The notes under the pieces: generated by a model
Databases searched by the model: none
Told to the model about the DNA's origin: nothing
The model's input: only the letters and a program-made list of their open reading frames with translations
Part shown: positions 1 to 64,000 of the stretch, in pieces
How positions within the stretch are numbered: the stretch's first letter is position 1
How the letters are laid out: every line of letters starts with the position of its first letter
Origin: a virus
Taxonomy: Duplodnaviria; Heunggongvirae; Uroviricota; Caudoviricetes
Reading direction: 5' to 3' (one strand)
IMG/VR virus record: IMGVR_UViG_3300037455_000543
Coordinates: 123,136 to 187,135 of that record
Length of the DNA stretch: 64,000 nucleotides
Position numbers and translations under genes: made by a program

Positions 1-165
1 ACTTATCACGAAGTCAATGAACTTATCCGTAAGGGTGTTCATGGTCCTCATGCTGATAAGATTATCGATATGTATAACAAGAATAAGTTCAAGCTTGAAA
101 TGATTAGAATTCAGCATTTTGATCCTAAGCGTCCAGACTTCTTCTTGGAACATTTTGGTGTATAA
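1..165 (+). CDS. 3' end of a CDS (partial at the window edge), hypothetical protein ...HFDPKRPDFFLEHFGV*
   Basis: Frame 1 is open from base 1 to a TAA at 163-165. No family recognised. Confidence 0.45.
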   Translation, partial: TYHEVNELIRKGVHGPHADKIIDMYNKNKFKLEMIRIQHFDPKRPDFFLEHFGV

Positions 166-174
166 ATAAATTAT

Positions 175-525
175 GGGCTCGCCTGGTTTCGATTGGGTGA
201 TAGAGATATTAGTTGCAAGTCGAGGTCTCAGACGAGGGCACTCGTTAAAAAGTCTGAAAAAGATAAGTGCTAACACTTACGCAATGGCTGCTTAATTTAT
301 CGCAACCCTGGACCTATACCGTTAACCCGTTGGGTATAGAATCCAGTCGCAAAATGGGTTAGGAAATAGTTAAGTCTGTCTATTATTTCCGAAAATCACA
401 GGCTAGTTTATACTGATGCCGACCTTCAGGGCATAGGTATAACGAATTAGTAAATACGAAGGGAAAGCTTGTAGGAACGGATATTGAAGTTATTCAAGAC
501 AGGAGTTCGACTCTCCTCGGGTCCA
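175..525 (+). ncRNA. ssrA: tmRNA (SsrA), one-piece form; encoded tag (A)ANTYAMAA
   Basis: The 5' GGGCUCG pairs with the 3' CGGGUCC (518-524), including a G3:U wobble, followed by discriminator A. A T-arm AGGAG-UUCGACU-CUCCU lies at 501-517. The D-analog CCUGGUUUCGAUUGGG closely matches E. coli CUGGAUUCGACGGG. The tag ORF is GCU AAC ACU UAC GCA AUG GCU GCU UAA (269-295), preceded by a CUCGUUAAAAAGUCUGAAAAAGAUAAGU context parallel to E. coli. Length 351 nt. Confidence 0.85.
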
Positions 526-528
526 TTA

Positions 529-560
529 AAAGGGTTGACATTTGTCACCCTTTTTATTAT
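529..560 (+). terminator. rho-independent terminator after tmRNA
   Basis: Hairpin AGGGTTGACA-TTT-GTCACCCT followed by TTTTTATTAT. Confidence 0.5.
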
Positions 561-570
561 ATTTTATAAT

Positions 571-780
571 ATGAAGATTATATTAACATTACTTACCTCG
601 TTTTTATTTTTTATACTAGGTATGGGAACTATCGTCGGCGCAATGAAGCTGTGTATGCTTGTTACACTTTGCGGATTGCTTAAACTGTTTGTCCAGTTGA
701 CAATCATATTCTTTGCAATTTGCTTTATTGTACTATTATGGATGGCATTCAGCAAATTGGGAGAAATTTTAGAAATTTGA
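571..780 (+). CDS. small hydrophobic membrane protein (69 aa), hypothetical
   Basis: The ATG at 571 lies inside ORF 484..780 and avoids overlap with the tmRNA. The protein is almost entirely hydrophobic, giving 2 predicted TM helices. Confidence 0.35.
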   Translation: MKIILTLLTSFLFFILGMGTIVGAMKLCMLVTLCGLLKLFVQLTIIFFAICFIVLLWMAFSKLGEILEI

Positions 781-781
781 T

Positions 782-1222
782 ATGAGTAGTTTTGGTCCAC
801 ATTTAATTGCAGGTGTATCAGTAGGAACAATCGCTACTGGCATTTTAAGTATACATCAATATCCTGATTGGACGGCATTAACAATGCTACCGTTTATTGG
901 CGGTATTTGTGGTGCATTGACACCCGATATGGATATTAAATCGCATTCCAGTATGTTCATGTATCTTTTATATGTCATCGGTGCATTATATCTGTTCTCT
1001 ACGGGTGAACCTTTTTGGGCATTCCTATTATTGTTATATTCTATTATACCGCAATTCTTTACACATCGAGGGTTTATCCATTCAAGCCTGTTCGGCGTAG
1101 TTTCGACAATCGGCGTATTTGCCGCAACATATTGTAACTTTAACGATTTTGTATTGTGTATCGCTATTGCATGTGGTTATTTCTTTGGTTTCCTATCACA
1201 TATTTTATTGGATGAAGCATGA
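782..1222 (+). CDS. membrane-bound metal-dependent hydrolase-like protein (YdjM/DUF457-like)
   Basis: 146 aa with multiple TM segments. Conserved His/Asp motifs THRGFIHS and SHILLDEA. Confidence 0.45.
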   Translation: MSSFGPHLIAGVSVGTIATGILSIHQYPDWTALTMLPFIGGICGALTPDMDIKSHSSMFMYLLYVIGALYLFSTGEPFWAFLLLLYSIIPQFFTHRGFIHSSLFGVVSTIGVFAATYCNFNDFVLCIAIACGYFFGFLSHILLDEA

Positions 1223-1464
1223 AAACTAATAAACAAGAACGAGAATATCATAAGATTAAAAAAGCAAATCGACAGATACATTATGATAATGTACCTGAAG
1301 AGGAAGCAATTAAAAATTTATCTTATGAAGAATGCATGAAGTTTGGATATATTCAAATGGGAAAACGTCTTCCGTATTATTACGGTAAAGACAAAGAAGC
1401 AGCACGAAAGAAAAGATATTCAAAAAGAAAAGATATTGAAAATGGCTTAAACGAGGAAGTATAA
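1219..1464 (+). CDS. hypothetical protein (81 aa, basic)
   Basis: ORF with an ATGA overlap to the upstream gene. Confidence 0.5.
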   Translation: MKTNKQEREYHKIKKANRQIHYDNVPEEEAIKNLSYEECMKFGYIQMGKRLPYYYGKDKEAARKKRYSKRKDIENGLNEEV

Positions 1465-2039
1465 TGAAAGAAAAAATTGTTAAGCAAGTTGTTGATGTAA
1501 AACATTATATTGCCGATGATGGAAAAGAATTTGAAACATATCATGCATGTAAAGAATATGATGATACTATCTATTATGATAAGTATAAGCCTATTTTTAA
1601 TTTTAAGTGGACTAACGATTGTGAAGATGAATTCCGTATAACCTATAAGTCAAAATACCACAAAGAATTTTTAGCTTTCGTTTCCAAGATGTTAAATGAG
1701 AGTTTACGTGGTTCAGACACCGAAAATGAATGTGATTATAAGGTAGAAAATCTTGAAAATTATTTTAATGAAGAATGTGCTCCATTAGTTGATGGACATG
1801 TGTATAATATAGATACTGCTTATTGTTATGAAAACGATGCCTGGGATAAGCTTATTGTCTGGATTGAAGACGTAAGTGATACTCATATTGTAACTGATAT
1901 GATTCGACATGAATTAATTGAAAATAAAGAATTCCAAAAAATTCTTGAAGATTTTAAACGTAACCATAAGCATATTGATTCTAATAAAGTTATGGATGCA
2001 ATTAGAACATATTATAATGGATTGCAGTTTTTAGACTAA
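1464..2039 (+). CDS. hypothetical protein (191 aa)
   Basis: ORF whose start overlaps the previous stop (TAATG). Confidence 0.55.
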   Translation: MKEKIVKQVVDVKHYIADDGKEFETYHACKEYDDTIYYDKYKPIFNFKWTNDCEDEFRITYKSKYHKEFLAFVSKMLNESLRGSDTENECDYKVENLENYFNEECAPLVDGHVYNIDTAYCYENDAWDKLIVWIEDVSDTHIVTDMIRHELIENKEFQKILEDFKRNHKHIDSNKVMDAIRTYYNGLQFLD

Positions 2040-2049
2040 GGAAACAAAA

Positions 2050-2301
2050 ATGATTAATGAAGAATTATTTAAAATCGTATGTCGTTCATATAATGCAGAT
2101 TGTAAGTTCGACAAGGTTAACAAGCAAGACAAATATCCGACAGTTTATACAGTTATAGACTGTAAGCATGACCGTAGAGCTATGCTTTGTCATCTTGACT
2201 GCGCCGTTATTGCTGTTGACGACGCTGGCAAACAATATCCGATGGTTTATGAAGAACAGCTCGTAAATTTCTTTAAAATTAATTATCAGGCAAAACAATA
2301 A
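2050..2301 (+). CDS. hypothetical Cys-rich protein (83 aa)
   Basis: ORF with 6 Cys. Confidence 0.45.
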   Translation: MINEELFKIVCRSYNADCKFDKVNKQDKYPTVYTVIDCKHDRRAMLCHLDCAVIAVDDAGKQYPMVYEEQLVNFFKINYQAKQ

Positions 2302-2314
2302 AAAATTATTAATT

Positions 2315-2782
2315 ATGGACATAAGCAGTAGAGGAAATTATCCGTCTTGTGCACTGAGTAATTTTGCTGCACATGAATTTGAAATTGATGGTGTTAAATG
2401 TGCATCTATGGAAGGGTTTTTACAAAGTTTAAAATGCCCTACTATCGATATGCAGAAATATATTTGTTCATTGATTGGAATTAAAGCTAAGAAAGCTGGT
2501 TATGGAAGAAACTGGCAAAGACGGCAAATTCTTTATTGGCAAGGTCAACAAATTGGTCGTTCTTCAAAAGCATATCAAGACTTACTCGATCGTGCTTATG
2601 ATGCATTGTATGAAAACCAAGGTTTTAAAGCTGCATTAATCGCCTGTGGAAAAGATGCAGTGTTCACGCATAGTATCGGAAAGAATTGTCAAAATGAAAC
2701 AGTATTGACAGCTCGTGAATTTTGCAGTCGTTTAATGAAATTAAAAGATAGAGCGTTTAAAGAAATAAAGGAAATGAAGTAA
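2315..2782 (+). CDS. NADAR-domain protein (YbiA-like N-glycosidase / ADP-ribose processing)
   Basis: LSNFAAHEFEIDGVKCASMEGFLQSLK aligns to E. coli YbiA FSNFAAWPIKVDGKTWPTSEHYFQAQKF. Downstream, NW..LY.NQGFKAALIACGKDAVFTHS parallels the YbiA C-terminal half. Confidence 0.7.
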   Translation: MDISSRGNYPSCALSNFAAHEFEIDGVKCASMEGFLQSLKCPTIDMQKYICSLIGIKAKKAGYGRNWQRRQILYWQGQQIGRSSKAYQDLLDRAYDALYENQGFKAALIACGKDAVFTHSIGKNCQNETVLTAREFCSRLMKLKDRAFKEIKEMK

Positions 2783-3160
2783 ATGAATCCGTTTAAAATT
2801 ATTTCGAATCTTCGTAATGGTTCAATAACTATTAATGGCAATACAGTTAATTCCAATATTATTGGTAATGGCTGTAGTATCAGTATTGATGGTGATAATA
2901 TTGTTATTAATGGTAACAACATTACTGTAAAGGATAAAGTTATCAATATCAATATTACTGGGGATGTCGATGAAATTACGAATTGTCATGATGTCAAGGT
3001 AAAGGGCAATGTTCGTAAAATTTCTGTTGGATCTGGTGATGTCGAAGTTGATGGCGATGTTTCTGGTGATATTCAGACTGGTTCTGGCGATGTCGATGTT
3101 AGTGGTTCTGTTGGTGGAAATATCAGAACTGGTTCTGGTGATGTAAACGTTGGACGATAA
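2783..3160 (+). CDS. beta-helical repeat protein with SGDV repeats (DUF4097/bactofilin-like)
   Basis: Repeated motifs: GSGDVEVDG, TGSGDVDVSG, TGSGDVNVG and IxGNxxxIxG. Confidence 0.45.
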   Translation: MNPFKIISNLRNGSITINGNTVNSNIIGNGCSISIDGDNIVINGNNITVKDKVININITGDVDEITNCHDVKVKGNVRKISVGSGDVEVDGDVSGDIQTGSGDVDVSGSVGGNIRTGSGDVNVGR

Positions 3161-3184
3161 GGATTGATATTTAATATGGGACAG

Positions 3185-3262
3185 CAGGTCCCCACCTGTT
3201 GAAAATCTTTCTCGGATTTTCTAACCATATTATAAATAATACAAGGTCATGGGGATGACCTT
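3185..3262 (+). promoter_or_regulatory. two hairpins with complementary CCCC/GGGG loops in the leader of the HNH-rtcB operon
   Basis: CAGGT-CCCC-ACCTG (3185-3198) and AAGGTCAT-GGGG-ATGACCTT (3243-3262). A TATAAATA sits between them at 3231-3238. Confidence 0.35.
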
Positions 3263-3292
3263 ATAAAAATAAAGGTAAAATAAGGAGAATAT

Positions 3293-4150
3293 ATGAATTA
3301 TAAACATATATATTTGGAAATTATACGTAAAGCTAAAAATGAACAAATACTTGGTAATAGGCCATTAAACATATATTATAGAAGGCGTAATTTTAAAGAT
3401 GAATATTTTGAATTTCATCATATATTACCAAAATCATTATTTCCAAAATTTGAAAAAGTAAAAAAGAATTTAGTTCCATTAACTGCCAAAGAACATTTTA
3501 TATGTCATAAATTGTTATTTAAAATATATCCATGTAAATCTACAGCATATGCTTTATTAAGGCTATGTCGTAAACGTGATGATATGCATCCAATTAAATT
3601 GTCTGCACGTTCATATGAGCAATTAAGAAAAATATTAGCAAATACTTTATCAGATGCGCAAAAAGGTAAAGAACTTTCGAAAGAAACTAGAATAAAAATT
3701 TCTAATGCACTTAAAGAAGGATATAAATCAGGTAAAATTATACCACCGGCTAAAGATAAACCAGTTACTGCTGAAAAAAGAAAACAAATTTCTGAAACAT
3801 TAAAAGAAAGATATAAAAATGGATATAAAGTATGGAATAAAGATAAAAAGTGTCCAAACTTAGCAAAAAGAAAAGAAGATAGTTGGAATTATGGTAAACA
3901 TTGGTATAATAATGGTGAAATTAGCATATTAACTGAAACATGTCCTGAAGGATTTAAAGAAGGACATATTGTTAAAGTTAATGAGGAAACAGAAGAAAAT
4001 AGAAAAATAAAAATTGCAGAAAATAATAAAGGAAGACATTGGTATAATAATGGTAAAATTAATAAATTTTGCTATGAATGTCCAGAAGGTTTTGTAAAAG
4101 GATTTTTAGATCCAAGGTGGATTAAAAAAGATGATGGAAATACAAGGTAA
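3293..4150 (+). CDS. HNH homing endonuclease
   Basis: YFEFHHILPKSLFP...NLVPLTAKEHFICH (HNH motif). C-terminal repeated HWYNNG..CPEGF modules. Strong AGGAG SD. Confidence 0.75.
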   Translation: MNYKHIYLEIIRKAKNEQILGNRPLNIYYRRRNFKDEYFEFHHILPKSLFPKFEKVKKNLVPLTAKEHFICHKLLFKIYPCKSTAYALLRLCRKRDDMHPIKLSARSYEQLRKILANTLSDAQKGKELSKETRIKISNALKEGYKSGKIIPPAKDKPVTAEKRKQISETLKERYKNGYKVWNKDKKCPNLAKRKEDSWNYGKHWYNNGEISILTETCPEGFKEGHIVKVNEETEENRKIKIAENNKGRHWYNNGKINKFCYECPEGFVKGFLDPRWIKKDDGNTR

Positions 4151-5321
4151 ATATGGTAAAGCAACCGTATATACAGATAATATAGATAGCGCTGCATATG
4201 GGCAAATCTTAAATATGACTTGTCAAATATGGGCAAAAGATTCTAATATTAAAATAATGCCAGATTGTCATTGTGGGAAAGACTGTACAGTAGGTACTAC
4301 AATGCTTATTAAAAACAAGGTTGTTCCTAACCTTGTCGGTGTCGATATTGGTTGTGGAATGCTTGTCGCAAAGCTTAAGGACAAGTTTATCGAATTCGGT
4401 AAACTGGATAAGGTTATTAAGGAAAAGATTCCGTCTGGCAAGGAACATAGAAGTAACCGTCACCGTTATGCTAATGAATTTGATGAACAGTTTGAAGAAC
4501 TTATTGCCGATGTTAAACGAGAAGAACTTCTGAGTATTGCTTCACTTGGCGGAGGCAATCACTTCATTGAATGCGATAAGGATGATGAAGGTGCATTTTA
4601 TATTGTTATTCATTCTGGTTCACGCCATTTGGGTGTTGCTACTTGTGAATACTGGCAAAATCTTGCTATTAAGGACTGTGCTAATTTGACAGCCATTCGT
4701 GGTGCTGAAATTGCAAAGTATAAGAACCAAGGAAAGACTGATGCTGAAATTAAGGAACTCATGAAGGATTATGACCATTTCTCTGTTCCGAAAAATCTTT
4801 CCTATCTTACAGGCGAACATATGCAAGGTTATCTGCATGATATGGCTATTGTTCAGCAGTTTGCAGCTTTAAACCGTGCTGCAATGCTTGATGTAATCGT
4901 AAAGGAAATGGGTTTCAAGGTTGTAGAAAAGTTTGAGACTATTCATAATTATATTGACCTTGATAATATGATTCTTAGAAAAGGTAGTATTTCTGCACAG
5001 GCTGGAGAACGTGTAATTATTCCTATGAATATGAGAGACGGTTCTTTAATTTGTGTCGGTAAGGGAAATCCAGAATGGAATTATTCTGCACCTCATGGTG
5101 CTGGTAGATTGATGACCAGAGCAGATGCTAAGAATTCTATTTCCATGAAGGACTATAAGGAAGCAATGAAGGGAATTTTCACTTCTTGCGTTTCTTCTGC
5201 TACTATCGATGAAAGCCCTATGGCATATAAACCTATGGATGAAATCATTAAGAACATTGAACCTACTTGTGAAATTGAAAAAATTATCAAGCCGGTTTAT
5301 AATTTTAAGGCAGCTTTCTAA
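4131..5321 (+). CDS. rtcB: RtcB RNA-splicing ligase (3'-phosphate/5'-OH RNA ligase)
   Basis: RtcB signature motifs: MPDCHCGKDCTVGT, GVDIGCGM, GGGNHFIE, HSGSRHLG and PHGAGR (the nucleotidyl-His motif). Confidence 0.85.
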   Translation: MMEIQGKYGKATVYTDNIDSAAYGQILNMTCQIWAKDSNIKIMPDCHCGKDCTVGTTMLIKNKVVPNLVGVDIGCGMLVAKLKDKFIEFGKLDKVIKEKIPSGKEHRSNRHRYANEFDEQFEELIADVKREELLSIASLGGGNHFIECDKDDEGAFYIVIHSGSRHLGVATCEYWQNLAIKDCANLTAIRGAEIAKYKNQGKTDAEIKELMKDYDHFSVPKNLSYLTGEHMQGYLHDMAIVQQFAALNRAAMLDVIVKEMGFKVVEKFETIHNYIDLDNMILRKGSISAQAGERVIIPMNMRDGSLICVGKGNPEWNYSAPHGAGRLMTRADAKNSISMKDYKEAMKGIFTSCVSSATIDESPMAYKPMDEIIKNIEPTCEIEKIIKPVYNFKAAF

Positions 5322-5833
5322 TGAAACGTATTTTTCCAATGTATAAAGGTGTTAGCTTAGACAAAGCTGGCATGGGTTATTCTTCTGTCCAATCTGCAAA
5401 GCATTATATGGATGAAAAGCCGATTAGAGAGGATTTTGATAAGTCGTTACCAAAAAATTATTGGTATGAGTTTGAATATGTTCATAAGCATAATGGTCGA
5501 GAAATGAGTGATCATCATATCTGTTCTGTAGCAAATTACACCTTCCACGATACCGACTACGAAGAAGAATTCTATATTAAAGACTTGACTGGTAAAGACA
5601 AGGAACTATGGGATAAAGTCTATGCCATTGAAGACAAATATCGTGAACGTGGTTGGGGTTGGGCTGGCGAAAAGGTCCAAAAAGAAATGAACGCATTGCT
5701 TATTAAATTGGACAAACGTGGCTGGTACCATACATTGTTTGAAGATACAAAGGATTACTGGAAAAAGTATCGTGCTTATAAAAAAGCAAATGTAGAATAT
5801 ATTGAAAAGTCTGTTGAAATAAAGGTAGATTAA
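5321..5833 (+). CDS. hypothetical protein (170 aa)
   Basis: ORF with an ATGA overlap to rtcB. Confidence 0.55.
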   Translation: MKRIFPMYKGVSLDKAGMGYSSVQSAKHYMDEKPIREDFDKSLPKNYWYEFEYVHKHNGREMSDHHICSVANYTFHDTDYEEEFYIKDLTGKDKELWDKVYAIEDKYRERGWGWAGEKVQKEMNALLIKLDKRGWYHTLFEDTKDYWKKYRAYKKANVEYIEKSVEIKVD

Positions 5834-6051
5834 TGGCTGAAGCAGAATTTACAGAAGAAGAAATCGACTTTGCAATGGAAATGATACGCGATTTAATTCC
5901 GTATGATACACCGAATTATGCCAAAAAATTAAGAGAAATGGCAATTGGATGTCTACGAACAGAGCGTGATCCTGATTTTATTGCAATGTGTGAAGAACAT
6001 GACAGAATGCTAGAAAATGGTGAATTGGATGATAATTTAAATTTTGGTTAA
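5833..6051 (+). CDS. hypothetical protein (72 aa, acidic)
   Basis: ORF, translationally coupled. Confidence 0.45.
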   Translation: MAEAEFTEEEIDFAMEMIRDLIPYDTPNYAKKLREMAIGCLRTERDPDFIAMCEEHDRMLENGELDDNLNFG

Positions 6052-6054
6052 TTA

Positions 6055-6306
6055 ATGATTGAAGAAACATACAAATTTAAATGGAAAACATTTGAAGAAG
6101 AAATGCCAGAATCATATAAAATGATTTTGGCTCGTTCTCCTAAAAAACAAATGAACGATATACAGTGGTATTTTTTAACCAGTGATAAGAAACAACTCCA
6201 TCTTCATGATTTAAAATGTGAGTATTATATATCAAGAATTAAGAAATGGCTTTGGTGTTATCCAGAAGATATTGAAAAAATAGAGGAAAATAATGAGTCG
6301 ATTTAA
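6055..6306 (+). CDS. hypothetical protein (83 aa)
   Basis: ORF. Confidence 0.45.
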   Translation: MIEETYKFKWKTFEEEMPESYKMILARSPKKQMNDIQWYFLTSDKKQLHLHDLKCEYYISRIKKWLWCYPEDIEKIEENNESI

Positions 6307-6565
6307 ACGATATTTTGTAAGAAATGATGAAACTGGTTTGATTGAAACTTGGTCAATGCCTTACTGTATTGGTGACGGTCATTATGCTGTAACTATTGAT
6401 GAAATCCTACAAGAAGGTTTTCATGAACATGGTTTTACAAATAAACAGAAAGCCAAAGAATTTATCAAACAAGTAAAAGAGCATTATGAAAATAAATGCC
6501 ATACTAATCCAAAGTTATCTATTATTAAAGCCGAACTGAAGGTAGAATTAACCGAGGTAAATTAA
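6293..6565 (+). CDS. hypothetical protein (90 aa)
   Basis: ORF. Confidence 0.45.
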   Translation: MSRFKRYFVRNDETGLIETWSMPYCIGDGHYAVTIDEILQEGFHEHGFTNKQKAKEFIKQVKEHYENKCHTNPKLSIIKAELKVELTEVN

Positions 6566-6876
6566 TGATTTTCAGTAATCAATTATCAGATTCATTAAAA
6601 TCTCAAATACATGAACTTATTGATTATTTCCTTAATGAAGGAATTGGTTTTGAAATGCGCCATACATACGGTTATAACATGTATGACGAAGAAAGAGATG
6701 ACCAAATTGAAATAAATGCATTTAAGCGACATTTCTATATCGGTATTACAGCTCCTAAATTTTATATGGTTCATAGTTATTTAGGTAAAGGTAATCGTTT
6801 ACAAGAAGATAAATTGGAATTCAAATCGTTCGATGAAATGGTTAAATCGATAAAGGAATCCGACTATGACCGATAA
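6565..6876 (+). CDS. hypothetical protein (103 aa)
   Basis: ORF. Confidence 0.45.
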   Translation: MIFSNQLSDSLKSQIHELIDYFLNEGIGFEMRHTYGYNMYDEERDDQIEINAFKRHFYIGITAPKFYMVHSYLGKGNRLQEDKLEFKSFDEMVKSIKESDYDR

Positions 6877-7051
6877 AGAAAAGATTGCACTACTTGAACA
6901 CCAATTAAACCGATTGCGTTGTTTCATGTGGTTACACAAGACTAATTTCAAAACTAAACGTAAACTGTCTAATATTGAAATATATGACTATTTCGATAAG
7001 AAAGACCCGAAGCGTTTAAATAGAGGGCATAAAAATGGCTAAGAAAAAAGT
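6866..7051 (+). CDS. small ORF (58 aa), hypothetical
   Basis: ATG at 6866 fills an otherwise uncovered gap. Below the track cutoff. Confidence 0.25.
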
Positions 7052-7382
7052 AGAAAGTAAGGCAAGACCGATTATCAATGAAATTCTTGAGAAGGTCAAG
7101 ACTGAAAGAGAGAAGAAAAAGATTACTAAAAAATTATGGATTGACGAATTTCTGTATGGTAGAAATAATCAAGCCGCACTAGGTTTACCAGGTCAATATG
7201 ACGATGAAGAAGGCCGAGAAATCGTTATAGAACCAAATGATGAAGGAACAAATATTTCTCTCGTCCGTTATGTCAATGGTGATCTTTATGGTGGTGTAGA
7301 TGTCAAGACTGTAGATGAAGCACTTAACCAGATTAAATATTTCGCAAAACATGGTAAGCTTGAAGACGAAGACGCATATTAA
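7035..7382 (+). CDS. hypothetical protein (115 aa)
   Basis: ORF. Confidence 0.5.
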   Translation: MAKKKVESKARPIINEILEKVKTEREKKKITKKLWIDEFLYGRNNQAALGLPGQYDDEEGREIVIEPNDEGTNISLVRYVNGDLYGGVDVKTVDEALNQIKYFAKHGKLEDEDAY

Positions 7383-7393
7383 GGAAAATAATT

Positions 7394-7594
7394 ATGGCAC
7401 AAGCAAATGACATACACGAAGAACCAGATGTAGAAATTCTTAAGAAAGGAAAAAAGTTGATATTTATTTGTGATACATGTGAATGTCAATTTCAGGTTTC
7501 TAAGAAATTTGCTAAATATAAACAAACTGGCATGAATGAATATAATTACGCATTTAATTGTCCAGAATGCGGCGAAGAATGTTATTATTATTAA
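7394..7594 (+). CDS. zinc-ribbon protein (CxxC...CxxC)
   Basis: CDTCEC ... CPECGEEC. Confidence 0.45.
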   Translation: MAQANDIHEEPDVEILKKGKKLIFICDTCECQFQVSKKFAKYKQTGMNEYNYAFNCPECGEECYYY

Positions 7595-7606
7595 TGAGGT
7601 ATAAAA

Positions 7607-7813
7607 ATGGAAGAAAAGAAACTGCATAGCTTAATCAATACACTTCTCAAGATTGCTGAGGAATCCGGTAATCCGTCGAAGTATAACCAGGTAATTATCG
7701 ACCTGCTCCAGGCTGACGAATATACAAACGTCAATGTCATGGATCACAAGGGTTATCCGGTTATCGTATTCATTAACAAGGCTGGTGGAATTACCATGCT
7801 TGGCAATGAATAA
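7607..7813 (+). CDS. hypothetical protein (68 aa)
   Basis: ORF. Confidence 0.4.
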   Translation: MEEKKLHSLINTLLKIAEESGNPSKYNQVIIDLLQADEYTNVNVMDHKGYPVIVFINKAGGITMLGNE

Positions 7814-7976
7814 TTGTCATCTTTTGACAAGCAATCGATATAAATAAAACGAATAAAGAATTTACAAGTTTGACCGTGTGTCTCAGCGGCCAAAACCTGG
7901 ATTACAAAACTTGGATTCAGGTTTAACAAATGAGACAAAAAATCGGAACACGTAAGGTTCCAAAGGATAAAATACT

Positions 7977-8417
7977 ATGAACGAATTCTTTAACGTAATT
8001 GACTCTCTTCTTAACCCGTACTGGTTTCAGCAAGGCTTTACTCCAATCGAGAAAACCACGATTTCTGTCCCGGTAAACATTTATCAGGAAGAAGACGGTT
8101 CTGGAACAGTAGAAATCGCCATTCCGGGCAAGACCAAGGATGACGTATCGCTTGAAAAGAAAGTCGTCGACGGCGTAAACTACCTGGTCTTCGATCTCGT
8201 TGAAAAGAACGAAGAAACTACCGAAGAAACCAAGGAAGAAAAAGAACCTAAGCGCAAGGAACTTTTGAAGAAAATCAAGGTTACAAAGCATTGCGAAATC
8301 AAGGTTCCACCGACTCAGGATATCGATAACCTCAAGGCTAAGGTTGAAAATGGCCTCTTGACAATTACCCTTCCTGCTGTCGAAGCAGTAAAGCCTGTCA
8401 AGTTCGAAATCGAATAA
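7977..8417 (+). CDS. small heat-shock protein, Hsp20/alpha-crystallin family
   Basis: VEIAIPG..KDDV ... AKVENGLLTITLP, which is the A.ENGVLTI.LPK consensus. Confidence 0.75.
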   Translation: MNEFFNVIDSLLNPYWFQQGFTPIEKTTISVPVNIYQEEDGSGTVEIAIPGKTKDDVSLEKKVVDGVNYLVFDLVEKNEETTEETKEEKEPKRKELLKKIKVTKHCEIKVPPTQDIDNLKAKVENGLLTITLPAVEAVKPVKFEIE

Positions 8418-8442
8418 AGTTAAAGTAACGTAATAAATAAGT

Positions 8443-8470
8443 GCGGGTCCAAAAAGCCCGCATTATTTTT
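8443..8470 (+). terminator. rho-independent terminator
   Basis: TGCGGG-TCCAAAAAG-CCCGCA followed by TTATTTTT. Confidence 0.5.
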
Positions 8471-8481
8471 CAGAAACTATT

Positions 8482-8769
8482 ATGCAAATTGTAGAAGCTG
8501 AATTAAGACATACTGAAGACTCAAAACCTACCAAGCAGGTCGTCCAGAATAGTCATTCTGACTCCATAAACACGTTCTGGAGGGTTTTTCCGCGATGGGA
8601 TATAAAAACGGATATCTTTGATGAAAAGGTCGATAAAACGCGAATAATCGAGAAATTGGGAGAGAACTTAATCTGTCAATCTACCTTTTCCGGGAAACAT
8701 CATATTACATATTGGAAATACTATAAAACCAAAGAAGAATATGATAAGGATAATATTCAAAATATTTAA
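8482..8769 (+). CDS. hypothetical protein (95 aa)
   Basis: ORF. Confidence 0.45.
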   Translation: MQIVEAELRHTEDSKPTKQVVQNSHSDSINTFWRVFPRWDIKTDIFDEKVDKTRIIEKLGENLICQSTFSGKHHITYWKYYKTKEEYDKDNIQNI

Positions 8770-8797
8770 ACATATTCCCTTTTTCGCAAAAAATTAC

Positions 8798-8805
8798 TAT
8801 ATTTA
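8798..8805 (+). promoter_or_regulatory. Bacteroidetes-type -7 promoter box TATATTTA (TAnnTTTG class)
   Basis: The 19-mer AAAAATTACTATATTTAAT occurs identically at 44201-44219. The ATG lies 5 nt downstream. Confidence 0.4.
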
Positions 8806-8810
8806 ATTTT

Positions 8811-9254
8811 ATGAAAGTTATAAGCTGTGGTGTAATTATTATTGATAAAGAAACACGCAAGATTCTTGCGTGCCATCCGTCATGTCATTCTTATAAACCT
8901 GGAAACTGGGATATTCCGAAAGGCCATGTCGAAAAGGGTGAAACCCATGTGCAGACAGCATTAAGAGAACTGAAGGAAGAAGCTAATATTACCTTGACGC
9001 CTGAAGACCTCTATGACTGCGGATTGTTCCTGTATACCAAATATAAGGATTTGCATCTTTATGTTGCTGAAACAGAAGTCTTTATGCCAATGCTTAGCTG
9101 TTCGACCTACTTTGATTTCGAAGGTAGAAGACCTCTCGAAGTAGATGACTATAGATTGATTGACGACACTAATACTGATATGTATTATAAGAGCCTCAGG
9201 CCATTGGTTACTGACTGTCTCAAAAGATACAAAGAAGAAAAAGGACTTGCATGA
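8811..9254 (+). CDS. NUDIX hydrolase
   Basis: Nudix box GHVEKGETHVQTALRELKEEANI. Confidence 0.7.
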   Translation: MKVISCGVIIIDKETRKILACHPSCHSYKPGNWDIPKGHVEKGETHVQTALRELKEEANITLTPEDLYDCGLFLYTKYKDLHLYVAETEVFMPMLSCSTYFDFEGRRPLEVDDYRLIDDTNTDMYYKSLRPLVTDCLKRYKEEKGLA

Positions 9255-9703
9255 AACTAGAAGACTATGAAGAACTAAAAATCAGGGCTGATAAAGAACT
9301 TAAAATGCCCGATACTATTGAAGAAATTATTAAGCGTAGAAATACCCTTCCAGCAGACGAACAGAAATATACGAAACTTTTAGCAACACAAACTCAGCTC
9401 TGTGCCGACCTAGAAGTAGATCTTGCTGAACTTTATGGTAAGCTATATAAGTGTTATAAGTTTCCCAGAATGAACAAAGAACTTATACAGAAATATGGAT
9501 TAACAATTAATGAAATTTGGGACACTTCTAAAGGCATTGAAAGTCAGATAGACTGCGTTCCAGAATATATTAAACTGAAAAAAGAATTGAATATCCAGAA
9601 AGCAATTAAAGAATTCGTTCAAGATACAAGAAAGAGTATTATTGATTTAGGTTTCGCAATCAAAGATTACCTAGATTATAAACGCGGATTAATGTCCACT
9701 TAA
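9251..9703 (+). CDS. hypothetical protein (150 aa)
   Basis: ORF with an ATGA overlap. Confidence 0.5.
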   Translation: MKLEDYEELKIRADKELKMPDTIEEIIKRRNTLPADEQKYTKLLATQTQLCADLEVDLAELYGKLYKCYKFPRMNKELIQKYGLTINEIWDTSKGIESQIDCVPEYIKLKKELNIQKAIKEFVQDTRKSIIDLGFAIKDYLDYKRGLMST

Positions 9704-9706
9704 AAA

Positions 9707-9736
9707 GAAAACCGGTTATTAAAACCGGTTTTTATT
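9707..9736. terminator. bidirectional terminator between convergent genes
   Basis: GAAAACCGG-TTATTAA-AACCGGTTTT flanked by A and T runs. Confidence 0.5.
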
Positions 9737-9737
9737 T

Positions 9738-12341
9738 TTATGTTACGCCAAATAATGGTCTCCACATCATCTGTGCCCTTGATGGACCATGTTCATATGC
9801 AGGAGTAGGATCATTTATTATATCTTGATATGAACTTACACCACTCTTAACACCTGTACACCCCATAAATGCACTTGCATATCTTGCAGTATTATCATAG
9901 AAATGTGAAGCAACATAATCTAATATCGGACCAATATCAGAAGTTATTGCAGTACAGCCGGCAAACATTCCAGACATGTAGCTAATATCTGTTGCTGATA
10001 AATCTGTTTGTATATCTGTTATTTTAGAACAACCAGAAAACATACAAGTTGCATATTGTAACATAGGAGCAAAAGATTCCCATTTTGTAGGTGGAATCAT
10101 CTTGTCATAATAATTTCCTGTTATACTCTTACAACCCGCAAACATTTCGTTTGCCGCAGTCAAATTTGATAAAGTACCTTTAGGAAATGTTGTTACCTTA
10201 TTACAATTTTTAAACATGGCTGGTCCATATTCAAAACGGGTTAAACCATAAAAATTTGGTAATTCAGTTAATGAAATACAATTTTGGAACATCGATGGTG
10301 CACCTGTAAGTCTGCCCATATTATTAAAACTATCAGGTACTTCTTTTAATGCTGTTGCACCATTAAATAAACTTGGTAATTGTGTTATATTTATACACCA
10401 ACCAAAATTAGCTTTTATTGCTGTTAACGCTGTCAATGGTTCACTACCATTCACATACATTCCAGTAATATTCTTGACCGATTCACCAAGTTGTGTTATT
10501 TCTGTAATATTACTATTAAAATAAACTGGCGTTCCTGTTAAAATATTTGTCGGTAATTGTAATGCCAAATATGAATATTTTTCTGTACTACCATGATTTT
10601 TGTCAAAACCGTCTGAACCATAATATATAGAATTTGCTGGTTTTGTTATAATATATCGTGAATTTGTTTCTACTTCAGGGTCAAATGAATTTATATAATT
10701 TATTGAATCCAATACAGTAGGTATATCATAAGAATTTTCTTCATTTATTTCGAACGTTTTATGTCTCTTACCATATGTATCATATATGTAAGTATAACCG
10801 TCAAATTCCATAAAAAACGGTCCAATTGGCACATAAGTACGTTCTAATTTACCAGAATTATTATTGTTATCCCAGCAAGTATAAATTTTACCTAATTTAT
10901 CATCGAAGAATGCATAAGTTGTATCATTTATTTTTTTGAAATGTGTATCGTCAAATTTATATGCTTTACATTCCCAGTTATATTCATAATGTCTAGGATT
11001 AACACCGACAGTCCTATATTGAGATACTCCTTTCAATCCGATAACAAAATATTTATCAACATTTGTATTATAGTATTGACTTAAATTATTGCCAGAGAAT
11101 AGTAATGCGCCACCATAGTAGTCTGGTATATTATTTTTAGATATCATTGTATAGCCTTGACCACTTACAATAGGCGTAACTGTACTTTGTGCAGTCGGAT
11201 TCATTAAATACTTATTTGCTACTCCGATTGGATAAAATGAAATATTATAACTATAGCCGCCGCCACCGCCAACATCACCAACATAGCATTCTACATTTGT
11301 CCAGTGATAATCACTTACATTATATGAACTAACAGAGTTTTCAACTTTTTTGTATTCAACATCTGCGGTTACTGTTGCTGTCGCATCACCAATATATAGT
11401 TTTCGTAATATACCCGTTACATTAGTTCCGGTATTATTAAATACGAAAAATAAATCATCTCCTGTCAATGTGAGTGGCACATCGCTTAGATCAATATTAC
11501 TTAGTCTTGCAGTAAAGCCAGATGTAAATACTTGTTCAGTCGTATCAAAATGAAGTATACGTTCATCATCATAAAATTCTGGTATTGTAAATTTTTTATC
11601 TAATACATATTGAGTAGAATGTGTTCTTGCAGGATGGTACCTAAAGTCTTCACTTGCATATACCCGGCCAGTAATTGAATATAAATCAGCGTTACCTGAA
11701 AATTTTTCATTATATGCTGTAGCATAGACTTGACCTGTAACCCCTGCAGGACTTTGACCAACCAATCTCCATGTACTGGCATCTACAATAATACTAATAT
11801 CATTATTATTTGCAGAACCCCAAGCATGTCCTATAGCCCATGTGTTATCAGTAAATTGGCAATAATTATAAATACTTTCATTATAAAAATCTGTTTCTAC
11901 ATTCGGAATCGTACTTTCATTTACAACAACTCTATGTGCTGTTGCTGTTGAAAGATAATTAGCAGATTCATTATTTGGAAATTCAGAAAATTCACACCAA
12001 TTTTCTAGGCGGTTAAATTCTTTAAACCAAGCATCACCTGTTAATACACTTTTTAAATCTATAGTTGGACCCCAGCCATTACCGCCACCATCACCGCCTT
12101 GCGAATAACCAGACCGTGCTTGATTTATTCCTATAAAACCTTGAGTATCTTCGTCATATGTTTGATGCTCACCAATAACCAATGCATTAGTACCAGGAAA
12201 AAATACTTTTTCTGTAGTTAACATTGGCTGTAATGACATCGTTGCATTGCCATCAAAACCTTTAGAACTACCGAACATTGCAAATGCGGTAGTTAATGGT
12301 ATTAACTGGGCTGAATTACTGTTATCTTTTTTTATTAACAT
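9738..12341 (-). CDS. tail fibre / receptor-binding protein with C-terminal BspA-type leucine-rich repeats
   Basis: 867 aa. The C-terminal 200 aa carry repeated MF..C..iT... LRR_5-like units (MFQNCISLTELP, MFKNCNKVTTFP, MFAGCKSITG, MFSGCSKITD, MFAGCTAITS). Confidence 0.55.
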   Translation of the reverse strand: MLIKKDNSNSAQLIPLTTAFAMFGSSKGFDGNATMSLQPMLTTEKVFFPGTNALVIGEHQTYDEDTQGFIGINQARSGYSQGGDGGGNGWGPTIDLKSVLTGDAWFKEFNRLENWCEFSEFPNNESANYLSTATAHRVVVNESTIPNVETDFYNESIYNYCQFTDNTWAIGHAWGSANNNDISIIVDASTWRLVGQSPAGVTGQVYATAYNEKFSGNADLYSITGRVYASEDFRYHPARTHSTQYVLDKKFTIPEFYDDERILHFDTTEQVFTSGFTARLSNIDLSDVPLTLTGDDLFFVFNNTGTNVTGILRKLYIGDATATVTADVEYKKVENSVSSYNVSDYHWTNVECYVGDVGGGGGYSYNISFYPIGVANKYLMNPTAQSTVTPIVSGQGYTMISKNNIPDYYGGALLFSGNNLSQYYNTNVDKYFVIGLKGVSQYRTVGVNPRHYEYNWECKAYKFDDTHFKKINDTTYAFFDDKLGKIYTCWDNNNNSGKLERTYVPIGPFFMEFDGYTYIYDTYGKRHKTFEINEENSYDIPTVLDSINYINSFDPEVETNSRYIITKPANSIYYGSDGFDKNHGSTEKYSYLALQLPTNILTGTPVYFNSNITEITQLGESVKNITGMYVNGSEPLTALTAIKANFGWCINITQLPSLFNGATALKEVPDSFNNMGRLTGAPSMFQNCISLTELPNFYGLTRFEYGPAMFKNCNKVTTFPKGTLSNLTAANEMFAGCKSITGNYYDKMIPPTKWESFAPMLQYATCMFSGCSKITDIQTDLSATDISYMSGMFAGCTAITSDIGPILDYVASHFYDNTARYASAFMGCTGVKSGVSSYQDIINDPTPAYEHGPSRAQMMWRPLFGVT

Positions 12342-12348
12342 AAACTAT

Positions 12349-15306
12349 TTACACTAAATAAATCACACCTGGTTGCATATTTGCTAGAGTCAAATTCTCA
12401 GCAGACATTATTGTTAATTTCTGATTATCACCTGCGCTTACATAATTACCAATATTAAGATCAGCTACTTTCATATATATCTTTTGCTTTATGTTTGCAG
12501 GGTCAACTATTGGTATTAATGTAGCTGGGACAGGCAAGCCGGTTAATGATGTATCTTCTGGCCATAATGCAAAAGATGCAGTCGACCCATTAGATGCAGT
12601 TACATTTAAACTTATATAATCAGTATTTTGAGTTGTCCTATAATTATTAATATTCAAGGAAGATATATTAAAGTATTGTACAGAAGGATGGCCACCTGGA
12701 CCATACATCATTGCATATGTAAGTGTGCCATCAGGAATACCTGCTTCAGCTGAAATAGTTAATGTATTGCCATTCTTGTTAAACCCGATAGCAGAACCGG
12801 CAGACAATGTAAATCCTGTATAACTAAATGTTGTATTAAAGTTATTCGGGTTTCCCTTTGCAGCAAATGTCTGTGATTTTGGCATAAATGTTGTGCCATT
12901 AGCTACAATCCATGCTGAAGCGGCAGCACCACTCTTTGCGGATCCAATTATTCCATCTATTGGATTTCCATTTATATAGAAATTCTTTGCACTTATATCG
13001 CCTTTAGCAGATACATCGCCGTTTCGATTAATCAAGAATAAATCGCTTCTATTATCATCACTTGTACCATTACCTATAACAAATGGAATATTATCAGATT
13101 TATTATAAGTACCTATGGCCATACCAGAATGCAGCATTTTTGTTCCAAGACCAAATGATTGAGAATAGTCATCTGCTGTAGTTGCATTACCTTGTGCAAT
13201 AGAATAATACTGTGCTGATGTATTTGTACCCTGTGAAATCGAATAATTATCTGCAACTGTTCTTAGGCCCTGAGAAATTGAATAATAATTACTCTTTACT
13301 GTATTACCTTGTGCAAATGCAGCAGTTGTTGCTGTTACATCATAGCCTTGTGCAAAAGAATTATCATTAGCATTAGCATTAAGACCTTGTGCCATACCAC
13401 GATCTTTTGCACTGGCTTGCTCACCTTGTGCAAAAGATGTTTGATATGCAATGACGCCATTATGTCCTTGCGCCATCGACATATTTGTCGCACTTGCCAT
13501 ATGGCCTTGCACAAAAGAATAACCATCTGCTATAACATCATTACCTTGCGCAAATGATACTGATTTAGCAGATGCTACTTCGCCTTCAGCAAAACTTACA
13601 TAATTTGCATATACCTTTTGACCTTGCGCCATTGAATAGTCATTGGCTGATGCATATTGACCTTGCGCCAGTGCAATATTATTTGCTTTACATTTATCAC
13701 CTTGCGCAAAACCAGTAGTAGTTGCTGTAATATTATAACCTTGTGCAAATGATTGATTGCTTGCTTGTATATTATAACCTTGTGCAAAACCTTCCATATC
13801 TGCACTAGTATTTCGGCCTTGAGCAAAAGAATCATAATATGCAGATGTGTCACGACCTTGTGCGAATGCTATTGTCTTTGCTGATACATAATCACCTTGT
13901 GCAAAAGAATCATCATATGCATATACAGTATAACCTTGTGCAAAAGAATTATGATGTGCACTAACATTACAACCTTGTGCAATAGAACGCTCATTTGCTG
14001 AAATATATTCACCTTGTGCAATAGCATCATCATAAGCTGTTATATTGCTACCTTGTGCAAATGCCTTAGTCTTTGCAGAACAGTTAGCGCCTTGTGCAAA
14101 ACCATAAATATCTGCATTATTTTCTGAACCTTGTGCAAAAGATTTACTTTTAGCTGTAACTTCTATACCTTGAGCTAAACTTTCTTCATTTGCAAAAGCT
14201 GATAAACCTTGTGCAAAAGCATCATAATATGCCGAATTATCTTTACCCTGGGCAAAAGATTGTGTAAGCGCACTATTACTTGTACCCTGTGCAAAACTAC
14301 TATTATATGCATAATTAGTTGAACCTTGTGCAAAAGAAGCAACAAGTGTTGCACTATTATTAGAACCTGCAGCAAAACCATTACTATCTGCACTATTGTT
14401 ATTGCCTAATGCCTGGCTTTGACTTTTTGCATAGTTGTCTGCACCTGCAGCTATTGATTGACTATAAGCATAATTTCTTTTACCCTGTGCAAATGAATCA
14501 TAACTTGCACTATTAGCCGAACCTTGTGCTAAACTATAATTAGAAACCGTATGGTTAACTCTCGGTCCAGATATAGAACCTTCATTGATACCGGAAATAC
14601 TACTTAATGCGTTATAGACTTGGGAGGCAGAACTAATAAAATCATCAGTTATACCAATAGTGCCAGTATTACCAGCTGTAGTCATCTGAATAAATCTATT
14701 AAGATCTGTATTAATAGTATAATCTCTTTCAGGTGCTGTATTTTCAAATGTTATAGAATTTTCTGTTAAATCTATATCTTTATAATATGGTTCCAAATCA
14801 CCGACATATTCCCAGCCAGATGGACCGTCATTGACAGCAGATAACCATCTATAATAAGTTTGCTGATTAGATGGGCTAACTTCTGATTCTACATATACAT
14901 TATTTTCTGTATCATATATCCAAACTGGTATATCAGTTCCAACGTCATTTAAAATCTTAATAACATCTCTGTCCGAAATGTCTACACCCGAAACAAGCTC
15001 TGCAGAACGTGCTATAAATGCGTCATGACTACCAACTACATCAATAACATCTGCACGGGCATTAATTATTCTAATTTCTTCATTAAGATAGCCAGAAAAT
15101 GCAGAACATTCATCATATGTCTGATTAAGGGATTTAAGAAGATACTGGTCCCTACCAGAAAACGGTAAAAGCATTTCTCTGTTAAGCCACTTACCATCAG
15201 CGACAGTTGATCTAGACCATGGCATAATATTGCCATCTACATCACTAAACTTACCTGCTGAATATCCTTCATTATTAGCTGAAATCCAAGAATATTGTTC
15301 TGCCAT
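12349..15306 (-). CDS. tail fibre protein with about 35 tandem 13-aa YadA-head-like (Hep_Hag-like) repeats
   Basis: 985 aa. The consensus SFAQGxxxSAxxx repeats without interruption. A TATAAATA box and AAGAGG RBS lie upstream (15325-15332). Confidence 0.6.
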   Translation of the reverse strand: MAEQYSWISANNEGYSAGKFSDVDGNIMPWSRSTVADGKWLNREMLLPFSGRDQYLLKSLNQTYDECSAFSGYLNEEIRIINARADVIDVVGSHDAFIARSAELVSGVDISDRDVIKILNDVGTDIPVWIYDTENNVYVESEVSPSNQQTYYRWLSAVNDGPSGWEYVGDLEPYYKDIDLTENSITFENTAPERDYTINTDLNRFIQMTTAGNTGTIGITDDFISSASQVYNALSSISGINEGSISGPRVNHTVSNYSLAQGSANSASYDSFAQGKRNYAYSQSIAAGADNYAKSQSQALGNNNSADSNGFAAGSNNSATLVASFAQGSTNYAYNSSFAQGTSNSALTQSFAQGKDNSAYYDAFAQGLSAFANEESLAQGIEVTAKSKSFAQGSENNADIYGFAQGANCSAKTKAFAQGSNITAYDDAIAQGEYISANERSIAQGCNVSAHHNSFAQGYTVYAYDDSFAQGDYVSAKTIAFAQGRDTSAYYDSFAQGRNTSADMEGFAQGYNIQASNQSFAQGYNITATTTGFAQGDKCKANNIALAQGQYASANDYSMAQGQKVYANYVSFAEGEVASAKSVSFAQGNDVIADGYSFVQGHMASATNMSMAQGHNGVIAYQTSFAQGEQASAKDRGMAQGLNANANDNSFAQGYDVTATTAAFAQGNTVKSNYYSISQGLRTVADNYSISQGTNTSAQYYSIAQGNATTADDYSQSFGLGTKMLHSGMAIGTYNKSDNIPFVIGNGTSDDNRSDLFLINRNGDVSAKGDISAKNFYINGNPIDGIIGSAKSGAAASAWIVANGTTFMPKSQTFAAKGNPNNFNTTFSYTGFTLSAGSAIGFNKNGNTLTISAEAGIPDGTLTYAMMYGPGGHPSVQYFNISSLNINNYRTTQNTDYISLNVTASNGSTASFALWPEDTSLTGLPVPATLIPIVDPANIKQKIYMKVADLNIGNYVSAGDNQKLTIMSAENLTLANMQPGVIYLV
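13116..14500 (-). repeat. tandem 39-nt (13-codon) repeats inside the fibre gene
   Basis: The DNA motif CCTTGTGCAAAAGA/CCTTGCGCAAA recurs every 39 nt. Confidence 0.6.
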
Positions 15307-15324
15307 ATTATAAAAACCTCTTAT

Positions 15325-15332
15325 TATTTATA
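15325..15332 (-). promoter_or_regulatory. T4-late-like promoter box TATAAATA (minus strand)
   Basis: 22 nt upstream of the ATG at 15306, with an AAGAGG RBS. A terminator hairpin for the upstream gene lies at about 15340-15370. Confidence 0.4.
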
Positions 15333-15396
15333 ACATAAGCGGCATACAAAAAATACCAGATATACTGGTATTTTTGACTAATACTGATATATAATA

Positions 15397-16044
15397 TTAT
15401 TCCTGTGCTTCTGCCGTATAGAAAAATTCTTCTGGCGTTGCATATTCAATAGCATCTGCAGCATCCATCATGGCAATATATTTAGCCATACGTTCTTCTG
15501 TTAAGAACGGGTCCGTTTCCATTGACTGAAGAACCTGCTTAGCTTCGCGGAAAGAACCGGTCTGGACAAGCGAGATTACTGGTGCGAGTTTTACACCAAT
15601 TTCAAGAGGTGTAATTCCCTTAAAATCAGTCTTTACACATTCCTCACGGAATAATGCTATGAACTCATCACCAACTGTCATATTATAATCAATTTCTCCA
15701 GCCAATCCGTCAATAGCAGAAATTCTTGAAGTGTTTGAATTATATTCAGTCGTGAAACGATAAAAGTCAACCACCTTGCCCATAAAGTCCTTTACTTCAT
15801 GTTCATTGAAGTTTTCAAGAACAGCTGGTGCTTCTTTTGTCCAGAAATCTTTATTGTTGTAGACGCATTCACCGTCAACATAAACTACTCGTGAAATGTA
15901 TTTCATATCTATATCCTGTAAAATGTAAAAGTCCTCTTCCTCTTCGCCTAACTCCTGCATGCGAGCTTTTATTAGAGCCAAGCTTGCAGCAGTATGTGCT
16001 ACTTTTTCTGTTTGTTTATTAACTGCGTAAAACTGATTCATCAT
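15397..16044 (-). CDS. hypothetical protein (215 aa)
   Basis: ORF in the structural operon. Confidence 0.5.
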   Translation of the reverse strand: MMNQFYAVNKQTEKVAHTAASLALIKARMQELGEEEEDFYILQDIDMKYISRVVYVDGECVYNNKDFWTKEAPAVLENFNEHEVKDFMGKVVDFYRFTTEYNSNTSRISAIDGLAGEIDYNMTVGDEFIALFREECVKTDFKGITPLEIGVKLAPVISLVQTGSFREAKQVLQSMETDPFLTEERMAKYIAMMDAADAIEYATPEEFFYTAEAQE

Positions 16045-17744
16045 TAAACCTCTTTTCCATTTATTCTTAAATAATACTTACGACCACTTGAAACAGTAGC
16101 ATCTTTAACTTCTGTATTACATGATACTTGTTGGTCTTCTTGAACTAATGTTGTTAATGAAATTTGTTCTATCGTTGATTCCAATGTTGTAAAATCTAAA
16201 TAATTTTTCATATCATCACTACCATAAGCATTAATGTAATTGAATTGACCATTTTCATAAACATATATTGAAGTTGCATGATTATAATCACCCCATATAT
16301 TATATCCACCTTCTATATAGTAAAAATGTTTATCAACACCAGTCGGTAGATAATTTAATGGAGTTAAAGTTAAAGTGCTATCAACAATATATCCAGATTT
16401 TAAGTTAACTAACTGATTAACATAATTAGTCCAAACATGGTCTGGTGCACTAGTTAAAACTTTATGCGTTGTATCATTACCTAATGCTATTAAGAGTTGT
16501 GCATTTTGATTTGCTGGACTACCGGCTGCGATGTCAATAGTTCCGTTACTAGTAGTTGCTTTGGTTTTTTTCCAAATTCTATTAATGACATTAGAACTAT
16601 AGTTATGTCTTATAAAAATTTGTTGATTAGCATAAGACCATATATCGGCATCAGATGTAGTAATTGATGGATTCGTTATTTTTTCAGTTAGTTTCTTTCC
16701 TAAATGGTCATCACGAATTAAATCTGTTGAATTAACTGTAAGATTATTACCATTCCACAAAAATAATTCATCTGTATCAAGTTTAAGAATAGATTGTAAA
16801 TCTGTTTCTGTAATAGAACTTCCAACAGAAGGTAAAAATGCTTTTATATTCTTTACATTTGAATAAGGATGCACTGATGTTGCATCCGCATTATCATAAA
16901 CATTTGCTTTATAATTACCTTCTTCATTCGCAAAATATGCTGGTTTAAATACTATATTACCAGTACTCCATTTATTTGTATCTTTATCTTGGAAAATTAT
17001 ATAGTACTTTTCATCTTTATATAAAGTAGTTCCAACGTTATTTAATGTTCTGGCTCTACCTTCTAATGAATATCTGGTTTCTATACTATCTTGTCCATTT
17101 CCATTAAACGAAGCAACATACAATCCGCTTTCATGAATTATGTGAATTCTACTTGTTGTATAACTTGTAGTTTCATGAGAAAAAATTTCTATTGAATTTA
17201 CAGTTATATCATCTTCTGGCACATATTCAATAGCAACACATATATCACCGGCAGTAAGCTGACCAATATAGATATGTTCTGGTACTGATATAGAACCTGT
17301 ACCTGGAAAATAACCACCTGCTTTAGATGTAATTTGTGCTAAATCTACACGATAATCACCACGGGGTTTCTGAGATAAGTCAATAGTTTTAGTGTTCACA
17401 GTAAACGGTCTAACTCTTTCACCCTTTCCATCATATATCCAAGTAGTAATTTGTGATAGACTACTTGTCACGTCTTCACCGTTCTTTGTGATGGTAACTA
17501 TCCAAGCAGTCTTATCCTGAGATAATGTAACTGTAGCAGTACAAGTATCATCATAAGGAACATCATTACTTAATTGCCAAATAAGTTTTCTATCGTTTAC
17601 ATTATTTGTAGGCGACCAATAAACGGCTGTAATGGTGTGTGCTACACCATTTGCATCACACCAAGTTATACCTCTAGTTTTTGAAGCTCTATAATTTGGA
17701 TCTGATGGATGGGTTGGAATAATATGTGTCAATTCACCTGCCAT
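16044..17744 (-). CDS. virion structural protein (566 aa), putative tail component
   Basis: Large ORF in the fibre operon with no recognisable motif. Confidence 0.4.
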   Translation of the reverse strand: MAGELTHIIPTHPSDPNYRASKTRGITWCDANGVAHTITAVYWSPTNNVNDRKLIWQLSNDVPYDDTCTATVTLSQDKTAWIVTITKNGEDVTSSLSQITTWIYDGKGERVRPFTVNTKTIDLSQKPRGDYRVDLAQITSKAGGYFPGTGSISVPEHIYIGQLTAGDICVAIEYVPEDDITVNSIEIFSHETTSYTTSRIHIIHESGLYVASFNGNGQDSIETRYSLEGRARTLNNVGTTLYKDEKYYIIFQDKDTNKWSTGNIVFKPAYFANEEGNYKANVYDNADATSVHPYSNVKNIKAFLPSVGSSITETDLQSILKLDTDELFLWNGNNLTVNSTDLIRDDHLGKKLTEKITNPSITTSDADIWSYANQQIFIRHNYSSNVINRIWKKTKATTSNGTIDIAAGSPANQNAQLLIALGNDTTHKVLTSAPDHVWTNYVNQLVNLKSGYIVDSTLTLTPLNYLPTGVDKHFYYIEGGYNIWGDYNHATSIYVYENGQFNYINAYGSDDMKNYLDFTTLESTIEQISLTTLVQEDQQVSCNTEVKDATVSSGRKYYLRINGKEV

Positions 17745-17753
17745 AATACCTCA

Positions 17754-19568
17754 TTAGGTGTCATATATGAAATAATATGTATTTGCTTCTGTATTATCTG
17801 GAAGACTAGTGACGTTAATTACACATGCACCAATATCAAAACCACTAGCAGTCTTTCTTAACATATAGTTCGGTCCATTTGTATTATCAAAACTTGACAT
17901 TGAATCATAAGATGCAGTTGGGACGTGAACTACCTTAGACATGTTTCCCTGTGAATTAACTGTAATGTTACCATAAGCAGTATTTCCGTTTGGAGCAAAA
18001 TCAATTTGTATTGAAGTACCATTTAAATCGCCAACATTTCCACCTTGAACATTCTTTAAGAAACCACCACCATTACTATTTACACCAAGCCAGTTAGTAC
18101 CAATAGCGGTTGTATCAGTAAGACTATTTACTCTGGATTGTCCCATTAAAGTAGCAGTAGTATTTACAGTCAACAAATTCTTTCCAGTAGATTTAACAAT
18201 AACATCACCAGATACTGTTCCACCTGAAGTTGGTAAGAAACTACTATTTACATAATCTGTAGTAGCAATAACATCTGTCTTTACACCTAGTTTTGTACTT
18301 ACAGATTTACCATCACCTGATAATGTTGTAGTGTCTATGTTAGCTGTAGCAACAAATGTTCCTAATGCTTCTGATTTAGAGTAAGATTGATCTTGGAAAT
18401 CGCACCAACCACTTACAGCACCATTACTATCTGTTCGTAATACTAAGTATTTGTTTACCAATTCAGTTGGTTTGTCTACTTTATTATTCCATCCAGCACT
18501 AGCTGCTGTTAATGTATTAACAGTGGCTGTAATACTTATTGGTGCATAATCATCTAATTGTGTTTTTAATGCGAATGTAGCACTATCAGTTTGATATTGT
18601 ACTGTAGTTAGATAACTATTTAACTGTGAAGCAGAAGCAAATGTAGAATCTACTTGCGTTTTTGTATAATAGTTACTTAAATCAGTTGTAGGAATCGTAT
18701 AATCAGTACTGCCTATTTTAATACCTGTTAATGTATTGTTAGTACCAGTTAATACATCAGCAGTCGTTACATAATTACCTGTTGGTTGATACAAAGTATC
18801 TGCACTTGTTTTTGTAAGATATGTATTTGGCGCAGTTGTTCCAGTATATGTAGTAAAATCAGAACTATCGAGTTTTCCATTGATAGTATTTAACTGGTCT
18901 TGTGTTAAGCCAATATTCCATTGATTATTAATCTCGCCATCACGTGTTGCTGCAATACCGTTATAGCCGCTTAATGTAGTATCTGTTACAACGGGTTGAG
19001 CAGTCATAGAAATACCAAATGTCTTAACACCGGCATCTGTTGCTGTAGAAACTTGAATACCTGCGGCTGCGGTTACATTATATTTCAAAATATCATTAAA
19101 TGCTGCAGATAATTCATCTTTACCAGAAGTTTCAGTTTTTAAATAATATGTATCTGGAACTTGTGTCAAATAATTCTGGTTGTTAACCCAACCAGTTACT
19201 TCTGCACTGGCTGCTTGAACATATTGTTTTGTTGCAAAATCGCCACTTAGTGCAGCAAATTCATCCTTATCCAATTTTGCATTAATTGCATCGACTGTTG
19301 CATAATTAGCTGAATCAGTTAAATCAGATACTTTCGTCGGAATAGGCGTATTTAATTTAGCTGCTGCATCAGTAGATAAAGCTATTGTATGTTGAGTATT
19401 ATTTATACTAATATTATCATCACCTGGAGTATAAATAACACTTCCTTGTCCACCACCGCCACCGGTGAATGCCTCAATAACAGGACCAAGTGTCACAATT
19501 AAATTATTAACTTCGGATTCAGATAATTGTACTGAATTATTTGTAATAATTTTATTCATCTTACTCAT
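17754..19568 (-). CDS. tail fibre-like protein (604 aa, Ser/Thr/Asn/Gly-rich)
   Basis: Composition and context. Confidence 0.45.
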   Translation of the reverse strand: MSKMNKIITNNSVQLSESEVNNLIVTLGPVIEAFTGGGGGQGSVIYTPGDDNISINNTQHTIALSTDAAAKLNTPIPTKVSDLTDSANYATVDAINAKLDKDEFAALSGDFATKQYVQAASAEVTGWVNNQNYLTQVPDTYYLKTETSGKDELSAAFNDILKYNVTAAAGIQVSTATDAGVKTFGISMTAQPVVTDTTLSGYNGIAATRDGEINNQWNIGLTQDQLNTINGKLDSSDFTTYTGTTAPNTYLTKTSADTLYQPTGNYVTTADVLTGTNNTLTGIKIGSTDYTIPTTDLSNYYTKTQVDSTFASASQLNSYLTTVQYQTDSATFALKTQLDDYAPISITATVNTLTAASAGWNNKVDKPTELVNKYLVLRTDSNGAVSGWCDFQDQSYSKSEALGTFVATANIDTTTLSGDGKSVSTKLGVKTDVIATTDYVNSSFLPTSGGTVSGDVIVKSTGKNLLTVNTTATLMGQSRVNSLTDTTAIGTNWLGVNSNGGGFLKNVQGGNVGDLNGTSIQIDFAPNGNTAYGNITVNSQGNMSKVVHVPTASYDSMSSFDNTNGPNYMLRKTASGFDIGACVINVTSLPDNTEANTYYFIYDT

Positions 19569-19881
19569 ATCTGTCTTCTCCTTCTGCTAATGATTTCAAT
19601 AACCATGCTTTTAAATTTTCTAATCCTTTAATATTAATCGTTTCAATAATTTTTATAGCAGACTGAAACATACCGTATTCAATATATGGCAATACACCCA
19701 TATATTCAGCAAAATCAGTGCCATCATAATCATCTAATTGTTTAATGAAATCGTTAATGATTATTCGTCCAATATATTGATTCCACTCCAGTCCGGTTTT
19801 AAAATCAGAGTTTCCATATATTTTTACAAGTTCATCATTTTTGCTTCCAACCATTTGTAATCTATTATAAGTAGGTAACAT
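19561..19881 (-). CDS. hypothetical protein (106 aa), possible fibre assembly factor
   Basis: Small ORF overlapping both neighbours in the fibre operon. Confidence 0.4.
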   Translation of the reverse strand: MLPTYNRLQMVGSKNDELVKIYGNSDFKTGLEWNQYIGRIIINDFIKQLDDYDGTDFAEYMGVLPYIEYGMFQSAIKIIETINIKGLENLKAWLLKSLAEGEDRYE

Positions 19882-19890
19882 AAAAACTCC

Positions 19891-22800
19891 TTAATTAATC
19901 TTACCGTTACGAATCTGCATAAAGAATCTTGGAACTGTCGGTTGCTCGTTATAATTATCAGACCAAGGGCCCCACTGATAATCAGTTTGACTATCTGGTT
20001 TTAATATATTTAATCCAGCATCAGGATCATTCATATCAATTCCAGTAATATTTTCTGTTCTAACTGTAAATCTAGGTATTGCATTAATAAAACTTGCAGC
20101 TGCATAACTCGGACAACCCGCCAAAGATAATCCGTTTTGTGCTCTAGCTTCTGCTGGAATATAAATTGCAGCATAATAAACACAGTCAGACTTTAATTCA
20201 GAAATATTTGGATTTATATGTTTAATCGGGAATTCATTTCTACCAGCAGCAATTTGAATAGGACCAGTATCAGCGACATAATCAGTATGTGTCCAGTCAT
20301 AAACATATAATGCTAACATAATTTTTGGTGTAAATCCTTGTTTAGCATAAACTCCAAATAATGTTCCTGCAGGTTCTTCTTGCGTAGCCAATCTAATAGG
20401 GTTATTAATAGGAACTGTAAATGCCTGACAAATTAAACCAGCACCATTACTTATTGTAGAAATACTATCATTTGCAAAATCATAAACATTATCAATTTGT
20501 GGCATTGGGAAGTTTGTTGTTAACTTACTATCCAAATCATTTTCCATTTTTTGAACAGATTCAACAACTTCTTCAACTTGACTATTAATTGTAATAGCTT
20601 TAACACCAACACCAGCATTTTCATCAAACTTCAAACCATCACCAAGTTTAACTTGAATATGATTGCCACTAAATTCTAAACCATCGCCAATATCAACACT
20701 AAATGTATCATTTTGTAATAATAAGCCATTACCTGCTTGATAAGTAGAACCACCAATTTCACTTAAAGAACATATTACTCTATGAACATTTAAATCCTTT
20801 ACAAAGAATGTTGTATTACGTGGCAAGTCTTCTATTGTATAAGTCAACTTTGTAGCATCAGTTGCTACTCTAATATCATAAGACAAGCTAATAGTTTCAG
20901 TATGAGCATAGCTACCATCAATTTCCTGCTGTACCTGTCTTGACGGCGCAGTAGTAGATTTTAATATCGTACTGTGATAATTATTATCATTACCTGGAAT
21001 AGTAATACCGACCTGCATATCTACATGATATAAACCAGAATTTGCATATACTTCTGCATTATCAAGATAAATATCAGTTCCGATATAATCATCTTGTGCA
21101 AATCCAGTAATTTCAGCACTTGTTGTATAGGTATTATTTGATGTGTGGAATCTAGCATATGTTACAAGGTTAGTCTTATCAAGGCCTATGTTCCATTGAT
21201 TAGATTCAGGAATATATTCTGCAGAAATACCATTATTACTGTTAATGTTTGCACCACTAAGCAAGTAATAATTTACATCATTATCTATACCAGTCCATGC
21301 ACTCATCATGGATGCAGAAATACTATATTGAATGAACGGTTCAGGTTCCTTGGCACTTAATACATAACCAGAAGTTTCACCCATTGCTGAAACAGTAGCA
21401 GAAACCAGTTCTGGAGTCAAGGAAGTAATAGGATAAATCTTTCCAAGGTCAGACAAATCAATACCAGACCATGCAACTGCATCGCCTGTCTTCTTTATAA
21501 CATATGCTAAATCTTCATCAGCAATTTCATCGCCAGAAGTTACAAACTTTCCAGAATTTGCACTGAATGCAGAAGCTTCATTCCAATTAGCACTCGTTGA
21601 AGATACAGTATCATAAACACTTGTCCAATAACCGGAATTTGCCTTTAATGTTGCACTAGTTTCATCCCAGCTAGCGCTATTGTTAAGAACAGATTCATAA
21701 ACGCTATCCCAGTAACCTGAGTTAGCCTTTAACGTAGCACTTGTTTCATTCCAACTTGCACTATTGGCAAGAACAGACTCATAAACACTGTTCCAGTTTC
21801 CGCTTACATCCGAGATTTCTTCACGTTTTAAATACGGGTCCAAATCCATCGATGTATCGCCAATACAATACCAACCGGTATTTGCGCCTGTACCTGTTAC
21901 AATCCATTCAAATGATTTATCTACACCTGTTACAGTTGAATCTTTAATTAAATATATCTTTTTTGGATCACCTGTTAATGGCAATGCATCAACCGGAACA
22001 AATCCACCAAAATCTGCAAGAGCTGCTGAGATTGCATCAGTTACCCATGGCTTATCAGCTAAGTCGCCGCTAACGAATTCCAATACAAACTTATTGGTTG
22101 CAGATTGAACAGTAATAAATTCATTCTTACTTTCAACAGTATTATGTGCAGAGTTAGCCTTTAATGTTTCAACATCAGTCTTTACTGGCCCGAATTCATC
22201 TGTTTTCCATGTATCAAAAACATCTGTATCAAGCTTTGTAGCAGATAATGCAGAGTGATTATTCCAAGTTGCAGATGTAGCTGTAAGTGCAGTATAAGAT
22301 TCTTCCCATTTACCAGAATTCTCTTTTAATGTAGCACTTGTTTCATTCCAACTTGCGCTATTATCAAATACTGAATCATAAACGCTATTCCACTTACCGC
22401 TATAGTTATCCAATGCATTAGCGGAAAGATAATTAGCAGAAATACTAATTATATGTTCATCAACCTTGATGCCATCTGCCCCACTGTAATATATCTTATC
22501 CCAAGCATCAGTTGTTGCAGACCATTCTTCAAATGCGTCTTTATCAAGTTTTGTAGCAGATAATGCAGAATGATTATTCCATGTTGCAGAAGTTGAAGTC
22601 AATGCTGTATATGCTTGACCCCAAAAACCAGAATTTTCATTTACTACGGCACTTGTCTCATTCCAACTAGCACTATTAGCTAAAACAGAATTATAAACAC
22701 TGTCCCAATAACCAGAATTGGTTTTTAATGTAGCGCTTGTCTCATTCCAGCTTGCGCTATTATCAAATACTGAATTATAAACACTATCCCATTTACCAGA

Positions 22801-23802
22801 GTTAGTATTTAATGTAGCACTTGTTTCGTTCCAACTAGCACTATTAGCTAAAACAGAATTATAAACACTATCCCAATGACCACTAAGATCGTCCAATGCA
22901 TTGGCAGAAAGATATTCACCTATAGGCTGGAATGTCTCCTTAGCCCAAGCGGATGTGTCAGCTAAACCTTTATCAACATAGCTCTTATCAGCTTTGGCAG
23001 TTACTGTGTTCCATGTATTTCGTTCACCTTCTTGAATATGAACATCAGTAGCAGCAACATGAGTAGCTAAATCAGACTTAATACTAGAAACAGAACTTAT
23101 AGCTGATAACTGTGCAGGTGTTAACTTATCTTGTTTTTTATTAAATGCTGCATCAAGTTCTCCGTTAGCACTTGTTTCAGTCTTCTTATAATAATAATCT
23201 AACTGAGATGCAGATGCAAAAGTTGCTTTTGCCCATGCAGAAGTAGCAGTAAACTTATTATCAACATCAGTTTTTAATGCAAATTTTCCAGAATTCGAAG
23301 AAAATGCAGAAGCTTCATTCCATTTTGCACTGTTTGCCTTTACAGTATTATATGTGTTTTGCCAATTTCCGCTATAATTATTCAATGCATTAGCAGAAAG
23401 ATACTTTGCAGATACACCTATATAATATGCAGATGTAGAACTATCCCATCTTGCACGAATACCATCTACACCTAATATATTAGTGTCTGATACAATAGGG
23501 TCAGCAGTAAAAGAAATGTCATAATATGCAACACCATCTTTAAAATCTGGCGTAATTGTAACATTTTTATCAGTACTGCTAACAACTGCATGCGGTACTG
23601 CGCTGTATATTGAAAAATCTTCGTTTGTTACATATAAATCTGACTTAACACCTAATGGCTTACTATTAGTGCCATTGCCAGATAATGTATCATCAATCTT
23701 TAAATTTAATCCTATCGGAGAGTCTGATCTACCATTTCCAGATAATGGTGCATTAACTTTTGCTTGATCTATTGCTATAATATGGCCATTTTTCTGTATC
23801 AT
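19891..23802 (-). CDS. large tail fibre protein (1303 aa) with 28-aa tandem repeats
   Basis: Repeats such as NSGKWDSVYNSVFDNSASWNETSATLKT occur at least 8 times. A TATAAATA box is 20 nt upstream, with an AGAGGA RBS. Confidence 0.6.
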   Translation of the reverse strand: MIQKNGHIIAIDQAKVNAPLSGNGRSDSPIGLNLKIDDTLSGNGTNSKPLGVKSDLYVTNEDFSIYSAVPHAVVSSTDKNVTITPDFKDGVAYYDISFTADPIVSDTNILGVDGIRARWDSSTSAYYIGVSAKYLSANALNNYSGNWQNTYNTVKANSAKWNEASAFSSNSGKFALKTDVDNKFTATSAWAKATFASASQLDYYYKKTETSANGELDAAFNKKQDKLTPAQLSAISSVSSIKSDLATHVAATDVHIQEGERNTWNTVTAKADKSYVDKGLADTSAWAKETFQPIGEYLSANALDDLSGHWDSVYNSVLANSASWNETSATLNTNSGKWDSVYNSVFDNSASWNETSATLKTNSGYWDSVYNSVLANSASWNETSAVVNENSGFWGQAYTALTSTSATWNNHSALSATKLDKDAFEEWSATTDAWDKIYYSGADGIKVDEHIISISANYLSANALDNYSGKWNSVYDSVFDNSASWNETSATLKENSGKWEESYTALTATSATWNNHSALSATKLDTDVFDTWKTDEFGPVKTDVETLKANSAHNTVESKNEFITVQSATNKFVLEFVSGDLADKPWVTDAISAALADFGGFVPVDALPLTGDPKKIYLIKDSTVTGVDKSFEWIVTGTGANTGWYCIGDTSMDLDPYLKREEISDVSGNWNSVYESVLANSASWNETSATLKANSGYWDSVYESVLNNSASWDETSATLKANSGYWTSVYDTVSSTSANWNEASAFSANSGKFVTSGDEIADEDLAYVIKKTGDAVAWSGIDLSDLGKIYPITSLTPELVSATVSAMGETSGYVLSAKEPEPFIQYSISASMMSAWTGIDNDVNYYLLSGANINSNNGISAEYIPESNQWNIGLDKTNLVTYARFHTSNNTYTTSAEITGFAQDDYIGTDIYLDNAEVYANSGLYHVDMQVGITIPGNDNNYHSTILKSTTAPSRQVQQEIDGSYAHTETISLSYDIRVATDATKLTYTIEDLPRNTTFFVKDLNVHRVICSLSEIGGSTYQAGNGLLLQNDTFSVDIGDGLEFSGNHIQVKLGDGLKFDENAGVGVKAITINSQVEEVVESVQKMENDLDSKLTTNFPMPQIDNVYDFANDSISTISNGAGLICQAFTVPINNPIRLATQEEPAGTLFGVYAKQGFTPKIMLALYVYDWTHTDYVADTGPIQIAAGRNEFPIKHINPNISELKSDCVYYAAIYIPAEARAQNGLSLAGCPSYAAASFINAIPRFTVRTENITGIDMNDPDAGLNILKPDSQTDYQWGPWSDNYNEQPTVPRFFMQIRNGKIN
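21640..22905 (-). repeat. 84-nt tandem or dispersed repeats inside the fibre gene
   Basis: The DNA motif GCACTTGTTTCATTCCAACTTGCACTATT... recurs. Confidence 0.55.
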
Positions 23803-23822
23803 CTTGTTTTTTCCTCTATAAT

Positions 23823-23830
23823 TATTTATA
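23823..23830 (-). promoter_or_regulatory. T4-late-like TATAAATA box for the fibre operon
   Basis: Minus-strand TATAAATA 20 nt upstream of the ATG at 23802. Confidence 0.4.
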
Positions 23831-23893
23831 GCTGGCCATACACATTAAAAATCAAATAATTTATAAAATATTTACATTTTTTCTCAATTTTAC

Positions 23894-23901
23894 TATATTT
23901 T
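23894..23901 (+). promoter_or_regulatory. -7 box TATATTTT (TAnnTTTG class)
   Basis: TTACTATATTTT lies 7 nt before the ATG at 23909. Confidence 0.35.
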
Positions 23902-23908
23902 AATAGAT

Positions 23909-24802
23909 ATGATAGAATTTGAAAAACCAATGCCCATTAAGGACTATATGGCAGAATTTTATGCCGGAAAGCATCAAACTGAGTATAATATCTGCCGTTT
24001 TTGTGACGACAAGGAAAAATTTGCCAGAGAATGGCTGGAAAGGGAAGTTCCAGGCATAAATTTAGACAATCCACAAAATATCGTAGACCGTATTGGCTAT
24101 TATAAAATCTATGATAGAAACCCTATCAAGCAGGACTGGACCGATAAGATTACCGCTCTTGAATTACTTAGAAATGATGGTTTAAGCGAACTTAGGATTG
24201 AACCTGTATTTACAGACAGGAACTACTTGACTGAACATAATTATCGTTGGCATCTTTCTAATAATACAAATTATATCCTTAGGTGTAATCATGGTTCTGG
24301 TTGGAATATGAAATTTAGGAAAGAAGATAGCTTCAATCCAGAATATCTAATCAGGAAATCTCATGAATGGTGTAATCTCAACTATGCTTATATTAGCGGT
24401 TATGAATGGCAATATGAATGCATCAAACCAGGCATCGTAATCCAGCCTGACCTTGGCGAACTGTTGAACTGGGAATTCTGGTGCGAAAATGGTGAAATTG
24501 TCAATGTCTGTCGTGCCAAGAAGCTTAAAAAGAATATTATGATGTATCTTTCATGGTATGACAAGGACGGAAATCCTCCAGAATGGTATATCGGAACAAA
24601 ACCGTTGAACTTCAAGGTCATGTCACAGAAAGAACGTGAAATCTTGAATAGAATGATTCCGTATGTAGAACATCTCTGTAAAGGTTTTAAATTCGTAAGG
24701 GTAGATTTATACAGCATAAATAATGAAGTCAAATTTAGTGAAATGACATTTACTCCTTGTGCGGGTAAATTAGATTTAAAGTGGGTAAAAGATGAACATT
24801 GA
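23909..24802 (+). CDS. TupA-like ATP-grasp protein
   Basis: 297 aa. The C-terminal ...FVRVDLYSINNEVKFSEMTFTPCAG resembles the FGEiTFyP.sG end of ATPgrasp_TupA. Confidence 0.45.
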   Translation: MIEFEKPMPIKDYMAEFYAGKHQTEYNICRFCDDKEKFAREWLEREVPGINLDNPQNIVDRIGYYKIYDRNPIKQDWTDKITALELLRNDGLSELRIEPVFTDRNYLTEHNYRWHLSNNTNYILRCNHGSGWNMKFRKEDSFNPEYLIRKSHEWCNLNYAYISGYEWQYECIKPGIVIQPDLGELLNWEFWCENGEIVNVCRAKKLKKNIMMYLSWYDKDGNPPEWYIGTKPLNFKVMSQKEREILNRMIPYVEHLCKGFKFVRVDLYSINNEVKFSEMTFTPCAGKLDLKWVKDEH

Positions 24803-25349
24803 ACAATTTGTCGATAATTGTGACGTATTTGAATATAAAGAAAAAGTAACCTTTACATATAAGGAAGTCCAAGTTTTATTTGATTTCTTGTCAAAAATAA
24901 TAAATTCAAACGGACCTGGTTTCTCAGTATATCATCATACATTGTTTATCGATAACTACAATATGCTTTTTCAAGCAATGAATTATGTAGATTCTGAAAT
25001 TCGTAAACATTTTAACGATAATACTGTTAATAAAGTCAATGAATATAATGCAAAGAAGGAATTGCTTATCCAAAAATTCATTGACCGTGATGAACAAGGT
25101 GATCCAATTTATAAAGACGGTAAGGCTGTAATTACAGATAATCTTGTCGAATTCAATAATGAAGTACAAAAACTTGATATTGAATATAAGCCTGTTCTTG
25201 AACAAATTGGCAATAAACAGCAAGAATTTCAGAAATTCCTGATTGAAAATACAGTAAGCCTCGAAAAATTACTCATGTTTAAAGATTTCGAAATGTATAA
25301 TGAGTTGTTTACGCCTACTATATTTAGCATATATCTTAATAAGGCATAA
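24792..25349 (+). CDS. hypothetical protein (185 aa)
   Basis: ORF. Confidence 0.5.
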   Translation: MNIEQFVDNCDVFEYKEKVTFTYKEVQVLFDFLSKIINSNGPGFSVYHHTLFIDNYNMLFQAMNYVDSEIRKHFNDNTVNKVNEYNAKKELLIQKFIDRDEQGDPIYKDGKAVITDNLVEFNNEVQKLDIEYKPVLEQIGNKQQEFQKFLIENTVSLEKLLMFKDFEMYNELFTPTIFSIYLNKA

Positions 25350-25356
25350 ATAATAT

Positions 25357-25713
25357 ATGAATTACGACTTTGGACATCCGAAATTTCACAATGGACAGCT
25401 TACTTTTCCAGAAAAGGAAAAATCGCTAATTGATATATTTAGACAATATGTACTCAAACTAAAATATATCTTAAAACCAAACATGATTCTATCCAAAGAA
25501 AACCGGGATATTGCTCTTGTTAAAAACTGGGGTCATGCACTGGAACTTATTATGAAAAATGGTCAAGTTCCAAATAGAAAGTTCTTAAGATCAAAACATG
25601 ATATCGAGACTTTCTTTACAGAACTGAATGAATCATATTGTACTTCATTTAATAAAACTGCTATAGAAGAAGCAGTTAATGTATTAAAGAATTCTGGCTA
25701 TATAGTCAAATAA
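25357..25713 (+). CDS. hypothetical protein (118 aa); the C-terminus carries the family motif EEAVNVLKNSGYIVK
   Basis: Motif shared with the paralog family below. Confidence 0.5.
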   Translation: MNYDFGHPKFHNGQLTFPEKEKSLIDIFRQYVLKLKYILKPNMILSKENRDIALVKNWGHALELIMKNGQVPNRKFLRSKHDIETFFTELNESYCTSFNKTAIEEAVNVLKNSGYIVK

Positions 25714-25732
25714 ATTCCGAGTTTTTTATTTA

Positions 25733-25759
25733 AACCTAGCTTTTTGGCTAGGTTTTTTA
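25733..25759 (+). terminator. rho-independent terminator
   Basis: AACCTAGC-TTTTTG-GCTAGGTT followed by TTTTTT. Confidence 0.5.
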
Positions 25760-25760
25760 T

Positions 25761-25768
25761 TATAAATA
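25761..25768 (+). promoter_or_regulatory. T4-late-like TATAAATA box
   Basis: 19 nt upstream of the ATG at 25788, followed by a GAGGAAA RBS. Confidence 0.4.
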
Positions 25769-25787
25769 ATATAAAACGAGGAAATTT

Positions 25788-26120
25788 ATGACTTTAACAG
25801 AAGCAAAGGAAATCCTTAAAAAAACCGGTTATAATATAATAAATGAAGATAAAGAACCATTTAACCCAAATTTAGTATGGGAAGAAGGATGGAAAGGTTT
25901 AACTCGAGAAGAACAAAAAGCGGCAGAATGGCTTATACAAAAATATACTAGCAATACGATTAATTTAGATGCAGTAAATAATGGCAAATCTACACAAATT
26001 ATTGCAGCAATTTTAGACCATAAAGATGCTTGGCTTGACTATATATCTGCTGAAGATATTATAAACATGGTTTATAAGTATTTAAATTCATTAACTGCTG
26101 AAGAATGGGACGAATTATAA
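25788..26120 (+). CDS. paralog-family protein 1 (110 aa)
   Basis: N-terminus MTLTEAKEILKKTGYNII. Confidence 0.5.
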   Translation: MTLTEAKEILKKTGYNIINEDKEPFNPNLVWEEGWKGLTREEQKAAEWLIQKYTSNTINLDAVNNGKSTQIIAAILDHKDAWLDYISAEDIINMVYKYLNSLTAEEWDEL

Positions 26121-26139
26121 TTAATAAGGATATATTATT

Positions 26140-26778
26140 ATGACATTATCAGAAGCTAAACAAATCGTTACTAGAGCAAATCTTAATTTTGTAAAAGAAG
26201 CTACAACTTATTCTGGTCGTTCAGCTAGATTTGATATCAATAGAAAGATTATAGAATATATTGGTAATGATAAATTTATTATCGCATTCCTTATGGGCAT
26301 GTATGGTCGTCAGGAAGCTGATGAAAAAATGGGCCGTTATACAATCCATAAAAATTTAAGAGGATTTAACCAGACCGACGCTGGCCTGCTTTCTTTTTAT
26401 GCTGAAAAGATTGCGAACGGTGAAAAACTTACACCGAAAGAAATGGCACAGGCTAAACGTACTCTTATGACCTACAAGAATACACAGTGTCTCAAAGTTC
26501 TTCAAGAAATCGGATATATTCAAGAAACAAAGATTCGTGGCCAAGTTGCATATATTTTCAATGACGATGCTTTTGCTGAAGATCCAGAGGCTGCTTTGCC
26601 TAATCCAAAACAGAGTGAAGAAAACTTTGTCAACCAGTGTATTGCACTTGCGGAACAGGATAAAGGAATCATAGATGATGACGATTTAGACGACGCTAAG
26701 GCTCTTGCTTTAGATATGTATCGTCTTGGCGTTATTTCTCCGCAAGACGTAGCTGACAAAATTAATGAGGAGTTTTAA
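26140..26778 (+). CDS. paralog-family protein 2 (212 aa)
   Basis: N-terminus MTLSEAKQIVTRANLNFV. An internal GFNQTDAGLLSF...KLTPKEM block is shared with the next gene. Confidence 0.5.
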   Translation: MTLSEAKQIVTRANLNFVKEATTYSGRSARFDINRKIIEYIGNDKFIIAFLMGMYGRQEADEKMGRYTIHKNLRGFNQTDAGLLSFYAEKIANGEKLTPKEMAQAKRTLMTYKNTQCLKVLQEIGYIQETKIRGQVAYIFNDDAFAEDPEAALPNPKQSEENFVNQCIALAEQDKGIIDDDDLDDAKALALDMYRLGVISPQDVADKINEEF

Positions 26779-26780
26779 TA

Positions 26781-27428
26781 ATGATTAAAGAATCGTTTAA
26801 ACAATTTTTTAAAAGAACAGTCCTTGATGAGGCTTCTGCTACAAACATGGCGACACTTATCGCCAAAATGAAAAAGCAGCTTGAAAGAGATGACCAAGCT
26901 ATCAAAGCTCTTATGAAGCTTTATGAACGTCAACGTGATGTTGAAAAAGCTGCAAAACAGACAAGATTTGTAAACTATGAAGGTTTCAATCAACCTGATG
27001 CTAGATTTTTATCTTCTCTCGCTCAGTCATACATCAAGTATAAGAAATTAACCCCTCCACAAATGTTCGTATTAAAGAAGAAGATTACGAAATATGCTGG
27101 TCAGCTTATTAATATGTCTATCGAAGCAGGTCTTATCGAAAAACCTAGTCGTGGCGTATATGTCTGGGGTAAGGACAAACAGGTTGACGCTTTCAAAGAA
27201 GCAACAGAACAAACTGTAGATGTTGAACAAGTTCTTGACATCATGGAACCAGATGTAGATGTTCCAGAAGAAATGACTTATGCTGAATTTGAAGCAATAT
27301 TAAAACGTGAATGTGCTGAATGTGTCGCAGGCTTATCTGAAGAAGAACTTGATGACATTATCAATAGACTCTACAAATCCGGTGTCGGCATTCCGACTGC
27401 AAAACAATATATCTGCAATGAAGCATAA
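26781..27428 (+). CDS. paralog-family protein 3 (215 aa)
   Basis: Carries GFNQPDARFLSS...KLTPPQM, paralogous to 26140..26778. Confidence 0.5.
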   Translation: MIKESFKQFFKRTVLDEASATNMATLIAKMKKQLERDDQAIKALMKLYERQRDVEKAAKQTRFVNYEGFNQPDARFLSSLAQSYIKYKKLTPPQMFVLKKKITKYAGQLINMSIEAGLIEKPSRGVYVWGKDKQVDAFKEATEQTVDVEQVLDIMEPDVDVPEEMTYAEFEAILKRECAECVAGLSEEELDDIINRLYKSGVGIPTAKQYICNEA

Positions 27429-27438
27429 GGAAATAACT

Positions 27439-27846
27439 ATGGATCTGAATGAAGCTATATCTATATTAAACAAGAATAATTATAAAGTAAAACCTTTAAA
27501 TGAAGCAGATTTACGTTTTGATTCTGCAGACCAATTCTTGTCATTTACTCAATCTAAGGGTTATTACCAGAATTCTGTAAAGATTGCAAATATTAATACC
27601 ATGTTAAGTGAAAAAGAACTTAACAATACAGGTAGCGATATTGGCGAAGTCATAATTGAACATTACTGCAAGAAATTTGATACATCAAAGAAAGAACTTC
27701 AAAAAGCATGGGATAAAGGTTGGAAAGCTGAAGATCCTGATGCATTTAAAGAAGATGACTTTGACAAGAAAAATTGTGACGTAAATGAATGTGTTCAGGT
27801 TTTCCAAAAAGCTGCAATCATGCATGCTTTCCTTAACAATTTTTAG
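27439..27846 (+). CDS. paralog-family protein 4 (135 aa)
   Basis: The ATG at 27439 has an AAGGA RBS. N-terminus MDLNEAISILNKNNYKVK. The longer track ORF from 27307 overlaps the previous gene. Confidence 0.5.
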   Translation: MDLNEAISILNKNNYKVKPLNEADLRFDSADQFLSFTQSKGYYQNSVKIANINTMLSEKELNNTGSDIGEVIIEHYCKKFDTSKKELQKAWDKGWKAEDPDAFKEDDFDKKNCDVNECVQVFQKAAIMHAFLNNF

Positions 27847-27877
27847 TGAGAAACCAAAAAACTTTGGAAATTAAAAT

Positions 27878-27908
27878 AAAAAACCGGAATTATTTTCCGG
27901 TTTTATTT
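27878..27908. terminator. bidirectional terminator
   Basis: AAAACCGGAA-TTATT-TTCCGGTTTT. Confidence 0.5.
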
Positions 27909-28186
27909 TTATCATAATGAATTTTTAAACCTAGCAGAATGAAAATCAATATTGTTGCCAATGTGTAATTTACATATTGTGGATATTGCCACATTCCACT
28001 TTTTAAATTGGTCCAGAAGATATAAGCTGCACTACATAAGTTCCCGATAATCGACAATATAATAAAGAACATACTTAAATCGCCAGTTGATTTGGTCTTA
28101 TATGCCTTTATTACTTGGGGAAGGCTACATGTTGCAAAAGCGCCAGCACCGATAAATCCAATAATCAAGAATATTGTATCAAGCAT
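27890..28186 (-). CDS. SemiSWEET / PQ-loop family membrane protein (98 aa, 3 TM)
   Basis: SLPQVIKAYKTKSTGDLS matches the PQ-loop motif of bacterial SemiSWEETs. Three TM helices. The start overlaps the nrdG stop. Confidence 0.6.
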   Translation of the reverse strand: MLDTIFLIIGFIGAGAFATCSLPQVIKAYKTKSTGDLSMFFIILSIIGNLCSAAYIFWTNLKSGMWQYPQYVNYTLATILIFILLGLKIHYDKNKTGK

Positions 28187-28688
28187 TCCTTAATTCCTTA
28201 ATCTTATCTTTATCGAGTATACGTTGATTATTACTACCTCTAAACTTAAGGGATAGGTTTCGTTCGGCAAGAATAAACGGTCCGTCCACAAGTGTGTCTA
28301 TGGAGTCCAGAATGAGTCCTGTAACACCGTCAACATGTTTTCTCTGTCCTGGCAATAAATCCTTTTCAAGAACATAACCGGTATACATCCAGATATTCTT
28401 TTCTGGAAATCTTTCCTTAAATTTCTTGATAAGGTTTACAAGAACTTCTTGATTTTCTTCTTCAAATGGTTCACCACCCAATAAAGTTAAGCCAGAAATA
28501 TATTCCTTATCACATGCTTCAAGAATTTCATTTTCTTCAATTTCTGTAAATGGCTCACCATAATTAAAGTCCCATGTAACTTCATTGAAACAGCCTTTAC
28601 AATGATTCCTACAACCTGAAACAAATAATGAAACTCTTACTCCCGGTCCATCAGCAGTATCGATATATTTAATATTTGAATAATTCAT
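28179..28688 (-). CDS. nrdG: anaerobic ribonucleoside-triphosphate reductase activating protein (radical SAM)
   Basis: The CRNHCKGC CxxxCxxC cluster sits near the N-terminus. 169 aa. Confidence 0.85.
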   Translation of the reverse strand: MNYSNIKYIDTADGPGVRVSLFVSGCRNHCKGCFNEVTWDFNYGEPFTEIEENEILEACDKEYISGLTLLGGEPFEEENQEVLVNLIKKFKERFPEKNIWMYTGYVLEKDLLPGQRKHVDGVTGLILDSIDTLVDGPFILAERNLSLKFRGSNNQRILDKDKIKELRNA

Positions 28689-28756
28689 AAATCCTCATAA
28701 AAGATAGAAAAACCATGTAACTTTTTAGTTACATGATTTTTTATTTGAATTTCTAA

Positions 28757-30907
28757 TTAAAGGTGTAATACTCTGTCATGAATATCGCCTAAACGACCCT
28801 GACACATTTCGTTAGCATTTGAAAGATAACCACAAACACGACGAATAATATTCATTGTGCCTGCTTCGGTATTACCACACTGTGGGCACTTCCAAATAAG
28901 CTTACCATTTTCATCCTTTACCATGCTAATTTCGCCTTGGAAACCACATTTCTGACAAGTATCAAGTTTTGTATTAATTTCAGCATACATGATATTGTCA
29001 TAGATATGTTTAATAACAGCCATAATAGCATCAACATTATTAGCCATATTAGGTGTTTCTACATAAGAAATTGCACCACCCGGAGAAAGCTTCTGGAATT
29101 CTGCTTCCTTGGTAATCTTCTCGAATGCATCAATCTTTTCGAAAACAGGAATATGATAAGAGTTAGTGATATAGTTACGGTCAGTGATACCTTCTACTAC
29201 GCCGAATCTTGCCTGTAAGCACTTAGCAAACTTCTCAGTAGTATTTTCAATCGGAGTTCCATAAACAGAATAGTCGATTTTTTCAATCTGCTTCCATGCC
29301 TTACACTTATCATTAAGCTTCTTCATAACTTCAAGACCAAATTCTCTACCACCTTCTTCAGTATGAGATTTACCAGTCATATACTTTACACATTCATAAA
29401 GACCAGCATAACCAAGGGAAATAGTAGAATATCCATTATAAAGGAGGTTATCAATAGTTTCACCTTTCTTTAATCTAGCAAAAGCACCATTCTGCCAAAG
29501 AATCGGAGCAACATCAGACTTGACGCCACGAAGATGTTCATGACGTAATCTCAAAGCACGGTGACAGAGTTCCAACCTTTCCTCAAGAATATACCAGAAC
29601 TTTTCAATATTCTTACCAGAAGATAATGCGACGTCAGGCAAGTTAATAGAAACAACACCCTGGTTAAAACGACCGTAATACTTCGGCTTCTTAGTCTTCG
29701 GATCTCTATATGGAGTCAAGAACGAACGACAACCCATACATGGATAGCAATCACCTTCTTCTCCCTTCTTAGAAATCTTCTGCTGCTTCATTATCTTTTC
29801 AGAAATATAGTCAGGAACCATTCTTTCAGCTGTGCATTTTGCAGCAAGCTGTGTCAAATAATAATACTTACTATCTGGATGAATATTATCTTCTTCAAGA
29901 ACGTAAAGAAGCTTCGGGAACGGGTTAGCATAGTAAACACCAACTTCATTCTTTACGCCCTTGATTCTTTGGTTAAGAATTTCTTCAATAACTCTTGCCA
30001 AGTCTTCCTTAGCTTCTTCGTTTTCTGCTTCATTCAAGTAAAGACATACAGATACGAAAGGTGTTTGACCGTTAGTAGTCTGCAAAGTTAAAATCTGATA
30101 CTGAAGAGTCTGAACACCATCACGAATATCCTTTCTAACAAGCTGTTCAATCTGTTCTTCATTCATGGTCGGGAATTCTTTCTTAAAGTATTCTCTTGCA
30201 ACCGGAATAAACTTTGCAAGATGACTAGCAGTAATAGTCTGACCACCATATTGTGACGATGCAACCTGTGCAACAATCTGAGATGCAATATTACAAGCAT
30301 TTCTGAAAGTATGCGGCTTATCGATTGTATTACCAGAAATTACTGTTCCATTCTGCAACATATCGTCAAGGTTGATCAAGCAACAGTTATGCTCTGGCAT
30401 TGCGAAATAATCCATGTCATGGAAATGAATAATGCCTTCCTTATGAGCTTTCCAGATATCTGACGGAATAAGATAACGTCTTGAAATATCTTTAGAAACT
30501 TCACCTGCCATATAATCTCTCATTGTAGAGACAATAGTCGGGTTCTTATTTGCATTTTCCTGCTTAATTTCTTCATTATCGCCATTAAGTAACGCAAGAA
30601 TCTTATCGTCAGTAGTGTTAGTTCTATTGTCAAGTGCTTTCTGATAACGATATGTAATATATTCAGTTGCGACTTCATATTTTCCAGCGACCATGATAGA
30701 CTTTTCAACCATAGACTGGATATCAAGATAACTAATAGTTACTGTAGCCTGCTTACATTTATCTTCTATATTTTTAGCGATTTCCTTTATTTCGGCAATC
30801 GTGAGTCTGTCTTCCATTCTAACCTTCTCATTTGCCCTGGAAATCGCTTCAATAATATTAGTTTTATTAAACACTGCTTCAGAACCATTACGCTTTCTAA
30901 TCTTCAT
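28757..30907 (-). CDS. nrdD: anaerobic ribonucleoside-triphosphate reductase (class III)
   Basis: N-terminal ATP-cone (MKIRKRNGSEAVF...). C-terminal glycine-radical motif RVCGYL plus zinc ribbon CQKCG...CPQCG. The ATG at 30907 is preferred over the TTG-initiated extension to 30958 in the track. Confidence 0.9.
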   Translation of the reverse strand: MKIRKRNGSEAVFNKTNIIEAISRANEKVRMEDRLTIAEIKEIAKNIEDKCKQATVTISYLDIQSMVEKSIMVAGKYEVATEYITYRYQKALDNRTNTTDDKILALLNGDNEEIKQENANKNPTIVSTMRDYMAGEVSKDISRRYLIPSDIWKAHKEGIIHFHDMDYFAMPEHNCCLINLDDMLQNGTVISGNTIDKPHTFRNACNIASQIVAQVASSQYGGQTITASHLAKFIPVAREYFKKEFPTMNEEQIEQLVRKDIRDGVQTLQYQILTLQTTNGQTPFVSVCLYLNEAENEEAKEDLARVIEEILNQRIKGVKNEVGVYYANPFPKLLYVLEEDNIHPDSKYYYLTQLAAKCTAERMVPDYISEKIMKQQKISKKGEEGDCYPCMGCRSFLTPYRDPKTKKPKYYGRFNQGVVSINLPDVALSSGKNIEKFWYILEERLELCHRALRLRHEHLRGVKSDVAPILWQNGAFARLKKGETIDNLLYNGYSTISLGYAGLYECVKYMTGKSHTEEGGREFGLEVMKKLNDKCKAWKQIEKIDYSVYGTPIENTTEKFAKCLQARFGVVEGITDRNYITNSYHIPVFEKIDAFEKITKEAEFQKLSPGGAISYVETPNMANNVDAIMAVIKHIYDNIMYAEINTKLDTCQKCGFQGEISMVKDENGKLIWKCPQCGNTEAGTMNIIRRVCGYLSNANEMCQGRLGDIHDRVLHL

Positions 30908-31051
30908 ATATTTTCCTCTTTTTTGCCTCTTAAAAACGAACAAAAATCGTCTCACCAACCTGAGTTTTACCTCTCGTGGTTTTATATTTATGTTGCTTTT
31001 GAAAGCTGCAAAAATGCTATTTTACTTATTTTTTTACCAATCTTTTCCATA

Positions 31052-31059
31052 CAAATATA
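31052..31059 (-). promoter_or_regulatory. -7 box TATATTTG (minus strand) about 145 nt upstream of nrdD
   Basis: Minus-strand TTACTATATTTGTATGG. This gives nrdD a long 5' leader. Confidence 0.35.
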
Positions 31060-31099
31060 GTAAAAAAATTGATACAAAATGGTCCTGAAAAATGTTCTG

Positions 31100-31140
31100 G
31101 AAAAAGAAAAAAGACCAACCAGGAGTGCTGGTTTGGTCTC
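31100..31140 (-). terminator. rho-independent terminator after the SPFH gene
   Basis: AGACCAAACCAG-CACTC-CTGGTTGGTCT followed by TTTTTTCTTTTT on the minus strand. Confidence 0.5.
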
Positions 31141-31163
31141 TAAAATTCTGAGAATTTTATATA

Positions 31164-32741
31164 TTAACCGTTGAGCTGCTTCGGTTCGGTCTTACCACCG
31201 ACACCAGCGAGCTTGCTACCCATGAGAGAGCTGAGCAATACACGCGGGTCGATACCGAGAGAGTCGGTCAAACCACTAGTAATCTGAGAGATGGTCTTGG
31301 TGATGTCACCAGTGAGCTTAGCACCGTTTCCTTCACCATACATAGTGATGTTACCAATCTTTTCCATCGGCTTAGCGACAGCACCAGCGATTTCAGGCAA
31401 CTGAGCGAAGTAAGTCTTGAGTGCATCGAGCTGCATGTCCTGCTTAGCAGCGTCACCATACTTAGCCATAGCGTCAGCCTTCTTATCAAGAGCTTCAGCT
31501 TCTGCAAGACCCTTAGCCTTAGTAGCAGCAGCTTCACCTTCACCCTTAAGCTTACTTGCACGACCTTCAGCTTCACCAGTAGCAGCAATACCCTTTGCCT
31601 TATTGACTGCAGCTTCGTAATCAGCTTCAGCCATGGTCTTAACAGCGACTGCCTTCTGTTCCTGTCCATAACGGTCAGCATCAGCACTTCTTTCTTGTTC
31701 ATACTTTTCAGCTTCAGCTTTCTTCTGTCTTTCATACAGAGCAGCATCAGATTGCTTCTGCTTTGCATAGAGTGCAGCTTCAGCCTGGAGCATTGCGGCA
31801 GACTTTTCAGCTTCTGCCTTCTTAGTAATCTGAGCTTCAAGTTCCTTCTGAGTAACAGCTACGCGACGTTCCCTAATTTCAATTTCCTTTTCCTGCTTTG
31901 CAACTTCAGCTTCAGCAGCGGTAATGTTAATTTGCTTCAACTGAGTCTGCTTCTGAATTTCATAAGCAGCATCTGCAATAGCCTTCTGATTATCTGCTTC
32001 CTTCTTCAGGTTTGCTTTCTTAATTTCAAGTTCGTTGTTTCGTTCAGCAATAGTTGTTTCGGTCTTAACTTCAGCGTCGTTTGCTTCCTTCTTAGCAACA
32101 GCCTGAGCAACCTTAATATCCTTTTCAGCCTGAGCCTTAGAAATTGCTGCCTGCTTCTTAATCGCAACGATATTATCAATACCAAGGTTAACAATCACAT
32201 CATTATCGTCTTCAAAGTTCTGAACATTGAAAGATACAAGATCAAGACCCATAGCAGCGAGGTCCGGAGTAACATTTTCTGTAACCTGCTGTGCAAATGC
32301 CTTTCGGTCACCAATCATGTCGGTAAGCTTCATCTTACCGACAATCTCTCTCATATTACCTTCAAGAACTTCATTCACAACGCCTGCAATATAATTAGTG
32401 TCCTTATTCAAGAAGTTCTGAGCTGCAATCGGCAAAAGCTTTTCATTATTAGAAATCTTAACGTTAACGTTCGCATCGACTGTCACGTTAATATAATCTG
32501 CAGTCGGAATTGATTGCTTAGTCTTGACGTCAATCTTAATAAGCTTCAGAGAAAGCACGTCAAATCTTTCAAGGAACGGAATTCTGATACCAGCTTTACC
32601 AATGATATATCTCGGCATTTTTCGAATACCAGAGATAATATATGCAGTATCAGGCGGAGCCTTAATATAAGACATCACGAAGATGATACCGAGGAAGATG
32701 AGAACAGCGGCAACGCCGCCAATGATATAGAGATTAGGCAT
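31164..32741 (-). CDS. SPFH/band-7 (flotillin-like) membrane protein with a long Ala/Glu/Lys coiled coil
   Basis: N-terminal TM helix followed by the SPFH core IIGKAGIRIPFLERFDVLSLKLIKIDVKTKQSIPTADYINVTVDANV. About 250 aa of AEAEK-type coiled coil follows. Confidence 0.75.
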   Translation of the reverse strand: MPNLYIIGGVAAVLIFLGIIFVMSYIKAPPDTAYIISGIRKMPRYIIGKAGIRIPFLERFDVLSLKLIKIDVKTKQSIPTADYINVTVDANVNVKISNNEKLLPIAAQNFLNKDTNYIAGVVNEVLEGNMREIVGKMKLTDMIGDRKAFAQQVTENVTPDLAAMGLDLVSFNVQNFEDDNDVIVNLGIDNIVAIKKQAAISKAQAEKDIKVAQAVAKKEANDAEVKTETTIAERNNELEIKKANLKKEADNQKAIADAAYEIQKQTQLKQINITAAEAEVAKQEKEIEIRERRVAVTQKELEAQITKKAEAEKSAAMLQAEAALYAKQKQSDAALYERQKKAEAEKYEQERSADADRYGQEQKAVAVKTMAEADYEAAVNKAKGIAATGEAEGRASKLKGEGEAAATKAKGLAEAEALDKKADAMAKYGDAAKQDMQLDALKTYFAQLPEIAGAVAKPMEKIGNITMYGEGNGAKLTGDITKTISQITSGLTDSLGIDPRVLLSSLMGSKLAGVGGKTEPKQLNG

Positions 32742-32785
32742 ATTTTTATGTTTCCTTATTTTAGTGTTTGTTTTAATGTTTGAAT

Positions 32786-32793
32786 TAAATATA
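32786..32793 (-). promoter_or_regulatory. -7 box TATATTTA (minus strand) for the SPFH gene
   Basis: 44 nt upstream of the ATG at 32741. Confidence 0.3.
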
Positions 32794-32825
32794 ATAAAAA
32801 ACAGGTATCTTGTAAATACCTGTTT
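32790..32825 (-). terminator. rho-independent terminator
   Basis: ACAGGTAT-CTTGTAA-ATACCTGT with a U-run on the minus strand. Confidence 0.5.
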
Positions 32826-32860
32826 ATGTCCATATTAATGTAAATTTTATTTAACTTATA

Positions 32861-33688
32861 TTACCAGACAAGTCTTAAAACCTCGTCTGCATATTTATCT
32901 ACTAAAGCAGCGAGATCGTCTTGACCCTTATCTTGGAAATATTTTTTCATTTTTGCAAGTCCATCTTTAGCTTCGCCTTTTTTATCAGAACTTGATATTG
33001 CATTACCAATTCTTCTAACAAATATTTCAATAGTTTCAAGATTTTGTCTAATACGGTCTTTGTCTTGAGCTTCATCAGCTTCTTTTAATTCTTTGAACTT
33101 TTCAACGAGTGTATTATAATATCTTGCTTCACGTTCATCTGGATCTTCACGATAACGTCTAAAACCTGTAGTAGAATCATACCAATGGCCTTCAACAATA
33201 TAATTATTTTCTTTTAAAAGCTTAATTGCATTATCAACTTCTACAGATTCGGAATAACGTTTTTTCATACTAGAAATAATTTCATTTGCTAATGCTATAA
33301 CTTTTTCTTTTTTAATGTCTTCTGCATTAATAAAACCCCAGCCGGTTGCATCTTCATAAACTCTCTTAGAATCATTATATCTATAACAGACAGAACCTCC
33401 AAGTCCAGTAATTGTATTTTCCTTTCCTTGTTCCTTCATACGAACAGCTGCATAATATGTCTTTTCGTCATTACTAATAACATCTATCTTTTTAACCAAC
33501 ATACATTTGCATACAAATCTATCCGTATTCATATCATAGGCATCTACGATAGGAAAATCACAGTTTTTAGAAATTTCTTCTGTTCTACGAAGAACTTGGT
33601 TTTCAAGTTCCTTGTAATCAATTTCTTCAGTTCTTTCGCAAAAAAGCCCATTTTCTTTTAAAACTTGTTTAGCTTCGTTTAAATTCAT
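32861..33688 (-). CDS. paralog-family protein 5 (275 aa)
   Basis: N-terminus MNLNEAKQVLKENGLF. An internal second copy DNAIKLLKENNYIVE. A TATAAATA box at 33713-33720 (minus) with an AAGGAG RBS. Confidence 0.5.
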   Translation of the reverse strand: MNLNEAKQVLKENGLFCERTEEIDYKELENQVLRRTEEISKNCDFPIVDAYDMNTDRFVCKCMLVKKIDVISNDEKTYYAAVRMKEQGKENTITGLGGSVCYRYNDSKRVYEDATGWGFINAEDIKKEKVIALANEIISSMKKRYSESVEVDNAIKLLKENNYIVEGHWYDSTTGFRRYREDPDEREARYYNTLVEKFKELKEADEAQDKDRIRQNLETIEIFVRRIGNAISSSDKKGEAKDGLAKMKKYFQDKGQDDLAALVDKYADEVLRLVW

Positions 33689-33726
33689 TGTTTTTCTCCT
33701 TAAACTTTATATTATTTATAAAAAAA

Positions 33727-33752
33727 CCTAGGCTTTTAACCTAGGTTTTAAT
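33727..33752. terminator. bidirectional terminator hairpin
   Basis: AACCTAGG-CTTTTAA-CCTAGGTT flanked by A7 and T4 runs. Confidence 0.45.
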
Positions 33753-33757
33753 ATTTA

Positions 33758-33895
33758 AGGATTTAATCTTTTATAACTTAGATGGACTAATGCATCATCG
33801 TTATCCTGTAAATTCTGAGATTTCTGAACATCTGATAATTCTTTTTCTTTTGAGAAGAATTCTTTAGAAAATGGATTAATGAACTCAATTTTCAT
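33758..33895 (-). CDS. small ORF (46 aa) starting 8 nt after the giant gene stop
   Basis: Hand-translated as MKIEFINPFSKEFFSKEKELSDVQKSQNLQDNDDALVHLSYKRLNP. Below the track cutoff. Confidence 0.25.
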
Positions 33896-33902
33896 TATAA
33901 CC

Positions 33903-36900
33903 TTACTTCTTATTTGGACGCTTGAAACCAAATGTCTTCATAGTTTCATCTTTCTTTACAGTCTTGTCACCTTTACGTTGTTCCTTATAATCACAACGGT
34001 GCTTTGCAATCGACTTACTATAAAGTTTAGTCAAATATGCGCCTGTTCCAAGAGCATGTTTATTCTTGGCCTTGACAGTTCCATCTCTATCAGCTAACCA
34101 ATCAATAACCATCTGAACTGTTCCTGCACTTGTAGTCTTAGCTTCGTCATTCAATGTAAATTCGATATTGAAATCGTTTACATAGTTAGCAGCATTAGTA
34201 TAGACCCAAAGATGTAAGTTGTATTTTACATCATAGAGAGGAATATTCAAACCATACTTCTGATAATCCTTCTGGAATTCTTCAGTACAATGCTCTTCAA
34301 CATACTGATCAACTGGAATTCCATGTGTGGAGGCACCCACTATATTGCCATTATCATCAACTGGAATCTGACCGTTTTTCGTGATGTCATCCAATGTGGC
34401 GAGTGAACCCGTCGGAGAAACAGATGGAAGTACAATATCAACCTTGAAGCCAACACCAATTACATCTGGAATTGTATCATTCTTCGGGTCAACAAACTTA
34501 ACGTCATAAGGTTTCTTATCATTATACTTGTGACCGCTAGAATAATATTCATCAACCTTGTCCTGATCAACCATAGTTACTGGATGAACAAGCTCAATAT
34601 CAATATCCTTTGCTTCATTCATAATAACCATTACGGTATCAGCAGAAACGTTACCTGCCTTATCAACATATCTTCTAATAACATAGTTGACACCTTTTTC
34701 AAGTCTCTGTAAATTCAATGTATCTTGAACAATACCATTTACTGTCCACTTGACCGGAATTGCATTGGTATTGTAAGATTGTCCACGAACTGGATCAGAA
34801 ATTTCAACCTTAGGCGGAATATTATCATAGATAATATCTACCTTAGAAGAAGCCTTGTTACCAAAGTCATCAGTATATACATAGCTTACAGTAAAGGCGA
34901 TGTTACCTTCCTTGTTCTTCGTAATCTTCTTGTCATCACCAAGATAATAAGAAACAGTAGTGCAAGAATCAACCTTATAAGAAACTTCATAATCGCTAAC
35001 TCTCTGACCAGTCAAATTATCAGTCTTATAAGTGATAGTCAATTCCTTACCGTCTTGCTTAACTGTATATGTAACAGTCTGAACAGTATCAATCGGGTTC
35101 ATTTTCTTATCAACAATCTTGGTCAATGTAATCTTTCTATCACCATCCTTGACAACTTCCTTGACTTCAATCAAGCCACCGCCAATCTGTGTATATGTAG
35201 CAAGAGACTCATCAATCAAGTAATTATATTCGGTTACGTTCTTAGAAGAAACGTGAAGAGTATCAAGCTTAACATCAATCGGGAAAGTCTTTTCTGTCTT
35301 ATGAATAGTATCACGAACAGTAACCTTTAATTCATTATCTTTCTTATTGACATAAATCTTATCATCCTTTTCTTCTTCGATAGTAATGTAGTCAATCAAG
35401 GCATCAGTAGACTTTGCATTGGTCAAAGTAACAACTGGCGGAGCATCATTGAACAATACTACGATAGAATCACAAACAGTCTTCTTATCATTACATACCT
35501 TAATAGTTGTGTCCTTATGAATTCTAGGATTATCATAATGAGTTGTGCAGCTATCGCCTTCACAAATGGTCCACTTGAATTCATGGTCAGGATCATTGGT
35601 CTTTACGGTATCAGGTGGCGGATTATGATCCCATTCAGTAATCTTTACATCTTCAGGTTCATCGAGAATTCTGATAATTACCTGGGCGGTATCAGAAAAT
35701 TCACCATCGGTTACAATAACAGTTACAGTGTCCTTAGTCTTCTTTTCATAGTCAATCGGGTTCTTGATAGTAATTACACCAGTAGAATCGATAGAATAGT
35801 TCGTAGTATCGGTAATTATATACTTAGGAGTTGTTTTATCTTCATCGGTTGCAGTAATCTTGCAAACCTTACCAGTATAATTTTCCTTTACAGAACAAGT
35901 AGTATCTTGAACATGAACTGGCTCATTAATATCAGTTACCTTAATTACATAGGTAGCTGTATCAGCTGCACCACTAGAATCCTTTGCAATAACCGTAATC
36001 TTAACTTCTGGAGTTTTCTCATAATCAAGAGGATCAGTGAGCTTTAATACACCATTAGAATCGATTGTAAAGCCTGGTTCCTTAACTTCGTAAATTACCT
36101 TATCGCTATCTGGGTCAACAGCAGTAATGATGCCAACAATACAGCTCTTGCAATTTTCAGGAACTATAAGAGAGTCATTCGGCTGTAATACAGGAGGTTC
36201 ATTTACATTCTTAATATCAACAACAACTATGGCAGTATCAGTAAATACGCCATCAGTTACAAATACCTTAACAGTATCGGACTTAGTAACTTCATAGTCA
36301 AAAGGATCTACCAGTCTAAGAACACCAGTATTAGTATCGATGCTGTAATGCACAGTATCATCGCAAGAAAATTTAACAGGCTTTCCATCTTCATCTTCTC
36401 CTTTGACTTTACCGATTTCGCCAGTCTTGCCTTCATCTACAACAAATGTAGTATCTTTGGTATGAACTGGTTCATTAACATCAGTTACTTTTATATTTAC
36501 AGTCATAGTATCTTTTGCCTTACCATCGTCAGCAACTACCTTGAATGTAAATCCTTTTTCTTTTTCATAGTCAAATGTTCTAGTAGAAGTAATTACGCCA
36601 GTAGAATCAATCTTGAAAGGAACAGTTCCAACAATAGAATAAGTAATCTTATCACCATCTTGGTCAGTAGCCTTTACACTATCCTTAAACGGTTTATTTT
36701 CATCTACATAGAATGTAGTATCATGAGTAGCGAACTTAGGACCATCATTGCTGTTTGTAATATTAACAGTAACAATAGCACTATCCTTTAAGCTAGGATC
36801 ATTCTTATCCTGGACCAAAACCTTAATTGTATAAGTCTTTTGGTCTGTTTCATAATCAAATGTCTTCTTAGCCCACAATTCGCCATCAGAATCAAGTCTG

Positions 36901-38690
36901 AAGATACTTGTATCGCCTTCAAGCATTGTGAATATATTCTGGGTAAATGCAGTCTTAGTATCTGGATCTTTTGCAACTAACTTCTCAACCATGAACGGAT
37001 GAATAAGATTTTCCGGAAGATTAGTAGTTACATCATCGATTGTCGGAGCTTCATTAACATCGATAACTGTAATAGGAATATTACGAGTTACACTTACATT
37101 GCCAGTATCAGTCAATGTAATCTTAATAACATCGATTGCAGCTTTTTCATAATCTAATGGTTCACCAATAAGTGTCAACTTACCAGTCAAGCTATCTAAT
37201 TCATATCTATCAGTATATGCACTATCAAGATGGAAACGAGTATTAGCTGTTCCATTCAAAATCTTGATTGCATCTACTTCACCAAGCTTATTTTCCTCAA
37301 ACTTATATGTCTTTGTAGTATCAAATTCAACATGTCCAACCGGAGCATCAATAATTTTAATCTTTAATTCACCGTCAGTTTTACCATTCGGAAGAATAGC
37401 CCCAGAAATATCTGTAATCTTTACATATAAATATTCATCTTCTGTCAATGTATCAATCTTAACATTAACTTGGATTGGCGTCAATGGTAACTTAGAACCA
37501 GTAGGAATAACAACTTTCTTACTTTCACCATTTCCACAAATCGGAAAAGAAGGTGGAATATTAAAGTCATCAGTTGTTACACCGTCCTTCAAATCAAGAC
37601 AATATGTGAAATAAACATTAATATCAGTTGTATCGCTAAGTTCAATAGGAATAATTACTGTAGAATCATTTTCTCTCAAACCGCCATACTTATCTAGCTT
37701 AACATCGATTGTATCAGGGTCAAACTTAACAAATCTGAAATTCTTACCATTATATGTATCACCAATTCTTAACTGATTAGCAAGTAACTGACCAGCAAAA
37801 TTAATATTACATGCAAGATAGATTTCCTTAGTAGAAATCATAGTTCCTTGCATAATAGAATTATCAGAATGTTCAATACTAATGCTTTCATCAGTATAGA
37901 TAATTACATTACCACGATAATCGGACTGACTTAATTCATATTTAGTAGAGTCAGTTCTATAAACAACCTGAATCTGACCATGGTCATGATAAAGGAAATG
38001 CTTTACAAAAATACGTGTAAGTCTACCACCATCCTGCATTTCAATCTGCAACTTCTGATGGTCAAGCTTAAACTGAATAGTATCAAGATAAATGTCATAC
38101 TGGTCATTACCATCAGGAACAACGATAGTTTTAATATCACCATTTAATTGATTATCAAATATAATACTATGAGAAATAGTATCAGGCCATGTAATAGTCG
38201 GAATAGAAAGATTTACCGGTGCAGCAGGAACATTATCTACACAAACTTGAGTGGTAGAAGTAAAAATACTATCATTTGAACAATGATTTACTTTAGAATT
38301 ACTTACATCATTTAAACAGACATAACCATTAATACATGCGCCATTCTGGTTTGCATAAGTATATGTATTAGCTCTAACCGGACCAGAAGTCAAAGTAGGC
38401 TGGTCTCCGAAAGTAATATTACCATTTACCAAGACTGGACCACCAAGATTCAATCTTGCATTAGCTGTCATATATCCAGCTGTTCCATTCCAGCCAGACT
38501 TATCCTGAATCGTAACATCATTACCGATTGTAAGATAATCTCTACCAAAGAGCTTATACTTAAGCATATAATCAAACTCTGCCTGTTGAGAGACAGAATC
38601 TTCTGCTACCGATTCAAAATTAAACGGCTTATAATCAGCACTCCAGACGAATGCAATCAAGAAAAGAATAATTCCAAATATCTTTTTCAT
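33903..38690 (-). CDS. giant secreted protein (1595 aa) with multiple cadherin-like repeat domains
   Basis: N-terminal signal peptide MKKIFGIILFLIAFVWSA. Repeated VxDVNE(P/A)P linkers (DVNEAPTIDD, NSNDGPKF, DVNEPVH, NVNEPPV, DINEPVH). Cadherin Ca-site-like motifs ATDQDGDKITYSI, AVDPDSDKVIYEV, ATDEDKTTPKYII. Basic KRPNKK tail. Confidence 0.7.
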   Translation of the reverse strand: MKKIFGIILFLIAFVWSADYKPFNFESVAEDSVSQQAEFDYMLKYKLFGRDYLTIGNDVTIQDKSGWNGTAGYMTANARLNLGGPVLVNGNITFGDQPTLTSGPVRANTYTYANQNGACINGYVCLNDVSNSKVNHCSNDSIFTSTTQVCVDNVPAAPVNLSIPTITWPDTISHSIIFDNQLNGDIKTIVVPDGNDQYDIYLDTIQFKLDHQKLQIEMQDGGRLTRIFVKHFLYHDHGQIQVVYRTDSTKYELSQSDYRGNVIIYTDESISIEHSDNSIMQGTMISTKEIYLACNINFAGQLLANQLRIGDTYNGKNFRFVKFDPDTIDVKLDKYGGLRENDSTVIIPIELSDTTDINVYFTYCLDLKDGVTTDDFNIPPSFPICGNGESKKVVIPTGSKLPLTPIQVNVKIDTLTEDEYLYVKITDISGAILPNGKTDGELKIKIIDAPVGHVEFDTTKTYKFEENKLGEVDAIKILNGTANTRFHLDSAYTDRYELDSLTGKLTLIGEPLDYEKAAIDVIKITLTDTGNVSVTRNIPITVIDVNEAPTIDDVTTNLPENLIHPFMVEKLVAKDPDTKTAFTQNIFTMLEGDTSIFRLDSDGELWAKKTFDYETDQKTYTIKVLVQDKNDPSLKDSAIVTVNITNSNDGPKFATHDTTFYVDENKPFKDSVKATDQDGDKITYSIVGTVPFKIDSTGVITSTRTFDYEKEKGFTFKVVADDGKAKDTMTVNIKVTDVNEPVHTKDTTFVVDEGKTGEIGKVKGEDEDGKPVKFSCDDTVHYSIDTNTGVLRLVDPFDYEVTKSDTVKVFVTDGVFTDTAIVVVDIKNVNEPPVLQPNDSLIVPENCKSCIVGIITAVDPDSDKVIYEVKEPGFTIDSNGVLKLTDPLDYEKTPEVKITVIAKDSSGAADTATYVIKVTDINEPVHVQDTTCSVKENYTGKVCKITATDEDKTTPKYIITDTTNYSIDSTGVITIKNPIDYEKKTKDTVTVIVTDGEFSDTAQVIIRILDEPEDVKITEWDHNPPPDTVKTNDPDHEFKWTICEGDSCTTHYDNPRIHKDTTIKVCNDKKTVCDSIVVLFNDAPPVVTLTNAKSTDALIDYITIEEEKDDKIYVNKKDNELKVTVRDTIHKTEKTFPIDVKLDTLHVSSKNVTEYNYLIDESLATYTQIGGGLIEVKEVVKDGDRKITLTKIVDKKMNPIDTVQTVTYTVKQDGKELTITYKTDNLTGQRVSDYEVSYKVDSCTTVSYYLGDDKKITKNKEGNIAFTVSYVYTDDFGNKASSKVDIIYDNIPPKVEISDPVRGQSYNTNAIPVKWTVNGIVQDTLNLQRLEKGVNYVIRRYVDKAGNVSADTVMVIMNEAKDIDIELVHPVTMVDQDKVDEYYSSGHKYNDKKPYDVKFVDPKNDTIPDVIGVGFKVDIVLPSVSPTGSLATLDDITKNGQIPVDDNGNIVGASTHGIPVDQYVEEHCTEEFQKDYQKYGLNIPLYDVKYNLHLWVYTNAANYVNDFNIEFTLNDEAKTTSAGTVQMVIDWLADRDGTVKAKNKHALGTGAYLTKLYSKSIAKHRCDYKEQRKGDKTVKKDETMKTFGFKRPNKK

Positions 38691-38719
38691 TTTCTTCCTC
38701 TGTTATTAAATTTTCTATA

Positions 38720-38744
38720 TATTTATAATTTCACTACAAATATA
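38720..38744 (-). promoter_or_regulatory. stacked promoters for the giant gene: TATATTTG (38737-38744) plus TATAAATA (38720-38727)
   Basis: The minus strand reads TTACTATATTTGTAGTGAAATTATAAATATATAG...GAGGAAG..ATG. Confidence 0.4.
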
Positions 38745-38800
38745 GTAAAAAATGCGAGTTGTGTAAACCCGCATTAACGTAATAATAATGTTATATTAAA

Positions 38801-39001
38801 TTAACGGTTATAATCAGCTATTGTAAATATCTGAGTAATAAGACTTCCGTCTTCGAATTCTCTTTCCATTTCCAAGATTTTCAGATTATATTCTTCCAAG
38901 ACTTCATTTGCATCTGTCAATGTCTTAAATGAAATAGCATCTACTGCTTCTTCTGGAAGTTCTCTAGAACTTTTATTAACTATTTTTACTTTTTTACACA
39001 T
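38801..39001 (-). CDS. hypothetical protein (66 aa)
   Basis: ORF. Confidence 0.4.
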   Translation of the reverse strand: MCKKVKIVNKSSRELPEEAVDAISFKTLTDANEVLEEYNLKILEMEREFEDGSLITQIFTIADYNR

Positions 39002-39008
39002 ATTATCC

Positions 39009-39434
39009 TCATTTCTTTGCTACATTTCTTCTAATTCGCTTTCCATCTCCAGTTTTCGTAACGGGTAAATTCTGAATATTCAACTTCTTTACCGCATCAC
39101 AAAGAACCTCGATTTTCTCTATTATTTCTAGTTTTTTCTTCGACGCTTCAAGAGAATTAGCTAAATCTTTAATTCTCATCATATACTTATAACAATCGAA
39201 ATTCTTAAGGTCACTTACATTAAACCCAGAATTCAGTTTTTCATTATCAGGATATGCTTTTGCTAAACAATGATGTGCCACTACATGCTCCTTTGGTGTC
39301 AAGTAAATCCAATTCGATTCTATGTCAGGTCCGCCCTGGCTTTGCGGTATAATATGATGTTTTTCATATAATATACCAGCTTTCCTACCGGCGGCACTTG
39401 CTATAATCACATAATATGCTTTTAAGTAGTTCAT
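39009..39434 (-). CDS. HNH endonuclease
   Basis: EKHHIIPQSQGGPDIESNWIYLTPKEHVVAHH. Confidence 0.65.
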   Translation of the reverse strand: MNYLKAYYVIIASAAGRKAGILYEKHHIIPQSQGGPDIESNWIYLTPKEHVVAHHCLAKAYPDNEKLNSGFNVSDLKNFDCYKYMMRIKDLANSLEASKKKLEIIEKIEVLCDAVKKLNIQNLPVTKTGDGKRIRRNVAKK

Positions 39435-40243
39435 TTACCCTCGTTTAATTTCTCAAAATAGTTCTTTATTGTCAGGTCAAGAGTAGAATAGCCATCATAT
39501 CCCGGATTTTTCTTTATATCTTCCATATAAGGATGTTCGGAACATGCTGCACTTCCTCTTTTCCATTTCTTTTCCCAGTCATCCATTGATTTCAAATGAT
39601 AATGATACAATCTTATACTTGCATTATGCGCAGTAATCCCATAAGTAGAATCCTTAGTGACATCGGAACCGACAACTTTTGCCATTCTAAGCCAATCCTT
39701 ACTTCCAGAATACTTGACCATTGGAATATGTCCTTTTTCTTTAGTCGGCTTGCTAAAACTATACTTATGATCTTTAGAATAATAAATTATAGACTTTCCT
39801 TGACTCGAAAAATCATTTCGCCTGTAATAATTACACATTACATAAGGCTCAGAACGTTGTTCTTCCAAATGCCTACTGCTCATATAAATTTGAGGAACAC
39901 AAATTACATTCAATGGTGTCAAATTAAATTCATTATAGATATCAGTATACCAACCATGTTCAAACCAAAAATATTCATCATCATCAGCAAATATTATAGC
40001 ATCAGCATCTTTAAAATTATAAACATTATCATTTAAAATTTTATCAAATAAATGCCATTGGTCTGGCCAGCCATGTATTTCCTCGTATGTATCTTTTTTA
40101 CCAGTTATAATAGGCTTTATATCTACACTGGAATCATTATTAATAATATGAATAATGGTATTATAAGACTTATAATACCTATACCAATACTCGAAATCTA
40201 ATTTATTATATGATTTAGTCAAACAAATGATATGTAAGTCCAT
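39431..40243 (-). CDS. putative GT-A fold glycosyltransferase (DxD motif)
   Basis: IIFADDDEYFW DxD motif. 270 aa. No closer family assignment is possible. Confidence 0.3.
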   Translation of the reverse strand: MDLHIICLTKSYNKLDFEYWYRYYKSYNTIIHIINNDSSVDIKPIITGKKDTYEEIHGWPDQWHLFDKILNDNVYNFKDADAIIFADDDEYFWFEHGWYTDIYNEFNLTPLNVICVPQIYMSSRHLEEQRSEPYVMCNYYRRNDFSSQGKSIIYYSKDHKYSFSKPTKEKGHIPMVKYSGSKDWLRMAKVVGSDVTKDSTYGITAHNASIRLYHYHLKSMDDWEKKWKRGSAACSEHPYMEDIKKNPGYDGYSTLDLTIKNYFEKLNEGK

Positions 40244-40262
40244 ATCAATTAAATATAGTAAA

Positions 40263-41036
40263 TTATATTACATTACTATACTGTTCTGCAAACATTCTGA
40301 ATATTTTAATATAAAATTCTATATTATTCTTTGTTTCGTTAGCACTAAATATCGGTTTTCCGTCTTCTGTCTCGATAACGTCAACCTTAAGCTTTACCGT
40401 ACAATATACGCTTCTCTGGTTTATAGAATAGCCAAGTATTTCAATTCTGGAATTATTATCTACATTTTGAGTTACATACGGCTTAAAATATCTATGAAGC
40501 TCATTTATATAACTCTTTATATCTGTGCTAATTTCATTTCTTACGTCGAAAAGCTTAATCTTTATAACTGCATAAATGTCATTGTAATGAGTATCTATGC
40601 CTATAAGTCCAGCATTCTCAACGTCATGCATAAGTCTTAATAACTTATTTTTCAATTCGACTTTCTTTATGCCGTTTGCTTCCTTAACTTTTACCATATT
40701 CTTTTCCATTTTTTCAAGAATATAGTTAGCACAGGTAGCTGGAGTATAACCGTCAGCATAACAGTAATTAATATCTTCGTTAAGTTCCTTCGGCATACTT
40801 TTTATAGTATAACCTGCTTTCTTAATCAAGGAAACTATACGTGAAAGATATTTGTTAAACTTGTCGTCAACTGATTCATTCAATGAAGTATGCATATTAC
40901 TGATATACGTTCTAGGAGAAACATCAGAAACATAGGCTTCGAATACATTATTCAAGTCCAAAGACGATACGTCAAATTTCGGATTGGTTCTCAATAAATA
41001 ATGTTCTACTGTATGCCTGTATTCTGAAAAATCCAT
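40263..41036 (-). CDS. hypothetical protein (257 aa)
   Basis: ORF. Confidence 0.5.
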   Translation of the reverse strand: MDFSEYRHTVEHYLLRTNPKFDVSSLDLNNVFEAYVSDVSPRTYISNMHTSLNESVDDKFNKYLSRIVSLIKKAGYTIKSMPKELNEDINYCYADGYTPATCANYILEKMEKNMVKVKEANGIKKVELKNKLLRLMHDVENAGLIGIDTHYNDIYAVIKIKLFDVRNEISTDIKSYINELHRYFKPYVTQNVDNNSRIEILGYSINQRSVYCTVKLKVDVIETEDGKPIFSANETKNNIEFYIKIFRMFAEQYSNVI

Positions 41037-41058
41037 ATATCTTATTTATAACCAAAAA

Positions 41059-41403
41059 TTAACGTTTAATCTGAGATTCTACCTTATTTTTCTTATTCAG
41101 TTTCATTCTGAGAAAATCTCTGACTTTCTGTAATGACGGGTATTTGATAATCTGACCTTCAGTAAGGTCATTCCATATATCAGAATATCCGTTAAACCAC
41201 ATTACAAACCACCAATAGTTCTGTGTGCCATACAATTTATAGGATATTACATCTGGCCTACATTCACAGAACTTATTTACATACATATAGTTTAGCTTAC
41301 CGAAATTAAAATGGTCATCGGTAAAAGAACCAAGGTCATACTGTGCTATATTATCAACCAATTCTTGATATAAAAATGTGCTTCTTGATGCAATATTATC
41401 CAT
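41059..41403 (-). CDS. hypothetical protein (114 aa)
   Basis: ORF. Confidence 0.5.
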   Translation of the reverse strand: MDNIASRSTFLYQELVDNIAQYDLGSFTDDHFNFGKLNYMYVNKFCECRPDVISYKLYGTQNYWWFVMWFNGYSDIWNDLTEGQIIKYPSLQKVRDFLRMKLNKKNKVESQIKR

Positions 41404-41486
41404 AAAACTACCTTAGTTTTATATATTTATAACTTAAAATTCTCAGAATTATTCAAAAATAAGTTTACAAAAGCATTTCCGTTTAT

Positions 41487-41494
41487 TAAATTTG
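41487..41494 (+). promoter_or_regulatory. -7 box TAAATTTG preceding the GC-rich unit
   Basis: Matches TAnnTTTG. Confidence 0.35.
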
Positions 41495-41760
41495 GGAAGA
41501 CATTCAGAAGTCTTGTTCCTCGGAGCGAAGCTCAACCCAATGATGTTGTCGGTAGAGGGCAAGCCAGCGAAAGTCGAGGTGTGGCTTTCTAACACTGAAC
41601 AGGTACTAACTGTTGCTGAACCACCACTGACGTATTATCTAACGAATAATACACGTAGCCGCCATTGGCACGGTATGATATAGTCGGAGTACAGGATGAC
41701 CAGCCCGTAAGCATATCGATAAGTCCCGAGAGTTGACGCCAGAAGTAGATCTGGATTTTT
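41495..41760 (+). ncRNA. candidate structured ncRNA (about 265 nt, GC-rich island), family unknown
   Basis: GC is roughly 50% against a 33% background. Flanked by a promoter box and a terminator CCAGA-AGTAG-ATCTGG plus ATTTTT (41739-41760). Multiple local stems (AAGAC/GTCTT, GAGC-GAA-GCTC, AGCC..GGCT, GCCA-TGGC). The only ORF is TTG-initiated with 63 codons. Confidence 0.4.
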
Positions 41761-41826
41761 CTCTTATACCTGTATAGGCTCGATGTCTCAACCAGAATTT
41801 TGACTATGTGGTATATGTTTACATGA

Positions 41827-41834
41827 TATAAATA
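41827..41834 (+). promoter_or_regulatory. T4-late-like TATAAATA box abutting the start codon
   Basis: TATAAATAATGTATG; the gene ATG is at 41839. Confidence 0.35.
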
Positions 41835-41838
41835 ATGT

Positions 41839-42327
41839 ATGAAATACGGTTCATTTAAAAATTATGCAAGTCTGATTACCGAAGGAAAATTTCTCTTTGA
41901 GCAAGATCTATCTTTACAAGACTTGGTTGATAATTTCAGAAAAGTTTTTCCTTATGCAAAGGCTGATTGTAATGTCCAGCACTTCAAAGTAGACGGTAAA
42001 GACGGAAAACAAATGATTTGCAAAGGACAAGTTCAGTCTGCAACTCACCCGAATGAACATTATGAAGTTACAGTAGAATTCTATAGAGACGATATAGACA
42101 TTCCTTTCAGTGTTACAAATATCGGTAAAGTAAACTGTACATGTGATGCATATCGTTATAATCTAAGTCACCCGAATTCAAAGAATAATGTTCAGACAAA
42201 ACCTAAACAATCATGGTCAGGCATTCCAAACAGTGAAAGAAACCCTGACAAGGTTCCTTCTGTTTGTAAACATCTCTATACTTTCCTATTATTCCTTTAT
42301 AATAAAGGTATCATCAGAAATAACTAA
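41839..42327 (+). CDS. SWIM zinc-finger protein
   Basis: CTCDAYRYN...SVCKHLYTFLLFL, which is the CxCxnCxH SWIM signature. Confidence 0.5.
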   Translation: MKYGSFKNYASLITEGKFLFEQDLSLQDLVDNFRKVFPYAKADCNVQHFKVDGKDGKQMICKGQVQSATHPNEHYEVTVEFYRDDIDIPFSVTNIGKVNCTCDAYRYNLSHPNSKNNVQTKPKQSWSGIPNSERNPDKVPSVCKHLYTFLLFLYNKGIIRNN

Positions 42328-42373
42328 AAAATCAAAATAAATTTTTAAAAATATAGTAGTTGATAAAATTACT

Positions 42374-42381
42374 ATATTTTA
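42374..42381 (+). promoter_or_regulatory. -7 box TATATTTT
   Basis: AAATTACTATATTTT lies 4 nt before the ATG at 42386. Confidence 0.35.
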
Positions 42382-42385
42382 TTTT

Positions 42386-43261
42386 ATGAATTATAATAAT
42401 CCTAAACTACGAATACTTAATATTACACATGCGGATATGGATGGAATTGCATCTGCTATCGTGCTTAAAAATTTTTACGAAACAGTCTATACTGTACCAG
42501 TTACCTACAATACAGAGTGGACAATAAAGAATGAAATTCTTACTAACTACAAGGATAAGTTCGACTGTATAATCTGTACTGATTTTTATCCAGAACAGAC
42601 ATTGAGTTTCCTCAAGGAACATGCCGTAACATTGGTTCTTGATCATCACGAAAGTGTAGAACAATATAACAATGACAAGGATATTGTTATCAATACTGCA
42701 TATTCTGGAACGAAACTAACATATAACTTTATTTCCAAGTTCAAGGATATCAAGTATCTTGAAGAATTGGTTAATATCGTTAACGACTGGGATATGTTTA
42801 TTCTCAAAGATAAACGTAGCGCATATTTCAATAATATGTTCTGGGAAATGGGTCTCAAGTGGTTCATGAGACGATTTATTACCGGTAATGTTTCATTATA
42901 TCCTGAAGAAAAGAGATATTTCGTTGACGCACAGAAAGAATTCAAAGACATGTATGAGTCTCTTGTTATTTCTGACCTTGCAAGAAACGGTGTATACTTC
43001 GAATCTTCAAGATTCCATTACGAATGTATTGAAGCACTGAAGAAAGAAGGCTATAAGTGGTTCGTCATCAAGAACAAGAATAACCTATCAGTAAGATGTG
43101 ACGATATTGATTTGACCTATGTCGTCAAGGAACTCGGTAAAGGCGGTGGACATGTGCATGCCATTGGTATTCCTATTACAAAGAACGATGATGCTGGTTT
43201 ACTTGTAAAGAACATTGAACGAATTGTCGATTCTTATTATATGAACATGATTGACGACTAA
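42386..43261 (+). CDS. DHH-DHHA1 phosphoesterase (NrnA/DhhP-like)
   Basis: ADMDGIASA (motif I), LVLDHHES (DHH motif), GKGGGHVHAIG (DHHA1 GGGH motif). Confidence 0.65.
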   Translation: MNYNNPKLRILNITHADMDGIASAIVLKNFYETVYTVPVTYNTEWTIKNEILTNYKDKFDCIICTDFYPEQTLSFLKEHAVTLVLDHHESVEQYNNDKDIVINTAYSGTKLTYNFISKFKDIKYLEELVNIVNDWDMFILKDKRSAYFNNMFWEMGLKWFMRRFITGNVSLYPEEKRYFVDAQKEFKDMYESLVISDLARNGVYFESSRFHYECIEALKKEGYKWFVIKNKNNLSVRCDDIDLTYVVKELGKGGGHVHAIGIPITKNDDAGLLVKNIERIVDSYYMNMIDD

Positions 43262-43275
43262 CCGAAGGTTATAAT

Positions 43276-43524
43276 ATGCTTACTATAAAAGTTAGACGAA
43301 AAAATGGTAAAGAACATACATTCAATGTTCATAAAGTTGTAGTTACACCTCCAAACCATTATATTATTACTACACATGTTGGTATTGACGGTTATATAAA
43401 ATTTAACAAATGGGCAATAGGTGTAGATGATACAATATTTTATAATGATACATCATTTAAAATTAATAATTTAGATGATGTAGAAAAATTTAGAAAAATC
43501 TTAATCGAATTGAAAGATAAGTGA
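43276..43524 (+). CDS. hypothetical protein (82 aa)
   Basis: ORF. Confidence 0.45.
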   Translation: MLTIKVRRKNGKEHTFNVHKVVVTPPNHYIITTHVGIDGYIKFNKWAIGVDDTIFYNDTSFKINNLDDVEKFRKILIELKDK

Positions 43525-43546
43525 TTATACAAAGGAAAATTTAATA

Positions 43547-44047
43547 ATGGTTAATGAAAGTATTTTAAAACATGAAAAGCATCCATGTGCAAAAATCGAA
43601 TATGATATCCAGATGTATATGCCTGGTCCTGGTGTAAAGGTTCATAATATTCTTGAAAATAGTGATTATGAAACTAACGATACTAAACCTGTTGTTTTGG
43701 TTGGTACCGTGGGTGAAGAATGGACAGTCAACACAAAGAAGCTCATGACCGCATATACTTATAACGGTAAACCGATTACAGAAGATGTTATCAAGAATGA
43801 ACTTGCTGACGGTAATAAACATGTCATTCGTACTATCGCTGGTGCAGAAACAATGTTTGCTTTCCAGACCAAGGAAAAGTTTAAAGTAAGCACGTCATGG
43901 GGTGAAGTATTGGAAGCAAATCGTGATGGTATCGAACATGGTGACGGTGACTATATCATTTGTGCAAGTAAGGATGGTTTACCGAACTTCGATAATACCT
44001 GGGTCATTAATGGTTTAATTTTCCCGAAGACATATAAATTTATCTAA
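43547..44047 (+). CDS. hypothetical protein (166 aa)
   Basis: ORF. Confidence 0.5.
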   Translation: MVNESILKHEKHPCAKIEYDIQMYMPGPGVKVHNILENSDYETNDTKPVVLVGTVGEEWTVNTKKLMTAYTYNGKPITEDVIKNELADGNKHVIRTIAGAETMFAFQTKEKFKVSTSWGEVLEANRDGIEHGDGDYIICASKDGLPNFDNTWVINGLIFPKTYKFI

Positions 44048-44073
44048 TCATAATACAACATCCTTATATTGAG

Positions 44074-44101
44074 ACCGACTACGAAAGTAGCCGGTTTTTT
44101 A
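44074..44101 (+). terminator. rho-independent terminator
   Basis: CCGACTAC-GAAA-GTAGCCGG followed by TTTTTT. Confidence 0.45.
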
Positions 44102-44209
44102 TTATAAATATATTAAAGTCAAATGAATCAACCACTTTTTTAGGTTGATTTTTTATTTAAAAAATACAGAATAATGTAAATAAAATTTTACGTTTGCTAA
44201 AAAAATTAC

Positions 44210-44217
44210 TATATTTA
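44210..44217 (+). promoter_or_regulatory. -7 box TATATTTA with upstream TTTTACGTTTG element
   Basis: The 19-mer is identical to 8791-8809. The ATG lies 4 nt downstream. Confidence 0.4.
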
Positions 44218-44221
44218 ATAT

Positions 44222-45703
44222 ATGGCTGATATTATAATTAATAAAGAAAATGAAAGTTTTTTGAAGCTTGATTGTGACGAAGAAATGAATCACAGAATCT
44301 ATAAACTGTTCTCAGCTTTCATGCCAGGTTATAGATTTAATCCTAGATATATTCATAAATTATGGGACGGAAAACATCACAGTTTTTCACCTATTACACA
44401 GCTATTACCCATTGGCCTTTACTCTAACCTTGTCAATTGGTGTAAACAAAATAATGTTTCCTACAAAGAAGTAGGCCTTGAAAATGCACATGAAACAATA
44501 GACAAGGAATGGCTACGTGATTTTATAAATGAACGAATTGAAAAATTCGATATAAGAGATTACCAGTTAAATGCTGTTCATGCAGCTCTTGAAAACAAAA
44601 AAGGCATTCTTTTATCATGTACTGGTTCTGGTAAATCTTTAATGATTTATTCGATTATTCGTTACTTGTTAGAAGTAAAGCATCTTAAAAAATTATGCCT
44701 TATAGTTCCGAACAAGGGACTTGTAAACCAGATGTATAATGACTTTATAGATTATGGTTGGAACGATATTGAACAATATTGTGAAAGACTTCATAGCGAA
44801 GTAAAAGCAACATACAAAGTTCCTGTTCTTATTTCTACTTGGCAATCATTACAAATGAAGCATCAATCATTCTTTGAGAATTATGATTGCCTTATCGTTG
44901 ACGAATGCCAAGGCACAAAAGCGAATGTCTTACGTAAACTTGTAAAATCTGCATACAATTCTGAATATAAGATTGGAACTACAGGTACATTGCCTGCAGA
45001 AGTAGCTGACCAGTTACAGATTAATGATGTATTAGGCGATGTTATTTTTGAATTAAAATCTAAAGAACTCATTGATAAAGGCTTCTTGTCGAACATAAGC
45101 ATAGCATGCTTGTTCCTTAAATATCCAGAAGAAATGGTCAAGGAAAATAAGGATAGGACTTTCCCGGAAGAAATCAAGATGGTAGAAGAATATCCTAACA
45201 GAAATTCCGTGCTTAAATACGTGATAGACCATTCAAAGAAAACGGACAATATGCTTATCCTTATAACTCATAAGGAGCATCTTAAAAGGGTAAAGGAATA
45301 TCTTGAAAATGAATATAAGGATAGACCTGTTAAAGTCATTAGTGGTGATGTAAAATCTAAGCTACGTGAAGATATAAGATTAAGTATAGAAAATGAAGAA
45401 GGTGTATTATTATTGGCTACATATCAAACATGTGCAGCAGGTGTTAATATTCCTAAACTTCATGATGTTTTCCTTTTTGCAGATAGCAAGTCAAGAATTA
45501 AAGTCCTTCAATCTATCGGTCGTGGATTAAGAACACACAAGACTAAAAATAAAGTTATCGTTTATGATATAATTGATGATTTATCTTATGTCAAACGAAC
45601 TGGCAACATAAAGAAAAATTATTGCCTTGATCATTTTGATGAAAGATATAATTATTATAAAGAACAAAGATTCCCTACAATAAAAAGAGATATTAAAATA
45701 TAA
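44222..45703 (+). CDS. SF2 DNA helicase, UvsW-like
   Basis: Motif I LSCTGSGKS, motif II DECQ, motif III TGT, motif VI QSIGRGLR. 493 aa, in a T4-like replication or recombination context. Confidence 0.6.
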   Translation: MADIIINKENESFLKLDCDEEMNHRIYKLFSAFMPGYRFNPRYIHKLWDGKHHSFSPITQLLPIGLYSNLVNWCKQNNVSYKEVGLENAHETIDKEWLRDFINERIEKFDIRDYQLNAVHAALENKKGILLSCTGSGKSLMIYSIIRYLLEVKHLKKLCLIVPNKGLVNQMYNDFIDYGWNDIEQYCERLHSEVKATYKVPVLISTWQSLQMKHQSFFENYDCLIVDECQGTKANVLRKLVKSAYNSEYKIGTTGTLPAEVADQLQINDVLGDVIFELKSKELIDKGFLSNISIACLFLKYPEEMVKENKDRTFPEEIKMVEEYPNRNSVLKYVIDHSKKTDNMLILITHKEHLKRVKEYLENEYKDRPVKVISGDVKSKLREDIRLSIENEEGVLLLATYQTCAAGVNIPKLHDVFLFADSKSRIKVLQSIGRGLRTHKTKNKVIVYDIIDDLSYVKRTGNIKKNYCLDHFDERYNYYKEQRFPTIKRDIKI

Positions 45704-45746
45704 ATAAATCACAAGTGAAAGTTTACATTAATGTGAGGTAAAACAA

Positions 45747-46337
45747 ATGAATACAATAGCAATAATCGCGGCAGTAGCTGCACTCGTAATCTTTGGTGTG
45801 CTTGTAGTAAAGTACATCAAGTCCAAAACAAATTCAAAGCCGAGAATCGACGTATTTGACGAAAACCTTGGCGATGATGAAACTATCAAGACAGCAAGTG
45901 AACTCTGTCAGGTAGAAAGCCATGGACCGGAACCAACTCCTGAACCGGACACTGACAATACCTATACACCGAAGGACACTTCTGAAATTGAAGTTGTAGA
46001 ACCGGAAGATATCAATCCGATTTCTCAAGAAAACCAGATTTGCCCGTTCGAGATTAAGACTCTCAAGAATGGCGATGTAATTAAGACTGATGCTGATAGA
46101 ACTGATGGCGTAGATCCTCTTGGTGAACTTGAAAAGATTATCGCTACAGCTCCGAAGACTAAAACTAAGAAGACCACTAAAAAGGTCACAAAGACCAAGA
46201 CTGTCAAGAAGGCTACTAAGAAGACTGCAAAGAAAACAAAGGCTACAAAATATGTAACACCTGTTATCAAGGTCGCTGAAGTCGATGCAATCGCTCCGAA
46301 AAAGCGCGGTCGTAAGTCTAAGAAGAAAGAAGGTTAA
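45747..46337 (+). CDS. membrane-anchored protein with a Lys-rich histone-H1-like C-terminal tail
   Basis: N-terminal TM helix AIIAAVAALVIFGVLVV. C-terminal KTKTKKTTKKVTKTKTVKKATKKTAKKTKATK...KKRGRKSKKK. Confidence 0.5.
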   Translation: MNTIAIIAAVAALVIFGVLVVKYIKSKTNSKPRIDVFDENLGDDETIKTASELCQVESHGPEPTPEPDTDNTYTPKDTSEIEVVEPEDINPISQENQICPFEIKTLKNGDVIKTDADRTDGVDPLGELEKIIATAPKTKTKKTTKKVTKTKTVKKATKKTAKKTKATKYVTPVIKVAEVDAIAPKKRGRKSKKKEG

Positions 46338-46340
46338 TAT

Positions 46341-46685
46341 ATGGCAGAATTGACTTGTCCAATTTGTGGTGAACCGGTTGAAAACCGTATGAAGTTGGGT
46401 GCACATATGTGGGCTAAGCATAAAGTCAAGCTCAAAGAATATGAAGCGCAGCAATTCAATACGCCGGCAGTAAACGAAGGCACCAAGGCTGCTGAAAAGC
46501 TCATTCAGCCCGAAATCGTAAAAGAATCCAAGGAATTCGTAAATGAACAGCCTGCTGCTTTTATTGACCGCGATTTAGTCAATGAAGCCAAGGATAAAGA
46601 TACTGATTTTGTAAAAGCTGTAAAGAATCCATACCGTGACCTCTATCCGTCTGATGGAGTAGTCATGAATGAATGGCTACATTAA
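46341..46685 (+). CDS. C2H2-type zinc-finger protein
   Basis: CPICGEPVENRMKLGAHMWAKH. Confidence 0.45.
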   Translation: MAELTCPICGEPVENRMKLGAHMWAKHKVKLKEYEAQQFNTPAVNEGTKAAEKLIQPEIVKESKEFVNEQPAAFIDRDLVNEAKDKDTDFVKAVKNPYRDLYPSDGVVMNEWLH

Positions 46686-46707
46686 TAGCACAAAAATTCA
46701 AATAAAT

Positions 46708-46829
46708 GTTACCAAATTTTTACGTTTGGTAACATTTTTCTATATTTGTAAAATAAAGTTTACAATCATAAATAAAAAGGTTATCGGTTATAATAGATAT
46801 AAACTGGTCGACTTATATTGACCGATAAC
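46708..46829 (+). promoter_or_regulatory. regulatory region upstream of uvsX: perfect 9-bp inverted repeats plus a TATATTTG box
   Basis: GTTACCAAA..TTTGGTAAC (46708-46733). TATATTTG at 46741-46748. GTTATCGGT (46770-78) and ACCGATAAC (46821-29) flank a GTCGAC-centred spacer. Confidence 0.35.
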
Positions 46830-46872
46830 TAAAAGACCATGATGACAAAAACTTAAAATATGAGGTAAAAAG

Positions 46873-48036
46873 ATGGCAAATAAATTGCTCGCTAAAATGA
46901 TGAAAGAAAAGGCTTTCGCCGACATGCTCAGAACCGAACAAAAACCGATTGAATGGTTGAGCACAAACTGTATTTCAGTAAACCTGTTGCTCTCAGGTAA
47001 AATTAAGGGCGGTATCAAGAAAGGTTCAATCAGTATGATTGCAGCCGGTTCCGGTTGGGGTAAATCTATGATTGGCTACGCAGTTCTTAAGTCTGCACAA
47101 GATTCTGGTATGAACTGCTTTATTGTCGATACTGAAAACTCTGTTAACTACGAACTTCTTACTAAACTCGGAATTAACATGAAAGAAGTCGGTGTATTTG
47201 GACCGACAAACCGAATTCCAAAAATCAAACAGTTCATTACAAAGCTCATGAGTGGTCTTACTCTTGATGAAGCACGTAATACTTTCCTTCTTTTCGACTC
47301 CTGGGGCCCGATTATCGAAGAACAGGTCATTGAAAAGGCTGAACAGGCATCAAGTGCTGTAAACATGTCTTCTGCAAAGTTTAAGAACGAACTTGCAAAC
47401 CTTCTCTTGAGTGCTGGTTTTACTACCCTCGTTATGAACCACGTTTATGCTTCTCTCGAAATGTATGGTGATCCGTATAAGATTCCAGGTGGTATGAGAA
47501 TCATATTCAATGCTGAAAACATTATGCTTGGTTCTTCTACTAAGAAGGAAAAGGACAAGGATAAGAACATTCTCGGTAAGGTCATTACTGCTGGTGTTGC
47601 TAAGGGCCGTTCTGCTAAGGAATTCGTAAAGACTCAATATCTTATTCTCCATGCTGGTGGTATTTCTCCTTATTATGGTCTATTAGATGAAGCTATTGAT
47701 TGTGGTATCGTCTATAAACCAAAACCGGGATATTATGCTCGAATCGGTTATGACGTCCAGGTTGATAAGGAAACTGGTGAACTTGGTAAGCCAGAAAGAG
47801 TATGGAAAGAATCTGAACTTTACTGTGCTAAATTCTGGATTCCACTTTATAAGGATGAAACATTTAGACACTATGTTGAAGCTAAGTTCGCATTCGAAGA
47901 CCAGGTATTGATTAACGCTTCTGAAGACATTATGAAGTTGATGGAAAAGGAAGATGCTGATTTAAGTGAAAACACAGGTATCGATCCGAATGTTGCGGCT
48001 TCAGGTGAAGACGAAGATTACGACGAAGAAGATTAA
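46873..48036 (+). CDS. uvsX: UvsX/RecA-family recombinase
   Basis: GISPYYGLLDEAIDCGIVYKPKPGYYAR aligns to T4 UvsX GIDPYSGLLDMALELGFVVKPKNGWYAR. MNHVYAS aligns to INHTYE and FWIPLY to FWGPLF. Acidic C-terminal tail. Confidence 0.85.
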   Translation: MANKLLAKMMKEKAFADMLRTEQKPIEWLSTNCISVNLLLSGKIKGGIKKGSISMIAAGSGWGKSMIGYAVLKSAQDSGMNCFIVDTENSVNYELLTKLGINMKEVGVFGPTNRIPKIKQFITKLMSGLTLDEARNTFLLFDSWGPIIEEQVIEKAEQASSAVNMSSAKFKNELANLLLSAGFTTLVMNHVYASLEMYGDPYKIPGGMRIIFNAENIMLGSSTKKEKDKDKNILGKVITAGVAKGRSAKEFVKTQYLILHAGGISPYYGLLDEAIDCGIVYKPKPGYYARIGYDVQVDKETGELGKPERVWKESELYCAKFWIPLYKDETFRHYVEAKFAFEDQVLINASEDIMKLMEKEDADLSENTGIDPNVAASGEDEDYDEED

Positions 48037-48040
48037 TTTA

Positions 48041-48070
48041 AAAACCGGGTTAAAAACCCGGTTATTTTTT
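48041..48070 (+). terminator. rho-independent terminator
   Basis: AACCGGGTT-AAAA-ACCCGGTT followed by ATTTTTT. Confidence 0.5.
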
Positions 48071-48099
48071 AAAACAAAAAATAACTTACAAAAAGTTTC

Positions 48100-48107
48100 T
48101 ATATTTG
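48100..48107 (+). promoter_or_regulatory. -7 box TATATTTG
   Basis: GTTTCTATATTTG lies 7 nt before the ATG at 48115. Confidence 0.4.
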
Positions 48108-48114
48108 AGGTAAT

Positions 48115-48651
48115 ATGAAAGAAACACTAATTGTAAACCTATATGCTGGCCCTGGTTCAGGTAAATCAACGTGCGCCGCTTATGTATTTTCAAAATTAAA
48201 AATGGCTGGTGTAAATTCAGAATATGTTACAGAATTTGCAAAAGATAAAACTTGGGAAGAAAATCAGAAAGTTTTAAATTGTCAGTTCTATATATCTGGT
48301 AAACAGGCATTCCGACTTGCTAGAGTATATGGCAAAGTTGATGTTGCCGTTACTGATAGTCCGATTATATTGGGTTCATTCTATACCGATGAAGAATATA
48401 TCAAGATTGCATGTGTTGGTGAAGACAGTAAATATAAAAATCAGCTCAACTATTTTATAGAACGTAAAAAGGCATATAATCCTTCCGGCAGAAATCAAAC
48501 TGAAGAGGAAGCCAAAGAAATTGACATAAAAGTTAGAGCCATGTTAGATAAGCTTCAAAAACATTACGTGTCAGTTGAAGGAACACTAGAAGGTTATGAC
48601 TGGATAGTAAACGATATTTTGAATCATCTACAAAAACAAAATTCAAAATAA
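48115..48651 (+). CDS. P-loop nucleotide or polynucleotide kinase-like protein (AAA_33/PNK-kinase-like)
   Basis: Walker A YAGPGSGKST closely resembles T4 Pnk GCPGSGKST. 178 aa with no phosphatase domain. Confidence 0.45.
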   Translation: MKETLIVNLYAGPGSGKSTCAAYVFSKLKMAGVNSEYVTEFAKDKTWEENQKVLNCQFYISGKQAFRLARVYGKVDVAVTDSPIILGSFYTDEEYIKIACVGEDSKYKNQLNYFIERKKAYNPSGRNQTEEEAKEIDIKVRAMLDKLQKHYVSVEGTLEGYDWIVNDILNHLQKQNSK

Positions 48652-48659
48652 AACACATT

Positions 48660-48684
48660 AAGTCCCTCGCCTGGGACTTTTTTT
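48660..48684 (+). terminator. rho-independent terminator
   Basis: AGTCCC-TCGCCT-GGGACT followed by TTTTTTT. Confidence 0.5.
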
Positions 48685-48685
48685 C

Positions 48686-48693
48686 TATATTTG
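48686..48693 (+). promoter_or_regulatory. -7 box TATATTTG
   Basis: TTTTTCTATATTTG, 53 nt before the ATG at 48746. Confidence 0.35.
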
Positions 48694-48745
48694 CTTACAA
48701 ATAGTTACGGTTATCCTGTTTAATAAATAAGGATAAAGGTAAAAA

Positions 48746-50104
48746 ATGACAGATAATGAATTTGAACAAGTTGTAATTAAGACTATATATGCTAATCCAT
48801 CTGCATCAAGTAAAATTGTTCCAGAATTAGATCCGAATTGGTTTATTCAGGTTGATCATAAGTATATTGTTGATGCTATTGCAAGTTATAATGGTAAATA
48901 TTCTACTTTGCCGAATGCTATAGAAATTAAGAGACTGCTTTCTGATGAAAGAAGTATTGAAGAATTCGAAAAATGTATGGCAATTCCGGATAGTGATGTT
49001 AATACGCCATTTATTCTTGATGAGATTCAGACATTCGTAAGAAAAAGACTTGGTAGACAAGTATGTATGGCATATAATGAATATTGCTCTACAGGCAAGG
49101 CAAAAATAAGCTTTGCTGATGAAATGGCATATGCACAGTCTTTTACATTCGACGATAAAATTGGTTTTGCATTTTGTGAAGAACCAGAAAAAGTATATAA
49201 CGGAATTATTACTAATGAAAAGGTAATTCCATTAGGCTGTGCAACGCTTGATGAGATGATTCATGGTGGTGCACATGAAAAGAGTATGACATTGGTTATG
49301 GCACCGACTAACGTTGGTAAAACATTATTCCTTTGTTCATTTACGACTTCTGCAATTTTAAACGGTAAGAAAGTATTATATATTACTTTCGAAGACTCTG
49401 AAATTAAAATTGGTCAGAGAATTACACAGAACTTATTTGATATTACTCAGACACAATTATATTCTTTGTCCAAAGAGAATTATGGTAAGCTTTGGAAGAA
49501 ATCAATGTCTCAGATTGGACATAACAAGCTTATCATTAAAGAATATTCTGCTGGTTCTGTAAATGCTCTTATGTTACGTGCTCTTATTAAGGAACTTAAA
49601 GAGAAAAAAGACTTTGTTCCTGATATGATAGCAGTTGACTATATTGGATGTATGATTCCTAATGGTCGTTATAATTCTGATATGAATGATAACTCTAAGC
49701 TTCGTTCTGTTTGTGAAGAAGTAAGAGCAATCGGTATGGACATGGGCATTCCTATCATATCTGCTGCACAGGCTAACAGAGGTGGTTATGGTAAAGCTGA
49801 AATTGGTCTTGATGATGCTGCTGACTCTTTTGGTCAGACAATGAAAGCAGACGTTATTTTTGGTGTTACTCAGACACCAGACCTCAAGTCTGCGAATATG
49901 TATACGGTCAAGTTGCTTAAGACCAGATATGGTCAACCTCCTGCACCGATGGTTACAATCGGTGTCGATATTGAAAAACAAAGAATATATGATTTGAAGA
50001 CATTCAGTAATATTCAACCGACTGGAACAAATTACAATACTGAAGACGAAACGGTTATCGAATCTACTATTAAAGAACCGAACGTCAATAACTTTACATT
50101 CTAA
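48746..50104 (+). CDS. replicative DNA helicase, DnaB/gp41-like
   Basis: Walker A MAPTNVGKTLFL (T4 gp41 GAPNVGKS), Walker B IAVDYIG, arginine-finger region AAQANRGG. 452 aa. Confidence 0.8.
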   Translation: MTDNEFEQVVIKTIYANPSASSKIVPELDPNWFIQVDHKYIVDAIASYNGKYSTLPNAIEIKRLLSDERSIEEFEKCMAIPDSDVNTPFILDEIQTFVRKRLGRQVCMAYNEYCSTGKAKISFADEMAYAQSFTFDDKIGFAFCEEPEKVYNGIITNEKVIPLGCATLDEMIHGGAHEKSMTLVMAPTNVGKTLFLCSFTTSAILNGKKVLYITFEDSEIKIGQRITQNLFDITQTQLYSLSKENYGKLWKKSMSQIGHNKLIIKEYSAGSVNALMLRALIKELKEKKDFVPDMIAVDYIGCMIPNGRYNSDMNDNSKLRSVCEEVRAIGMDMGIPIISAAQANRGGYGKAEIGLDDAADSFGQTMKADVIFGVTQTPDLKSANMYTVKLLKTRYGQPPAPMVTIGVDIEKQRIYDLKTFSNIQPTGTNYNTEDETVIESTIKEPNVNNFTF

Positions 50105-50114
50105 TTGAGGATAT

Positions 50115-50495
50115 ATGATAAACGAAGATAACTTATTGATTAATGAAGACTATGTTGACGGTTGTTCTAAGGACGGTTTCTATAAAATCCTCAAGGACAA
50201 TGGTATCGACATGGATAACATTGATCCAAATGACAAATTACCAGAATTCTTAATCAAGGTAATTAAAAATGAACCTGCTGAATACAACAAGTTCAATAAC
50301 ATCCTTTATAAGCTTCATAAGAACAATATTATCAATATACTTGATTCTATAGCTTATATCGAAGATGATTGGCTTGAATCTGCAGTTTTATTGAAATGTC
50401 TTGACGAACTGAATTATTTCTCGCTTAGAAGCGAACTTAAGAAGAAATATAAGATAACTCCTGAACAAAGTGGCCTAGAAAGTCTTTTTGCATGA
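50115..50495 (+). CDS. hypothetical protein (126 aa)
   Basis: ORF. Confidence 0.45.
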   Translation: MINEDNLLINEDYVDGCSKDGFYKILKDNGIDMDNIDPNDKLPEFLIKVIKNEPAEYNKFNNILYKLHKNNIINILDSIAYIEDDWLESAVLLKCLDELNYFSLRSELKKKYKITPEQSGLESLFA

Positions 50496-51121
50496 TAGAT
50501 AAATACCAAATTTATATGCTCTATAAGAGCATCAAGAAGATTTGGGAAGGTAAACGTTTTAATACCGTTCTAGTGAACGATATGTTAAATGATACACTTG
50601 AAGAATTCTTGATTAATCAGTTTATTCAATCCAATAGCAGGGTTGAATATATGTCTAATTATTTCATTCCTTTGGTTAATGAAATTAACTGCAATATTAC
50701 TGATATTGAGCATTGGACTATGTATTTTATAGAAAAATGCCTCGTAGACAAGAAATTTCCCAAACCGGACGAAATTAATAATATAAATAAAATGAAAGGC
50801 TACATGATTTTTAAAAAGCGTCCAATCATAGCTGCTCAAATTAACGAGATAAATAAACTTATCGAAGCTAATGATGGCATCAATGAACTTTTCGATACGA
50901 AGTTCACTCTTTATGAGACCGACGGTAATCAAGAAAATCAAGCCTACAAACTATATAGAATGAGCAAAATTGACCCAGAATTTTATATACAGGGTTACCG
51001 AGCAAGAAAATTTGAGATAAATAAGGATTTGGTTAAAGATATTGATTACAAAAGGTTTATTACATTCACAGAGATCATTATTAAATTACAATCAGAAATC
51101 TCAGATAAAAATGTAAAGTAA
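50492..51121 (+). CDS. possible gp59-like helicase loader (209 aa)
   Basis: Size and position (immediately upstream of the gp32-like gene, as in T4). Weak N-terminal similarity YQIYMLYKSIKKIWEGK to T4 gp59 YKLYLMIKQHMNGK. Confidence 0.3.
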   Translation: MIDKYQIYMLYKSIKKIWEGKRFNTVLVNDMLNDTLEEFLINQFIQSNSRVEYMSNYFIPLVNEINCNITDIEHWTMYFIEKCLVDKKFPKPDEINNINKMKGYMIFKKRPIIAAQINEINKLIEANDGINELFDTKFTLYETDGNQENQAYKLYRMSKIDPEFYIQGYRARKFEINKDLVKDIDYKRFITFTEIIIKLQSEISDKNVK

Positions 51122-51143
51122 AAGAAACATTTTGTTTTGTTTC

Positions 51144-51176
51144 TATATTTGATATTGTCAATCGAATGAACGATTG
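51144..51176 (+). promoter_or_regulatory. -7 box TATATTTG plus leader hairpin upstream of the gp32-like gene
   Basis: TATATTTG at 51144-51151. CAATCG-AATGAA-CGATTG hairpin at 51159-51176. GAGGAAAAA RBS. Confidence 0.35.
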
Positions 51177-51203
51177 AGAAAACATAAAGAGGAAAAATAA
51201 AAT

Positions 51204-52304
51204 ATGCCAATTAAAAGAAGCTTTAGCAATATTTACAGTGAGATGGACAAGATCAATGTAAATCGCAAGAAAGATAACAATGAAAAGAAGAATTACGAGA
51301 TCGAAGGCTTATTCAAGCCGAAGATGGTAAACGGTAAGTTTTCTATCGTTCTCCGTTTCCTTCCGTCACATCCGGATGAAGAACTTCCGTGGATTGAAAA
51401 CCGTAACCACTTGTTCCAGCTTGATAATGGTGCATGGTTTGGTTGTGACTGTGCAAAGAAGTGGAATGAACCGTGTCCGATTTGCGACTATAACTCCAAG
51501 GTTTGGGAAAAGTACGGTCGTACTGATGAAGCCCGTGCAAAGGTAAAGGCAAAGTGGCGCCCGAACTACTACTCCAACGTTTATATTGTAAAGAATGATA
51601 ACCAGCCTGATACTGTTGGTAAGGTTTACCGTCTTCAGTATGGTCGTGCCATTATGAAGAAGATTCAGGAAGCTATGGAAAATAAGGATGATCCGGAATT
51701 GGGAATTATCCCGGGCATCAATCCGTTCTCCTGGTGGGGTCCAAATGATGAAGCTGTTATTAAAGGTGAAGAAAAGGCAGGTGCAAACTTTGTTTGGGAA
51801 GCTGTTCAGGGTTCTAACGGTCCTAACTATGATTCTTCTCACTTTAACCCGGCACGTCGTATTTCTAAGTTCGGTCCGGATGGCAAGCTCCATAACATGA
51901 CTGACGACGAAATCGATACTATTGAATCTCAGCTTTACACTCTTAAGGACATCGAAATCCAGAAGGATCAGATTCGTTCTTATCAGCAGATTCTTGAATT
52001 CTACCGCAAGAAGTCTGGTGAAGACCTCATGGCTGAATTTACTGATGGTTCCAGTGATTATGCTGCAACTACTACCAAGTCTAACTTCCAGACTCAGGAA
52101 GCTGACGATGATGAAATGTTTGCAGGCACTCCGCTTGAAACTAAGAAGCCGGTCAAGGAAACAGTTGTTAAGGCAGATTTTAACAATTCTATGCCGTTCG
52201 ACGAAGGAACAGAATCTGAAACTTCTGACGAAGCAGAAACCGGTATGGTCGATGCATCTGAAGAGGATGATGATGACTTCTTCGCTCGTTTAGCTAATGG
52301 CTAA
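51204..52304 (+). CDS. ssDNA-binding protein, T4 gp32-like
   Basis: Zn site H..C.C..C.C (HLFQLDNGAWFGCDCAKKWNEPCPICD). GKVYRLQYGRAIMKKIQEAM aligns to T4 GKVFKYRFGKKIWDKINAM. Acidic C-terminus EEDDDDFF. Confidence 0.8.
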   Translation: MPIKRSFSNIYSEMDKINVNRKKDNNEKKNYEIEGLFKPKMVNGKFSIVLRFLPSHPDEELPWIENRNHLFQLDNGAWFGCDCAKKWNEPCPICDYNSKVWEKYGRTDEARAKVKAKWRPNYYSNVYIVKNDNQPDTVGKVYRLQYGRAIMKKIQEAMENKDDPELGIIPGINPFSWWGPNDEAVIKGEEKAGANFVWEAVQGSNGPNYDSSHFNPARRISKFGPDGKLHNMTDDEIDTIESQLYTLKDIEIQKDQIRSYQQILEFYRKKSGEDLMAEFTDGSSDYAATTTKSNFQTQEADDDEMFAGTPLETKKPVKETVVKADFNNSMPFDEGTESETSDEAETGMVDASEEDDDDFFARLANG

Positions 52305-52372
52305 TAAACAATTTTAAAATATGGGTATAAGTAAAATTATACCCGTATTTTTATTATCTTTAGGTAATTTTT

Positions 52373-52714
52373 ATGAAAAAAGAAACAAAGAAAACAAAGA
52401 AAACAGAAAAGAAGTTTGACTTCGAACGTGCACATCATATTGCAGATTTGCTTGGAACACTTACACAGTTCATGCCATCATATAATATCGATAGTGGTAT
52501 AATTCCATGTCTTTCAAGAGAATTCGTGTTCAAGAATTTACTCGGTTTTAGTGATGAAGAATTTTTGAAGAATGAAGAATTACTTTTTAATGAAGCAAAT
52601 ACCATTATTCAGGCTATTGCAAAGAACAAGGAATCATTTGAACACTTCTCTAATGAACTTACAGAAAAAATTAGTACAAATACAAAAGCATCTAAAAAGG
52701 AAAAGGCAAACTAA
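52373..52714 (+). CDS. hypothetical protein (113 aa)
   Basis: ORF. Confidence 0.45.
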   Translation: MKKETKKTKKTEKKFDFERAHHIADLLGTLTQFMPSYNIDSGIIPCLSREFVFKNLLGFSDEEFLKNEELLFNEANTIIQAIAKNKESFEHFSNELTEKISTNTKASKKEKAN

Positions 52715-53487
52715 TGATTGATACAAATTCTATGTATGGCAATGTTGCTGAAGAACAAGATGAATTTCAGCTTATCCAGAAGCGTATGGCTGAAAATGCA
52801 AAGAAGCTCGCCGAAGCAAAGAAGAAAGCTGAAGCAAAGTCTGATGAAATTGTAATTCCTGATTTCCCGAAAGAATATGATGCTAATACTGCTCTTGATA
52901 CTATGTTCAATATGCAGAGAGCATTACAGAATATTCTTGCTAAGAAGCGTGGAACTTTAGCACCGGATAATGACAAGGATAACTTTGAAAACGCTCGTCG
53001 TTCTGGTTATTTCATGATGTCTACCGTTACCGAAATTTGGGAATTCTTTGATCAGCTCAAGAAAGATAATTATGAAATTACTGATCTTGTTAAGTATGAA
53101 ATTATCGATGCTTGGCACTTCGTAATGAACCAGTTGCTTTATCTTAAGTATTCTCCGAAGATGAAGTTGCAGGAAATCTATGACCATGCAACAGAAGATT
53201 TGAAGACTGGAACAATTGGAACTTCTGACCTTCATTATCTCGTTGGTGAATTTATCGAAGCTGTCGGTGAACTCTACCAGAATTCGAGCTATAAGGATTG
53301 GAAGACCTACGACGTTTGGAAGGAAGACCCGCTCAAGATTCAAGAACTTGGCGATGTAATGTTGATTAAGTTCTTCAAGATCTTTGTAGCAATCAACCTT
53401 ACGCCTGACCAGATTTATCAGTTCTATTACAACAAGAACATTGAAAATGTAATGAGACAGAAGTCTGGCGGTCGTTACGAAAAGTAA
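52714..53487 (+). CDS. putative all-alpha NTP pyrophosphohydrolase (MazG / dimeric-dUTPase-like)
   Basis: ExxExxGE-type motif LVGEFIEAVGEL and TEIWEFFDQ. Weak. Confidence 0.3.
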   Translation: MIDTNSMYGNVAEEQDEFQLIQKRMAENAKKLAEAKKKAEAKSDEIVIPDFPKEYDANTALDTMFNMQRALQNILAKKRGTLAPDNDKDNFENARRSGYFMMSTVTEIWEFFDQLKKDNYEITDLVKYEIIDAWHFVMNQLLYLKYSPKMKLQEIYDHATEDLKTGTIGTSDLHYLVGEFIEAVGELYQNSSYKDWKTYDVWKEDPLKIQELGDVMLIKFFKIFVAINLTPDQIYQFYYNKNIENVMRQKSGGRYEK

Positions 53488-53496
53488 TAAAAATTG

Positions 53497-53520
53497 GGAA
53501 AGCAATTTCCCATTTTTATT
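53497..53520 (+). terminator. rho-independent terminator
   Basis: GGGAAA-GCAA-TTTCCC followed by ATTTTTATT. Confidence 0.5.
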
Positions 53521-53567
53521 AAATTCTTAAATATTTTTCATCATGTAAACTTTTATATATAAAATTC

Positions 53568-53575
53568 TATATTTG
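53568..53575 (+). promoter_or_regulatory. -7 box TATATTTG
   Basis: AAATTCTATATTTG lies 10 nt before the ATG at 53586. Confidence 0.4.
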
Positions 53576-53585
53576 TAATTAGTAA

Positions 53586-54449
53586 ATGAGAACACTTCAA
53601 TACATAAAAAATCAGTTTGATAATGTTATGAAACCAATGGTTTGGGACAAGACTACTCAGGCTAAATTTATGTATATCATTAAGCATCCGTTAGTCATTA
53701 AAGAAAAGAGCATGATTCCACAATGGAAGTTCTGCACTTCTTCTGGTGACAAGAGATGCACAGATAATATTGGAGTATCTGATATTCTTATTCTTGATTT
53801 TGACGACCCATCATATAGCATTAAGACATTTGAAAACTCATTTAGAGAATTCCGTTATATACTGCATACATCTCATTCATATGATGGCGTTAACCAAAAA
53901 TTTAGAGTCTTCTTGTTCTTAAACGAAGAATATGACTTGAATAGATTATTCTTTAAATGTCATAATACGGCATTCAGTCCATATCATATGCTCGTAAATT
54001 ATTTTGATTGTGTTGATAAAGCAAGTTTTGTAAAAGCACAATTCTTTAAGATGCCAGCAATTACAGAATCAAATAAACCATATTATTACAAGTTTAATAA
54101 TGGTCGTTTATTTAATCCATTTATCGATATAGGTTTCGAAATGAAAATGGCATATGATTACTGTATAGATAAGCAAGAAGAATATCTTAAAGAACTAGAC
54201 CGTGAAAACCAGAAATATCGTTCTAAGTTTGGAAAGATAAATCTTGACAAAGCTAGAGAATATATTGCTGAATGTATTGAAAATACACAGGATGGTGAAA
54301 GACATAATCAGGTATTTTCTCTTGCATGCTGGTGGAAGCGTATAGGCGGAAGTTATGAAGAGTTTGAACAGAACATGCCATCATGGGCAGACAGTTCATA
54401 TAATAAACAGATGAAACGTATTAGACTAGAATGGGCGAAATTAAAATAG
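53586..54449 (+). CDS. archaeo-eukaryotic-type primase (AEP/PrimPol-like) with PriCT-1 C-terminal domain
   Basis: AEP motif ILILDFDD (DxD), HTSHSYDG (sH motif). The C-terminal GERHNQVFSLACWWKRIGGSYEEF matches PriCT_1. Confidence 0.55.
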   Translation: MRTLQYIKNQFDNVMKPMVWDKTTQAKFMYIIKHPLVIKEKSMIPQWKFCTSSGDKRCTDNIGVSDILILDFDDPSYSIKTFENSFREFRYILHTSHSYDGVNQKFRVFLFLNEEYDLNRLFFKCHNTAFSPYHMLVNYFDCVDKASFVKAQFFKMPAITESNKPYYYKFNNGRLFNPFIDIGFEMKMAYDYCIDKQEEYLKELDRENQKYRSKFGKINLDKAREYIAECIENTQDGERHNQVFSLACWWKRIGGSYEEFEQNMPSWADSSYNKQMKRIRLEWAKLK

Positions 54450-54461
54450 TAGAGGTAATAG

Positions 54462-55313
54462 ATGGATATATACGAACAATTATGGACTGCATTTAACGAT
54501 ATATTTTTTGACGAAAAACCTCATAAGTATACTGACTCTGTAGGAACAAACTATACGTCTGTTACTACCTTTGTTGGACAATTTGAAGCTGACAAAGATT
54601 GGGACTTTATAGCTGAACGTTCTGCAATTAAGAAATTGACTGCAGACGGTCTTAATGTAGATTTGTCAAAAATTCGTGATAAGAAACGTAAGGAAGAAGT
54701 CAAGAAGCTTATTACTGAAACGGCACAGAAGTTAAGAGCGGAATGGAAACATTCTGGTGATATTGCATGTAGTCTTGGCACCATGGTTCACGCAGTTGCT
54801 GAACTTGGTTGGCAAAATAAAGAATACTATCCTGATGACAGGGAATTTGAAAAATATCCTGAAATCAAGGAAGACTTTGACTATCGTAAGCAGAAGCTCA
54901 AGAAGATGATGACAGATATGAGAAAGATCTATATGCCTATCAAAAACGAATTAATTGTCTATGATAGAGATTGGGGTCTTTGTGGAACGATTGACTTTTT
55001 AGCCAAAGATATACGTGACGGTTCTTATGCTATTATCGACTGGAAGACAAATAAAAAATGGGAATTTGCAAATAAGTATAATAAACTTAAACCGCCATTT
55101 GATAAGCTGGATGACTGCAATATTTCACATTATGAATTACAGTTGAACATATATAAAGCGATACTTGAAAAACATACTGACATAAAGATTAAAGACTTAG
55201 TTTTAATTCATATTCCACCGAAGGAAACTGGAACAGCTGAAGTGCATAAATGTCAGGACTTACAAAAGATTTTAATTCCTTATTTAAATAAAATGGAGAA
55301 AGATAAAAAATGA
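54462..55313 (+). CDS. PD-(D/E)XK nuclease (RecB/Cas4-like exonuclease fold)
   Basis: GTIDFLAKD...AIIDWKTNKK (D..D/E.K motif) followed by YELQLNIYKAIL (QhxxY motif). Confidence 0.55.
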   Translation: MDIYEQLWTAFNDIFFDEKPHKYTDSVGTNYTSVTTFVGQFEADKDWDFIAERSAIKKLTADGLNVDLSKIRDKKRKEEVKKLITETAQKLRAEWKHSGDIACSLGTMVHAVAELGWQNKEYYPDDREFEKYPEIKEDFDYRKQKLKKMMTDMRKIYMPIKNELIVYDRDWGLCGTIDFLAKDIRDGSYAIIDWKTNKKWEFANKYNKLKPPFDKLDDCNISHYELQLNIYKAILEKHTDIKIKDLVLIHIPPKETGTAEVHKCQDLQKILIPYLNKMEKDKK

Positions 55314-55801
55314 AAGTAGAACAAACTCAATTAACGAACATGCAGATTAAGCAGTTATTCGAGGAATTTAATTCTAAGATTAATGAACCTGGTATTACTG
55401 CTAAATATTCCTGGTGCATGTTTAAGAACTGTGAAGTTCTTGCACAGCCATATAATCTGCTCATGTCGCAGCTTTATGACCAGCGTCGTGAACCTGAATT
55501 CCAGAAGTTCGCAATGGAAAATGACCAGCTTATTAGAGAATTCGCTAAGAAGAATGGTGATCAGATTGTATTTGACGCAAAGAATCAACCTGTCCTTGAC
55601 GAAACCCGTATGGAAGAGTATGCTAAGAAGGTTCAGGAGCTTCGTGAAAAGTATGCTGAATTTTTCAAGAATTCTGATGAAAAGATGAAGGGAAATGCTG
55701 AACTTTTCAATACTCCGGTTCCGGTCATGCTTACTAAGTTGGAAATCACAGAAATTCCAAATGTAGCTAAGCCGTGGGTTGTCGGTCTTATCGGTTATTA
55801 A
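55310..55801 (+). CDS. hypothetical protein (163 aa)
   Basis: ORF. Confidence 0.5.
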   Translation: MKVEQTQLTNMQIKQLFEEFNSKINEPGITAKYSWCMFKNCEVLAQPYNLLMSQLYDQRREPEFQKFAMENDQLIREFAKKNGDQIVFDAKNQPVLDETRMEEYAKKVQELREKYAEFFKNSDEKMKGNAELFNTPVPVMLTKLEITEIPNVAKPWVVGLIGY

Positions 55802-55823
55802 TTTTAAGCGATATTTCAAATTT

Positions 55824-55849
55824 AGCCGGGTTTTTAACCCGGTTTTTTG
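55824..55849 (+). terminator. rho-independent terminator
   Basis: CCGGGTT-TTTA-ACCCGG followed by TTTTTTG. Confidence 0.5.
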
Positions 55850-55850
55850 T

Positions 55851-55858
55851 TATAAATA
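55851..55858 (+). promoter_or_regulatory. T4-late-like TATAAATA box
   Basis: GTTATAAATATATAAATG; the ATG at 55864 is 5 nt downstream. Confidence 0.4.
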
Positions 55859-55863
55859 TATAA

Positions 55864-56658
55864 ATGATTAGTAATAAAGATATTTTTAATGTCAACAAGG
55901 TTGTAATGCCATTTAGCAGCAAGGATATAGATTCGATTATATCCAAAAGTGTTATTACTGGCTATATTGCTACTACCTATGATATGTTGGTTGACAAGTT
56001 AAAGGAAATTGCGAAGGCTACGCAATATCCAGTTACGTTGAATCCTAATGCAATTTATTTAGGTTCCAATAATCCGTTAACTAAAAACAATGTCCTTATT
56101 CAGGTAGAAGGAACTCAATTATATACTGAGTTTATCAATACGATTGTTAAGACTGGTGAAAATGAAAGCTGGTCTAACTTTATGACTTATTCCGAGTTAT
56201 TAAAAGACGAAATTAAGAGCCTTAAAATAACAGCATATAAAAAGTTCTTATGGAATTACCATAATATTGATGCTTGGTTCACAGCAAAAAATATAGGTCT
56301 AATCACGAATGACAAGAATATTCTTTTAACTGATTTCGATTCATTTAAAACGAGAGTTCTTATGACAGATGACTTTGCTGGGTTTGTTGATTGTTGCGTC
56401 GATGAGGATGTCAGAAATGCGATTAACTTTATAGTCAAGCATGGTTGCGAATTGTTAAGAAAATATAAAGTTGAACTTAATAACCATATTGCCAATGACA
56501 ATAAGCGTCAAGAAACAATTATGCTTAAGAATCCAATCATTACCAAGATTTATTTGCAGTCAACTGTAGCAAATCAATGTAAGAAAGATTGGCCTAAAAT
56601 TAAGTTCAATACATTGGATAAAAAATCATTTGATACAATAGGACTCTGGGACGTATAG
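55864..56658 (+). CDS. hypothetical protein (264 aa), probably virion-associated (late promoter)
   Basis: ORF behind a TATAAATA box. Confidence 0.45.
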   Translation: MISNKDIFNVNKVVMPFSSKDIDSIISKSVITGYIATTYDMLVDKLKEIAKATQYPVTLNPNAIYLGSNNPLTKNNVLIQVEGTQLYTEFINTIVKTGENESWSNFMTYSELLKDEIKSLKITAYKKFLWNYHNIDAWFTAKNIGLITNDKNILLTDFDSFKTRVLMTDDFAGFVDCCVDEDVRNAINFIVKHGCELLRKYKVELNNHIANDNKRQETIMLKNPIITKIYLQSTVANQCKKDWPKIKFNTLDKKSFDTIGLWDV

Positions 56659-56659
56659 T

Positions 56660-58051
56660 ATGGCAATAAAAGTAACAAACATTGTTAATATAAAAAATAC
56701 TGTCAGACTCTTTGATTCGATCCAAGAAGATTTAAATCGTGCTGAAAACTGGTATTTTAAATATACTGCATTAAATAATGATACACCAAAACCACGAGAT
56801 TTGTTGGTATATGGTGGCACATACAATTCTAATAAAGCTGATTATGCTGATGACGTTATATTCTTTGATTCAAAACCAGCTACTGCTCATATATCGTCCA
56901 GTGTTGAAAATATTATAGTCAATTTAATACCACCAGAACTTAATGGTGTAGATATTACTTCTACTATAGTTTCAATGTTCGATAATCTTGACTTCAAGGC
57001 AAAAGTAACGGTTAAGTCTGAAGTTCTACTTGATCTATGTGAAATCGGCATTGAAACGGTTGACACATTAGATGCTGATGGCAATGATACCGAAAATATT
57101 AATGTATTAAAAGCAAGCAGATATAATAAAGGTGTTCCAGGCGATGAAACTGGCAATGAACCTTATGCTATTATTAATTATATAAAAAATTTAAAAGTAA
57201 ACCGTAATGGTAACTTATATACTTTTACTTTTGATTTAGACCATGAATATTTTGGTTCAGATGAATGTTCTGAAAACAAATTTAAATTTACATTTTTTGA
57301 TATTTCTGGTAATAAATTAGAAGTTACTACTGAAGACTCTTATAAATGGAAAGTAATAAAGGTAGAACCAACAGAAGATAATATAAAACATCTTATTATT
57401 GAATTTGTTGAAGTATATCCAGAAAATAGAGTTCTTAACAACCACATAATTGGCCATACAAAAGTTAAAGTTTATAATCCGAATAAAGAATTATGGGACT
57501 TTATACCACATGTAGAACTTGGTGAAAGCAGTATTGGAGTAATAGATAGACATACGCTAACTTATGATAAATCAACTGGTACATTGACATTTATTATAAA
57601 CAATATAAATCGACGTGGTAATGTAATTGTCGATGCATGGATTGATTTATCTAAAGAAAGTCCAGATATTGCAGCATTAATTAAATCTCTTACATTTGCT
57701 GAAGCAATATTAAAAGATTTTATTGTTCAAGATGAAGGCAGACTTTATAAATTTAAGCCATATATTCCTAAATATATGTCTGACGATAAGTATGGCGCAT
57801 TTGTGTTATTTACTGAGCTGTTCTTGAATACATCACAAGAAAGTTTAAATAATGGTAATGCAATTAGTACTCTTGAAAAAATTGCCCGTATAAATAATTT
57901 TAATGATATTGATAGAATTGAAAATCCATTAGTTCAATATTATCAGTCTCAATTTAATTTTGAAATTAAACCTAATTTTAATGACTTAGTGACTTTCATG
58001 ACACATAAGCAAGATATTAAAAAAGGTCAGGATGAAAAGAAGGATGCATAA
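56660..58051 (+). CDS. hypothetical structural protein (463 aa)
   Basis: ORF, coupled. Confidence 0.45.
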   Translation: MAIKVTNIVNIKNTVRLFDSIQEDLNRAENWYFKYTALNNDTPKPRDLLVYGGTYNSNKADYADDVIFFDSKPATAHISSSVENIIVNLIPPELNGVDITSTIVSMFDNLDFKAKVTVKSEVLLDLCEIGIETVDTLDADGNDTENINVLKASRYNKGVPGDETGNEPYAIINYIKNLKVNRNGNLYTFTFDLDHEYFGSDECSENKFKFTFFDISGNKLEVTTEDSYKWKVIKVEPTEDNIKHLIIEFVEVYPENRVLNNHIIGHTKVKVYNPNKELWDFIPHVELGESSIGVIDRHTLTYDKSTGTLTFIINNINRRGNVIVDAWIDLSKESPDIAALIKSLTFAEAILKDFIVQDEGRLYKFKPYIPKYMSDDKYGAFVLFTELFLNTSQESLNNGNAISTLEKIARINNFNDIDRIENPLVQYYQSQFNFEIKPNFNDLVTFMTHKQDIKKGQDEKKDA

Positions 58052-59208
58052 TGGTATATAATGAAGATATAAAAGAACAAGCTATTGCCCTTATAAAATA
58101 TCTTTATAAGAATATGCCAACATATAACCAGATAAAAGGAACATATATTGGTATTCAATATGTTCTTAATATGCTTGGCCTTTGTACATCAATTACAGAA
58201 ATCTGGTCTGATAGGGCGCAAGAAACATTAAAGAATTTTGCAGAAAGTTCTGATCATTTATTTAGAGCTGAAGAATTAAATGACCTTAGAGAAAATATTG
58301 CTGAACTTGCAAATTCATCTTATAGTGGAAATGCTCAAATTAAAAATTTCTTTTTAACATCTCGTTTTGATATTGATTTAGTCAATACCAAATATCAAAC
58401 ATTTAAAAGTTTTAATGAACAGGCTGCAGCTATTATTCAAGTTGTAAATCAAATTAAGCCAGTCACTCGTGCATTAAGAAAATTATACTATATAATTAGA
58501 ATTACAACCGAATTATCAGTTCAAAATATTTCACTTACTGATGAAAACCCGTGCCGTATTCATGCCTATACATATACATGGAATATTGATTCAGAAGCAT
58601 CAAAGGCAAAGACGATTTTTGACCCAGTAACAGTACAATTATCACAGCTATATTTACCATTTGTATCAAATATAAATAATGCACTATATTTAGGCTATTA
58701 CGAAAGACCTGATAATAGTAAAATTTTTGAATGGCATGAGGTTGGATTTCCAAAATATACATCTCAATGCACTAATTTTACATTAACCAATCTAGGCTAT
58801 AAATTTAAAGTTTCAAACCAAAATACATTTACTTTTGCTTTTGTTTCCAGTGGAAAATACTTCTATTATACATATCCTATTGGCACTGAAGATGGTATTG
58901 ATCTAGAAACTGATGCTTATGGTATTATTATAAGATTTAATGGAACGTCTAAGACTGTAATACAACAGCTAATTGATTCATTACATAGAACTGAACCAAT
59001 TACATCACTATATGATATTAATTTTCAGGTTAAAAGCTATTTTAATTTAGTTCCTGAAACAAATTATCTATATCAGGACCCTGATAGATATGACTTTGGA
59101 TTTACTGGATTAATATTTGAGAATGATTCTGAAAACACGAATATTATTGTTCCTGAATCAGATGTTACATCAAATCCGACAAATATATTTGTATCAGAAG
59201 AAATATAA
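58051..59208 (+). CDS. hypothetical structural protein (385 aa)
   Basis: ORF, ATGA-coupled. Confidence 0.45.
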   Translation: MVYNEDIKEQAIALIKYLYKNMPTYNQIKGTYIGIQYVLNMLGLCTSITEIWSDRAQETLKNFAESSDHLFRAEELNDLRENIAELANSSYSGNAQIKNFFLTSRFDIDLVNTKYQTFKSFNEQAAAIIQVVNQIKPVTRALRKLYYIIRITTELSVQNISLTDENPCRIHAYTYTWNIDSEASKAKTIFDPVTVQLSQLYLPFVSNINNALYLGYYERPDNSKIFEWHEVGFPKYTSQCTNFTLTNLGYKFKVSNQNTFTFAFVSSGKYFYYTYPIGTEDGIDLETDAYGIIIRFNGTSKTVIQQLIDSLHRTEPITSLYDINFQVKSYFNLVPETNYLYQDPDRYDFGFTGLIFENDSENTNIIVPESDVTSNPTNIFVSEEI

Positions 59209-59232
59209 AAATAAAAACCGCAATTGCGGTTT
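59209..59232. terminator. bidirectional terminator
   Basis: AAAAACCGCAATTGCGGTTTTT is a perfect palindrome. Confidence 0.5.
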
Positions 59233-59685
59233 TTATTTTAATTCATATCCAACTAAACCATCTATATACCGAGGATTTGGCATATGCCTACAATGACAAT
59301 CTTCTGTATTAAAATTAACACTTAAATAATCTTTTAATGATAACAAACATGCAGAACAAATTACATGATTATAGTCTGCCTTTGTTCGTATGCATAATGT
59401 TTCATTCGGTTTGATTTCATTAAGCATTATTTCAATCGCATTTTCAGGTATAACACAATCGGAATCTAACATAAAAATATAATCATATGTTATCAAATAT
59501 AAATTATTTTTTATTAACTGCTGTGTTATAGCCCTATTAATATTAATAGATATTGTTTTATTACGTGGAAAATCTGGTGCCCTATCATTGACCCATATTG
59601 GATAGTTAATAATTGGTTTTAAAACCTCAGGTTTTAAGATAGTCGTCGGTGTTTTATCAATAACTACTAATACTTTATAATACAT
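59233..59685 (-). CDS. small glycosyltransferase-like protein (DxD: FMLDSDCVIPE)
   Basis: 150 aa with a GT2-like DSD motif. Weak. Confidence 0.3.
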   Translation of the reverse strand: MYYKVLVVIDKTPTTILKPEVLKPIINYPIWVNDRAPDFPRNKTISININRAITQQLIKNNLYLITYDYIFMLDSDCVIPENAIEIMLNEIKPNETLCIRTKADYNHVICSACLLSLKDYLSVNFNTEDCHCRHMPNPRYIDGLVGYELK

Positions 59686-59687
59686 TA

Positions 59688-60755
59688 TTAATCACCTACA
59701 CGTAATTGATATAGAGCAAGTACACCTGGATATGCATCTTGCCACATACCACAATTAACAAGCGGTGTAAATTCCCATCCATAACCAATAGCGGTTATTT
59801 TAAATATACAGTAATTATCATCAAGTAAATCATCAGACGATTCACTACAAGAATCTTTGTTCGTGTAAATTTCAACAAAGCGTTCTACGCCGTCATTTAC
59901 ACTTGGTAATACTATTTTATTAGGTACCGGAAAGTTGCTCCACGCTGGCGAATCATGAGATGCATGTAAAAAATTATCCAAATTTGTGCCATGAGTCAAT
60001 CTAATTAAAAATTCACTTCTTAATTTGACCTGCTCACTTGTAGGCGGATCAAGTATTAAATGATTGTTAGAATTATTATCTGCATCCCACTCAAAAGCAC
60101 CAAAACTAGCTGTACCTACAGCTTTATTATTTACATTAATCGGTAAACCTAACCTTCCATTATTAGATAATTTATAAAATTTTAATGTGCCACTATCTGT
60201 ACTAGTAATAGCGGATTCTGGATTTCTACTATATAAATTATGATAAGTAATATTCGCAAAAATTTCTACAGAATCACCTACTTTTAATTCTAATACATAA
60301 ATAGCATTACCATATAAATCAGTGGTATCAATATATTCAAAAGTATATCTGTGTTTTTGTGCACGACCATATGTATCTATACAGACAAGCCTAAATGTAT
60401 AAACCGGTTCATTATAATTATCAAAAATAGGTAATGTATGATCGTCTGTTACTTTTGCAACAATAGTATAGCCATGTTCTACTAAACCGTCTAAAACATC
60501 AATCGCTTCAGAACCAGAAATTTCAGCACCGCCTTCATCATATACTTTTAATCTGGCGCCTTGTTCATTTGCACGATTTACTGTAAGTGTATAAACATTT
60601 GAACCAGTATTTTCTGGAATTTTAAAATCTCCAATCGGAATTTTATAATTATCTTCTCCACTTTTAAACGCCGCAACATAGGTAGCTTCATCATCTATAA
60701 TAGTCTCAAGATTCTTTTCTTTACCTTCTGATAATTTTGCATAAGATACTGCCAT
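59688..60755 (-). CDS. hypothetical virion structural protein (355 aa)
   Basis: ORF in the late operon. Confidence 0.4.
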   Translation of the reverse strand: MAVSYAKLSEGKEKNLETIIDDEATYVAAFKSGEDNYKIPIGDFKIPENTGSNVYTLTVNRANEQGARLKVYDEGGAEISGSEAIDVLDGLVEHGYTIVAKVTDDHTLPIFDNYNEPVYTFRLVCIDTYGRAQKHRYTFEYIDTTDLYGNAIYVLELKVGDSVEIFANITYHNLYSRNPESAITSTDSGTLKFYKLSNNGRLGLPINVNNKAVGTASFGAFEWDADNNSNNHLILDPPTSEQVKLRSEFLIRLTHGTNLDNFLHASHDSPAWSNFPVPNKIVLPSVNDGVERFVEIYTNKDSCSESSDDLLDDNYCIFKITAIGYGWEFTPLVNCGMWQDAYPGVLALYQLRVGD

Positions 60756-60771
60756 AAAAATTTCCTTTCTT

Positions 60772-62244
60772 TTATCCGTTTATAAACTTTGGAATGTTAA
60801 ACTTACTACCAATAAATGTTGTTTCTACTTTCTTTCCGCCTTCGGTCGAAGAAACATTATAAACAAAATCTGTTCCCATGATTTTCTGTTCTTCTAATGT
60901 AGGGCTAAATGTACCTTCTTCAAAATAAGTAGTATAATAGGCTGAATAAGGTTTACCATATTCATCTACCATTTCCTTATATCCAAATGTTACAGTGTCA
61001 TCTGTAAATGTGTTGATACCAGACATCGACTGATAGAACTTCTGTGTAAGATATTCACCAGAATATGCAGTAACCATAATCTTATCTACATATTTGTCCT
61101 GTGCCGCATCATACACAAATTCAGGAATAGGAGTATATACGCCATTTTTTATTTCATACTTTTCATAATAATTATTTCTTTCATTTGCTGGCAAAGCACT
61201 AGGAATTAATGGCGCAGCACTTGAATAGAATCTGGACGATACAGAACTTAATTGCATTGCATCAGCATCATAAGTAGTCAATTCATCAGTCTTTTCATAA
61301 TTATAAACTGTGAAATGTGTTAATGGATTTCCAGATTCATCATAGGTATGAGTAGTCGTAGGATTTCCTACAAGTCTATAAACGTTACCGACTTTGGTAT
61401 TATAAATCTGACCAAAATCATATCTATGATCTAAGCTACCATCCTTATTTCCGAATGTAGCTGCATGATAAAGAAGTCTATCATTACCGGTAGATACAAA
61501 AGTATTAATACATTCGATAATACGTGCATCTTTAATGGGTTTATATAAAACCGCTTCCATAGTAAACGAGAAAGATACTGTAATTTTTCTCCAGTCTTCT
61601 TCACCCATGCTATCGGAATCGATTGTCCAGTTTATAGATTCAAGTTTTAACTTGATGCTTCTACGCTTATTGAAAAACCAAAATTCTTTTACGTCAAAGA
61701 ATGCTGCTGGTTGGAATCTTACTGCAACTTGTTCTACAATCTGTTGTGCGTCAGACATTTTCTCACAGTTAGCTTCCATTGATACTGTAAAATTATATGG
61801 AACTGGTTGGACATCAGACCAGAACTGTTCTTGCATCGCGCCTCTGATACCAGCATTTTCTAAGTCAGTTTCATAAAATGCTCTTTGTTCATAGATACCT
61901 TTTGCACGTTCAGTTGCGAACTGCATGGAATCAAGCCTATAAGTCAAGTTAGGCAAAGAAATATAATATTTCTTACCAGACTCTTCTTCAGTTCTAAAGT
62001 CATGAGACTTAGCTCTTGGACCGAACTTGATAGGCACATTGATTGTCTTTACAGGTTCACCATTCTTATTAAAGCGAACAACGCTTAAGTCATTAAAGAA
62101 ATTACCGAACCCGATAAACAATGAACGCATTGTATCTGCGAAATAATAATTATTAGGATAACCGTAATTCGGTGCGTTATCTATAGTGCCACGCCAATAA
62201 CCATTTACTGACGGATCATAATCTGTTTGTTTGTAATTTGCCAT
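60772..62244 (-). CDS. hypothetical virion structural protein (490 aa)
   Basis: ORF with a TATAAATA box immediately upstream (62249-62256, minus). Confidence 0.4.
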   Translation of the reverse strand: MANYKQTDYDPSVNGYWRGTIDNAPNYGYPNNYYFADTMRSLFIGFGNFFNDLSVVRFNKNGEPVKTINVPIKFGPRAKSHDFRTEEESGKKYYISLPNLTYRLDSMQFATERAKGIYEQRAFYETDLENAGIRGAMQEQFWSDVQPVPYNFTVSMEANCEKMSDAQQIVEQVAVRFQPAAFFDVKEFWFFNKRRSIKLKLESINWTIDSDSMGEEDWRKITVSFSFTMEAVLYKPIKDARIIECINTFVSTGNDRLLYHAATFGNKDGSLDHRYDFGQIYNTKVGNVYRLVGNPTTTHTYDESGNPLTHFTVYNYEKTDELTTYDADAMQLSSVSSRFYSSAAPLIPSALPANERNNYYEKYEIKNGVYTPIPEFVYDAAQDKYVDKIMVTAYSGEYLTQKFYQSMSGINTFTDDTVTFGYKEMVDEYGKPYSAYYTTYFEEGTFSPTLEEQKIMGTDFVYNVSSTEGGKKVETTFIGSKFNIPKFING

Positions 62245-62248
62245 ACAT

Positions 62249-62285
62249 TATTTATAATATAAAAAGAAAATCCAAATTATAAATA
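62249..62285. promoter_or_regulatory. divergent late promoters: TATAAATA on the minus strand (62249-62256) and the plus strand (62278-62285)
   Basis: The minus strand reads TATAAATAATGTATGGCAAAT. The plus-strand TATAAATATATAG is 39 nt before the terminase ATG. Confidence 0.4.
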
Positions 62286-62324
62286 TATAGTATAATCTAG
62301 CTAACTATCTGTGAGAATCTATAT

Positions 62325-63245
62325 ATGTGGATGAAAACCGCCGAGCTTCGCGGCCATAACGAAGAAGTTGAAATTACAAAAGAGCAAATGGATGAATATA
62401 TCAAATGCTCACGTGATATATTTCATTTCGCTGATTATTTTTATATCTTGACTGATGATGGTGAAGCACCTATCAAACTAAGAGAATACCAAGAGCGTAT
62501 TGTAAAAATGCTTATCGGTAAGTATTATGACAAAGAGGGTGTTATTCGTAATAACAGAATATGTATGATGGGTCGTCAGTGTGGTAAAACTACGATTGCT
62601 ACACTTTATATTCTATGGTATGCATTATTTAATAAAGATAAAACTATTGCGGTACTTGCTAACAAGGAAGACCAAGCAAAAGAAATTATGCTCAGAATAC
62701 GTTCTGCTATTCTTAAACTTCCTTTATGGATGCAGCAAGGCATTAATCCTGACCGAGGTGGCTGGTCAAAAGAAAGTATAGGTTTCGATAACGGAACTAA
62801 GATATTCTGCGCCGCTTCTGGTTCATCTGCTATTCGTGGTAAGTCCGTTGACCTTATGCTTGTGGACGAATTTGCGTTCTTGCCGGAAGAAGATGCTAAG
62901 GACTTTATTAAGTCTGTGTTCCCGACTCAATCTGCTAGAAAAGATGCTATGATGATTCTTATCTCTACTCCTCACGGTATGAATGAGTTCTATAACATCT
63001 GGACTAAGGCTGCTGCTGGTATTTCCAGTTACGTTGCAGCAAAAATTCAATGGTGGGAAATTCCAGGAAGAGATGAAGCATGGAAGAAACGTATTATTCG
63101 TGACTTCGGTATTCAGATGTTCCAACAAGAATATGCCTGTCTTTTAGGCGATGAAAAGATAACCGTAAGGTCAGAAGAAGGCATAGAATTGACCGATACG
63201 ATAGAAAATCTGTATGAACTTTATATGGACGGATTCCTCCGTTAG
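62325..63245 (+). CDS. terminase large subunit, ATPase domain only (T4 gp17-like)
   Basis: LREYQERIVKML (Q/adenine motif) and MMGRQCGKTT Walker A (T4 SRQLGKTT). TIAVLANKEDQAKEIMLRIRSAILKLP aligns to T4 AVGILAHKGSMSAEVLDRTKQAIELLP. LMLVDEFAF is Walker B, and ISTPHGMNEFYNIWT aligns to TTTPNGLNHFYDIWT. The ORF ends at 306 aa, near the ATPase/nuclease boundary. Confidence 0.8.
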   Translation: MWMKTAELRGHNEEVEITKEQMDEYIKCSRDIFHFADYFYILTDDGEAPIKLREYQERIVKMLIGKYYDKEGVIRNNRICMMGRQCGKTTIATLYILWYALFNKDKTIAVLANKEDQAKEIMLRIRSAILKLPLWMQQGINPDRGGWSKESIGFDNGTKIFCAASGSSAIRGKSVDLMLVDEFAFLPEEDAKDFIKSVFPTQSARKDAMMILISTPHGMNEFYNIWTKAAAGISSYVAAKIQWWEIPGRDEAWKKRIIRDFGIQMFQQEYACLLGDEKITVRSEEGIELTDTIENLYELYMDGFLR

Positions 63246-63335
63246 CTAAAGTTGCAAAAAACCAGAAAATCTCTTCATAAATAAAATAGGTGTGTGGAAT
63301 AAATCCATGCATAGGAAAATTTAAGGAGAAATACT

Positions 63336-63734
63336 ATGAAGAATAGAGACAACATCTATAACGTAGGTAACGATTACTTCCAGAAGCTTGACAAGTACTT
63401 CTTGGACACTGATGAAAAGGTATCAGCTGCAACTGATCCTAAGGGCAATCCACTTTATGGCAAGGCATATTCTGACGGTTTGTATCACTACACAACTGAA
63501 CCGGTTTATGAACTTTCTGGCGGTGCATCTGCTCTCAACAAGCGTGTATTCAACAAGCTTCCTCAGTCTGCATGGACAGCTCCAACTTTCATTACTGATG
63601 GCACTGTCGAAGCATCTGCATTCTCTGGCATCACTGATGCATCTGCTGTATTCAGCCCGGATTATGCTAAAGTCGAATTTGACTTCGAAACAGACAATAC
63701 TTGGTCTGGTACTCCAAAAGCCAAAGAAGACTAA
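63336..63734 (+). CDS. hypothetical protein (132 aa), possible head or scaffold-associated
   Basis: ORF between the terminase and the protease. AAGGAG RBS. Confidence 0.45.
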   Translation: MKNRDNIYNVGNDYFQKLDKYFLDTDEKVSAATDPKGNPLYGKAYSDGLYHYTTEPVYELSGGASALNKRVFNKLPQSAWTAPTFITDGTVEASAFSGITDASAVFSPDYAKVEFDFETDNTWSGTPKAKED

Positions 63735-63855
63735 TTGTTACTGATTAGCAAAAATTTAAAAACCTTAGAGTAAAATCTAAGGTTTTTTCTTATATTTCTG
63801 AAATTTTCATTTGATAAATTATAAATATATTAAAGCTAATTTTAGAGGTTTTAAT

Positions 63856-64000
63856 ATGGAAGCTAAAAAGCTATTAAATGAACAAGCTATTGCAGAAAGT
63901 AAGGTTATTAATGAAGACGCAGGCAATGGCATAAAGAGAATGTATATTACAGGTCCTTTTTTACAGGCTGTAGATAAGAACAGAAATGGACGTGTATATC
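63856..64000 (+). CDS. prohead protease (T4 gp21-like), N-terminal fragment (partial at the window end)
   Basis: ITGPFLQAVDKNRNGRVY aligns to T4 gp21 ISLANVENLNGRVYP. AGAGG RBS. Confidence 0.45.
   Translation, partial: MEAKKLLNEQAIAESKVINEDAGNGIKRMYITGPFLQAVDKNRNGRVY

What the first reader, a model, noticed from the sequence alone, without database searches (positions are those of the whole stretch)
175..525. Phage-encoded tmRNA with a non-canonical tag (A)ANTYAMAA
A complete one-piece tmRNA sits at the head of a block of phage accessory genes. There is no integrase and no att-like duplicate of its 3' end in the window, so it looks phage-borne rather than a host ssrA flanking a prophage. Its tRNA-like features are intact: the G3:U70 alanine identity pair, the T-arm and a D-analog closely matching E. 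coli. It has its own terminator. The tag ends in AMAA rather than the usual ALAA. A phage tmRNA could rescue ribosomes stalled on mRNAs cleaved by host abortive-infection RNases, or redirect tagging.
Basis: partly seen in the sequence, partly recalled or inferred. Interest (0 to 1): 0.7.

Follow-up and report, generated by a model that had tools for sequence, protein, structure and literature searches.

The report
Phage-encoded tmRNA with AMAA tag
A complete ribosome-rescue RNA (tmRNA) is carried by an uncultured T4-like gut/rumen phage and kept intact by selection; this confirms the observation, but phages with their own tmRNA are already well known.

Summary
ARAGORN and the Rfam model RF00023 (139.5 bits, E 1.5e-54, full length) both call a one-piece tmRNA at 175-525 (+) with tag (A)ANTYAMAA. 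It has a G3:U70 acceptor stem, a T-arm, four pseudoknots and the U-5/A-4 frame-setting bases.

The window is a distant T4-like myovirus (gp15, T4-type TerL, gp32, UvsX, UvsW, gp30.3, NrdD, RtcB). It has no integrase, no SmpB and no repeat of the tmRNA 3' end.

I found 19 copies (14 distinct sequences), all on phage-like metagenomic contigs and all with the same tag. Ten base pairs change by compensation. Only two synonymous changes fall in the tag frame. The RNA is therefore under selection inside the phage lineage.

It is also dispensable. Six related contigs lack it, and one shows a clean ~370-nt indel. It lies between an NAD+ salvage cluster and RtcB.

Phage tmRNAs are documented (mycobacteriophage Bxz1, phage G, huge phages, about 2% of sequenced phages). 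This is a new member of a known kind. The invariant Met-for-Leu tag is the only unusual feature, and its meaning is untested.

The parts
1..165 (+). 3' end of a NadE-like NAD synthetase gene, the last gene of an NAD+ salvage cluster seen in relatives
   Evidence: Frame-1 ORF ending in TAA at 163-165. The full-length homologue L001:9285-10031 hits phrog_11189 NAD synthetase at 2.3e-39. PF02540 is recorded on the L018 copy, with isochorismatase, PurA and NAPRTase upstream.
161..168 (+). TATAAATA motif (T4 late-promoter-like) ending 6 nt before tmRNA G1
   Evidence: There are 25 copies in the window against 13.5 +/- 3.8 expected. Fifteen of the 25 lie in the 7.7% of the window that is intergenic, mostly 4-30 nt upstream of starts. 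This copy is not conserved in relatives, so a promoter role is inferred only.
175..525 (+). One-piece tmRNA gene (351 nt, 43% GC against 34% for the window)
   Evidence: ARAGORN. Rfam RF00023 at 139.5 bits, E 1.5e-54. Composition.
175..181 (+). Acceptor stem 5' strand GGGCUCG, pairing with 518-524 and including G177:U522 (G3:U70)
   Evidence: Direct reading. All 7 pairs are invariant in 14 distinct sequences.
182..192 (+). D-loop analogue CCUGGUUUCGA (SmpB-contact region in known tmRNAs)
   Evidence: Aligned to the model consensus cuGGaUUCGA. Coordinates.
221..257 (+). Pseudoknot 1
   Evidence: The P3 stem CGAG/CUCG has two pairs with fully compensatory changes. P4 is invariant.
264..265 (+). 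U-5 and A-4 upstream of the resume codon (equivalent to E. coli U85/A86, which set the frame)
   Evidence...GAUAAGU|GCU in this window and ...AAUAAUU|GCU in the variant group. The role of A86 is described in PMC2481249.
269..295 (+). Tag reading frame GCU AAC ACU UAC GCA AUG GCU GCU UAA = ANTYAMAA*
   Evidence: The peptide is identical in all 19 copies. Only 2 of the 27 columns vary, and both are synonymous third positions.
308..360 (+). Pseudoknot 2
   Evidence: The second stem AACCC/GGGUU has two pairs with compensatory changes (A:U to G:C in 7 sequences, C:G to U:A in 2).
362..404 (+). Pseudoknot 3 (hairpin 362-390; loop AGUCUG pairs with CAGGCU at 399-404)
   Evidence: Complementary and invariant in 14 sequences.
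407..462 (+). Pseudoknot 4 (hairpin 407-442; loop CCUUC pairs with GAAGG at 458-462)
   Evidence: Two compensatory pairs in the hairpin. The second stem is invariant.
501..517 (+). T-arm AGGAG-UUCGACU-CUCCU
   Evidence: Three of its 5 pairs change on both sides across the family (AGGAG/CUCCU to UUGGG/CCCAA).
525..528 (+). Discriminator A525, then TTA where CCA would be (CCA not encoded)
   Evidence: The same in all 14 distinct sequences.
528..570 (+). Hairpin with U-run (528-554) overlapping sigma70-like promoters (TTGACA-17-TATATT at 535-563; TTGTCA-17-TATAAT at 542-570) for the next gene
   Evidence: Fold -12.4 kcal/mol, z = -3.6. Promoter scan gives 11 of 12 matches. The same GGGTTGACA-N17-TATATT element lies upstream of the tmRNA in L002, L006, L007, L009 and L018.
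571..1222 (+). Two small membrane-protein genes downstream (a 69-aa hydrophobic ORF at 571-780; a YdjM-like ORF at 782-1222)
   Evidence: Translation read directly. PF04307 YdjM.
3293..5321 (+). HNH homing endonuclease (3293-4150) and RtcB RNA ligase (4131-5321) in the same + strand accessory block
   Evidence: phrog_655 at 4.1e-36 and phrog_1075 at 1e-129. PF01139 RtcB at 2.9e-57.

Best explanation
This is a functional ssrA (tmRNA) gene carried as an accessory gene by a large, lytic, distantly T4-like phage of an uncultured gut or rumen bacterium.

Inferred mechanism, from established tmRNA biology:
- The RNA is transcribed either with the upstream nadE-like gene or from its own promoter.
- RNase P trims the 5' end. 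The 3' end is trimmed after A525, and a CCA-adding enzyme supplies the CCA.
- Host AlaRS charges it with alanine through the G3:U70 pair.
- With host SmpB and EF-Tu it enters ribosomes stalled on broken or stop-less mRNAs.
- Translation resumes at GCU269. The tag AANTYAMAA is added, the ribosome is released at UAA, and the product is marked for ClpXP/Lon-type proteolysis.

The likely benefit is extra ribosome-rescue capacity during infection. At that stage mRNAs and tRNAs are being cut, both by the phage's own host shut-off and by host RNA-targeting defences. This fits its position between an NAD+ salvage cluster and the RNA-repair ligase RtcB.

Shown here: identity, integrity, phage location, selection on the fold and the tag, and dispensability. 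Inferred: expression, charging, use of host SmpB, and the benefit.
For: - Identity.
- Phage context: T4-type gp15, TerL, gp32, UvsX, UvsW, gp30.3, NrdD and DnaB. UvsX is only about 27% identical to cultured T4-like phages.
- No integrase and no 3'-end repeat.
- Nineteen copies (14 distinct) on phage-like contigs of up to 136-411 kb, always in the same neighbourhood.
- Selection on the fold: 10 of 98 pairs show changes on both sides. Shuffles give 5.5 +/- 1.0 (0 of 500 reach 10), and slid controls give 0-1. 98.5% of cells are paired.
- Selection on the tag: 84 of 356 columns vary, but only 2 of 27 in the tag frame do, and both are synonymous.
- U-5/A-4 is conserved.
- The tmRNA is 98% identical between loci whose flanking nadE is only about 73% identical.
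- Precedents: PMC4131195, PMC7162821, PMC9004378.
- RtcB's most frequent bacterial substrate is reported to be SsrA (cited in PMC11090510).
Against: - No SmpB gene in the 64-kb window, so function must depend on host SmpB or on a gene elsewhere in the genome.
- No expression, charging or tagging data.
- Six related contigs lack the gene, so it is not essential.
- The host is unknown, so the phage tag cannot be compared with the host tag.
- The effect of Met in place of Leu on protease recognition is untested.
- The covariation rests on 14 closely related sequences that fall into a few clades.
- The structure tested was filtered for pairs that form in the window sequence. This inflates the percent-paired figure, though not the compensatory-change count.
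Confidence: 0.72

Rival explanations
1. The modified degron changes what happens to tagged proteins. The phage tmRNA competes with the host tmRNA, and its invariant ...YAMAA tag is recognised differently from the host's tag. It could be degraded more slowly or faster, use a different protease or adaptor, or evade a host sensor. The phage would then control the fate of truncated proteins during infection.
For: The Met is invariant in all 19 copies while 24% of columns vary. No paper in the library pairs 'YAMAA' with tmRNA in a relevant way. The G of the AUG codon pairs in helix 5, but a UUG Leu codon would keep that pair, so RNA structure does not force Met.
Against: Met is a conservative substitute for Leu, and tags are diverse in nature (710 unique tags by 2014, PMC4131195). 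The whole family may simply have inherited Met from one founder. The host tag is unknown. There are no biochemical data.
Confidence: 0.1
2. The RNA is a decoy or inhibitor of host trans-translation. It would titrate SmpB or occupy stalled ribosomes unproductively, as reported for the TLD-only tmRNA of mycobacteriophage DS6A.
For: Precedent in PMC4131195 and PMC11915505. No phage SmpB in the window.
Against: The RNA is full length. It has a conserved tag frame, only synonymous changes in that frame, conserved U-5/A-4 and four maintained pseudoknots. A pure SmpB sponge would need none of these.
Confidence: 0.07
3. The gene is a passenger cassette with no function. It would have been captured from a bacterium and spread through a recombination hot spot downstream of nadE that homing endonucleases also occupy.
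For: - Presence/absence polymorphism with a clean ~370-nt indel.
- GIY-YIG endonucleases occupy the same site in L012, L015, L016 and L018.
- A sharp identity breakpoint 6 nt before G1 in L018.
Against: Compensatory substitutions in five helices and a frozen tag peptide show purifying selection after divergence. The tmRNA is far better conserved than its flanks.
Confidence: 0.06
4. It is a host ssrA gene beside an integrated prophage. This is the refutation scenario named by the first reader.
For: ssrA is a common integration site (PMC11915505). The gene lies at the very edge of the window, so its upstream side is seen only through relatives.
Against: - No integrase and no repeat of the 3' end.
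- Upstream in the near-identical L018 are phage-type auxiliary genes and a homing endonuclease.
- The same gene sits in the interior of viral contigs of 136-148 kb.
- Related phages have the same neighbourhood without it.
- No bacterial chromosome in 185,579 species genomes carries this tag. The only real hits are two phage-like contigs in archaeal MAGs.
Confidence: 0.02

Closest known systems
tmRNAs of Cluster C mycobacteriophages (Bxz1, Cali, Catera, Rizal, ScottMcG, Spud, ET08), phage Wildcat and Bacillus phage G (PMC4131195)
   Same: Complete one-piece tmRNA in phage genomes rather than at a prophage junction. The Cluster C members and phage G are large, tRNA-rich phages. RtcB homologues are also common in mycobacteriophages (221 records).
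   Different: There is no detectable nucleotide similarity to any of 50,697 deposited phage records. The host lineage is different and uncultured, from gut or rumen. The tag ends in AMAA. CCA is not encoded.
tmRNA (with SmpB) in metagenomic huge phages (Al-Shayeb et al. 2020, PMC7162821)
   Same: Uncultured, large phage genomes carrying translation-related genes including tmRNA. Related contigs here reach 136-411 kb, and one carries a tRNA cluster.
   Different: No SmpB is seen in this 64-kb window. The phage is T4-like rather than a member of a named huge-phage clade. Here the selection on the RNA is shown by covariation.
Two-piece tmRNA of T4-like marine myophages (Melnitz and pelagimyophages; PMC9004378)
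   Same: Lytic T4-like myovirus with no integrase. The tmRNA is common in the clade but not universal (17 of 47 relatives there; absent in 6 relatives here).
   Different: Those are circularly permuted two-piece forms, and in Melnitz the gene carries a glutamine riboswitch. This one is a standard one-piece form with no riboswitch.
Bacterial ssrA (Rfam RF00023, standard form), e.g. the E. coli tag ANDENYALAA
   Same: Same architecture: G3:U70 acceptor stem, T-arm, four pseudoknots, GCN resume codon 4 nt after a conserved A, and a tag of the form ...Y-A-hydrophobic-A-A.
   Different: It is phage-borne. The first four bases are GGGC rather than the usual GGGG. The tag is short at 8 codons (10 aa is the most frequent length, PMC11915505), with Met where Leu is usual.

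Membership tests
tmRNA, standard one-piece form (Rfam RF00023) | Covariance-model score above the curated gathering threshold over the full model | tested here: met
   139.5 bits against a threshold of 47, E 1.5e-54, model 1-374 of 374. The relatives score 132-138 bits.
tmRNA, standard one-piece form (Rfam RF00023) | 7-bp acceptor stem with G3:U70 and discriminator A (alanine identity) | tested here: met
   175-181 pairs with 518-524, including G177:U522, followed by A525. It is invariant in 14 sequences.
tmRNA, standard one-piece form (Rfam RF00023) | T-arm and D-loop analogue forming the tRNA-like domain | tested here: met
   The T-arm at 501-517 has three compensatory pairs. The D-analogue at 182-192 aligns to the model.
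tmRNA, standard one-piece form (Rfam RF00023) | Tag reading frame starting at a GCN resume codon, with the frame-setting A four nt upstream, ending in hydrophobic residues and a stop | tested here: met
   GCU269 to UAA295 encodes ANTYAMAA. U264 and A265 are at -5 and -4. The peptide is invariant, with synonymous changes only.
tmRNA, standard one-piece form (Rfam RF00023) | Pseudoknots PK1-PK4 around the tag frame | tested here: met
   PK1, PK2 and the PK4 hairpin are supported by compensatory changes. PK3 and the PK4 second stem are complementary but invariant.
tmRNA, standard one-piece form (Rfam RF00023) | Encoded 3' CCA | tested here: not met
   TTA follows A525 in all copies. This feature does not define the family; the database authors note that the position is 'not always encoding CCA' (PMC11915505).
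tmRNA, standard one-piece form (Rfam RF00023) | Alanylation, SmpB binding and trans-translation activity | not testable with these tools
   No SmpB family was reported among 69 window ORFs. The activity needs experiments.
Phage-encoded (not prophage-junction) tmRNA | Lies within a phage genome with hallmark phage genes and recurs in related phages | tested here: met
   T4-type structural and replication genes share the window. Nineteen copies sit on viral-type contigs in the same neighbourhood.
Prophage integrated at host ssrA (attL/attR) | Adjacent integrase, and a direct repeat of the ssrA 3' end at the far end of the element | tested here: not met
   No integrase or recombinase family was found (upstream region). 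The 3' end occurs once, even with 3 mismatches allowed. Only 64 kb plus about 9 kb of upstream sequence from a relative could be examined.
TLD-only tmRNA mimic (mycobacteriophage DS6A type) | tRNA-like domain only, with no tag frame or pseudoknots | tested here: not met
   The RNA is full length at 351 nt, with a tag frame and four pseudoknots.

The most novel reading that the evidence does not exclude
The phage tmRNA is a dedicated counter-defence component. It would be part of an island (NAD+ salvage, tmRNA, RtcB) that keeps translation running under RNA-cleaving and NAD-depleting abortive-infection systems. Its invariant Met-containing degron would be an adaptation that routes rescued products differently from host-tagged ones.
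Probability: 0.1. Interest if true: 0.65.

Novelty: new member of a known kind. Interest (0 to 1): 0.3.

Why it matters
The finding adds a well-supported case to the existing picture that large phages carry parts of the translation-rescue machinery. The gene is selected, yet dispensable. It comes from an uncultured T4-like gut/rumen lineage with no cultured relatives.

Two practical points follow:
- tmRNA genes reported in archaeal metagenome-assembled genomes can come from misbinned phage contigs, not only from misbinned bacteria. Two Methanobrevibacter species representatives carry this phage.
- The invariant AANTYAMAA tag is a specific peptide signature. It could be searched for in rumen metaproteomes to show phage-directed tagging in situ.

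The finding does not change what is known about how tmRNA works.

Tried and rejected
- **Deposited phages and plasmids.** Megablast of 1-12000 and blastn of the tmRNA against 50,697 phage records gave no match. Blastn against 72,556 plasmids gave no match. No cultured relative or plasmid donor was found.
- **Bacterial donor or host.** The tag-pattern scan of 185,579 species genomes returned only two phage-like contigs inside Methanobrevibacter MAGs and one chance hit without a tmRNA.
- **Metagenome scan.** The scan with the 5' tRNA-like-domain pattern found only the same family, plus two chance hits (L020, L031) and truncated copies. No member with a different tag turned up.
- **Archaeal host (rejected).** I considered this because of the MAG labels. 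Against it: the trans-translation RNA is under selection, the GGGTTGACA-N17-TATATT promoters are conserved, and the phage is T4-like.
- **Bacteroidetes host (rejected).** SD use in 44 of 67 genes argues against it.
- **Sigma70-like promoters.** They are not enriched across 1-20000 as a whole (115 against 103 +/- 11.5). Only the specific conserved element counts as evidence.
- **RNAalifold consensus.** It mis-folded the long-range P2 helix, so I used the Rfam-derived structure instead.
- **Literature and supplements.** Searches for AMAA or ANTYAMAA tags found nothing relevant.
- **Own terminator.** The hairpin exists, but the consensus scan does not call it and it is absent in L001, L003 and L007.

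Full report
**1. The observation.** ARAGORN reports a single tRNA-like gene in the 64-kb window: a tmRNA at 175-525 (+) with tag ANTYAMAA* encoded at 269-295. The Rfam covariance model RF00023 matches 175-528 over its whole length at 139.5 bits (gathering score 47, E 1.5e-54). The following can be read directly from the sequence:
- The acceptor stem is GGGCUCG (175-181) paired with CGGGUCC (518-524), including G177:U522, the G3:U70 alanine identity pair. The discriminator is A525.
- The T-arm is AGGAG-UUCGACU-CUCCU at 501-517.
- The D-loop analogue is CCUGGUUUCGA at 182-192.
- The resume codon GCU269 is preceded by ...GAUAAGU. That places U at -5 and A at -4, equivalent to E. coli U85/A86. A86 is the main frame-setting base (PMC2481249).
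- Four pseudoknots can be placed at 221-257, 308-360, 362-404 and 407-462.
- CCA is not encoded; TTA follows A525.

**2. The 3' hairpin.** A hairpin at 528-554 followed by a U-run folds at -12.4 kcal/mol (z = -3.6). Its stem has a bulge, so the consensus terminator scan missed it. The hairpin contains TTGACA/TTGTCA boxes that sit 17 nt upstream of TATATT/TATAAT, the best sigma70-like matches in the region. It therefore doubles as the promoter region of the next gene.

**3. The window is a phage.**
- PHROG and Pfam scans give T4 gp15 tail-sheath stabiliser, T4-type large terminase, gp32, UvsX with the T4 UvsX C-terminal domain, UvsW, gp30.3, DnaB-like helicase, NrdD with its activase, dUTPase, homing endonucleases and RtcB.
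- UvsX is only about 27% identical to cultured T4-like phages. No deposited phage matches at the DNA level.
- Among 69 ORFs, no integrase, recombinase or SmpB family was reported.
- The tmRNA 3' end occurs once, even with three mismatches allowed.

**4. The family.** Pattern scans found the same RNA on six IMG/VR viral contigs (up to 136 and 411 kb) and ten metagenome contigs (one copy truncated). It also occurs on one ENA contig that is 99.5% identical to window 169-5445, and on two contigs of 173 and 191 kb filed in goat-gut 'Methanobrevibacter' MAGs. In total there are 19 complete copies and 14 distinct sequences, 88-99% identical to the window copy. All encode ANTYAMAA.

**5. Selection.** I tested the Rfam-derived structure, with the pseudoknot second stems added, on the 14 distinct sequences.
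- 98.5% of cells are paired.
- Ten of the 98 pairs change on both sides. Shuffles give 5.5 +/- 1.0, and none of 500 reaches 10. Versions with the partner slid by 1-3 columns give 0-1 (the six-sequence version is).
- The compensatory changes fall in the T-arm (three pairs), the PK1 P3 stem (two), PK2 (three) and PK4 (two).
- 84 of 356 alignment columns vary, but only 2 of the 27 tag-frame columns do. Both are synonymous third positions (AAC/AAU, ACU/ACA).
- The RNA is about 98% identical between loci whose adjacent nadE-like gene is only about 73% identical.

Two caveats apply. The sequences fall into a few clades. Pairs not formed in the window sequence were dropped from the tested structure, which inflates the percent-paired figure but not the compensatory count.

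**6. Neighbourhood and dispensability.**
- The gene follows an NadE-like NAD synthetase (phrog_11189).
- In the near-identical contig L018 the upstream genes are isochorismatase (PncA-like), adenylosuccinate synthetase, NAPRTase, NAD synthase and a GIY-YIG homing endonuclease.
- Downstream in the window are small membrane proteins, gp30.3, an HNH endonuclease and RtcB (4131-5321).
- Six related viral contigs with the NadE homologue (72-78% identity) have no tmRNA within 4 kb.
- L014 has the same flanking genes as L001 but only 11 nt between them, where L001 has the 350-nt tmRNA plus 33 nt of spacer. This is a clean indel.
- GIY-YIG endonucleases of different lengths occupy the same site in L012, L015, L016 and L018.

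The site is therefore a recombination hot spot, and the tmRNA is an accessory gene.

**7. Expression signals differ among relatives.**
- In L002, L006, L007, L009 and L018 a conserved GGGTTGACA-N17-TATATT element lies just upstream of the tmRNA.
- In the window, L001 and L003-L005 the RNA starts 8-9 nt after the nadE stop codon, so it is probably co-transcribed and cut out by RNase P.
- In the window only, a TATAAATA motif (161-168) ends 6 nt before G1. The motif is over-represented (25 against 13.5 +/- 3.8), and 15 of its 25 copies fall in the 7.7% of the window that is intergenic, upstream of genes. That distribution matches T4-type late promoters. Any promoter role for this copy is inferred.

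**8. Host.**
- SD-like motifs precede 44 of 67 genes, against about 8% at random positions.
- Together with the TTGACA/TATATT promoters, this argues against Bacteroidetes. From general knowledge, that phylum rarely uses SD sequences and has a different promoter consensus.
- RtcB is closest (about 50% identity) to Bacillus phage homologues. This is a weak hint towards Firmicutes.
- The Methanobrevibacter labels are best explained by misbinning. The 2025 tmRNA database paper proposes the same explanation for tmRNAs found in archaeal MAGs (PMC11915505).
- An RNA that works only on bacterial ribosomes and is under selection implies a bacterial host.

**9. Mechanism.**
- The best-supported reading is an ordinary trans-translation RNA that supplements the host's own copy during infection. 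It would use host AlaRS, SmpB and EF-Tu, plus a CCA-adding enzyme.
- Its placement between NAD+ salvage genes and RtcB fits a role in keeping translation going when RNA is being damaged. RtcB's most frequent bacterial substrate is reported to be SsrA (cited in PMC11090510). This link rests on gene neighbourhood only.
- Four rivals are less likely, for the reasons given under each: a changed degron, an SmpB decoy of the DS6A type, a functionless passenger, and a host gene at a prophage junction.

**10. Comparison and novelty.**
- Phage tmRNAs have been catalogued in mycobacteriophages (Bxz1 group) and Bacillus phage G (PMC4131195).
- They are also found in huge phages together with SmpB (PMC7162821), and in 402 of 18,146 phage genomes, including T4-like marine myophages (PMC9004378). 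The 2025 database holds 79 phage entries (PMC11915505).
- This is a new lineage of a known kind.
- The one distinctive trait is the invariant Met in ...YAMAA. I could not place it against natural tag diversity with the tools available.

Interest is modest.

Noticed in passing
window 41626-41731 (+); also L003 1157-1260 (-), L005 8142-8245 (+), L024 5290-5393 (+), L027 2444-2547 (-): A full-length match to the orphan Rfam motif cow-rumen-2 RNA (RF02947; 99.3 bits against gathering 66). It lies in a 435-nt divergent intergenic region of this T4-like phage. In related phages it recurs about 3 kb from the tmRNA. The motif of unknown function is therefore phage-borne, at least in part.
   Followed up: partly
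L007 (JAFRFB010000097.1, 173 kb) and L009 (JAFQXD010000042.1, 191 kb): Two GTDB species-representative 'Methanobrevibacter sp.' goat-gut MAGs contain large contigs carrying this phage's tmRNA and its neighbouring gene. They are probably misbinned phage DNA. This would explain some of the 'archaeal tmRNAs' reported in PMC11915505.
   Followed up: partly
L018 1502-7609 (upstream of the tmRNA in a contig 99.5% identical to window 169-5445): A phage cluster of isochorismatase (PncA-like), adenylosuccinate synthetase, NAPRTase (PncB-like) and NAD synthase (NadE). It looks like a Preiss-Handler-type NAD+ salvage module, which could counter NAD-depleting defences.
   Followed up: no
L012 4897-6114, L015 4893-6356, L016 2843-4054, L018 7761-8600: GIY-YIG/NUMOD homing endonucleases of different lengths (279-487 aa) occupy the site just downstream of nadE, with or without the tmRNA. 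The site is a mosaic hot spot. In L018 the identity breakpoint lies 6 nt before tmRNA G1.
   Followed up: partly
window, e.g. 15325-15332 (-), 23823-23830 (-), 41043-41050 (-), 41827-41834 (+), 55851-55858 (+), 62249-62256 (-): TATAAATA, the T4 late-promoter consensus, is enriched (25 against 13.5 expected). It is concentrated in intergenic DNA 4-30 nt upstream of starts, including structural genes. This suggests T4-type late transcription, with some very short leaders.
   Followed up: partly
window 8795-8804, 23891-23900, 40251-40260 (-), 42370-42379, 44207-44216, 48097-48106, 53565-53574: A second conserved motif, T(A/T)CTATATTT, lies 5-11 nt upstream of ATG codons that mostly lack an SD sequence. 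It may be a phage promoter class giving leaderless or near-leaderless mRNAs.
   Followed up: no
window 62325-63245 (+) and 63336-63734 (+): The T4-type large terminase ORF is only 306 aa, and only N-terminal ATPase-domain families matched it. A separate ORF follows, so the gene may be split by an intron, an intein or an endonuclease insertion near the end of the window.
   Followed up: no
L024 11934-12669: A related phage contig carries a cluster of at least five or six tRNA genes (Gln-CTG, Arg-TCT, Arg-CCT, Gln-TTG, Lys-TTT) about 9 kb downstream of its tmRNA. The 64-kb window has no tRNA genes.
   Followed up: no
L021 (LXOW01358302.1), 5' end of the locus as held: The truncated tmRNA copy ends in CTGTCTCTTATACACATCT, which I recognise from memory as a Nextera adapter sequence. 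The public metagenome contig appears to carry untrimmed adapter.
   Followed up: no

What the first reader, a model, noticed from the sequence alone, without database searches (positions are those of the whole stretch)
3185..5321. RNA-repair module: RtcB ligase co-transcribed with an HNH endonuclease
RtcB seals the 2',3'-cyclic-phosphate and 5'-OH ends produced by anticodon nucleases (PrrC, RloC and similar) and other RNA-targeting defences. A phage RtcB is therefore a plausible counter-defence, functionally analogous to T4 Pnk plus Rnl1. The HNH gene overlaps rtcB by 20 nt and shares its leader. That leader carries a TATAAATA box and two hairpins whose loops (CCCC and GGGG) are complementary and could form a kissing interaction. 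Together with the tmRNA and the P-loop kinase at 48115, the phage appears to invest in RNA and translation damage control.
Basis: partly seen in the sequence, partly recalled or inferred. Interest (0 to 1): 0.6.

Follow-up and report, generated by a model that had tools for sequence, protein, structure and literature searches.

The report
Homing endonuclease cassette beside phage RtcB
The phage has an intact RtcB RNA ligase, but the "HNH" gene in front of it is a selfish homing-endonuclease cassette that most close relatives lack, and its leader is a conserved RNA fold, absent from Rfam, whose two hairpin loops do pair.

Summary
The reading of it as one RNA-repair module is only partly right.

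**RtcB (4131-5321).** It is a real RtcB with every catalytic residue intact. Phage RtcBs are common: 693 GenBank phage records have one.

**The "HNH" ORF (3293-4150).** It is a Mob-like free-standing homing endonuclease.
- It and the whole leader (about 3161-4130) are missing from 18 of 24 close rtcB loci. In three of those the upstream gene's stop overlaps the rtcB start (TAATG).
- Other relatives carry a different, Vsr-like endonuclease at the same site, or only a decayed stub of it.
- The first ~150-180 nt of rtcB travelled with the cassette, which is a co-conversion tract.

So the link to rtcB is a matter of insertion site, not function.

**The leader.** It belongs to a structured RNA family of 30 instances, with no Rfam match. 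The fold is a three-way junction, a T4-type late promoter box (TATAAATA), then a hairpin.
- The loops of hairpin 1 and hairpin 2 are exact 6-nt complements in 28 of 30 instances, across 15 different sequences.
- A third loop pairs with the ribosome-binding or start region.
- The family precedes HNH, GIY-YIG and Vsr-like endonuclease genes.

The likely role is to block endonuclease translation on read-through transcripts, a block that late transcripts escape.

The parts
2783..3160 (+). Upstream gene p125 (125 aa, repetitive GSGDV motifs, phrog_3163, function unknown). In HEG-less relatives its stop codon overlaps the rtcB start (TAATG).
3160..3171 (+). Left junction of the cassette. AGGATTGATATT matches the first 12 nt of rtcB in L010-type alleles (ATGATTGATATT) at 11 of 12 positions, with the ATG destroyed. 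Homology to HEG-less L005 ends at 3174.
   Evidence: direct reading
3174..3230 (+). Three-way junction of the leader RNA. P1 is 3174-3179/3225-3230. Hairpin 1 is 3183-3188/3195-3200 with loop TCCCCA (3189-3194). P3 is 3201-3207/3215-3221 with loop UUUCUCG (3208-3214). Conserved junction bases are GAC and UAA.
3231..3238 (+). TATAAATA, the T4 late-promoter consensus. It ends 4 nt before the base of hairpin 2.
3243..3262 (+). Hairpin 2. Stem 3243-3249/3256-3262. Loop TGGGGA (3250-3255) is the exact reverse complement of the hairpin 1 loop (kissing pair).
3263..3295 (+). A-rich linker (UAAAAAUAAAGGUAAAA), Shine-Dalgarno GGAG (3284-3287) and ATG (3293). GAGAA (3285-3289) is complementary to UUCUC (3209-3213) in the P3 loop.
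3293..4150 (+). Free-standing HNH homing endonuclease, Mob-like, 285 aa. N-terminal HNH motif (H42 H43 ... N59 ... H68 ... H72), NUMOD3-like repeats and two C-terminal HWYNNG repeats. GC is 23-28% against 36-39% in rtcB.
4131..4290 (+). Co-conversion tract in the 5' end of rtcB. At 29 of 31 informative sites it matches the HEG-linked alleles (L002, L001). The switch to the L003/L005 type falls between about 4275 and 4410.
4131..5321 (+). rtcB, an RNA 3'-phosphate/2',3'-cyclic-phosphate ligase, 396 aa. Catalytic residues D45, H47, D72, C75, N143, H144, H161, H272, H322 (GMP-His) and R326 are all conserved.

Best explanation
Two unrelated things lie side by side.

**1. rtcB (4131-5321).** It encodes an intact RtcB-family RNA ligase that is a stable gene of this clade of large T4-like rumen phages. 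In many relatives it sits directly downstream of arrays of 11-16 tRNA genes. By inference it reseals phage or host tRNA, or other RNA, cut to 2',3'-cyclic-phosphate/5'-OH ends.

**2. The segment from about 3161 to 4130.** This is a selfish free-standing homing-endonuclease cassette. It holds a Mob-like HNH endonuclease gene with its own structured leader and its own late promoter. It was copied into the junction between p125 and rtcB together with the first ~150-180 nt of rtcB, a co-conversion tract. The 3' end of the cassette supplies a new rtcB start, so rtcB stays expressed. The endonuclease is next to rtcB because its target lies there, not because it acts in RNA repair.

**Leader mechanism (inferred, about 0.55 confidence).**
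- On transcripts reading through from upstream, a three-way junction forms.
- Its hairpin 1 loop kisses the hairpin 2 loop through 6 base pairs.
- Its P3 loop pairs with the Shine-Dalgarno/start region, blocking endonuclease translation.
- Late transcripts start at the base of hairpin 2, just downstream of TATAAATA. They lack the junction and can be translated.

This follows the T4 I-TevI / Aeh1 mobE logic, but is built from long-range pseudoknots instead of a local hairpin.
For: **RtcB**
- Pfam PF01139 at 195 bits; phrog_1075 E 1e-129.
- Every P. horikoshii active-site residue aligns and is invariant across 13 phage homologues of 43-94% identity, except His47, which one homologue in the set lacks.
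- tRNA arrays lie next to rtcB in L006, L008, L010, L011, L016, L017 and L020.

**Mobility of the cassette**
- Of 24 close rtcB loci (at least 79% aa identity), 18 have no endonuclease directly upstream. Four, three of them distinct (window, L002, L094), carry this HNH. Two carry a Vsr-like endonuclease and one carries only its last ~50 codons.
- Empty and filled sites are matched pairs. L005 matches the window up to 3174 and again from 4131. L010/L013 match L016/L017, with p107 99-100% identical and the insertion after nt 11 of rtcB.
- L002 and L094 carry the same leader plus HNH behind different upstream genes.
- GC drops to 23-28% across the cassette.
- rtcB is mosaic. The first ~180 nt are 88-94% identical to HNH-linked alleles but 64-74% to L003-L005. 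The rest is 90-100% identical to L003-L005.
- The nearest GenBank relatives are T-even homing endonucleases, including RB3 MobE.

**Leader**
- 30 instances; 98.1% of cells paired; covariation score 0.654 against 0.167 in shuffles (0 of 500 reach it) and 0.04-0.07 for slid controls.
- The kissing helix has 6 of 6 pairs with changes on both sides.
- P3 loop to start-region complementarity is -6.46 against -4.02 +/- 0.37 kcal/mol in permutations (0 of 20000), and -1.58 against an in-ORF control.
- G-U pairs are strand-specific, which points to RNA on the + strand.

**Promoter**
- TATAAATA occurs 25 times against 13.5 expected. 17 of the 25 lie in the 6% of the window that is non-coding, most of them 4-54 nt upstream of a same-strand gene start. 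These include the tail-sheath-stabiliser and terminase genes.
- The box ends 2-7 nt before hairpin 2 in 17-18 of 30 leaders.

**Precedent.** PMC2988022 and PMC2677866.
Against: - No experiment supports any step. Endonuclease activity and its target are unknown.
- No Pfam HNH model reaches threshold for the window protein.
- In the window itself the P3 loop to Shine-Dalgarno pairing is only 5 bp (UUCUC/GAGAA, -5.6 kcal/mol). Non-cognate leaders do almost as well for this particular sequence.
- About 12 of 30 leaders have no recognisable TATAAATA-like box between the junction and hairpin 2, and some have only a few nt there. Promoter bypass therefore cannot be the universal way the block is relieved.
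- L001 has the HEG-linked rtcB 5' end but no endonuclease. This needs a loss event or a resistant allele to explain.
- The transcription start position rests on T4 knowledge, not on data for this phage.
Confidence: 0.8

Rival explanations
1. HNH and RtcB form one co-evolved RNA-repair or counter-defence module, with the nuclease contributing to the repair or defence function. For example, it might trim RNA ends or attack host or competitor nucleic acid while RtcB repairs phage RNA.
For: - The ORFs overlap, share a strand and have no + strand terminator-like site between them.
- HNH-RNA ligase fusions exist in some jumbo phages, in the Rnl2 family (PMC7824862).
Against: - 18 of 24 close relatives have rtcB without any endonuclease directly upstream.
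- The same slot is filled by an unrelated Vsr-like nuclease in L016/L017 and by its decayed stub in L022.
- The same leader precedes HNH, GIY-YIG and Vsr-like genes at sites unrelated to rtcB, such as inside tRNA arrays.
- The cassette shows a compositional anomaly and a co-conversion tract.
Confidence: 0.04
2. The leader is not a passive RBS-masking device. It is a regulated RNA: an operator for a trans-acting protein (for example an SSB/gp32-like or RegA-like translational repressor that nucleates on the pseudoknot and spreads over the A-rich start region), a ligand-sensing switch, or a self-cleaving or processing element that separates the endonuclease mRNA from the upstream message.
For: - Junction nucleotides (GGACAG, UUG, CUAAC) and the A-rich tail UAAAG(G/U)NAAAA are nearly invariant across 30 instances, while the helices covary.
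- 12 of 30 leaders lack an internal promoter box, so another means of relief is needed.
- The likeness to the T4 gene 32 operator (a pseudoknot followed by an A/U-rich start region) comes from my memory only. I did not test it.
Against: - No Rfam ribozyme or riboswitch model matches, even at E up to 10.
- The covarying P3 loop to start-region pairing is explained most simply by direct occlusion.
- No candidate ligand or protein was identified.
Confidence: 0.25
3. The HNH ORF is no longer an active homing endonuclease. It is a decaying or domesticated remnant, kept only because its 3' end and promoter now drive rtcB.
For: - A T-to-G change removes the TGA stop used in L002 and L094, extending the window ORF by 4 codons (285 against 281 aa).
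- Decay happens at this site: the L022 stub and the short ORFs after the leaders in L196 and L211.
- Embedded promoters are known to favour retention of T4 endonuclease genes (PMC2988022).
Against: - The ORF is full length.
- The HNH catalytic motif is intact and invariant.
- It is 91-99% identical in protein to copies in two other genomic contexts.
- The sharp co-conversion tract indicates recent transfer.
Confidence: 0.12

Closest known systems
RtcB RNA ligase (Pfam PF01139; P. horikoshii and E. coli RtcB) and phage RtcB (phrog_1075), proposed to repair tRNA cut by RNase effectors
   Same: Full-length domain match. All metal-binding residues and the GMP-histidine are conserved. It is linked to tRNA arrays in relatives. 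693 GenBank phage records encode a homologue (PMC7824862).
   Different: It is short (396 aa) and only ~50% identical to the nearest isolate-phage proteins. It scores far below the NCBIfam bacterial RtcB cut-offs (115.7 bits against 407; 92 against 271.8). No RtcA or archease partner was looked for. Activity is untested.
T-even free-standing HNH homing endonucleases (Mob family, e.g. MobE of RB3, T4 and Aeh1)
   Same: N-terminal HNH motif followed by NUMOD-type DNA-binding repeats. Inserted between two conserved genes. Sporadic among relatives. AT-rich. Co-conversion of flanking sequence. 28-39% identity to nrdA/nrdB-associated endonucleases (PMC2988022, PMC2790892).
   Different: The target locus is p125/rtcB rather than nrd genes. 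T4 mobE is described as a promoter-less cassette (PMC2988022), whereas this one carries its own late promoter box. The C-terminal HWYNNG repeats are uncharacterised. Cleavage is not demonstrated.
T4-type translational control of homing endonucleases: a late promoter set inside an RBS-sequestering hairpin (I-TevI, I-TevII, I-TevIII, segB, Aeh1 mobE)
   Same: A TATAAATA box just upstream of the endonuclease gene. An upstream RNA segment complementary to the ribosome-binding or start region. The promoter is placed so that late transcripts would lack the inhibitory segment (PMC2988022).
   Different: The inhibitory element is not a local hairpin. It is a three-way junction about 80 nt upstream, whose P3 loop pairs with the start region and whose other loop forms a 6-bp kissing complex with a hairpin at the 5' end of the late transcript. 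The fold is conserved across at least three endonuclease families, and some members have no internal promoter.
Hairpin plus TATAAATA 5' UTRs of free-standing Vsr-like and GIY-YIG endonucleases in 'fractured genes' (Dassa et al. 2009, PMC2677866)
   Same: Free-standing endonuclease genes with upstream hairpins, a TATAAATA box and two conserved complementary sequence motifs. The endonuclease 3' end overlaps the start of the downstream gene. Vsr-like and GIY-YIG families are both present.
   Different: That paper describes simple RNAfold hairpins. It reports no three-way junction, loop-loop pairing or loop to start-region pairing. I could not see its figures, so I cannot say whether its motifs are the same sequences as hairpin 1 here. 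No split inteins are involved in this window.

Membership tests
RtcB RNA ligase (PF01139) | Full-length match to the family model above the curated threshold | tested here: met
   195.3 bits against a cut-off of 27, residues 39-393 on model positions 14-425 of 426. phrog_1075 E 1e-129.
RtcB RNA ligase (PF01139) | Metal ligands and nucleotidyl-histidine (P. horikoshii D95, C98, H203, H234, H329, H404; also N202 and R408) | tested here: met
   The window has D72, C75, H144, H161, H272, H322, N143 and R326. All are aligned to P. horikoshii RtcB and invariant in 13 phage homologues.
RtcB RNA ligase (PF01139) | GTP/Mn2+-dependent sealing of 2',3'-cyclic-phosphate or 3'-phosphate ends to 5'-OH ends | not testable with these tools
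   Needs a biochemical assay.
Bacterial RtcB equivalogs (NCBIfam NF007153, TIGR03073) | Score above the curated equivalog cut-off | tested here: not met
   115.7 against 407 bits, and 92 against 271.8 bits. It is a phage subfamily, not one of the curated bacterial equivalogs.
HNH (beta-beta-alpha-metal) nuclease | Match to a curated HNH domain model | tested here: not met
   No Pfam HNH family matches the window protein even at E up to 10. The homologue in L006 scores 20.8 against 22 bits on HNH_4.
HNH (beta-beta-alpha-metal) nuclease | Conserved His ... Asn ... His catalytic motif | tested here: met
   E40, H42, H43, P46, N59 and H72 are invariant and H68 nearly so in 18 homologues. The profile hits to the catalytic region are HNH domains in the PDB (group II intron maturase, McrA, Cas8f-HNH, Cas9, IscB, pyocin AP41; E 0.007-0.4) apart from one insignificant hit at E 6. 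phrog_12434 'HNH endonuclease' E 4.5e-13.
Free-standing homing endonuclease gene | Presence/absence polymorphism at one site among close relatives, with precise junctions | tested here: met
   18 of 24 close loci are empty. Matched empty/filled pairs are L005 against the window and L010/L013 against L016/L017.
Free-standing homing endonuclease gene | Co-conversion of flanking markers | tested here: met
   At 29 of 31 informative sites in 4142-4273 the window follows the HEG-linked alleles. From about 4298 onward 29 of 36 follow the empty-site alleles.
Free-standing homing endonuclease gene | Site-specific cleavage of the endonuclease-lacking allele and resistance of its own allele | not testable with these tools
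   Needs cleavage assays or phage crosses.
T4-type late-promoter / RBS-sequestration control of endonuclease genes | Late promoter consensus immediately upstream of the endonuclease gene, functional in this phage | tested here: met
   TATAAATA at 3231-3238. The box is enriched (25 against 13.5 expected; 0 of 100 shuffles reach 25). 17 of 25 copies lie in the 6% of the window that is non-coding, including ahead of the terminase and tail-sheath-stabiliser genes. Promoter activity itself was not measured.
T4-type late-promoter / RBS-sequestration control of endonuclease genes | A local hairpin that contains the ribosome-binding site | tested here: not met
   The Shine-Dalgarno (3284-3287) is unpaired in the minimum-free-energy fold. 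The sequestering partner is the P3 loop about 75 nt upstream, through a long-range pairing.
Any Rfam 15 RNA family | Covariance-model match to the leader | tested here: not met
   The only hit is preQ1-II at 16.4 bits (gathering score 47), E 4.5. Nothing lies in this region at gathering thresholds.

The most novel reading that the evidence does not exclude
The leader is a widespread RNA class, not yet in Rfam: a portable double-pseudoknot "gate". It has a three-way junction whose one loop kisses a downstream hairpin and whose other loop masks the start site. It has been exchanged among homing endonucleases of at least three nuclease families (HNH, GIY-YIG, Vsr-like). In clades without an internal promoter it would be opened by a trans-acting signal (a protein, a ligand or RNA processing). 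That would make it a true regulatory switch timing selfish-nuclease expression, not just a by-product of promoter placement.
Probability: 0.3. Interest if true: 0.7.

Novelty: new variant of a known kind. Interest (0 to 1): 0.5.

Why it matters
- **Annotation.** Adjacency and ORF overlap in phage genomes can reflect where a selfish element inserts, not shared function. The RtcB "module" reading should not be propagated.
- **RNA biology.** The leader has unusually clean comparative support. All 6 positions of the kissing helix show changes on both sides, with 15 different loop sequences, and it has a second long-range pairing to the start site. It gives a defined, mutable system for studying how homing endonucleases are kept silent until late in infection. 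This extends the I-TevI/mobE hairpin paradigm to a modular element shared across nuclease families and environments.
- **Evolution of the locus.** The site shows the full homing cycle in one gene neighbourhood: empty site, invasion by two different nucleases, co-conversion, and decay.

Tried and rejected
- **Megablast of 2300-6300 against GenBank phages.** No match. Relatives had to come from IMG/VR and metagenomes.
- **phmmer of the HNH protein against the PDB.** Nothing. A profile of 18 homologues was needed.
- **Pfam and NCBIfam for the HNH ORF.** No HNH family.
- **One collection scan wasted.** I miscounted the hairpin 1 loop as N6 instead of N5, and it returned 0 hits. The corrected pattern worked.
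- **Rfam at permissive thresholds.** No ribozyme or riboswitch family covers the leader.
- **Hairpin 1 or P3 as an intrinsic terminator for p125.** Considered and rejected. No + strand terminator-like site is called there and the U-run lies inside the P3 stem.
- **A long alternative helix between the hairpin 1 5' arm and the hairpin 2 3' arm.** This is possible in the window because both stems contain AGGT/ACCT. It was rejected because the stems are unrelated in other family members (for example L020 and L196). Only the loops stay complementary.
- **A DNA-level reading of the hairpins.** Rejected because invariant G-U pairs would be C-A mismatches on the other strand.
- **Papers.** Supplementary files of PMC2677866 and the Gibb & Edgell 2009 paper were not available. 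One paper search failed on syntax.
- **Structure prediction of the HNH protein.** Not run; the motif and profile evidence was judged sufficient.
Full report
**1. Observation**

The window has two overlapping + strand ORFs: 3293-4150 (285 aa) and 4131-5321 (396 aa). The overlap is 20 nt.

The 132-nt region upstream of the first ORF holds:
- TATAAATA at 3231-3238;
- hairpin 1, stem 3183-3188/3195-3200, loop TCCCCA;
- hairpin 2, stem 3243-3249/3256-3262, loop TGGGGA.

The tmRNA at 175-528 is real. The description is therefore accurate.

**2. RtcB**

- The 396-aa protein matches Pfam RtcB over its whole length (195 bits, cut-off 27) and phrog_1075 "tRNA splicing ligase" (E 1e-129).
- Direct and profile alignments to P. 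horikoshii RtcB place D45/H47, D72, C75, N143/H144, H161, H272, H322 and R326 opposite D65/H67, D95, C98, N202/H203, H234, H329, H404 (the GMP-histidine) and R408.
- These residues are invariant in 13 phage homologues of 43-94% identity, except H47, which is only nearly invariant. The active site is intact.
- 693 GenBank phage records encode a homologue, the best about 50% identical, in Bacillus herelleviruses.
- RtcB in jumbo phages has already been read as tRNA repair against RNase effectors (PMC7824862).
- In many close relatives rtcB lies just downstream of arrays of 11-16 tRNA genes, which fits that role. In the window the only such gene is the tmRNA.
- The protein scores far below the NCBIfam bacterial equivalog cut-offs. 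It belongs to a phage subfamily.

**3. The "HNH" gene is a mobile homing endonuclease**

*Family assignment.*
- No Pfam HNH model matches.
- PHROG families "homing endonuclease" (phrog_655, E 4e-36) and "HNH endonuclease" (phrog_12434) do match.
- 18 homologues share an invariant E-x-H-H-x-x-P ... N ... H-F-x-x-H motif.
- A profile of them hits HNH domains in the PDB, weakly (E 0.007-0.4), plus the I-TevI DNA-binding domain.
- The nearest GenBank relatives are T-even endonucleases between nrdA and nrdB, including RB3 MobE.

*Evidence for mobility.*
- IMG/VR holds 22 loci with RtcB at least 79% identical.
- In L003, L004 and L005 the homologue of the upstream gene p125 ends in TAATG, which is the rtcB start. 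There is no leader and no HNH.
- Homology between the window and L005 stops at 3174 and resumes at 4131.
- Across 24 close loci, 18 have no endonuclease directly upstream of rtcB. Three distinct genomes carry this HNH (window/L093, L002, L094), each behind a different upstream gene. L016 and L017 carry an unrelated 248-aa endonuclease at the same position, with an I-TevI-type zinc finger, NUMOD3 and a Vsr-like DUF559 domain. L022 keeps only its last ~50 codons.
- L010/L013 are the exact empty-site counterparts of L016/L017. The insertion lies after nt 11 of rtcB.
- Window bases 3160-3171 (AGGATTGATATT) are an 11-of-12 remnant of that rtcB start.
- GC falls to 23-28% over the cassette, against 36-39% in rtcB.

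*Co-conversion.*
- rtcB in the window is mosaic. Its first ~180 nt are 88-94% identical to the HNH-linked alleles and 64-74% to L003-L005. The rest is 90-100% identical to L003-L005.
- At informative sites, 29 of 31 in 4142-4273 are of the HEG-linked type. From about 4298 onward 29 of 36 are of the empty-site type. This is a co-conversion tract.

The leader is part of the insertion.

**4. The leader is a conserved structured RNA**

*Finding more copies.*
- The same leader precedes the unrelated endonuclease in L016/L017. Diverged copies precede other endonuclease genes next to tRNA genes in L006 and L020.
- Pattern scans of viral and genome collections, followed by a covariance model (R1), gave 30 instances.
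- Rfam has no match.

*The fold.*
- P1 closes a three-way junction that holds hairpin 1 and hairpin P3.
- A variable linker follows, then hairpin 2, then a conserved A-rich tail and the start site.

*Covariation.*
- 98.1% of cells form pairs.
- The covariation score is 0.654, against 0.167 in shuffles (0 of 500 reach it) and 0.04-0.07 for slid controls.
- The loop-loop helix was not part of the model. All six of its pairs show changes on both sides, and 98.9% of cells are paired.
- The two loops are exact 6-nt reverse complements in 28 of 30 instances, with 15 different sequences. Examples are TCCCCA/TGGGGA, TTCCAG/CTGGAA, TTGCTG/CAGCAA, TTACAG/CTGTAA and CGGCAA/TTGCCG.
- An invariant G-U pair shows the structure is RNA on the + strand.

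*A second long-range pairing.*
- The P3 loop is complementary to the Shine-Dalgarno or start-codon region.
- Examples: UUGAACCU/AGGUUCAA in L196; UUCUCCAA/UUGGAGAA in L203; UACUCCA/UGGAGUA in L218; UGAUUA/UAAUCA in L219 against UAAUUA/UAAUUA in L020.
- Cognate pairs average -6.46 kcal/mol, against -4.02 +/- 0.37 for permuted pairs (0 of 20000) and -1.58 against a control inside the ORF (Wilcoxon p 2e-5).
- In the window this pairing is only UUCUC/GAGAA.

*Downstream genes.* The genes after the leaders belong to HNH, GIY-YIG, Vsr-like/DUF559 and other endonuclease families.

**5. Promoter**

- TATAAATA is enriched in the window: 25 copies against 13.5 expected.
- 17 of the 25 copies lie in the 6% of the window that is non-coding, most of them 4-54 nt upstream of a same-strand start. 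These include large unannotated genes and a divergent pair of boxes facing the tail-sheath-stabiliser and terminase genes.
- The phage also encodes T4-type UvsX and gp30.3.
- In 17-18 of 30 leaders a TATAAATA-like box ends 2-7 nt before the base of hairpin 2.
- From T4 knowledge, the box spans about -13 to -6. Late transcripts would then begin at the base of hairpin 2 and lack the three-way junction.

**6. Mechanism**

*Shown by comparison:* the cassette is mobile; the RNA helices and both long-range pairings exist.

*Inferred:*
- On read-through transcripts the junction masks the endonuclease start site, and the kissing complex holds it in place.
- Late transcripts escape this block.

This is the logic established for I-TevI, I-TevII, I-TevIII, segB and Aeh1 mobE (PMC2988022). 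Here it is realised with pseudoknots instead of a local hairpin.

Dassa et al. 2009 (PMC2677866) reported hairpins, TATAAATA and conserved complementary motifs upstream of free-standing Vsr-like and GIY-YIG endonucleases, with the endonuclease 3' end overlapping the downstream gene. Those may be the same family seen at lower resolution.

About 12 leaders have no such box in the linker. A second way of opening the structure is therefore likely, and a protein- or ligand-controlled switch is not excluded.

rtcB is probably co-transcribed with the endonuclease. The ORFs overlap and no + strand terminator-like site lies between them. In HEG-less relatives, rtcB is instead translationally coupled to the upstream gene.

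**7. Verdict**

- RtcB is an ordinary, intact phage RtcB.
- The HNH is an ordinary kind of selfish element.
- Their pairing is not a functional module.
- The leader is the novel part: a well-supported new variant of homing-endonuclease translational control that is not in Rfam.

Noticed in passing
window 161-168 and 175-528: A TATAAATA box ends 6 nt before the first base of the phage tmRNA gene (tag peptide ANTYAMAA). The tmRNA may therefore be transcribed from a T4-type late promoter.
   Followed up: partly
window 41626-41731: A full-length match to the Rfam cow-rumen-2 RNA (RF02947, 99.3 bits against a gathering score of 66), a motif of unknown function. It points to a rumen origin for this phage.
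   Followed up: no
window 62249-62285: Back-to-back TATAAATA boxes on opposite strands, in the short divergent gap between a tail-sheath-stabiliser gene (60772-62244, -) and a terminase large-subunit gene (62325-63245, +).
   Followed up: partly
window 46873-50104: The "P-loop kinase" at 48115-48651 is an AAA_28, thymidylate-kinase-like protein between a T4-type UvsX recombinase and a DnaB-like helicase. This is a replication/recombination cluster, not RNA repair.
   Followed up: yes
L022 5795-6004; L016 4235-4981: L022 keeps only the last ~50 codons of the Vsr-like endonuclease that is intact in L016/L017, and has no leader. This looks like a decay stage of the homing cycle at the rtcB site.
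   Followed up: partly
L016 4978-6168, L022 6001-7191 (RtcB N-terminus): RtcB alleles linked to the Vsr-like endonuclease have a strongly diverged first ~50 residues. They read MPDVSPG/MPDISPG where the window has MPDCHCG, which loses the histidine aligned with P. horikoshii H67. Whether this affects activity or marks endonuclease-resistant target variants is unknown.
   Followed up: no
L006 2364-3461; L020 4296-5267: Leader-plus-endonuclease cassettes sit inside phage tRNA arrays. In L006 an HNH gene lies between two tRNA-Tyr genes. In L020 a zinc-finger endonuclease starts right after tRNA-Ser.
   Followed up: partly
L218, L219, L220 (MAG contigs): Contigs binned as Rickettsiales, Elusimicrobia and Methanobrevibacter MAGs carry the leader-endonuclease cassettes. 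L220 has two, near-identical to the rumen-phage ones. These contigs are probably phage DNA mis-binned into the MAGs.
   Followed up: no
L001 5405-7191: L001 has the HEG-linked version of the rtcB 5' end but no endonuclease. Two small unrelated ORFs precede rtcB. It is either a loss of the cassette or a resistant allele without it.
   Followed up: partly
window 2783-3160: The upstream gene encodes a 125-aa protein made largely of G-[SD]-G-D-[VI] repeats (phrog_3163, function unknown). In HEG-less relatives it is translationally coupled to rtcB.
   Followed up: no
leaders in L205, L208, L213, L214, L217: Leaders without a TATAAATA-like box share an (A/C)ACTA(T/A)T-like element in the linker before hairpin 2. 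This may be a different promoter type in other phage groups.
   Followed up: no

What the first reader, a model, noticed from the sequence alone, without database searches (positions are those of the whole stretch)
33903..38690. 1595-aa secreted cadherin-repeat protein in a non-structural block, driven by both early-type and late-type promoter boxes
A signal peptide plus at least 8 cadherin-like domains (VxDVNEP linkers, DxDxD calcium-site motifs) is typical of bacterial adhesins, not of phage replication loci. It lies between the nrdDG/SPFH cluster and an HNH gene, far from the fibre operon. It could be a virion decoration (Ig/cadherin-like mucus or glycan binding), or a protein exported by the infected cell, for example for superinfection exclusion or host aggregation. 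Stacked TATATTTG and TATAAATA boxes suggest expression throughout infection. A 46-codon ORF starts 8 nt after its stop.
Basis: partly seen in the sequence, partly recalled or inferred. Interest (0 to 1): 0.65.

Follow-up and report, generated by a model that had tools for sequence, protein, structure and literature searches.

The report
Phage copy of a Fibrobacter surface adhesin
A huge T4-like phage from the ruminant gut carries a conserved, exported 178-kDa adhesin-like protein of a family otherwise found only on the chromosomes of the cellulose-degrading bacterium Fibrobacter, which suggests the phage changes what its infected host sticks to and names its likely host.

Summary
The 1595-aa ORF (33903-38690, minus strand) is real. 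It has a classical signal peptide, but six cadherin repeats, not eight or more.

**Anatomy.** After the signal peptide come an N-terminal beta-helix whose predicted fold resembles ice-binding proteins and cellulose-binding tapirins, a Calx-beta domain and the six cadherin repeats. The last ~575 aa form an all-beta C-terminal module that ends in a basic tail with an invariant FG(Y/F)KRP motif.

**Relatives.**
- The whole architecture matches a paralogous family of 1300-3300-aa proteins found almost only in Fibrobacter genomes.
- The phage copies form their own clade. It has more than 100 variants, on contigs up to 424 kb.
- Variants carry about four to ten cadherin repeats. The gene is under purifying selection overall, shows module-wise recombination, and its beta-helix tip is the most variable part.

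**Expression signals.** Most relatives keep a sigma70-like promoter and a T4-late-type TATAAATA box upstream.

**Best reading (about 0.5).** The infected cell exports the protein by the host's own route and displays it as an adhesin. The ligand is unknown.

**Alternatives.** Virion decoration is disfavoured. Superinfection exclusion remains possible.

The host is probably Fibrobacter. This is a new variant of a known kind, of moderately high interest.

The parts
38751..38775 (-). Hairpin plus T-run: intrinsic terminator of the upstream 66-aa gene. Its loop and 3' arm overlap the -35 of the next promoter.
   Evidence: Terminator scan; sequence read.
38739..38767 (-). Sigma70-like promoter TTTACA-N17-TATATT(TG).
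   Evidence: The same TTGACA-like-N17-TATATT arrangement lies 47-66 nt upstream of the ATG in 21 of 29 distinct homologue upstream regions. In the window, TATATTTG is enriched upstream of replication-type genes.
38720..38727 (-). TATAAATA box, identical to the T4 late-promoter consensus, 37 nt before the ATG.
   Evidence: 13 of 25 window hits lie within 80 nt upstream of a same-strand gene start, where about 1.2 are expected. One of these genes is the gp15 tail-sheath-stabiliser homologue. The box is present 21-41 nt upstream in 18 of 29 homologue upstream regions.
38694..38700 (-). Ribosome-binding site GAGGAAG.
   Evidence: Sequence read.
33903..38690 (-). CDS of 1595 aa, 178 kDa, pI 4.8.
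   Evidence: More than 100 full-length homologues at 59-100% identity. Overall dN/dS 0.14-0.24.
38640..38690 (-). Signal peptide, residues 1-17. Predicted cleavage is VWS|AD, before the conserved A-D-(V/Y)-x-P-(F/L) motif.
   Evidence: Inferred by rule, because SignalP was not available.
37716..38618 (-). N-terminal beta-helix 'tip' domain, residues ~25-325, with an ice-binding-protein/tapirin-like fold. It is the most variable part of the protein.
37350..37703 (-). Calx-beta-like domain, residues ~330-447.
35634..37319 (-). Six tandem cadherin repeats, residues 458-1019, with xEN / DxD / DYE / (D/N)xNExP linker motifs.
   Evidence: Homologues carry about 4 to 10 repeats.
33906..35633 (-). Conserved C-terminal module, residues 1020-1595. 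It is a chain of beta-sandwich domains shared with Fibrobacter chromosomal proteins.
   Evidence: 421 relatives, with the module always at the C-terminus. AF2 pLDDT 72. Only generic Ig-like structural matches.
34611..34880 (-). Ig-like domain with the invariant R-x-Y-x-D-K-A-G-N motif, residues ~1271-1360. It is also found as multi-copy repeats in other Fibrobacter proteins.
   Evidence: P0148, named 'fibro-slime domain-containing protein', has 14 copies.
33915..33932 (-). FGFKRP, the family-invariant FG(Y/F)KRP motif, inside a basic tail (last 40-90 aa, pI about 10). It is a candidate sorting or anchoring signal.
33755..33895 (-). 46-codon ORF, 8 nt after the stop and in the same transcription unit. 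Its significance is doubtful.
   Evidence: Conserved only in the closest relative, L007. No family hit.
33723..33749 (-). Perfect 10-bp hairpin AAAACCTAGG-N7-CCTAGGTTTT running into a T-run. It is the likely terminator closing the unit and is followed by the next TATAAATA box at 33713-33720.
   Evidence: Read from the sequence. The terminator scan did not list it, because the T-run is part of the stem.

Best explanation
The gene encodes a phage-borne member of a Fibrobacter-specific family of giant cell-surface proteins.

**Proposed mechanism**
1. The gene is transcribed from its own promoters: a host-type sigma70-like one and a T4-late-type one.
2. The protein is taken across the inner membrane by Sec through its cleavable signal peptide.
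3. It is then handled by the host pathway that serves the chromosomal paralogues. That pathway would recognise the conserved ~575-aa C-terminal module and its basic FG(Y/F)KRP tail.
4. It ends up on the surface of the infected cell. The C-module is cell-proximal. The six calcium-type cadherin repeats form a rod of roughly 25-30 nm. The Calx-beta domain and the beta-helix sit at the distal tip.
5. The tip binds an external, probably flat or repetitive, surface: plant fibre/cellulose or the envelope of neighbouring cells. The phage thereby changes what the infected cell adheres to.

**Shown**
- The gene, its domain anatomy and its full-length homology to Fibrobacter proteins.
- Its monophyly within phages, purifying selection, modular recombination and tip variability.
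- Conservation of the promoter motifs.

**Inferred**
- Export, surface display and orientation.
- Adhesion, the ligand, expression timing, and Fibrobacter as the host.
For: - **A real, maintained gene.** More than 100 homologue clusters at 59-100% identity sit on contigs up to 424 kb. Forty loci lie on IMG/VR viral contigs up to 416 kb. Overall dN/dS is 0.14-0.24.
- **Phage context.** NrdD/NrdG, UvsX-like recombinase, DnaB-like helicase and a T4 gp15 homologue are in the window.
- **Same architecture in Fibrobacter.**
  - The C-module sits at the C-terminus of 421 proteins of 1300-3300 aa.
  - More than 100 of these also share the N-module at residues ~1-500.
  - Named members are 'cadherin repeat domain-containing protein [Fibrobacter sp./Fibrobacteraceae]'.
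  - The scan of 185,579 species genomes found 125 relatives. In the 72 loci listed, all matches at 30-37% identity but one lie in Fibrobacter, Fibrobacteraceae or Fibrobacterales assemblies, often several per genome.
  - 59 of 61 complete bacterial ORFs with the tail motif have the full architecture.
- **Conserved export signals.** The signal peptide and the A-D-(V/Y)-x-P-(F/L) motif are kept in phage and bacterial copies. The FG(Y/F)KRP tail and the cysteines are invariant.
- **Separate phage clade** in the tree of the last 400 aa.
- **Adhesin-like evolution.** The stalk length varies. The tip is the most variable part and is exchanged independently of the stalk.
- **Own regulatory unit.** Conserved dual promoters are flanked by terminators.
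- **Related phage.** A GH10+CBM6 gene lies directly upstream of the homologue in locus L001.
- **Cultured host.** F. succinogenes S85 has a 318-kDa 'cadherin domain protein', FSU_2932, with a signal peptide and a predicted outer-membrane location. It was detected only in cellulose-grown envelopes (PMC4619616). Its size and pI match one bacterial subfamily found here. That identity is inferred, not shown.
Against: - There is no experimental or proteomic evidence of export, surface display or adhesion for this protein or for any family member.
- The function of the C-module is unknown. It has no specific structural match and no T9SS CTD hit, so the 'host sorting pathway' is hypothetical.
- A hypervariable tip fits poorly with a chemically invariant ligand such as cellulose. 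It fits better with a variable target.
- The ice-binding/tapirin similarity is fold-level only. No Pfam Ice_binding hit was found.
- Host assignment rests on gene-family distribution. Metagenomic binning is inconsistent: related phage contigs were binned as Prevotella, Methanobrevibacter, Bacilli, Clostridia and Fibrobacter.
- Window GC is 34%, while most Fibrobacter loci are 42-56%.
- Promoter classes and timing are assigned by analogy.
Confidence: 0.5

Rival explanations
1. Superinfection exclusion or a receptor decoy. The exported protein mimics, masks or replaces a host surface protein of the same family that phages use as a receptor, or its tip captures incoming competitor virions. This would protect the infected cell and, after lysis, the progeny from adsorbing to debris.
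For: - The protein is host-like and exported.
- The promoters suggest both early and late expression.
- The hypervariable, recombining tip is typical of arms-race interfaces.
- The gene is single-copy, has its own promoters and terminators, and lies in a plastic accessory region next to HNH genes.
Against: - Known exclusion proteins (T4 Imm/Sp, T5 Llp, Cor, Ltp; established knowledge) are small membrane or periplasmic proteins. A 178-kDa protein with a long rod of conserved architecture is an expensive way to block a receptor.
- There is no PADLOC hit.
- Nothing shows that any phage uses this family as a receptor.
Confidence: 0.2
2. Virion-associated adhesin (capsid decoration or fibre). It would bind plant fibre, mucus or host glycans and concentrate particles where hosts live, as proposed for Hoc-type Ig-like decorations.
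For: - The TATAAATA late-type box is the most widely conserved upstream signal.
- The protein is long, modular and rod-like with a variable tip, like receptor-binding proteins.
- Ig-like and cadherin-like domains do occur on phage particles (established knowledge).
Against: - The cleavable Sec signal peptide is conserved in all homologues, whereas tailed-phage particles assemble in the cytoplasm.
- The full architecture, including the C-module, functions in Fibrobacter chromosomes with no phage context.
- There is no informative PHROG match, and no domain is shared with other ORFs of the window.
- The gene lies among nucleotide-metabolism and replication genes, with unconserved neighbours.
Confidence: 0.07
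3. A released factor. The protein is exported but not retained. It is shed into the medium or onto outer-membrane vesicles, where it acts as a soluble lectin or glue, for example cross-linking fibre, vesicles and cells, or as a scaffold for fibre-degrading enzymes.
For: - Signal peptide.
- No transmembrane or lipid anchor is recognisable.
- A GH10+CBM6 gene is adjacent in one related phage.
- Fibrobacter is described as using vesicles and envelope complexes for fibre degradation (PMC6851124).
Against: - The strictly conserved, large C-module and terminal motif argue for a specific retention or sorting function rather than simple release.
- No enzyme-docking modules were detected.
Confidence: 0.1
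4. A passenger gene. A recently captured host gene with no role in the phage life cycle, or an assembly or binning artefact.
For: Huge phages carry many host-like genes. Neighbouring HNH and transposase genes suggest a mobile region.
Against: - The phage copies form one deep clade at 35-100% identity, spanning phages of 31-54% GC.
- The gene is full-length and under purifying selection.
- It has its own conserved phage-type promoters.
- The exact protein is on a 424-kb contig, and relatives are on many independent assemblies.
Confidence: 0.03

Closest known systems
Chromosomal cadherin-repeat proteins of Fibrobacter (e.g. MCF0215355.1, MCQ2105338.1, WP_290914319.1; probably FSU_2932 of F. succinogenes S85)
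   Same: Same full-length architecture: signal peptide with the A-D-V-x-P-(F/L) motif, beta-helix, Calx-beta, cadherin repeats, the ~570-aa C-module with its DKAGN Ig domain, and the FG(Y/F)KRP basic tail.
   Different: - Only 24-37% identical to the phage protein.
- Phage copies form their own clade and are among the shortest: 1300-2060 aa, against up to 3330 aa.
- Phage copies lack a ~25-aa insert in the C-module.
- Phage copies are driven by phage-type promoters and are single-copy rather than tandem paralogues.
- The bacterial family itself is functionally uncharacterised.
Giant calcium-dependent RTX adhesins such as Marinomonas primoryensis MpIBP and Salmonella SiiE
   Same: The design logic is the same: a cell-anchored module, a long rod of calcium-stabilised beta-sandwich repeats, and a distal ligand-binding domain. 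In MpIBP the ligand-binding part is an ice-binding beta-helix. SiiE and the MpIBP repeat region appear among the Foldseek matches of the C-module. Ice-binding folds are the top matches of the tip.
   Different: - This protein has no RTX repeats and no type I secretion signal.
- It has an N-terminal Sec signal peptide.
- The ligand domain is at the N-terminus, not near the C-terminus.
- The repeats are true cadherin domains rather than BIg domains.
- It is phage-encoded.
Tapirins of Caldicellulosiruptor (cellulose-binding adhesins; PDB 4wa0, 6n2b, 6n2c)
   Different: There is no detectable sequence similarity. Tapirins are small proteins linked to type IV pilus loci in Gram-positive thermophiles. 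Cellulose binding by the phage tip is untested.
DUF3494 / type 1 ice-binding proteins (PDB 7bwx, 5uyt, 3wp9, 6bg8)
   Different: There is no Pfam hit to the family. An ice-binding role is implausible in a 39 °C gut, so the fold is probably reused as a flat binding surface.
Phage Ig-like/cadherin-like proteins: T4 Hoc-type decorations and the 'putative protocadherin protein' of Brevundimonas jumbo phages Gurke and Kikimora
   Same: They are phage-encoded proteins with tandem beta-sandwich adhesion domains. The Brevundimonas proteins are the only hits among 50,697 deposited phage genomes (25-26% identity over the cadherin region).
   Different: Only the cadherin repeats match. Neither the N-module nor the C-module is matched in the Brevundimonas phages (matches span only query residues 486-928). 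Hoc is a cytoplasmically assembled capsid protein (established knowledge).
Phage-encoded bacterial adhesins PblA/PblB of Streptococcus mitis phage SM1 (established knowledge, not searched here)
   Same: A phage gene product that changes what the bacterial host adheres to.
   Different: PblA and PblB are virion tail proteins released by lysis that re-bind the cell wall. They have no signal peptide and do not belong to a host surface-protein family.

Membership tests
Fibrobacter cadherin-repeat giant surface-protein family (unnamed) | N-terminal signal peptide followed by a conserved A-D-(V/Y/L)-x-P-(F/L/M) motif | tested here: met
   The window protein has ...VWS|ADYKPF. Phage and bacterial members are listed.
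Fibrobacter cadherin-repeat giant surface-protein family (unnamed) | Homologous N-module (beta-helix plus Calx-beta) at residues ~1-500 | tested here: met
   BLASTP of residues 1-460 hits more than 100 family members at their N-termini, at 22-69% identity.
Fibrobacter cadherin-repeat giant surface-protein family (unnamed) | Central array of cadherin repeats of variable number | tested here: met
   Six repeats here. Bacterial members give 5-12 Pfam stretches.
Fibrobacter cadherin-repeat giant surface-protein family (unnamed) | ~570-aa C-terminal module with the R-x-Y-x-DKAGN Ig domain, conserved cysteines and the terminal FG(Y/F)KRP basic tail | tested here: met
   (39 invariant columns in the last 400 aa).
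Fibrobacter cadherin-repeat giant surface-protein family (unnamed) | Encoded on a Fibrobacter chromosome | tested here: not met
   The window is a T4-like phage. Phage copies form a separate clade. It is therefore a phage branch of the family, not a bacterial orthologue.
Cadherin domain (Pfam PF00028) | Profile score above the curated threshold, in tandem copies | tested here: met
   132.9 bits against a cut-off of 28.8, in 5 stretches. The self-HMM finds six. PDB cadherin hits go down to E 1e-25.
Cadherin domain (Pfam PF00028) | Inter-repeat calcium-binding motifs (xEN, DxD, DxNExP-type linker) | tested here: met
   The motifs are present in the repeat alignment. Calcium binding itself is not testable here.
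DUF3494 / type 1 ice-binding proteins | Beta-helix with flanking helix (fold) | tested here: met
DUF3494 / type 1 ice-binding proteins | Sequence-profile membership | tested here: not met
   No such Pfam or NCBIfam hit at E <= 0.1 or 1.
Tapirins | Cellulose binding by the beta-helix domain | not testable with these tools
Tapirins | Location next to a type IV pilus locus | tested here: not met
   The neighbours are nrdDG, SPFH, HNH and hypothetical genes.
Type IX secretion cargo (TIGR04183-type C-terminal domain) | Profile match of the C-terminal ~80 aa | tested here: not met
   No NCBIfam hit at E <= 1.
Type IX secretion cargo (TIGR04183-type C-terminal domain) | Basic C-terminal domain, as described for Fibrobacter envelope enzymes (BTD/Fpm-1) | tested here: inconclusive
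   The last 40-90 aa have pI 9.7-10.1 in a protein of pI 4.8. The BTD-T9SS link is from PMC6851124. No sequence comparison with a BTD was possible.
RTX giant adhesins (type I secreted) | RTX nonapeptide repeats and a C-terminal T1SS signal | tested here: not met
   No RTX/HemolysinCabind hit. An N-terminal Sec signal is present instead.
Phage virion decoration or fibre proteins | Match to a phage structural family, or a place in a structural gene block, with no export signal | tested here: not met
   The only PHROG hit is marginal (E 0.004) to an unknown-function family. A signal peptide is present. The neighbours are non-structural. No domain is shared with other ORFs of the window.
Known anti-phage defence / exclusion proteins | Match to a PADLOC model | tested here: not met
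   No hit for the protein or six neighbours. Exclusion proteins are poorly covered by that library.

The most novel reading that the evidence does not exclude
Huge phages of Fibrobacter deliberately re-arm the surface of the infected cell with their own adhesin, which has a rapidly diversifying tip. The adhesin would tether the infected cell to plant fibre or to neighbouring susceptible cells, so that the burst happens inside a dense host population. This would be viral manipulation of host attachment, working through a previously unrecognised Fibrobacter surface-sorting signal (the C-module with FG(Y/F)KRP).
Probability: 0.25. Interest if true: 0.8.

Novelty: new variant of a known kind. Interest (0 to 1): 0.62.

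Why it matters
- **Host lead for an uncultured phage clade.** It gives a concrete, testable host assignment, Fibrobacter, for a widespread clade of ~410-425-kb phages from ruminant guts. Their contigs are currently mis-binned into Prevotella, Methanobrevibacter and other genomes.
- **An unstudied Fibrobacter protein family.** It points to a fixed-architecture family of giant cadherin-repeat surface proteins in the main cellulolytic bacterium of the rumen. How that bacterium adheres to cellulose is still unresolved. The invariant C-terminal motif may be a sorting signal.
- **A new kind of phage auxiliary function, if display is confirmed.** A phage would be changing host adhesion in a fibre-attached biofilm, rather than changing metabolism. 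That could affect fibre colonisation and phage spread in the rumen.

Tried and rejected
- **Nucleotide search of the gene against 50,697 phage records:** no match.
- **Protein search of the same collection:** only two Brevundimonas jumbo phages, and only in the cadherin region.
- **PHROGs, NCBIfam and PADLOC:** nothing informative.
- **T9SS C-terminal domain:** no profile hit. The structural matches of the C-module have low Z and TM scores and are generic Ig-like chains.
- **AFDB Foldseek search:** library unavailable.
- **Look-up of the exact protein's own contig:** not on record.
- **Linking the family to F. succinogenes S85 FSU_2932 by a third homology search:** no S85-named hit was returned. 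Only size and pI agree.
- **Functional operon with the neighbours:** rejected. SPFH/flotillin, the 275-aa gene and the 46-aa ORF are not conserved next to the gene.
- **C-module as a general sorting module for other protein types:** not supported in the loci examined. 59 of 61 ORFs with the tail have the full architecture.
- **Papers on jumbo, rumen and gut phages:** none mentions cadherin or adhesin genes, or a huge phage of Fibrobacter.

Full report
**1. The observation**

The minus-strand ORF 33903..38690 exists as described: ATG start, 1595 codons. The window is low in GC (about 34%). It encodes phage functions:
- NrdD and NrdG, an SPFH/flotillin protein and an HNH nuclease around the ORF.
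- A UvsW-like helicase, a UvsX-like recombinase and a DnaB-like helicase.
- A homologue of the T4 gp15 tail-sheath stabiliser.

The N-terminus MKKIFGIILFLIAFVWS|ADY has the n/h/c layout of a Sec signal peptide. AF2 models it as disordered (residues 1-17, pLDDT below 50). It is the only such N-terminus among the window's ORFs.

Pfam confirms cadherin domains (PF00028, E 5.7e-39). PDB sequence matches to CELSR1, protocadherins and cadherin-23 all fall between residues 487 and 1033. A profile built from the repeats themselves finds exactly six copies, at residues 458-1019, and nothing else above noise.

The 46-codon ORF starts 8 nt after the stop.

**2. Anatomy of the protein**

Structure prediction of residues 1-480, using an alignment of 39 homologues, gave a confident model (pLDDT 85, pTM 0.83).

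- Tailspike or pectate-lyase-type helices: only about 6-7.

The six cadherin repeats follow. They carry canonical xEN, DxD, DYE and (D/N)xNExP linker motifs.

The protein is acidic overall (pI 4.8, 178 kDa). It ends in a strongly basic tail (pI about 10 over the last 40-90 residues).

**3. Relatives: a phage clade**

A search of 5.8 billion proteins found 410 hits. More than 100 are full-length homologue clusters at 59-100% identity, on contigs up to 424 kb. The 100%-identical entry is itself on a 424-kb contig. IMG/VR holds 40 loci on contigs classified as viral, up to 416 kb.

Homologues of 1414, ~1500, ~1785 and 2010 aa differ from the 1595-aa form only in the number of cadherin repeats, about four to ten. 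Both end modules are kept.

**4. Relatives: a Fibrobacter family**

An exhaustive profile-free search with the C-terminal module found 421 relatives. In these the module sits at the very C-terminus of proteins of 1300-3330 aa. More than 100 of the same proteins also share the N-module at their N-terminus. The whole architecture is therefore one family.

The members that carry names are 'cadherin repeat domain-containing protein' from Fibrobacter sp. or Fibrobacteraceae.

A scan of one genome for each of 185,579 prokaryotic species found 125 relatives:
- In the 72 loci listed, all matches at 30-37% identity but one (an Eggerthellaceae-labelled contig) are in Fibrobacter, Fibrobacteraceae or Fibrobacterales assemblies, from cattle, sheep, goat, yak, buffalo and horse. 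There are often several per genome, frequently in tandem.
- Of the closer matches, the five that are 40-72% identical are phage-like contigs binned into Prevotella, Fibrobacter, Methanobrevibacter, Bacilli and Clostridia MAGs (context examined for two of them).

One bacterial locus has ordinary chromosomal neighbours. Of 61 complete bacterial ORFs carrying the tail motif, 59 have the full architecture.

An alignment of the last 400 residues shows 39 invariant columns. These include two cysteines, an R-x-Y-x-DKAGN Ig-like motif and the terminal F-G-(Y/F)-K-R-P. The signal peptide is followed in both phage and bacterial copies by A-D-(V/Y)-x-P-(F/L).

A neighbour-joining tree of the C-terminal 400 residues puts all phage-type copies in one clade, separate from the bacterial subfamilies. 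This is a simple distance tree, but the split is deep. The phage clade spans phages of 31-54% GC.

**5. Evolutionary behaviour**

Pairwise dN/dS over the whole gene is 0.14-0.24, so the gene is maintained by selection.

The modules have discordant histories:
- Against the closest relative (L007), tip and stalk are 98-99% identical, but the C-module is only 87% identical (dS 0.49 against 0.11).
- Against L004, the stalk is 94% identical, but the beta-helix tip is only 53% identical (dN/dS 0.53 against 0.10 for the stalk).

Among 101 same-length phage alleles, the tip has a mean pairwise identity of 0.55, against 0.73-0.79 for every other part.

The immediate neighbours are not conserved. The 46-aa ORF, the 275-aa gene and the 66-aa gene occur only in the closest relative. 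SPFH is adjacent or nearby in 3 of 45 loci. HNH genes are nearby in 10 of 45. In one related phage a GH10+CBM6 gene lies directly upstream.

**6. Expression signals**

In the window, 13 of 25 TATAAATA sites lie within 80 nt upstream of a same-strand gene start, a zone that is 4.7% of the strand-positions. One of those genes is the gp15 homologue. For TATATTTG the figure is 5 of 15, and the genes are replication-type.

The TATATTTG box is the -10 of a sigma70-like promoter, TTTACA-N17-TATATT. Its -35 lies in the hairpin that terminates the upstream gene.

Across 29 distinct upstream regions of phage homologues (examples):
- 21 keep a TTGACA-like-N17-TATATT promoter 47-66 nt before the ATG.
- 18 keep TATAAATA 21-41 nt before it.
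- 16 keep both.

This holds although the flanking genes differ. A perfect 10-bp hairpin with a T-run follows the 46-aa ORF (read). The gene is thus a self-contained unit with two conserved promoter types. Calling them 'early' and 'late' rests on analogy with T4 and on which genes carry them here. Timing was not measured.

**7. Most likely mechanism**

The conserved signal peptide and the full-length homology to a chromosomal surface-protein family lead to this reading:
1. The protein is exported by Sec.
2. It is processed by whatever Fibrobacter pathway serves its paralogues, through the C-module and FG(Y/F)KRP tail.
3. It is displayed on the infected cell, with the cadherin rod holding the beta-helix tip away from the surface.

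The tip fold is one that other organisms use to bind flat, ordered surfaces: ice, and cellulose in tapirins (bioRxiv 10.1101/359786).

Fibrobacter must adhere to cellulose to degrade it (PMC3079729). In F. succinogenes S85, a 318-kDa 'cadherin domain protein' (FSU_2932) was detected only in envelopes of cellulose-grown cells. It has a signal peptide and a predicted outer-membrane location (PMC4619616). One bacterial subfamily found here has the same size and pI. I could not show that it is the same protein.

Against cellulose as the ligand: the tip is the fastest-evolving and most often exchanged part, which suits a variable target such as cell-surface structures better. I therefore commit to 'host-type adhesin displayed on the infected cell' at about 0.5 and leave the ligand open between plant fibre and neighbouring cells.

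**8. Rivals**

- **Superinfection exclusion or receptor decoy (0.2).** It fits the export, the host mimicry, the dual promoters and the arms-race-like tip. It is an extravagant solution compared with known exclusion proteins and has no direct support (no PADLOC hit).
- **Shed or vesicle-borne factor (0.1).** This cannot be excluded.
- **Virion decoration (0.07).** The conserved signal peptide, the purely bacterial use of the same architecture, the lack of any structural-family match and the lack of domain sharing with other window ORFs all count against it.
- **Passenger gene (0.03).** The conservation data count against it.

**9. Comparison with what is known, and novelty**

By every sequence feature tested, the protein belongs to the Fibrobacter cadherin-repeat family. 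It is a phage branch of that family, not a bacterial orthologue.

In design it works like giant calcium-dependent adhesins such as MpIBP or SiiE. It fails their defining features: there are no RTX repeats or T1SS signal, and a Sec signal is present. It shares a fold, but no sequence-family membership, with DUF3494 ice-binding proteins and tapirins. It does not match the T9SS C-terminal domain profile. Its basic tail does recall the basic terminal domain that has been linked to T9SS in Fibrobacter (PMC6851124).

Among deposited phage genomes, only two Brevundimonas jumbo phages have any similarity, and only in the cadherin region. None of the jumbo-phage or rumen-virome papers searched mentions such a gene, or a huge phage of Fibrobacter.

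I rate it a new variant of a known kind: a phage auxiliary gene that remodels the host surface. Two by-products may matter as much as the gene itself. One is a host lead for a widespread clade of ~420-kb rumen phages. The other is the delineation of an unstudied surface-protein family with a candidate sorting motif in Fibrobacter.

**10. Limits**

- No signal-peptide predictor, AFDB search or model coordinates were available.
- The C-module model is only medium confidence.
- The tree is a distance tree on 400 residues.
- Host assignment is by gene-family distribution, not by spacers or physical linkage.
- All statements about localisation, timing and binding are inferences.

Noticed in passing
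window 175-525 (+): A tmRNA gene with the tag peptide ANTYAMAA is encoded by the phage (ARAGORN).
   Followed up: no
L001 8085-9845 (+), related phage contig ERZ27297825:k141_832185: A 586-aa GH10 + CBM6 xylanase-like gene has a signal peptide and a C-terminal stretch that looks like a T9SS sorting domain (…FRVFDLNGNFLGIV…VRLNTPFVLK). It lies directly upstream of the cadherin homologue. It looks like a fibre-degrading auxiliary gene in a huge phage.
   Followed up: partly
L008, L009, L010, L011, L013 (GenBank MAG contigs): Contigs carrying the phage-type copy of the gene are deposited inside MAGs labelled Prevotella, Fibrobacter, Methanobrevibacter, Bacilli and Clostridia; L010 (191 kb) carries the same homologue as phage locus L004, L011 (266 kb) has T4-like phage neighbours and L008 has phage-like neighbours, while L009 and L013 were not examined. 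This is probable mis-binning of phage DNA.
   Followed up: partly
Fibrobacter loci, e.g. L012, L026, L034, L039, L042, L051, L077: Chromosomal members of the family often sit as tandem pairs, about 1490 aa plus about 1830 aa, or two copies of ~1800-2600 aa. Many distinct subfamilies occur per genome.
   Followed up: partly
window 38751-38775 (-) and homologous loci: The -35 element of the sigma70-like promoter is embedded in the terminator hairpin of the preceding gene. This compact terminator-promoter cassette travels with the cadherin gene into different genomic neighbourhoods.
   Followed up: yes
window 39009-39434 (-); L004, L080-L082, L110-L116: An HNH endonuclease gene lies next to the cadherin gene. 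HNH homologues are near the gene in 10 of 45 related loci, in varying positions, which suggests homing-endonuclease activity in this region.
   Followed up: partly
L001 4580-5812 and 20026-21231 (+): There are two IS605 OrfB/TnpB (Cas12f-like) genes in the related phage contig.
   Followed up: no
window 31164-32741 (-): A phage-encoded SPFH/flotillin protein of 525 aa has an N-terminal membrane anchor. It is adjacent to the cadherin gene in L001 and near it in the window, L007 and L004. Its role is unknown.
   Followed up: partly
window 9738-12341 (-): An 867-aa protein has weak DUF285 / BspA-type leucine-rich-repeat hits. It belongs to a run of large minus-strand genes (9738-23802) with otherwise no family matches. 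Two of them (12349-15306 and 19891-23802) are preceded by TATAAATA.
   Followed up: no
L011 13643-14452 (+): A diverged T4-like phage carrying a 1555-aa homologue also encodes a microbial-type poly(ADP-ribose) glycohydrolase.
   Followed up: no
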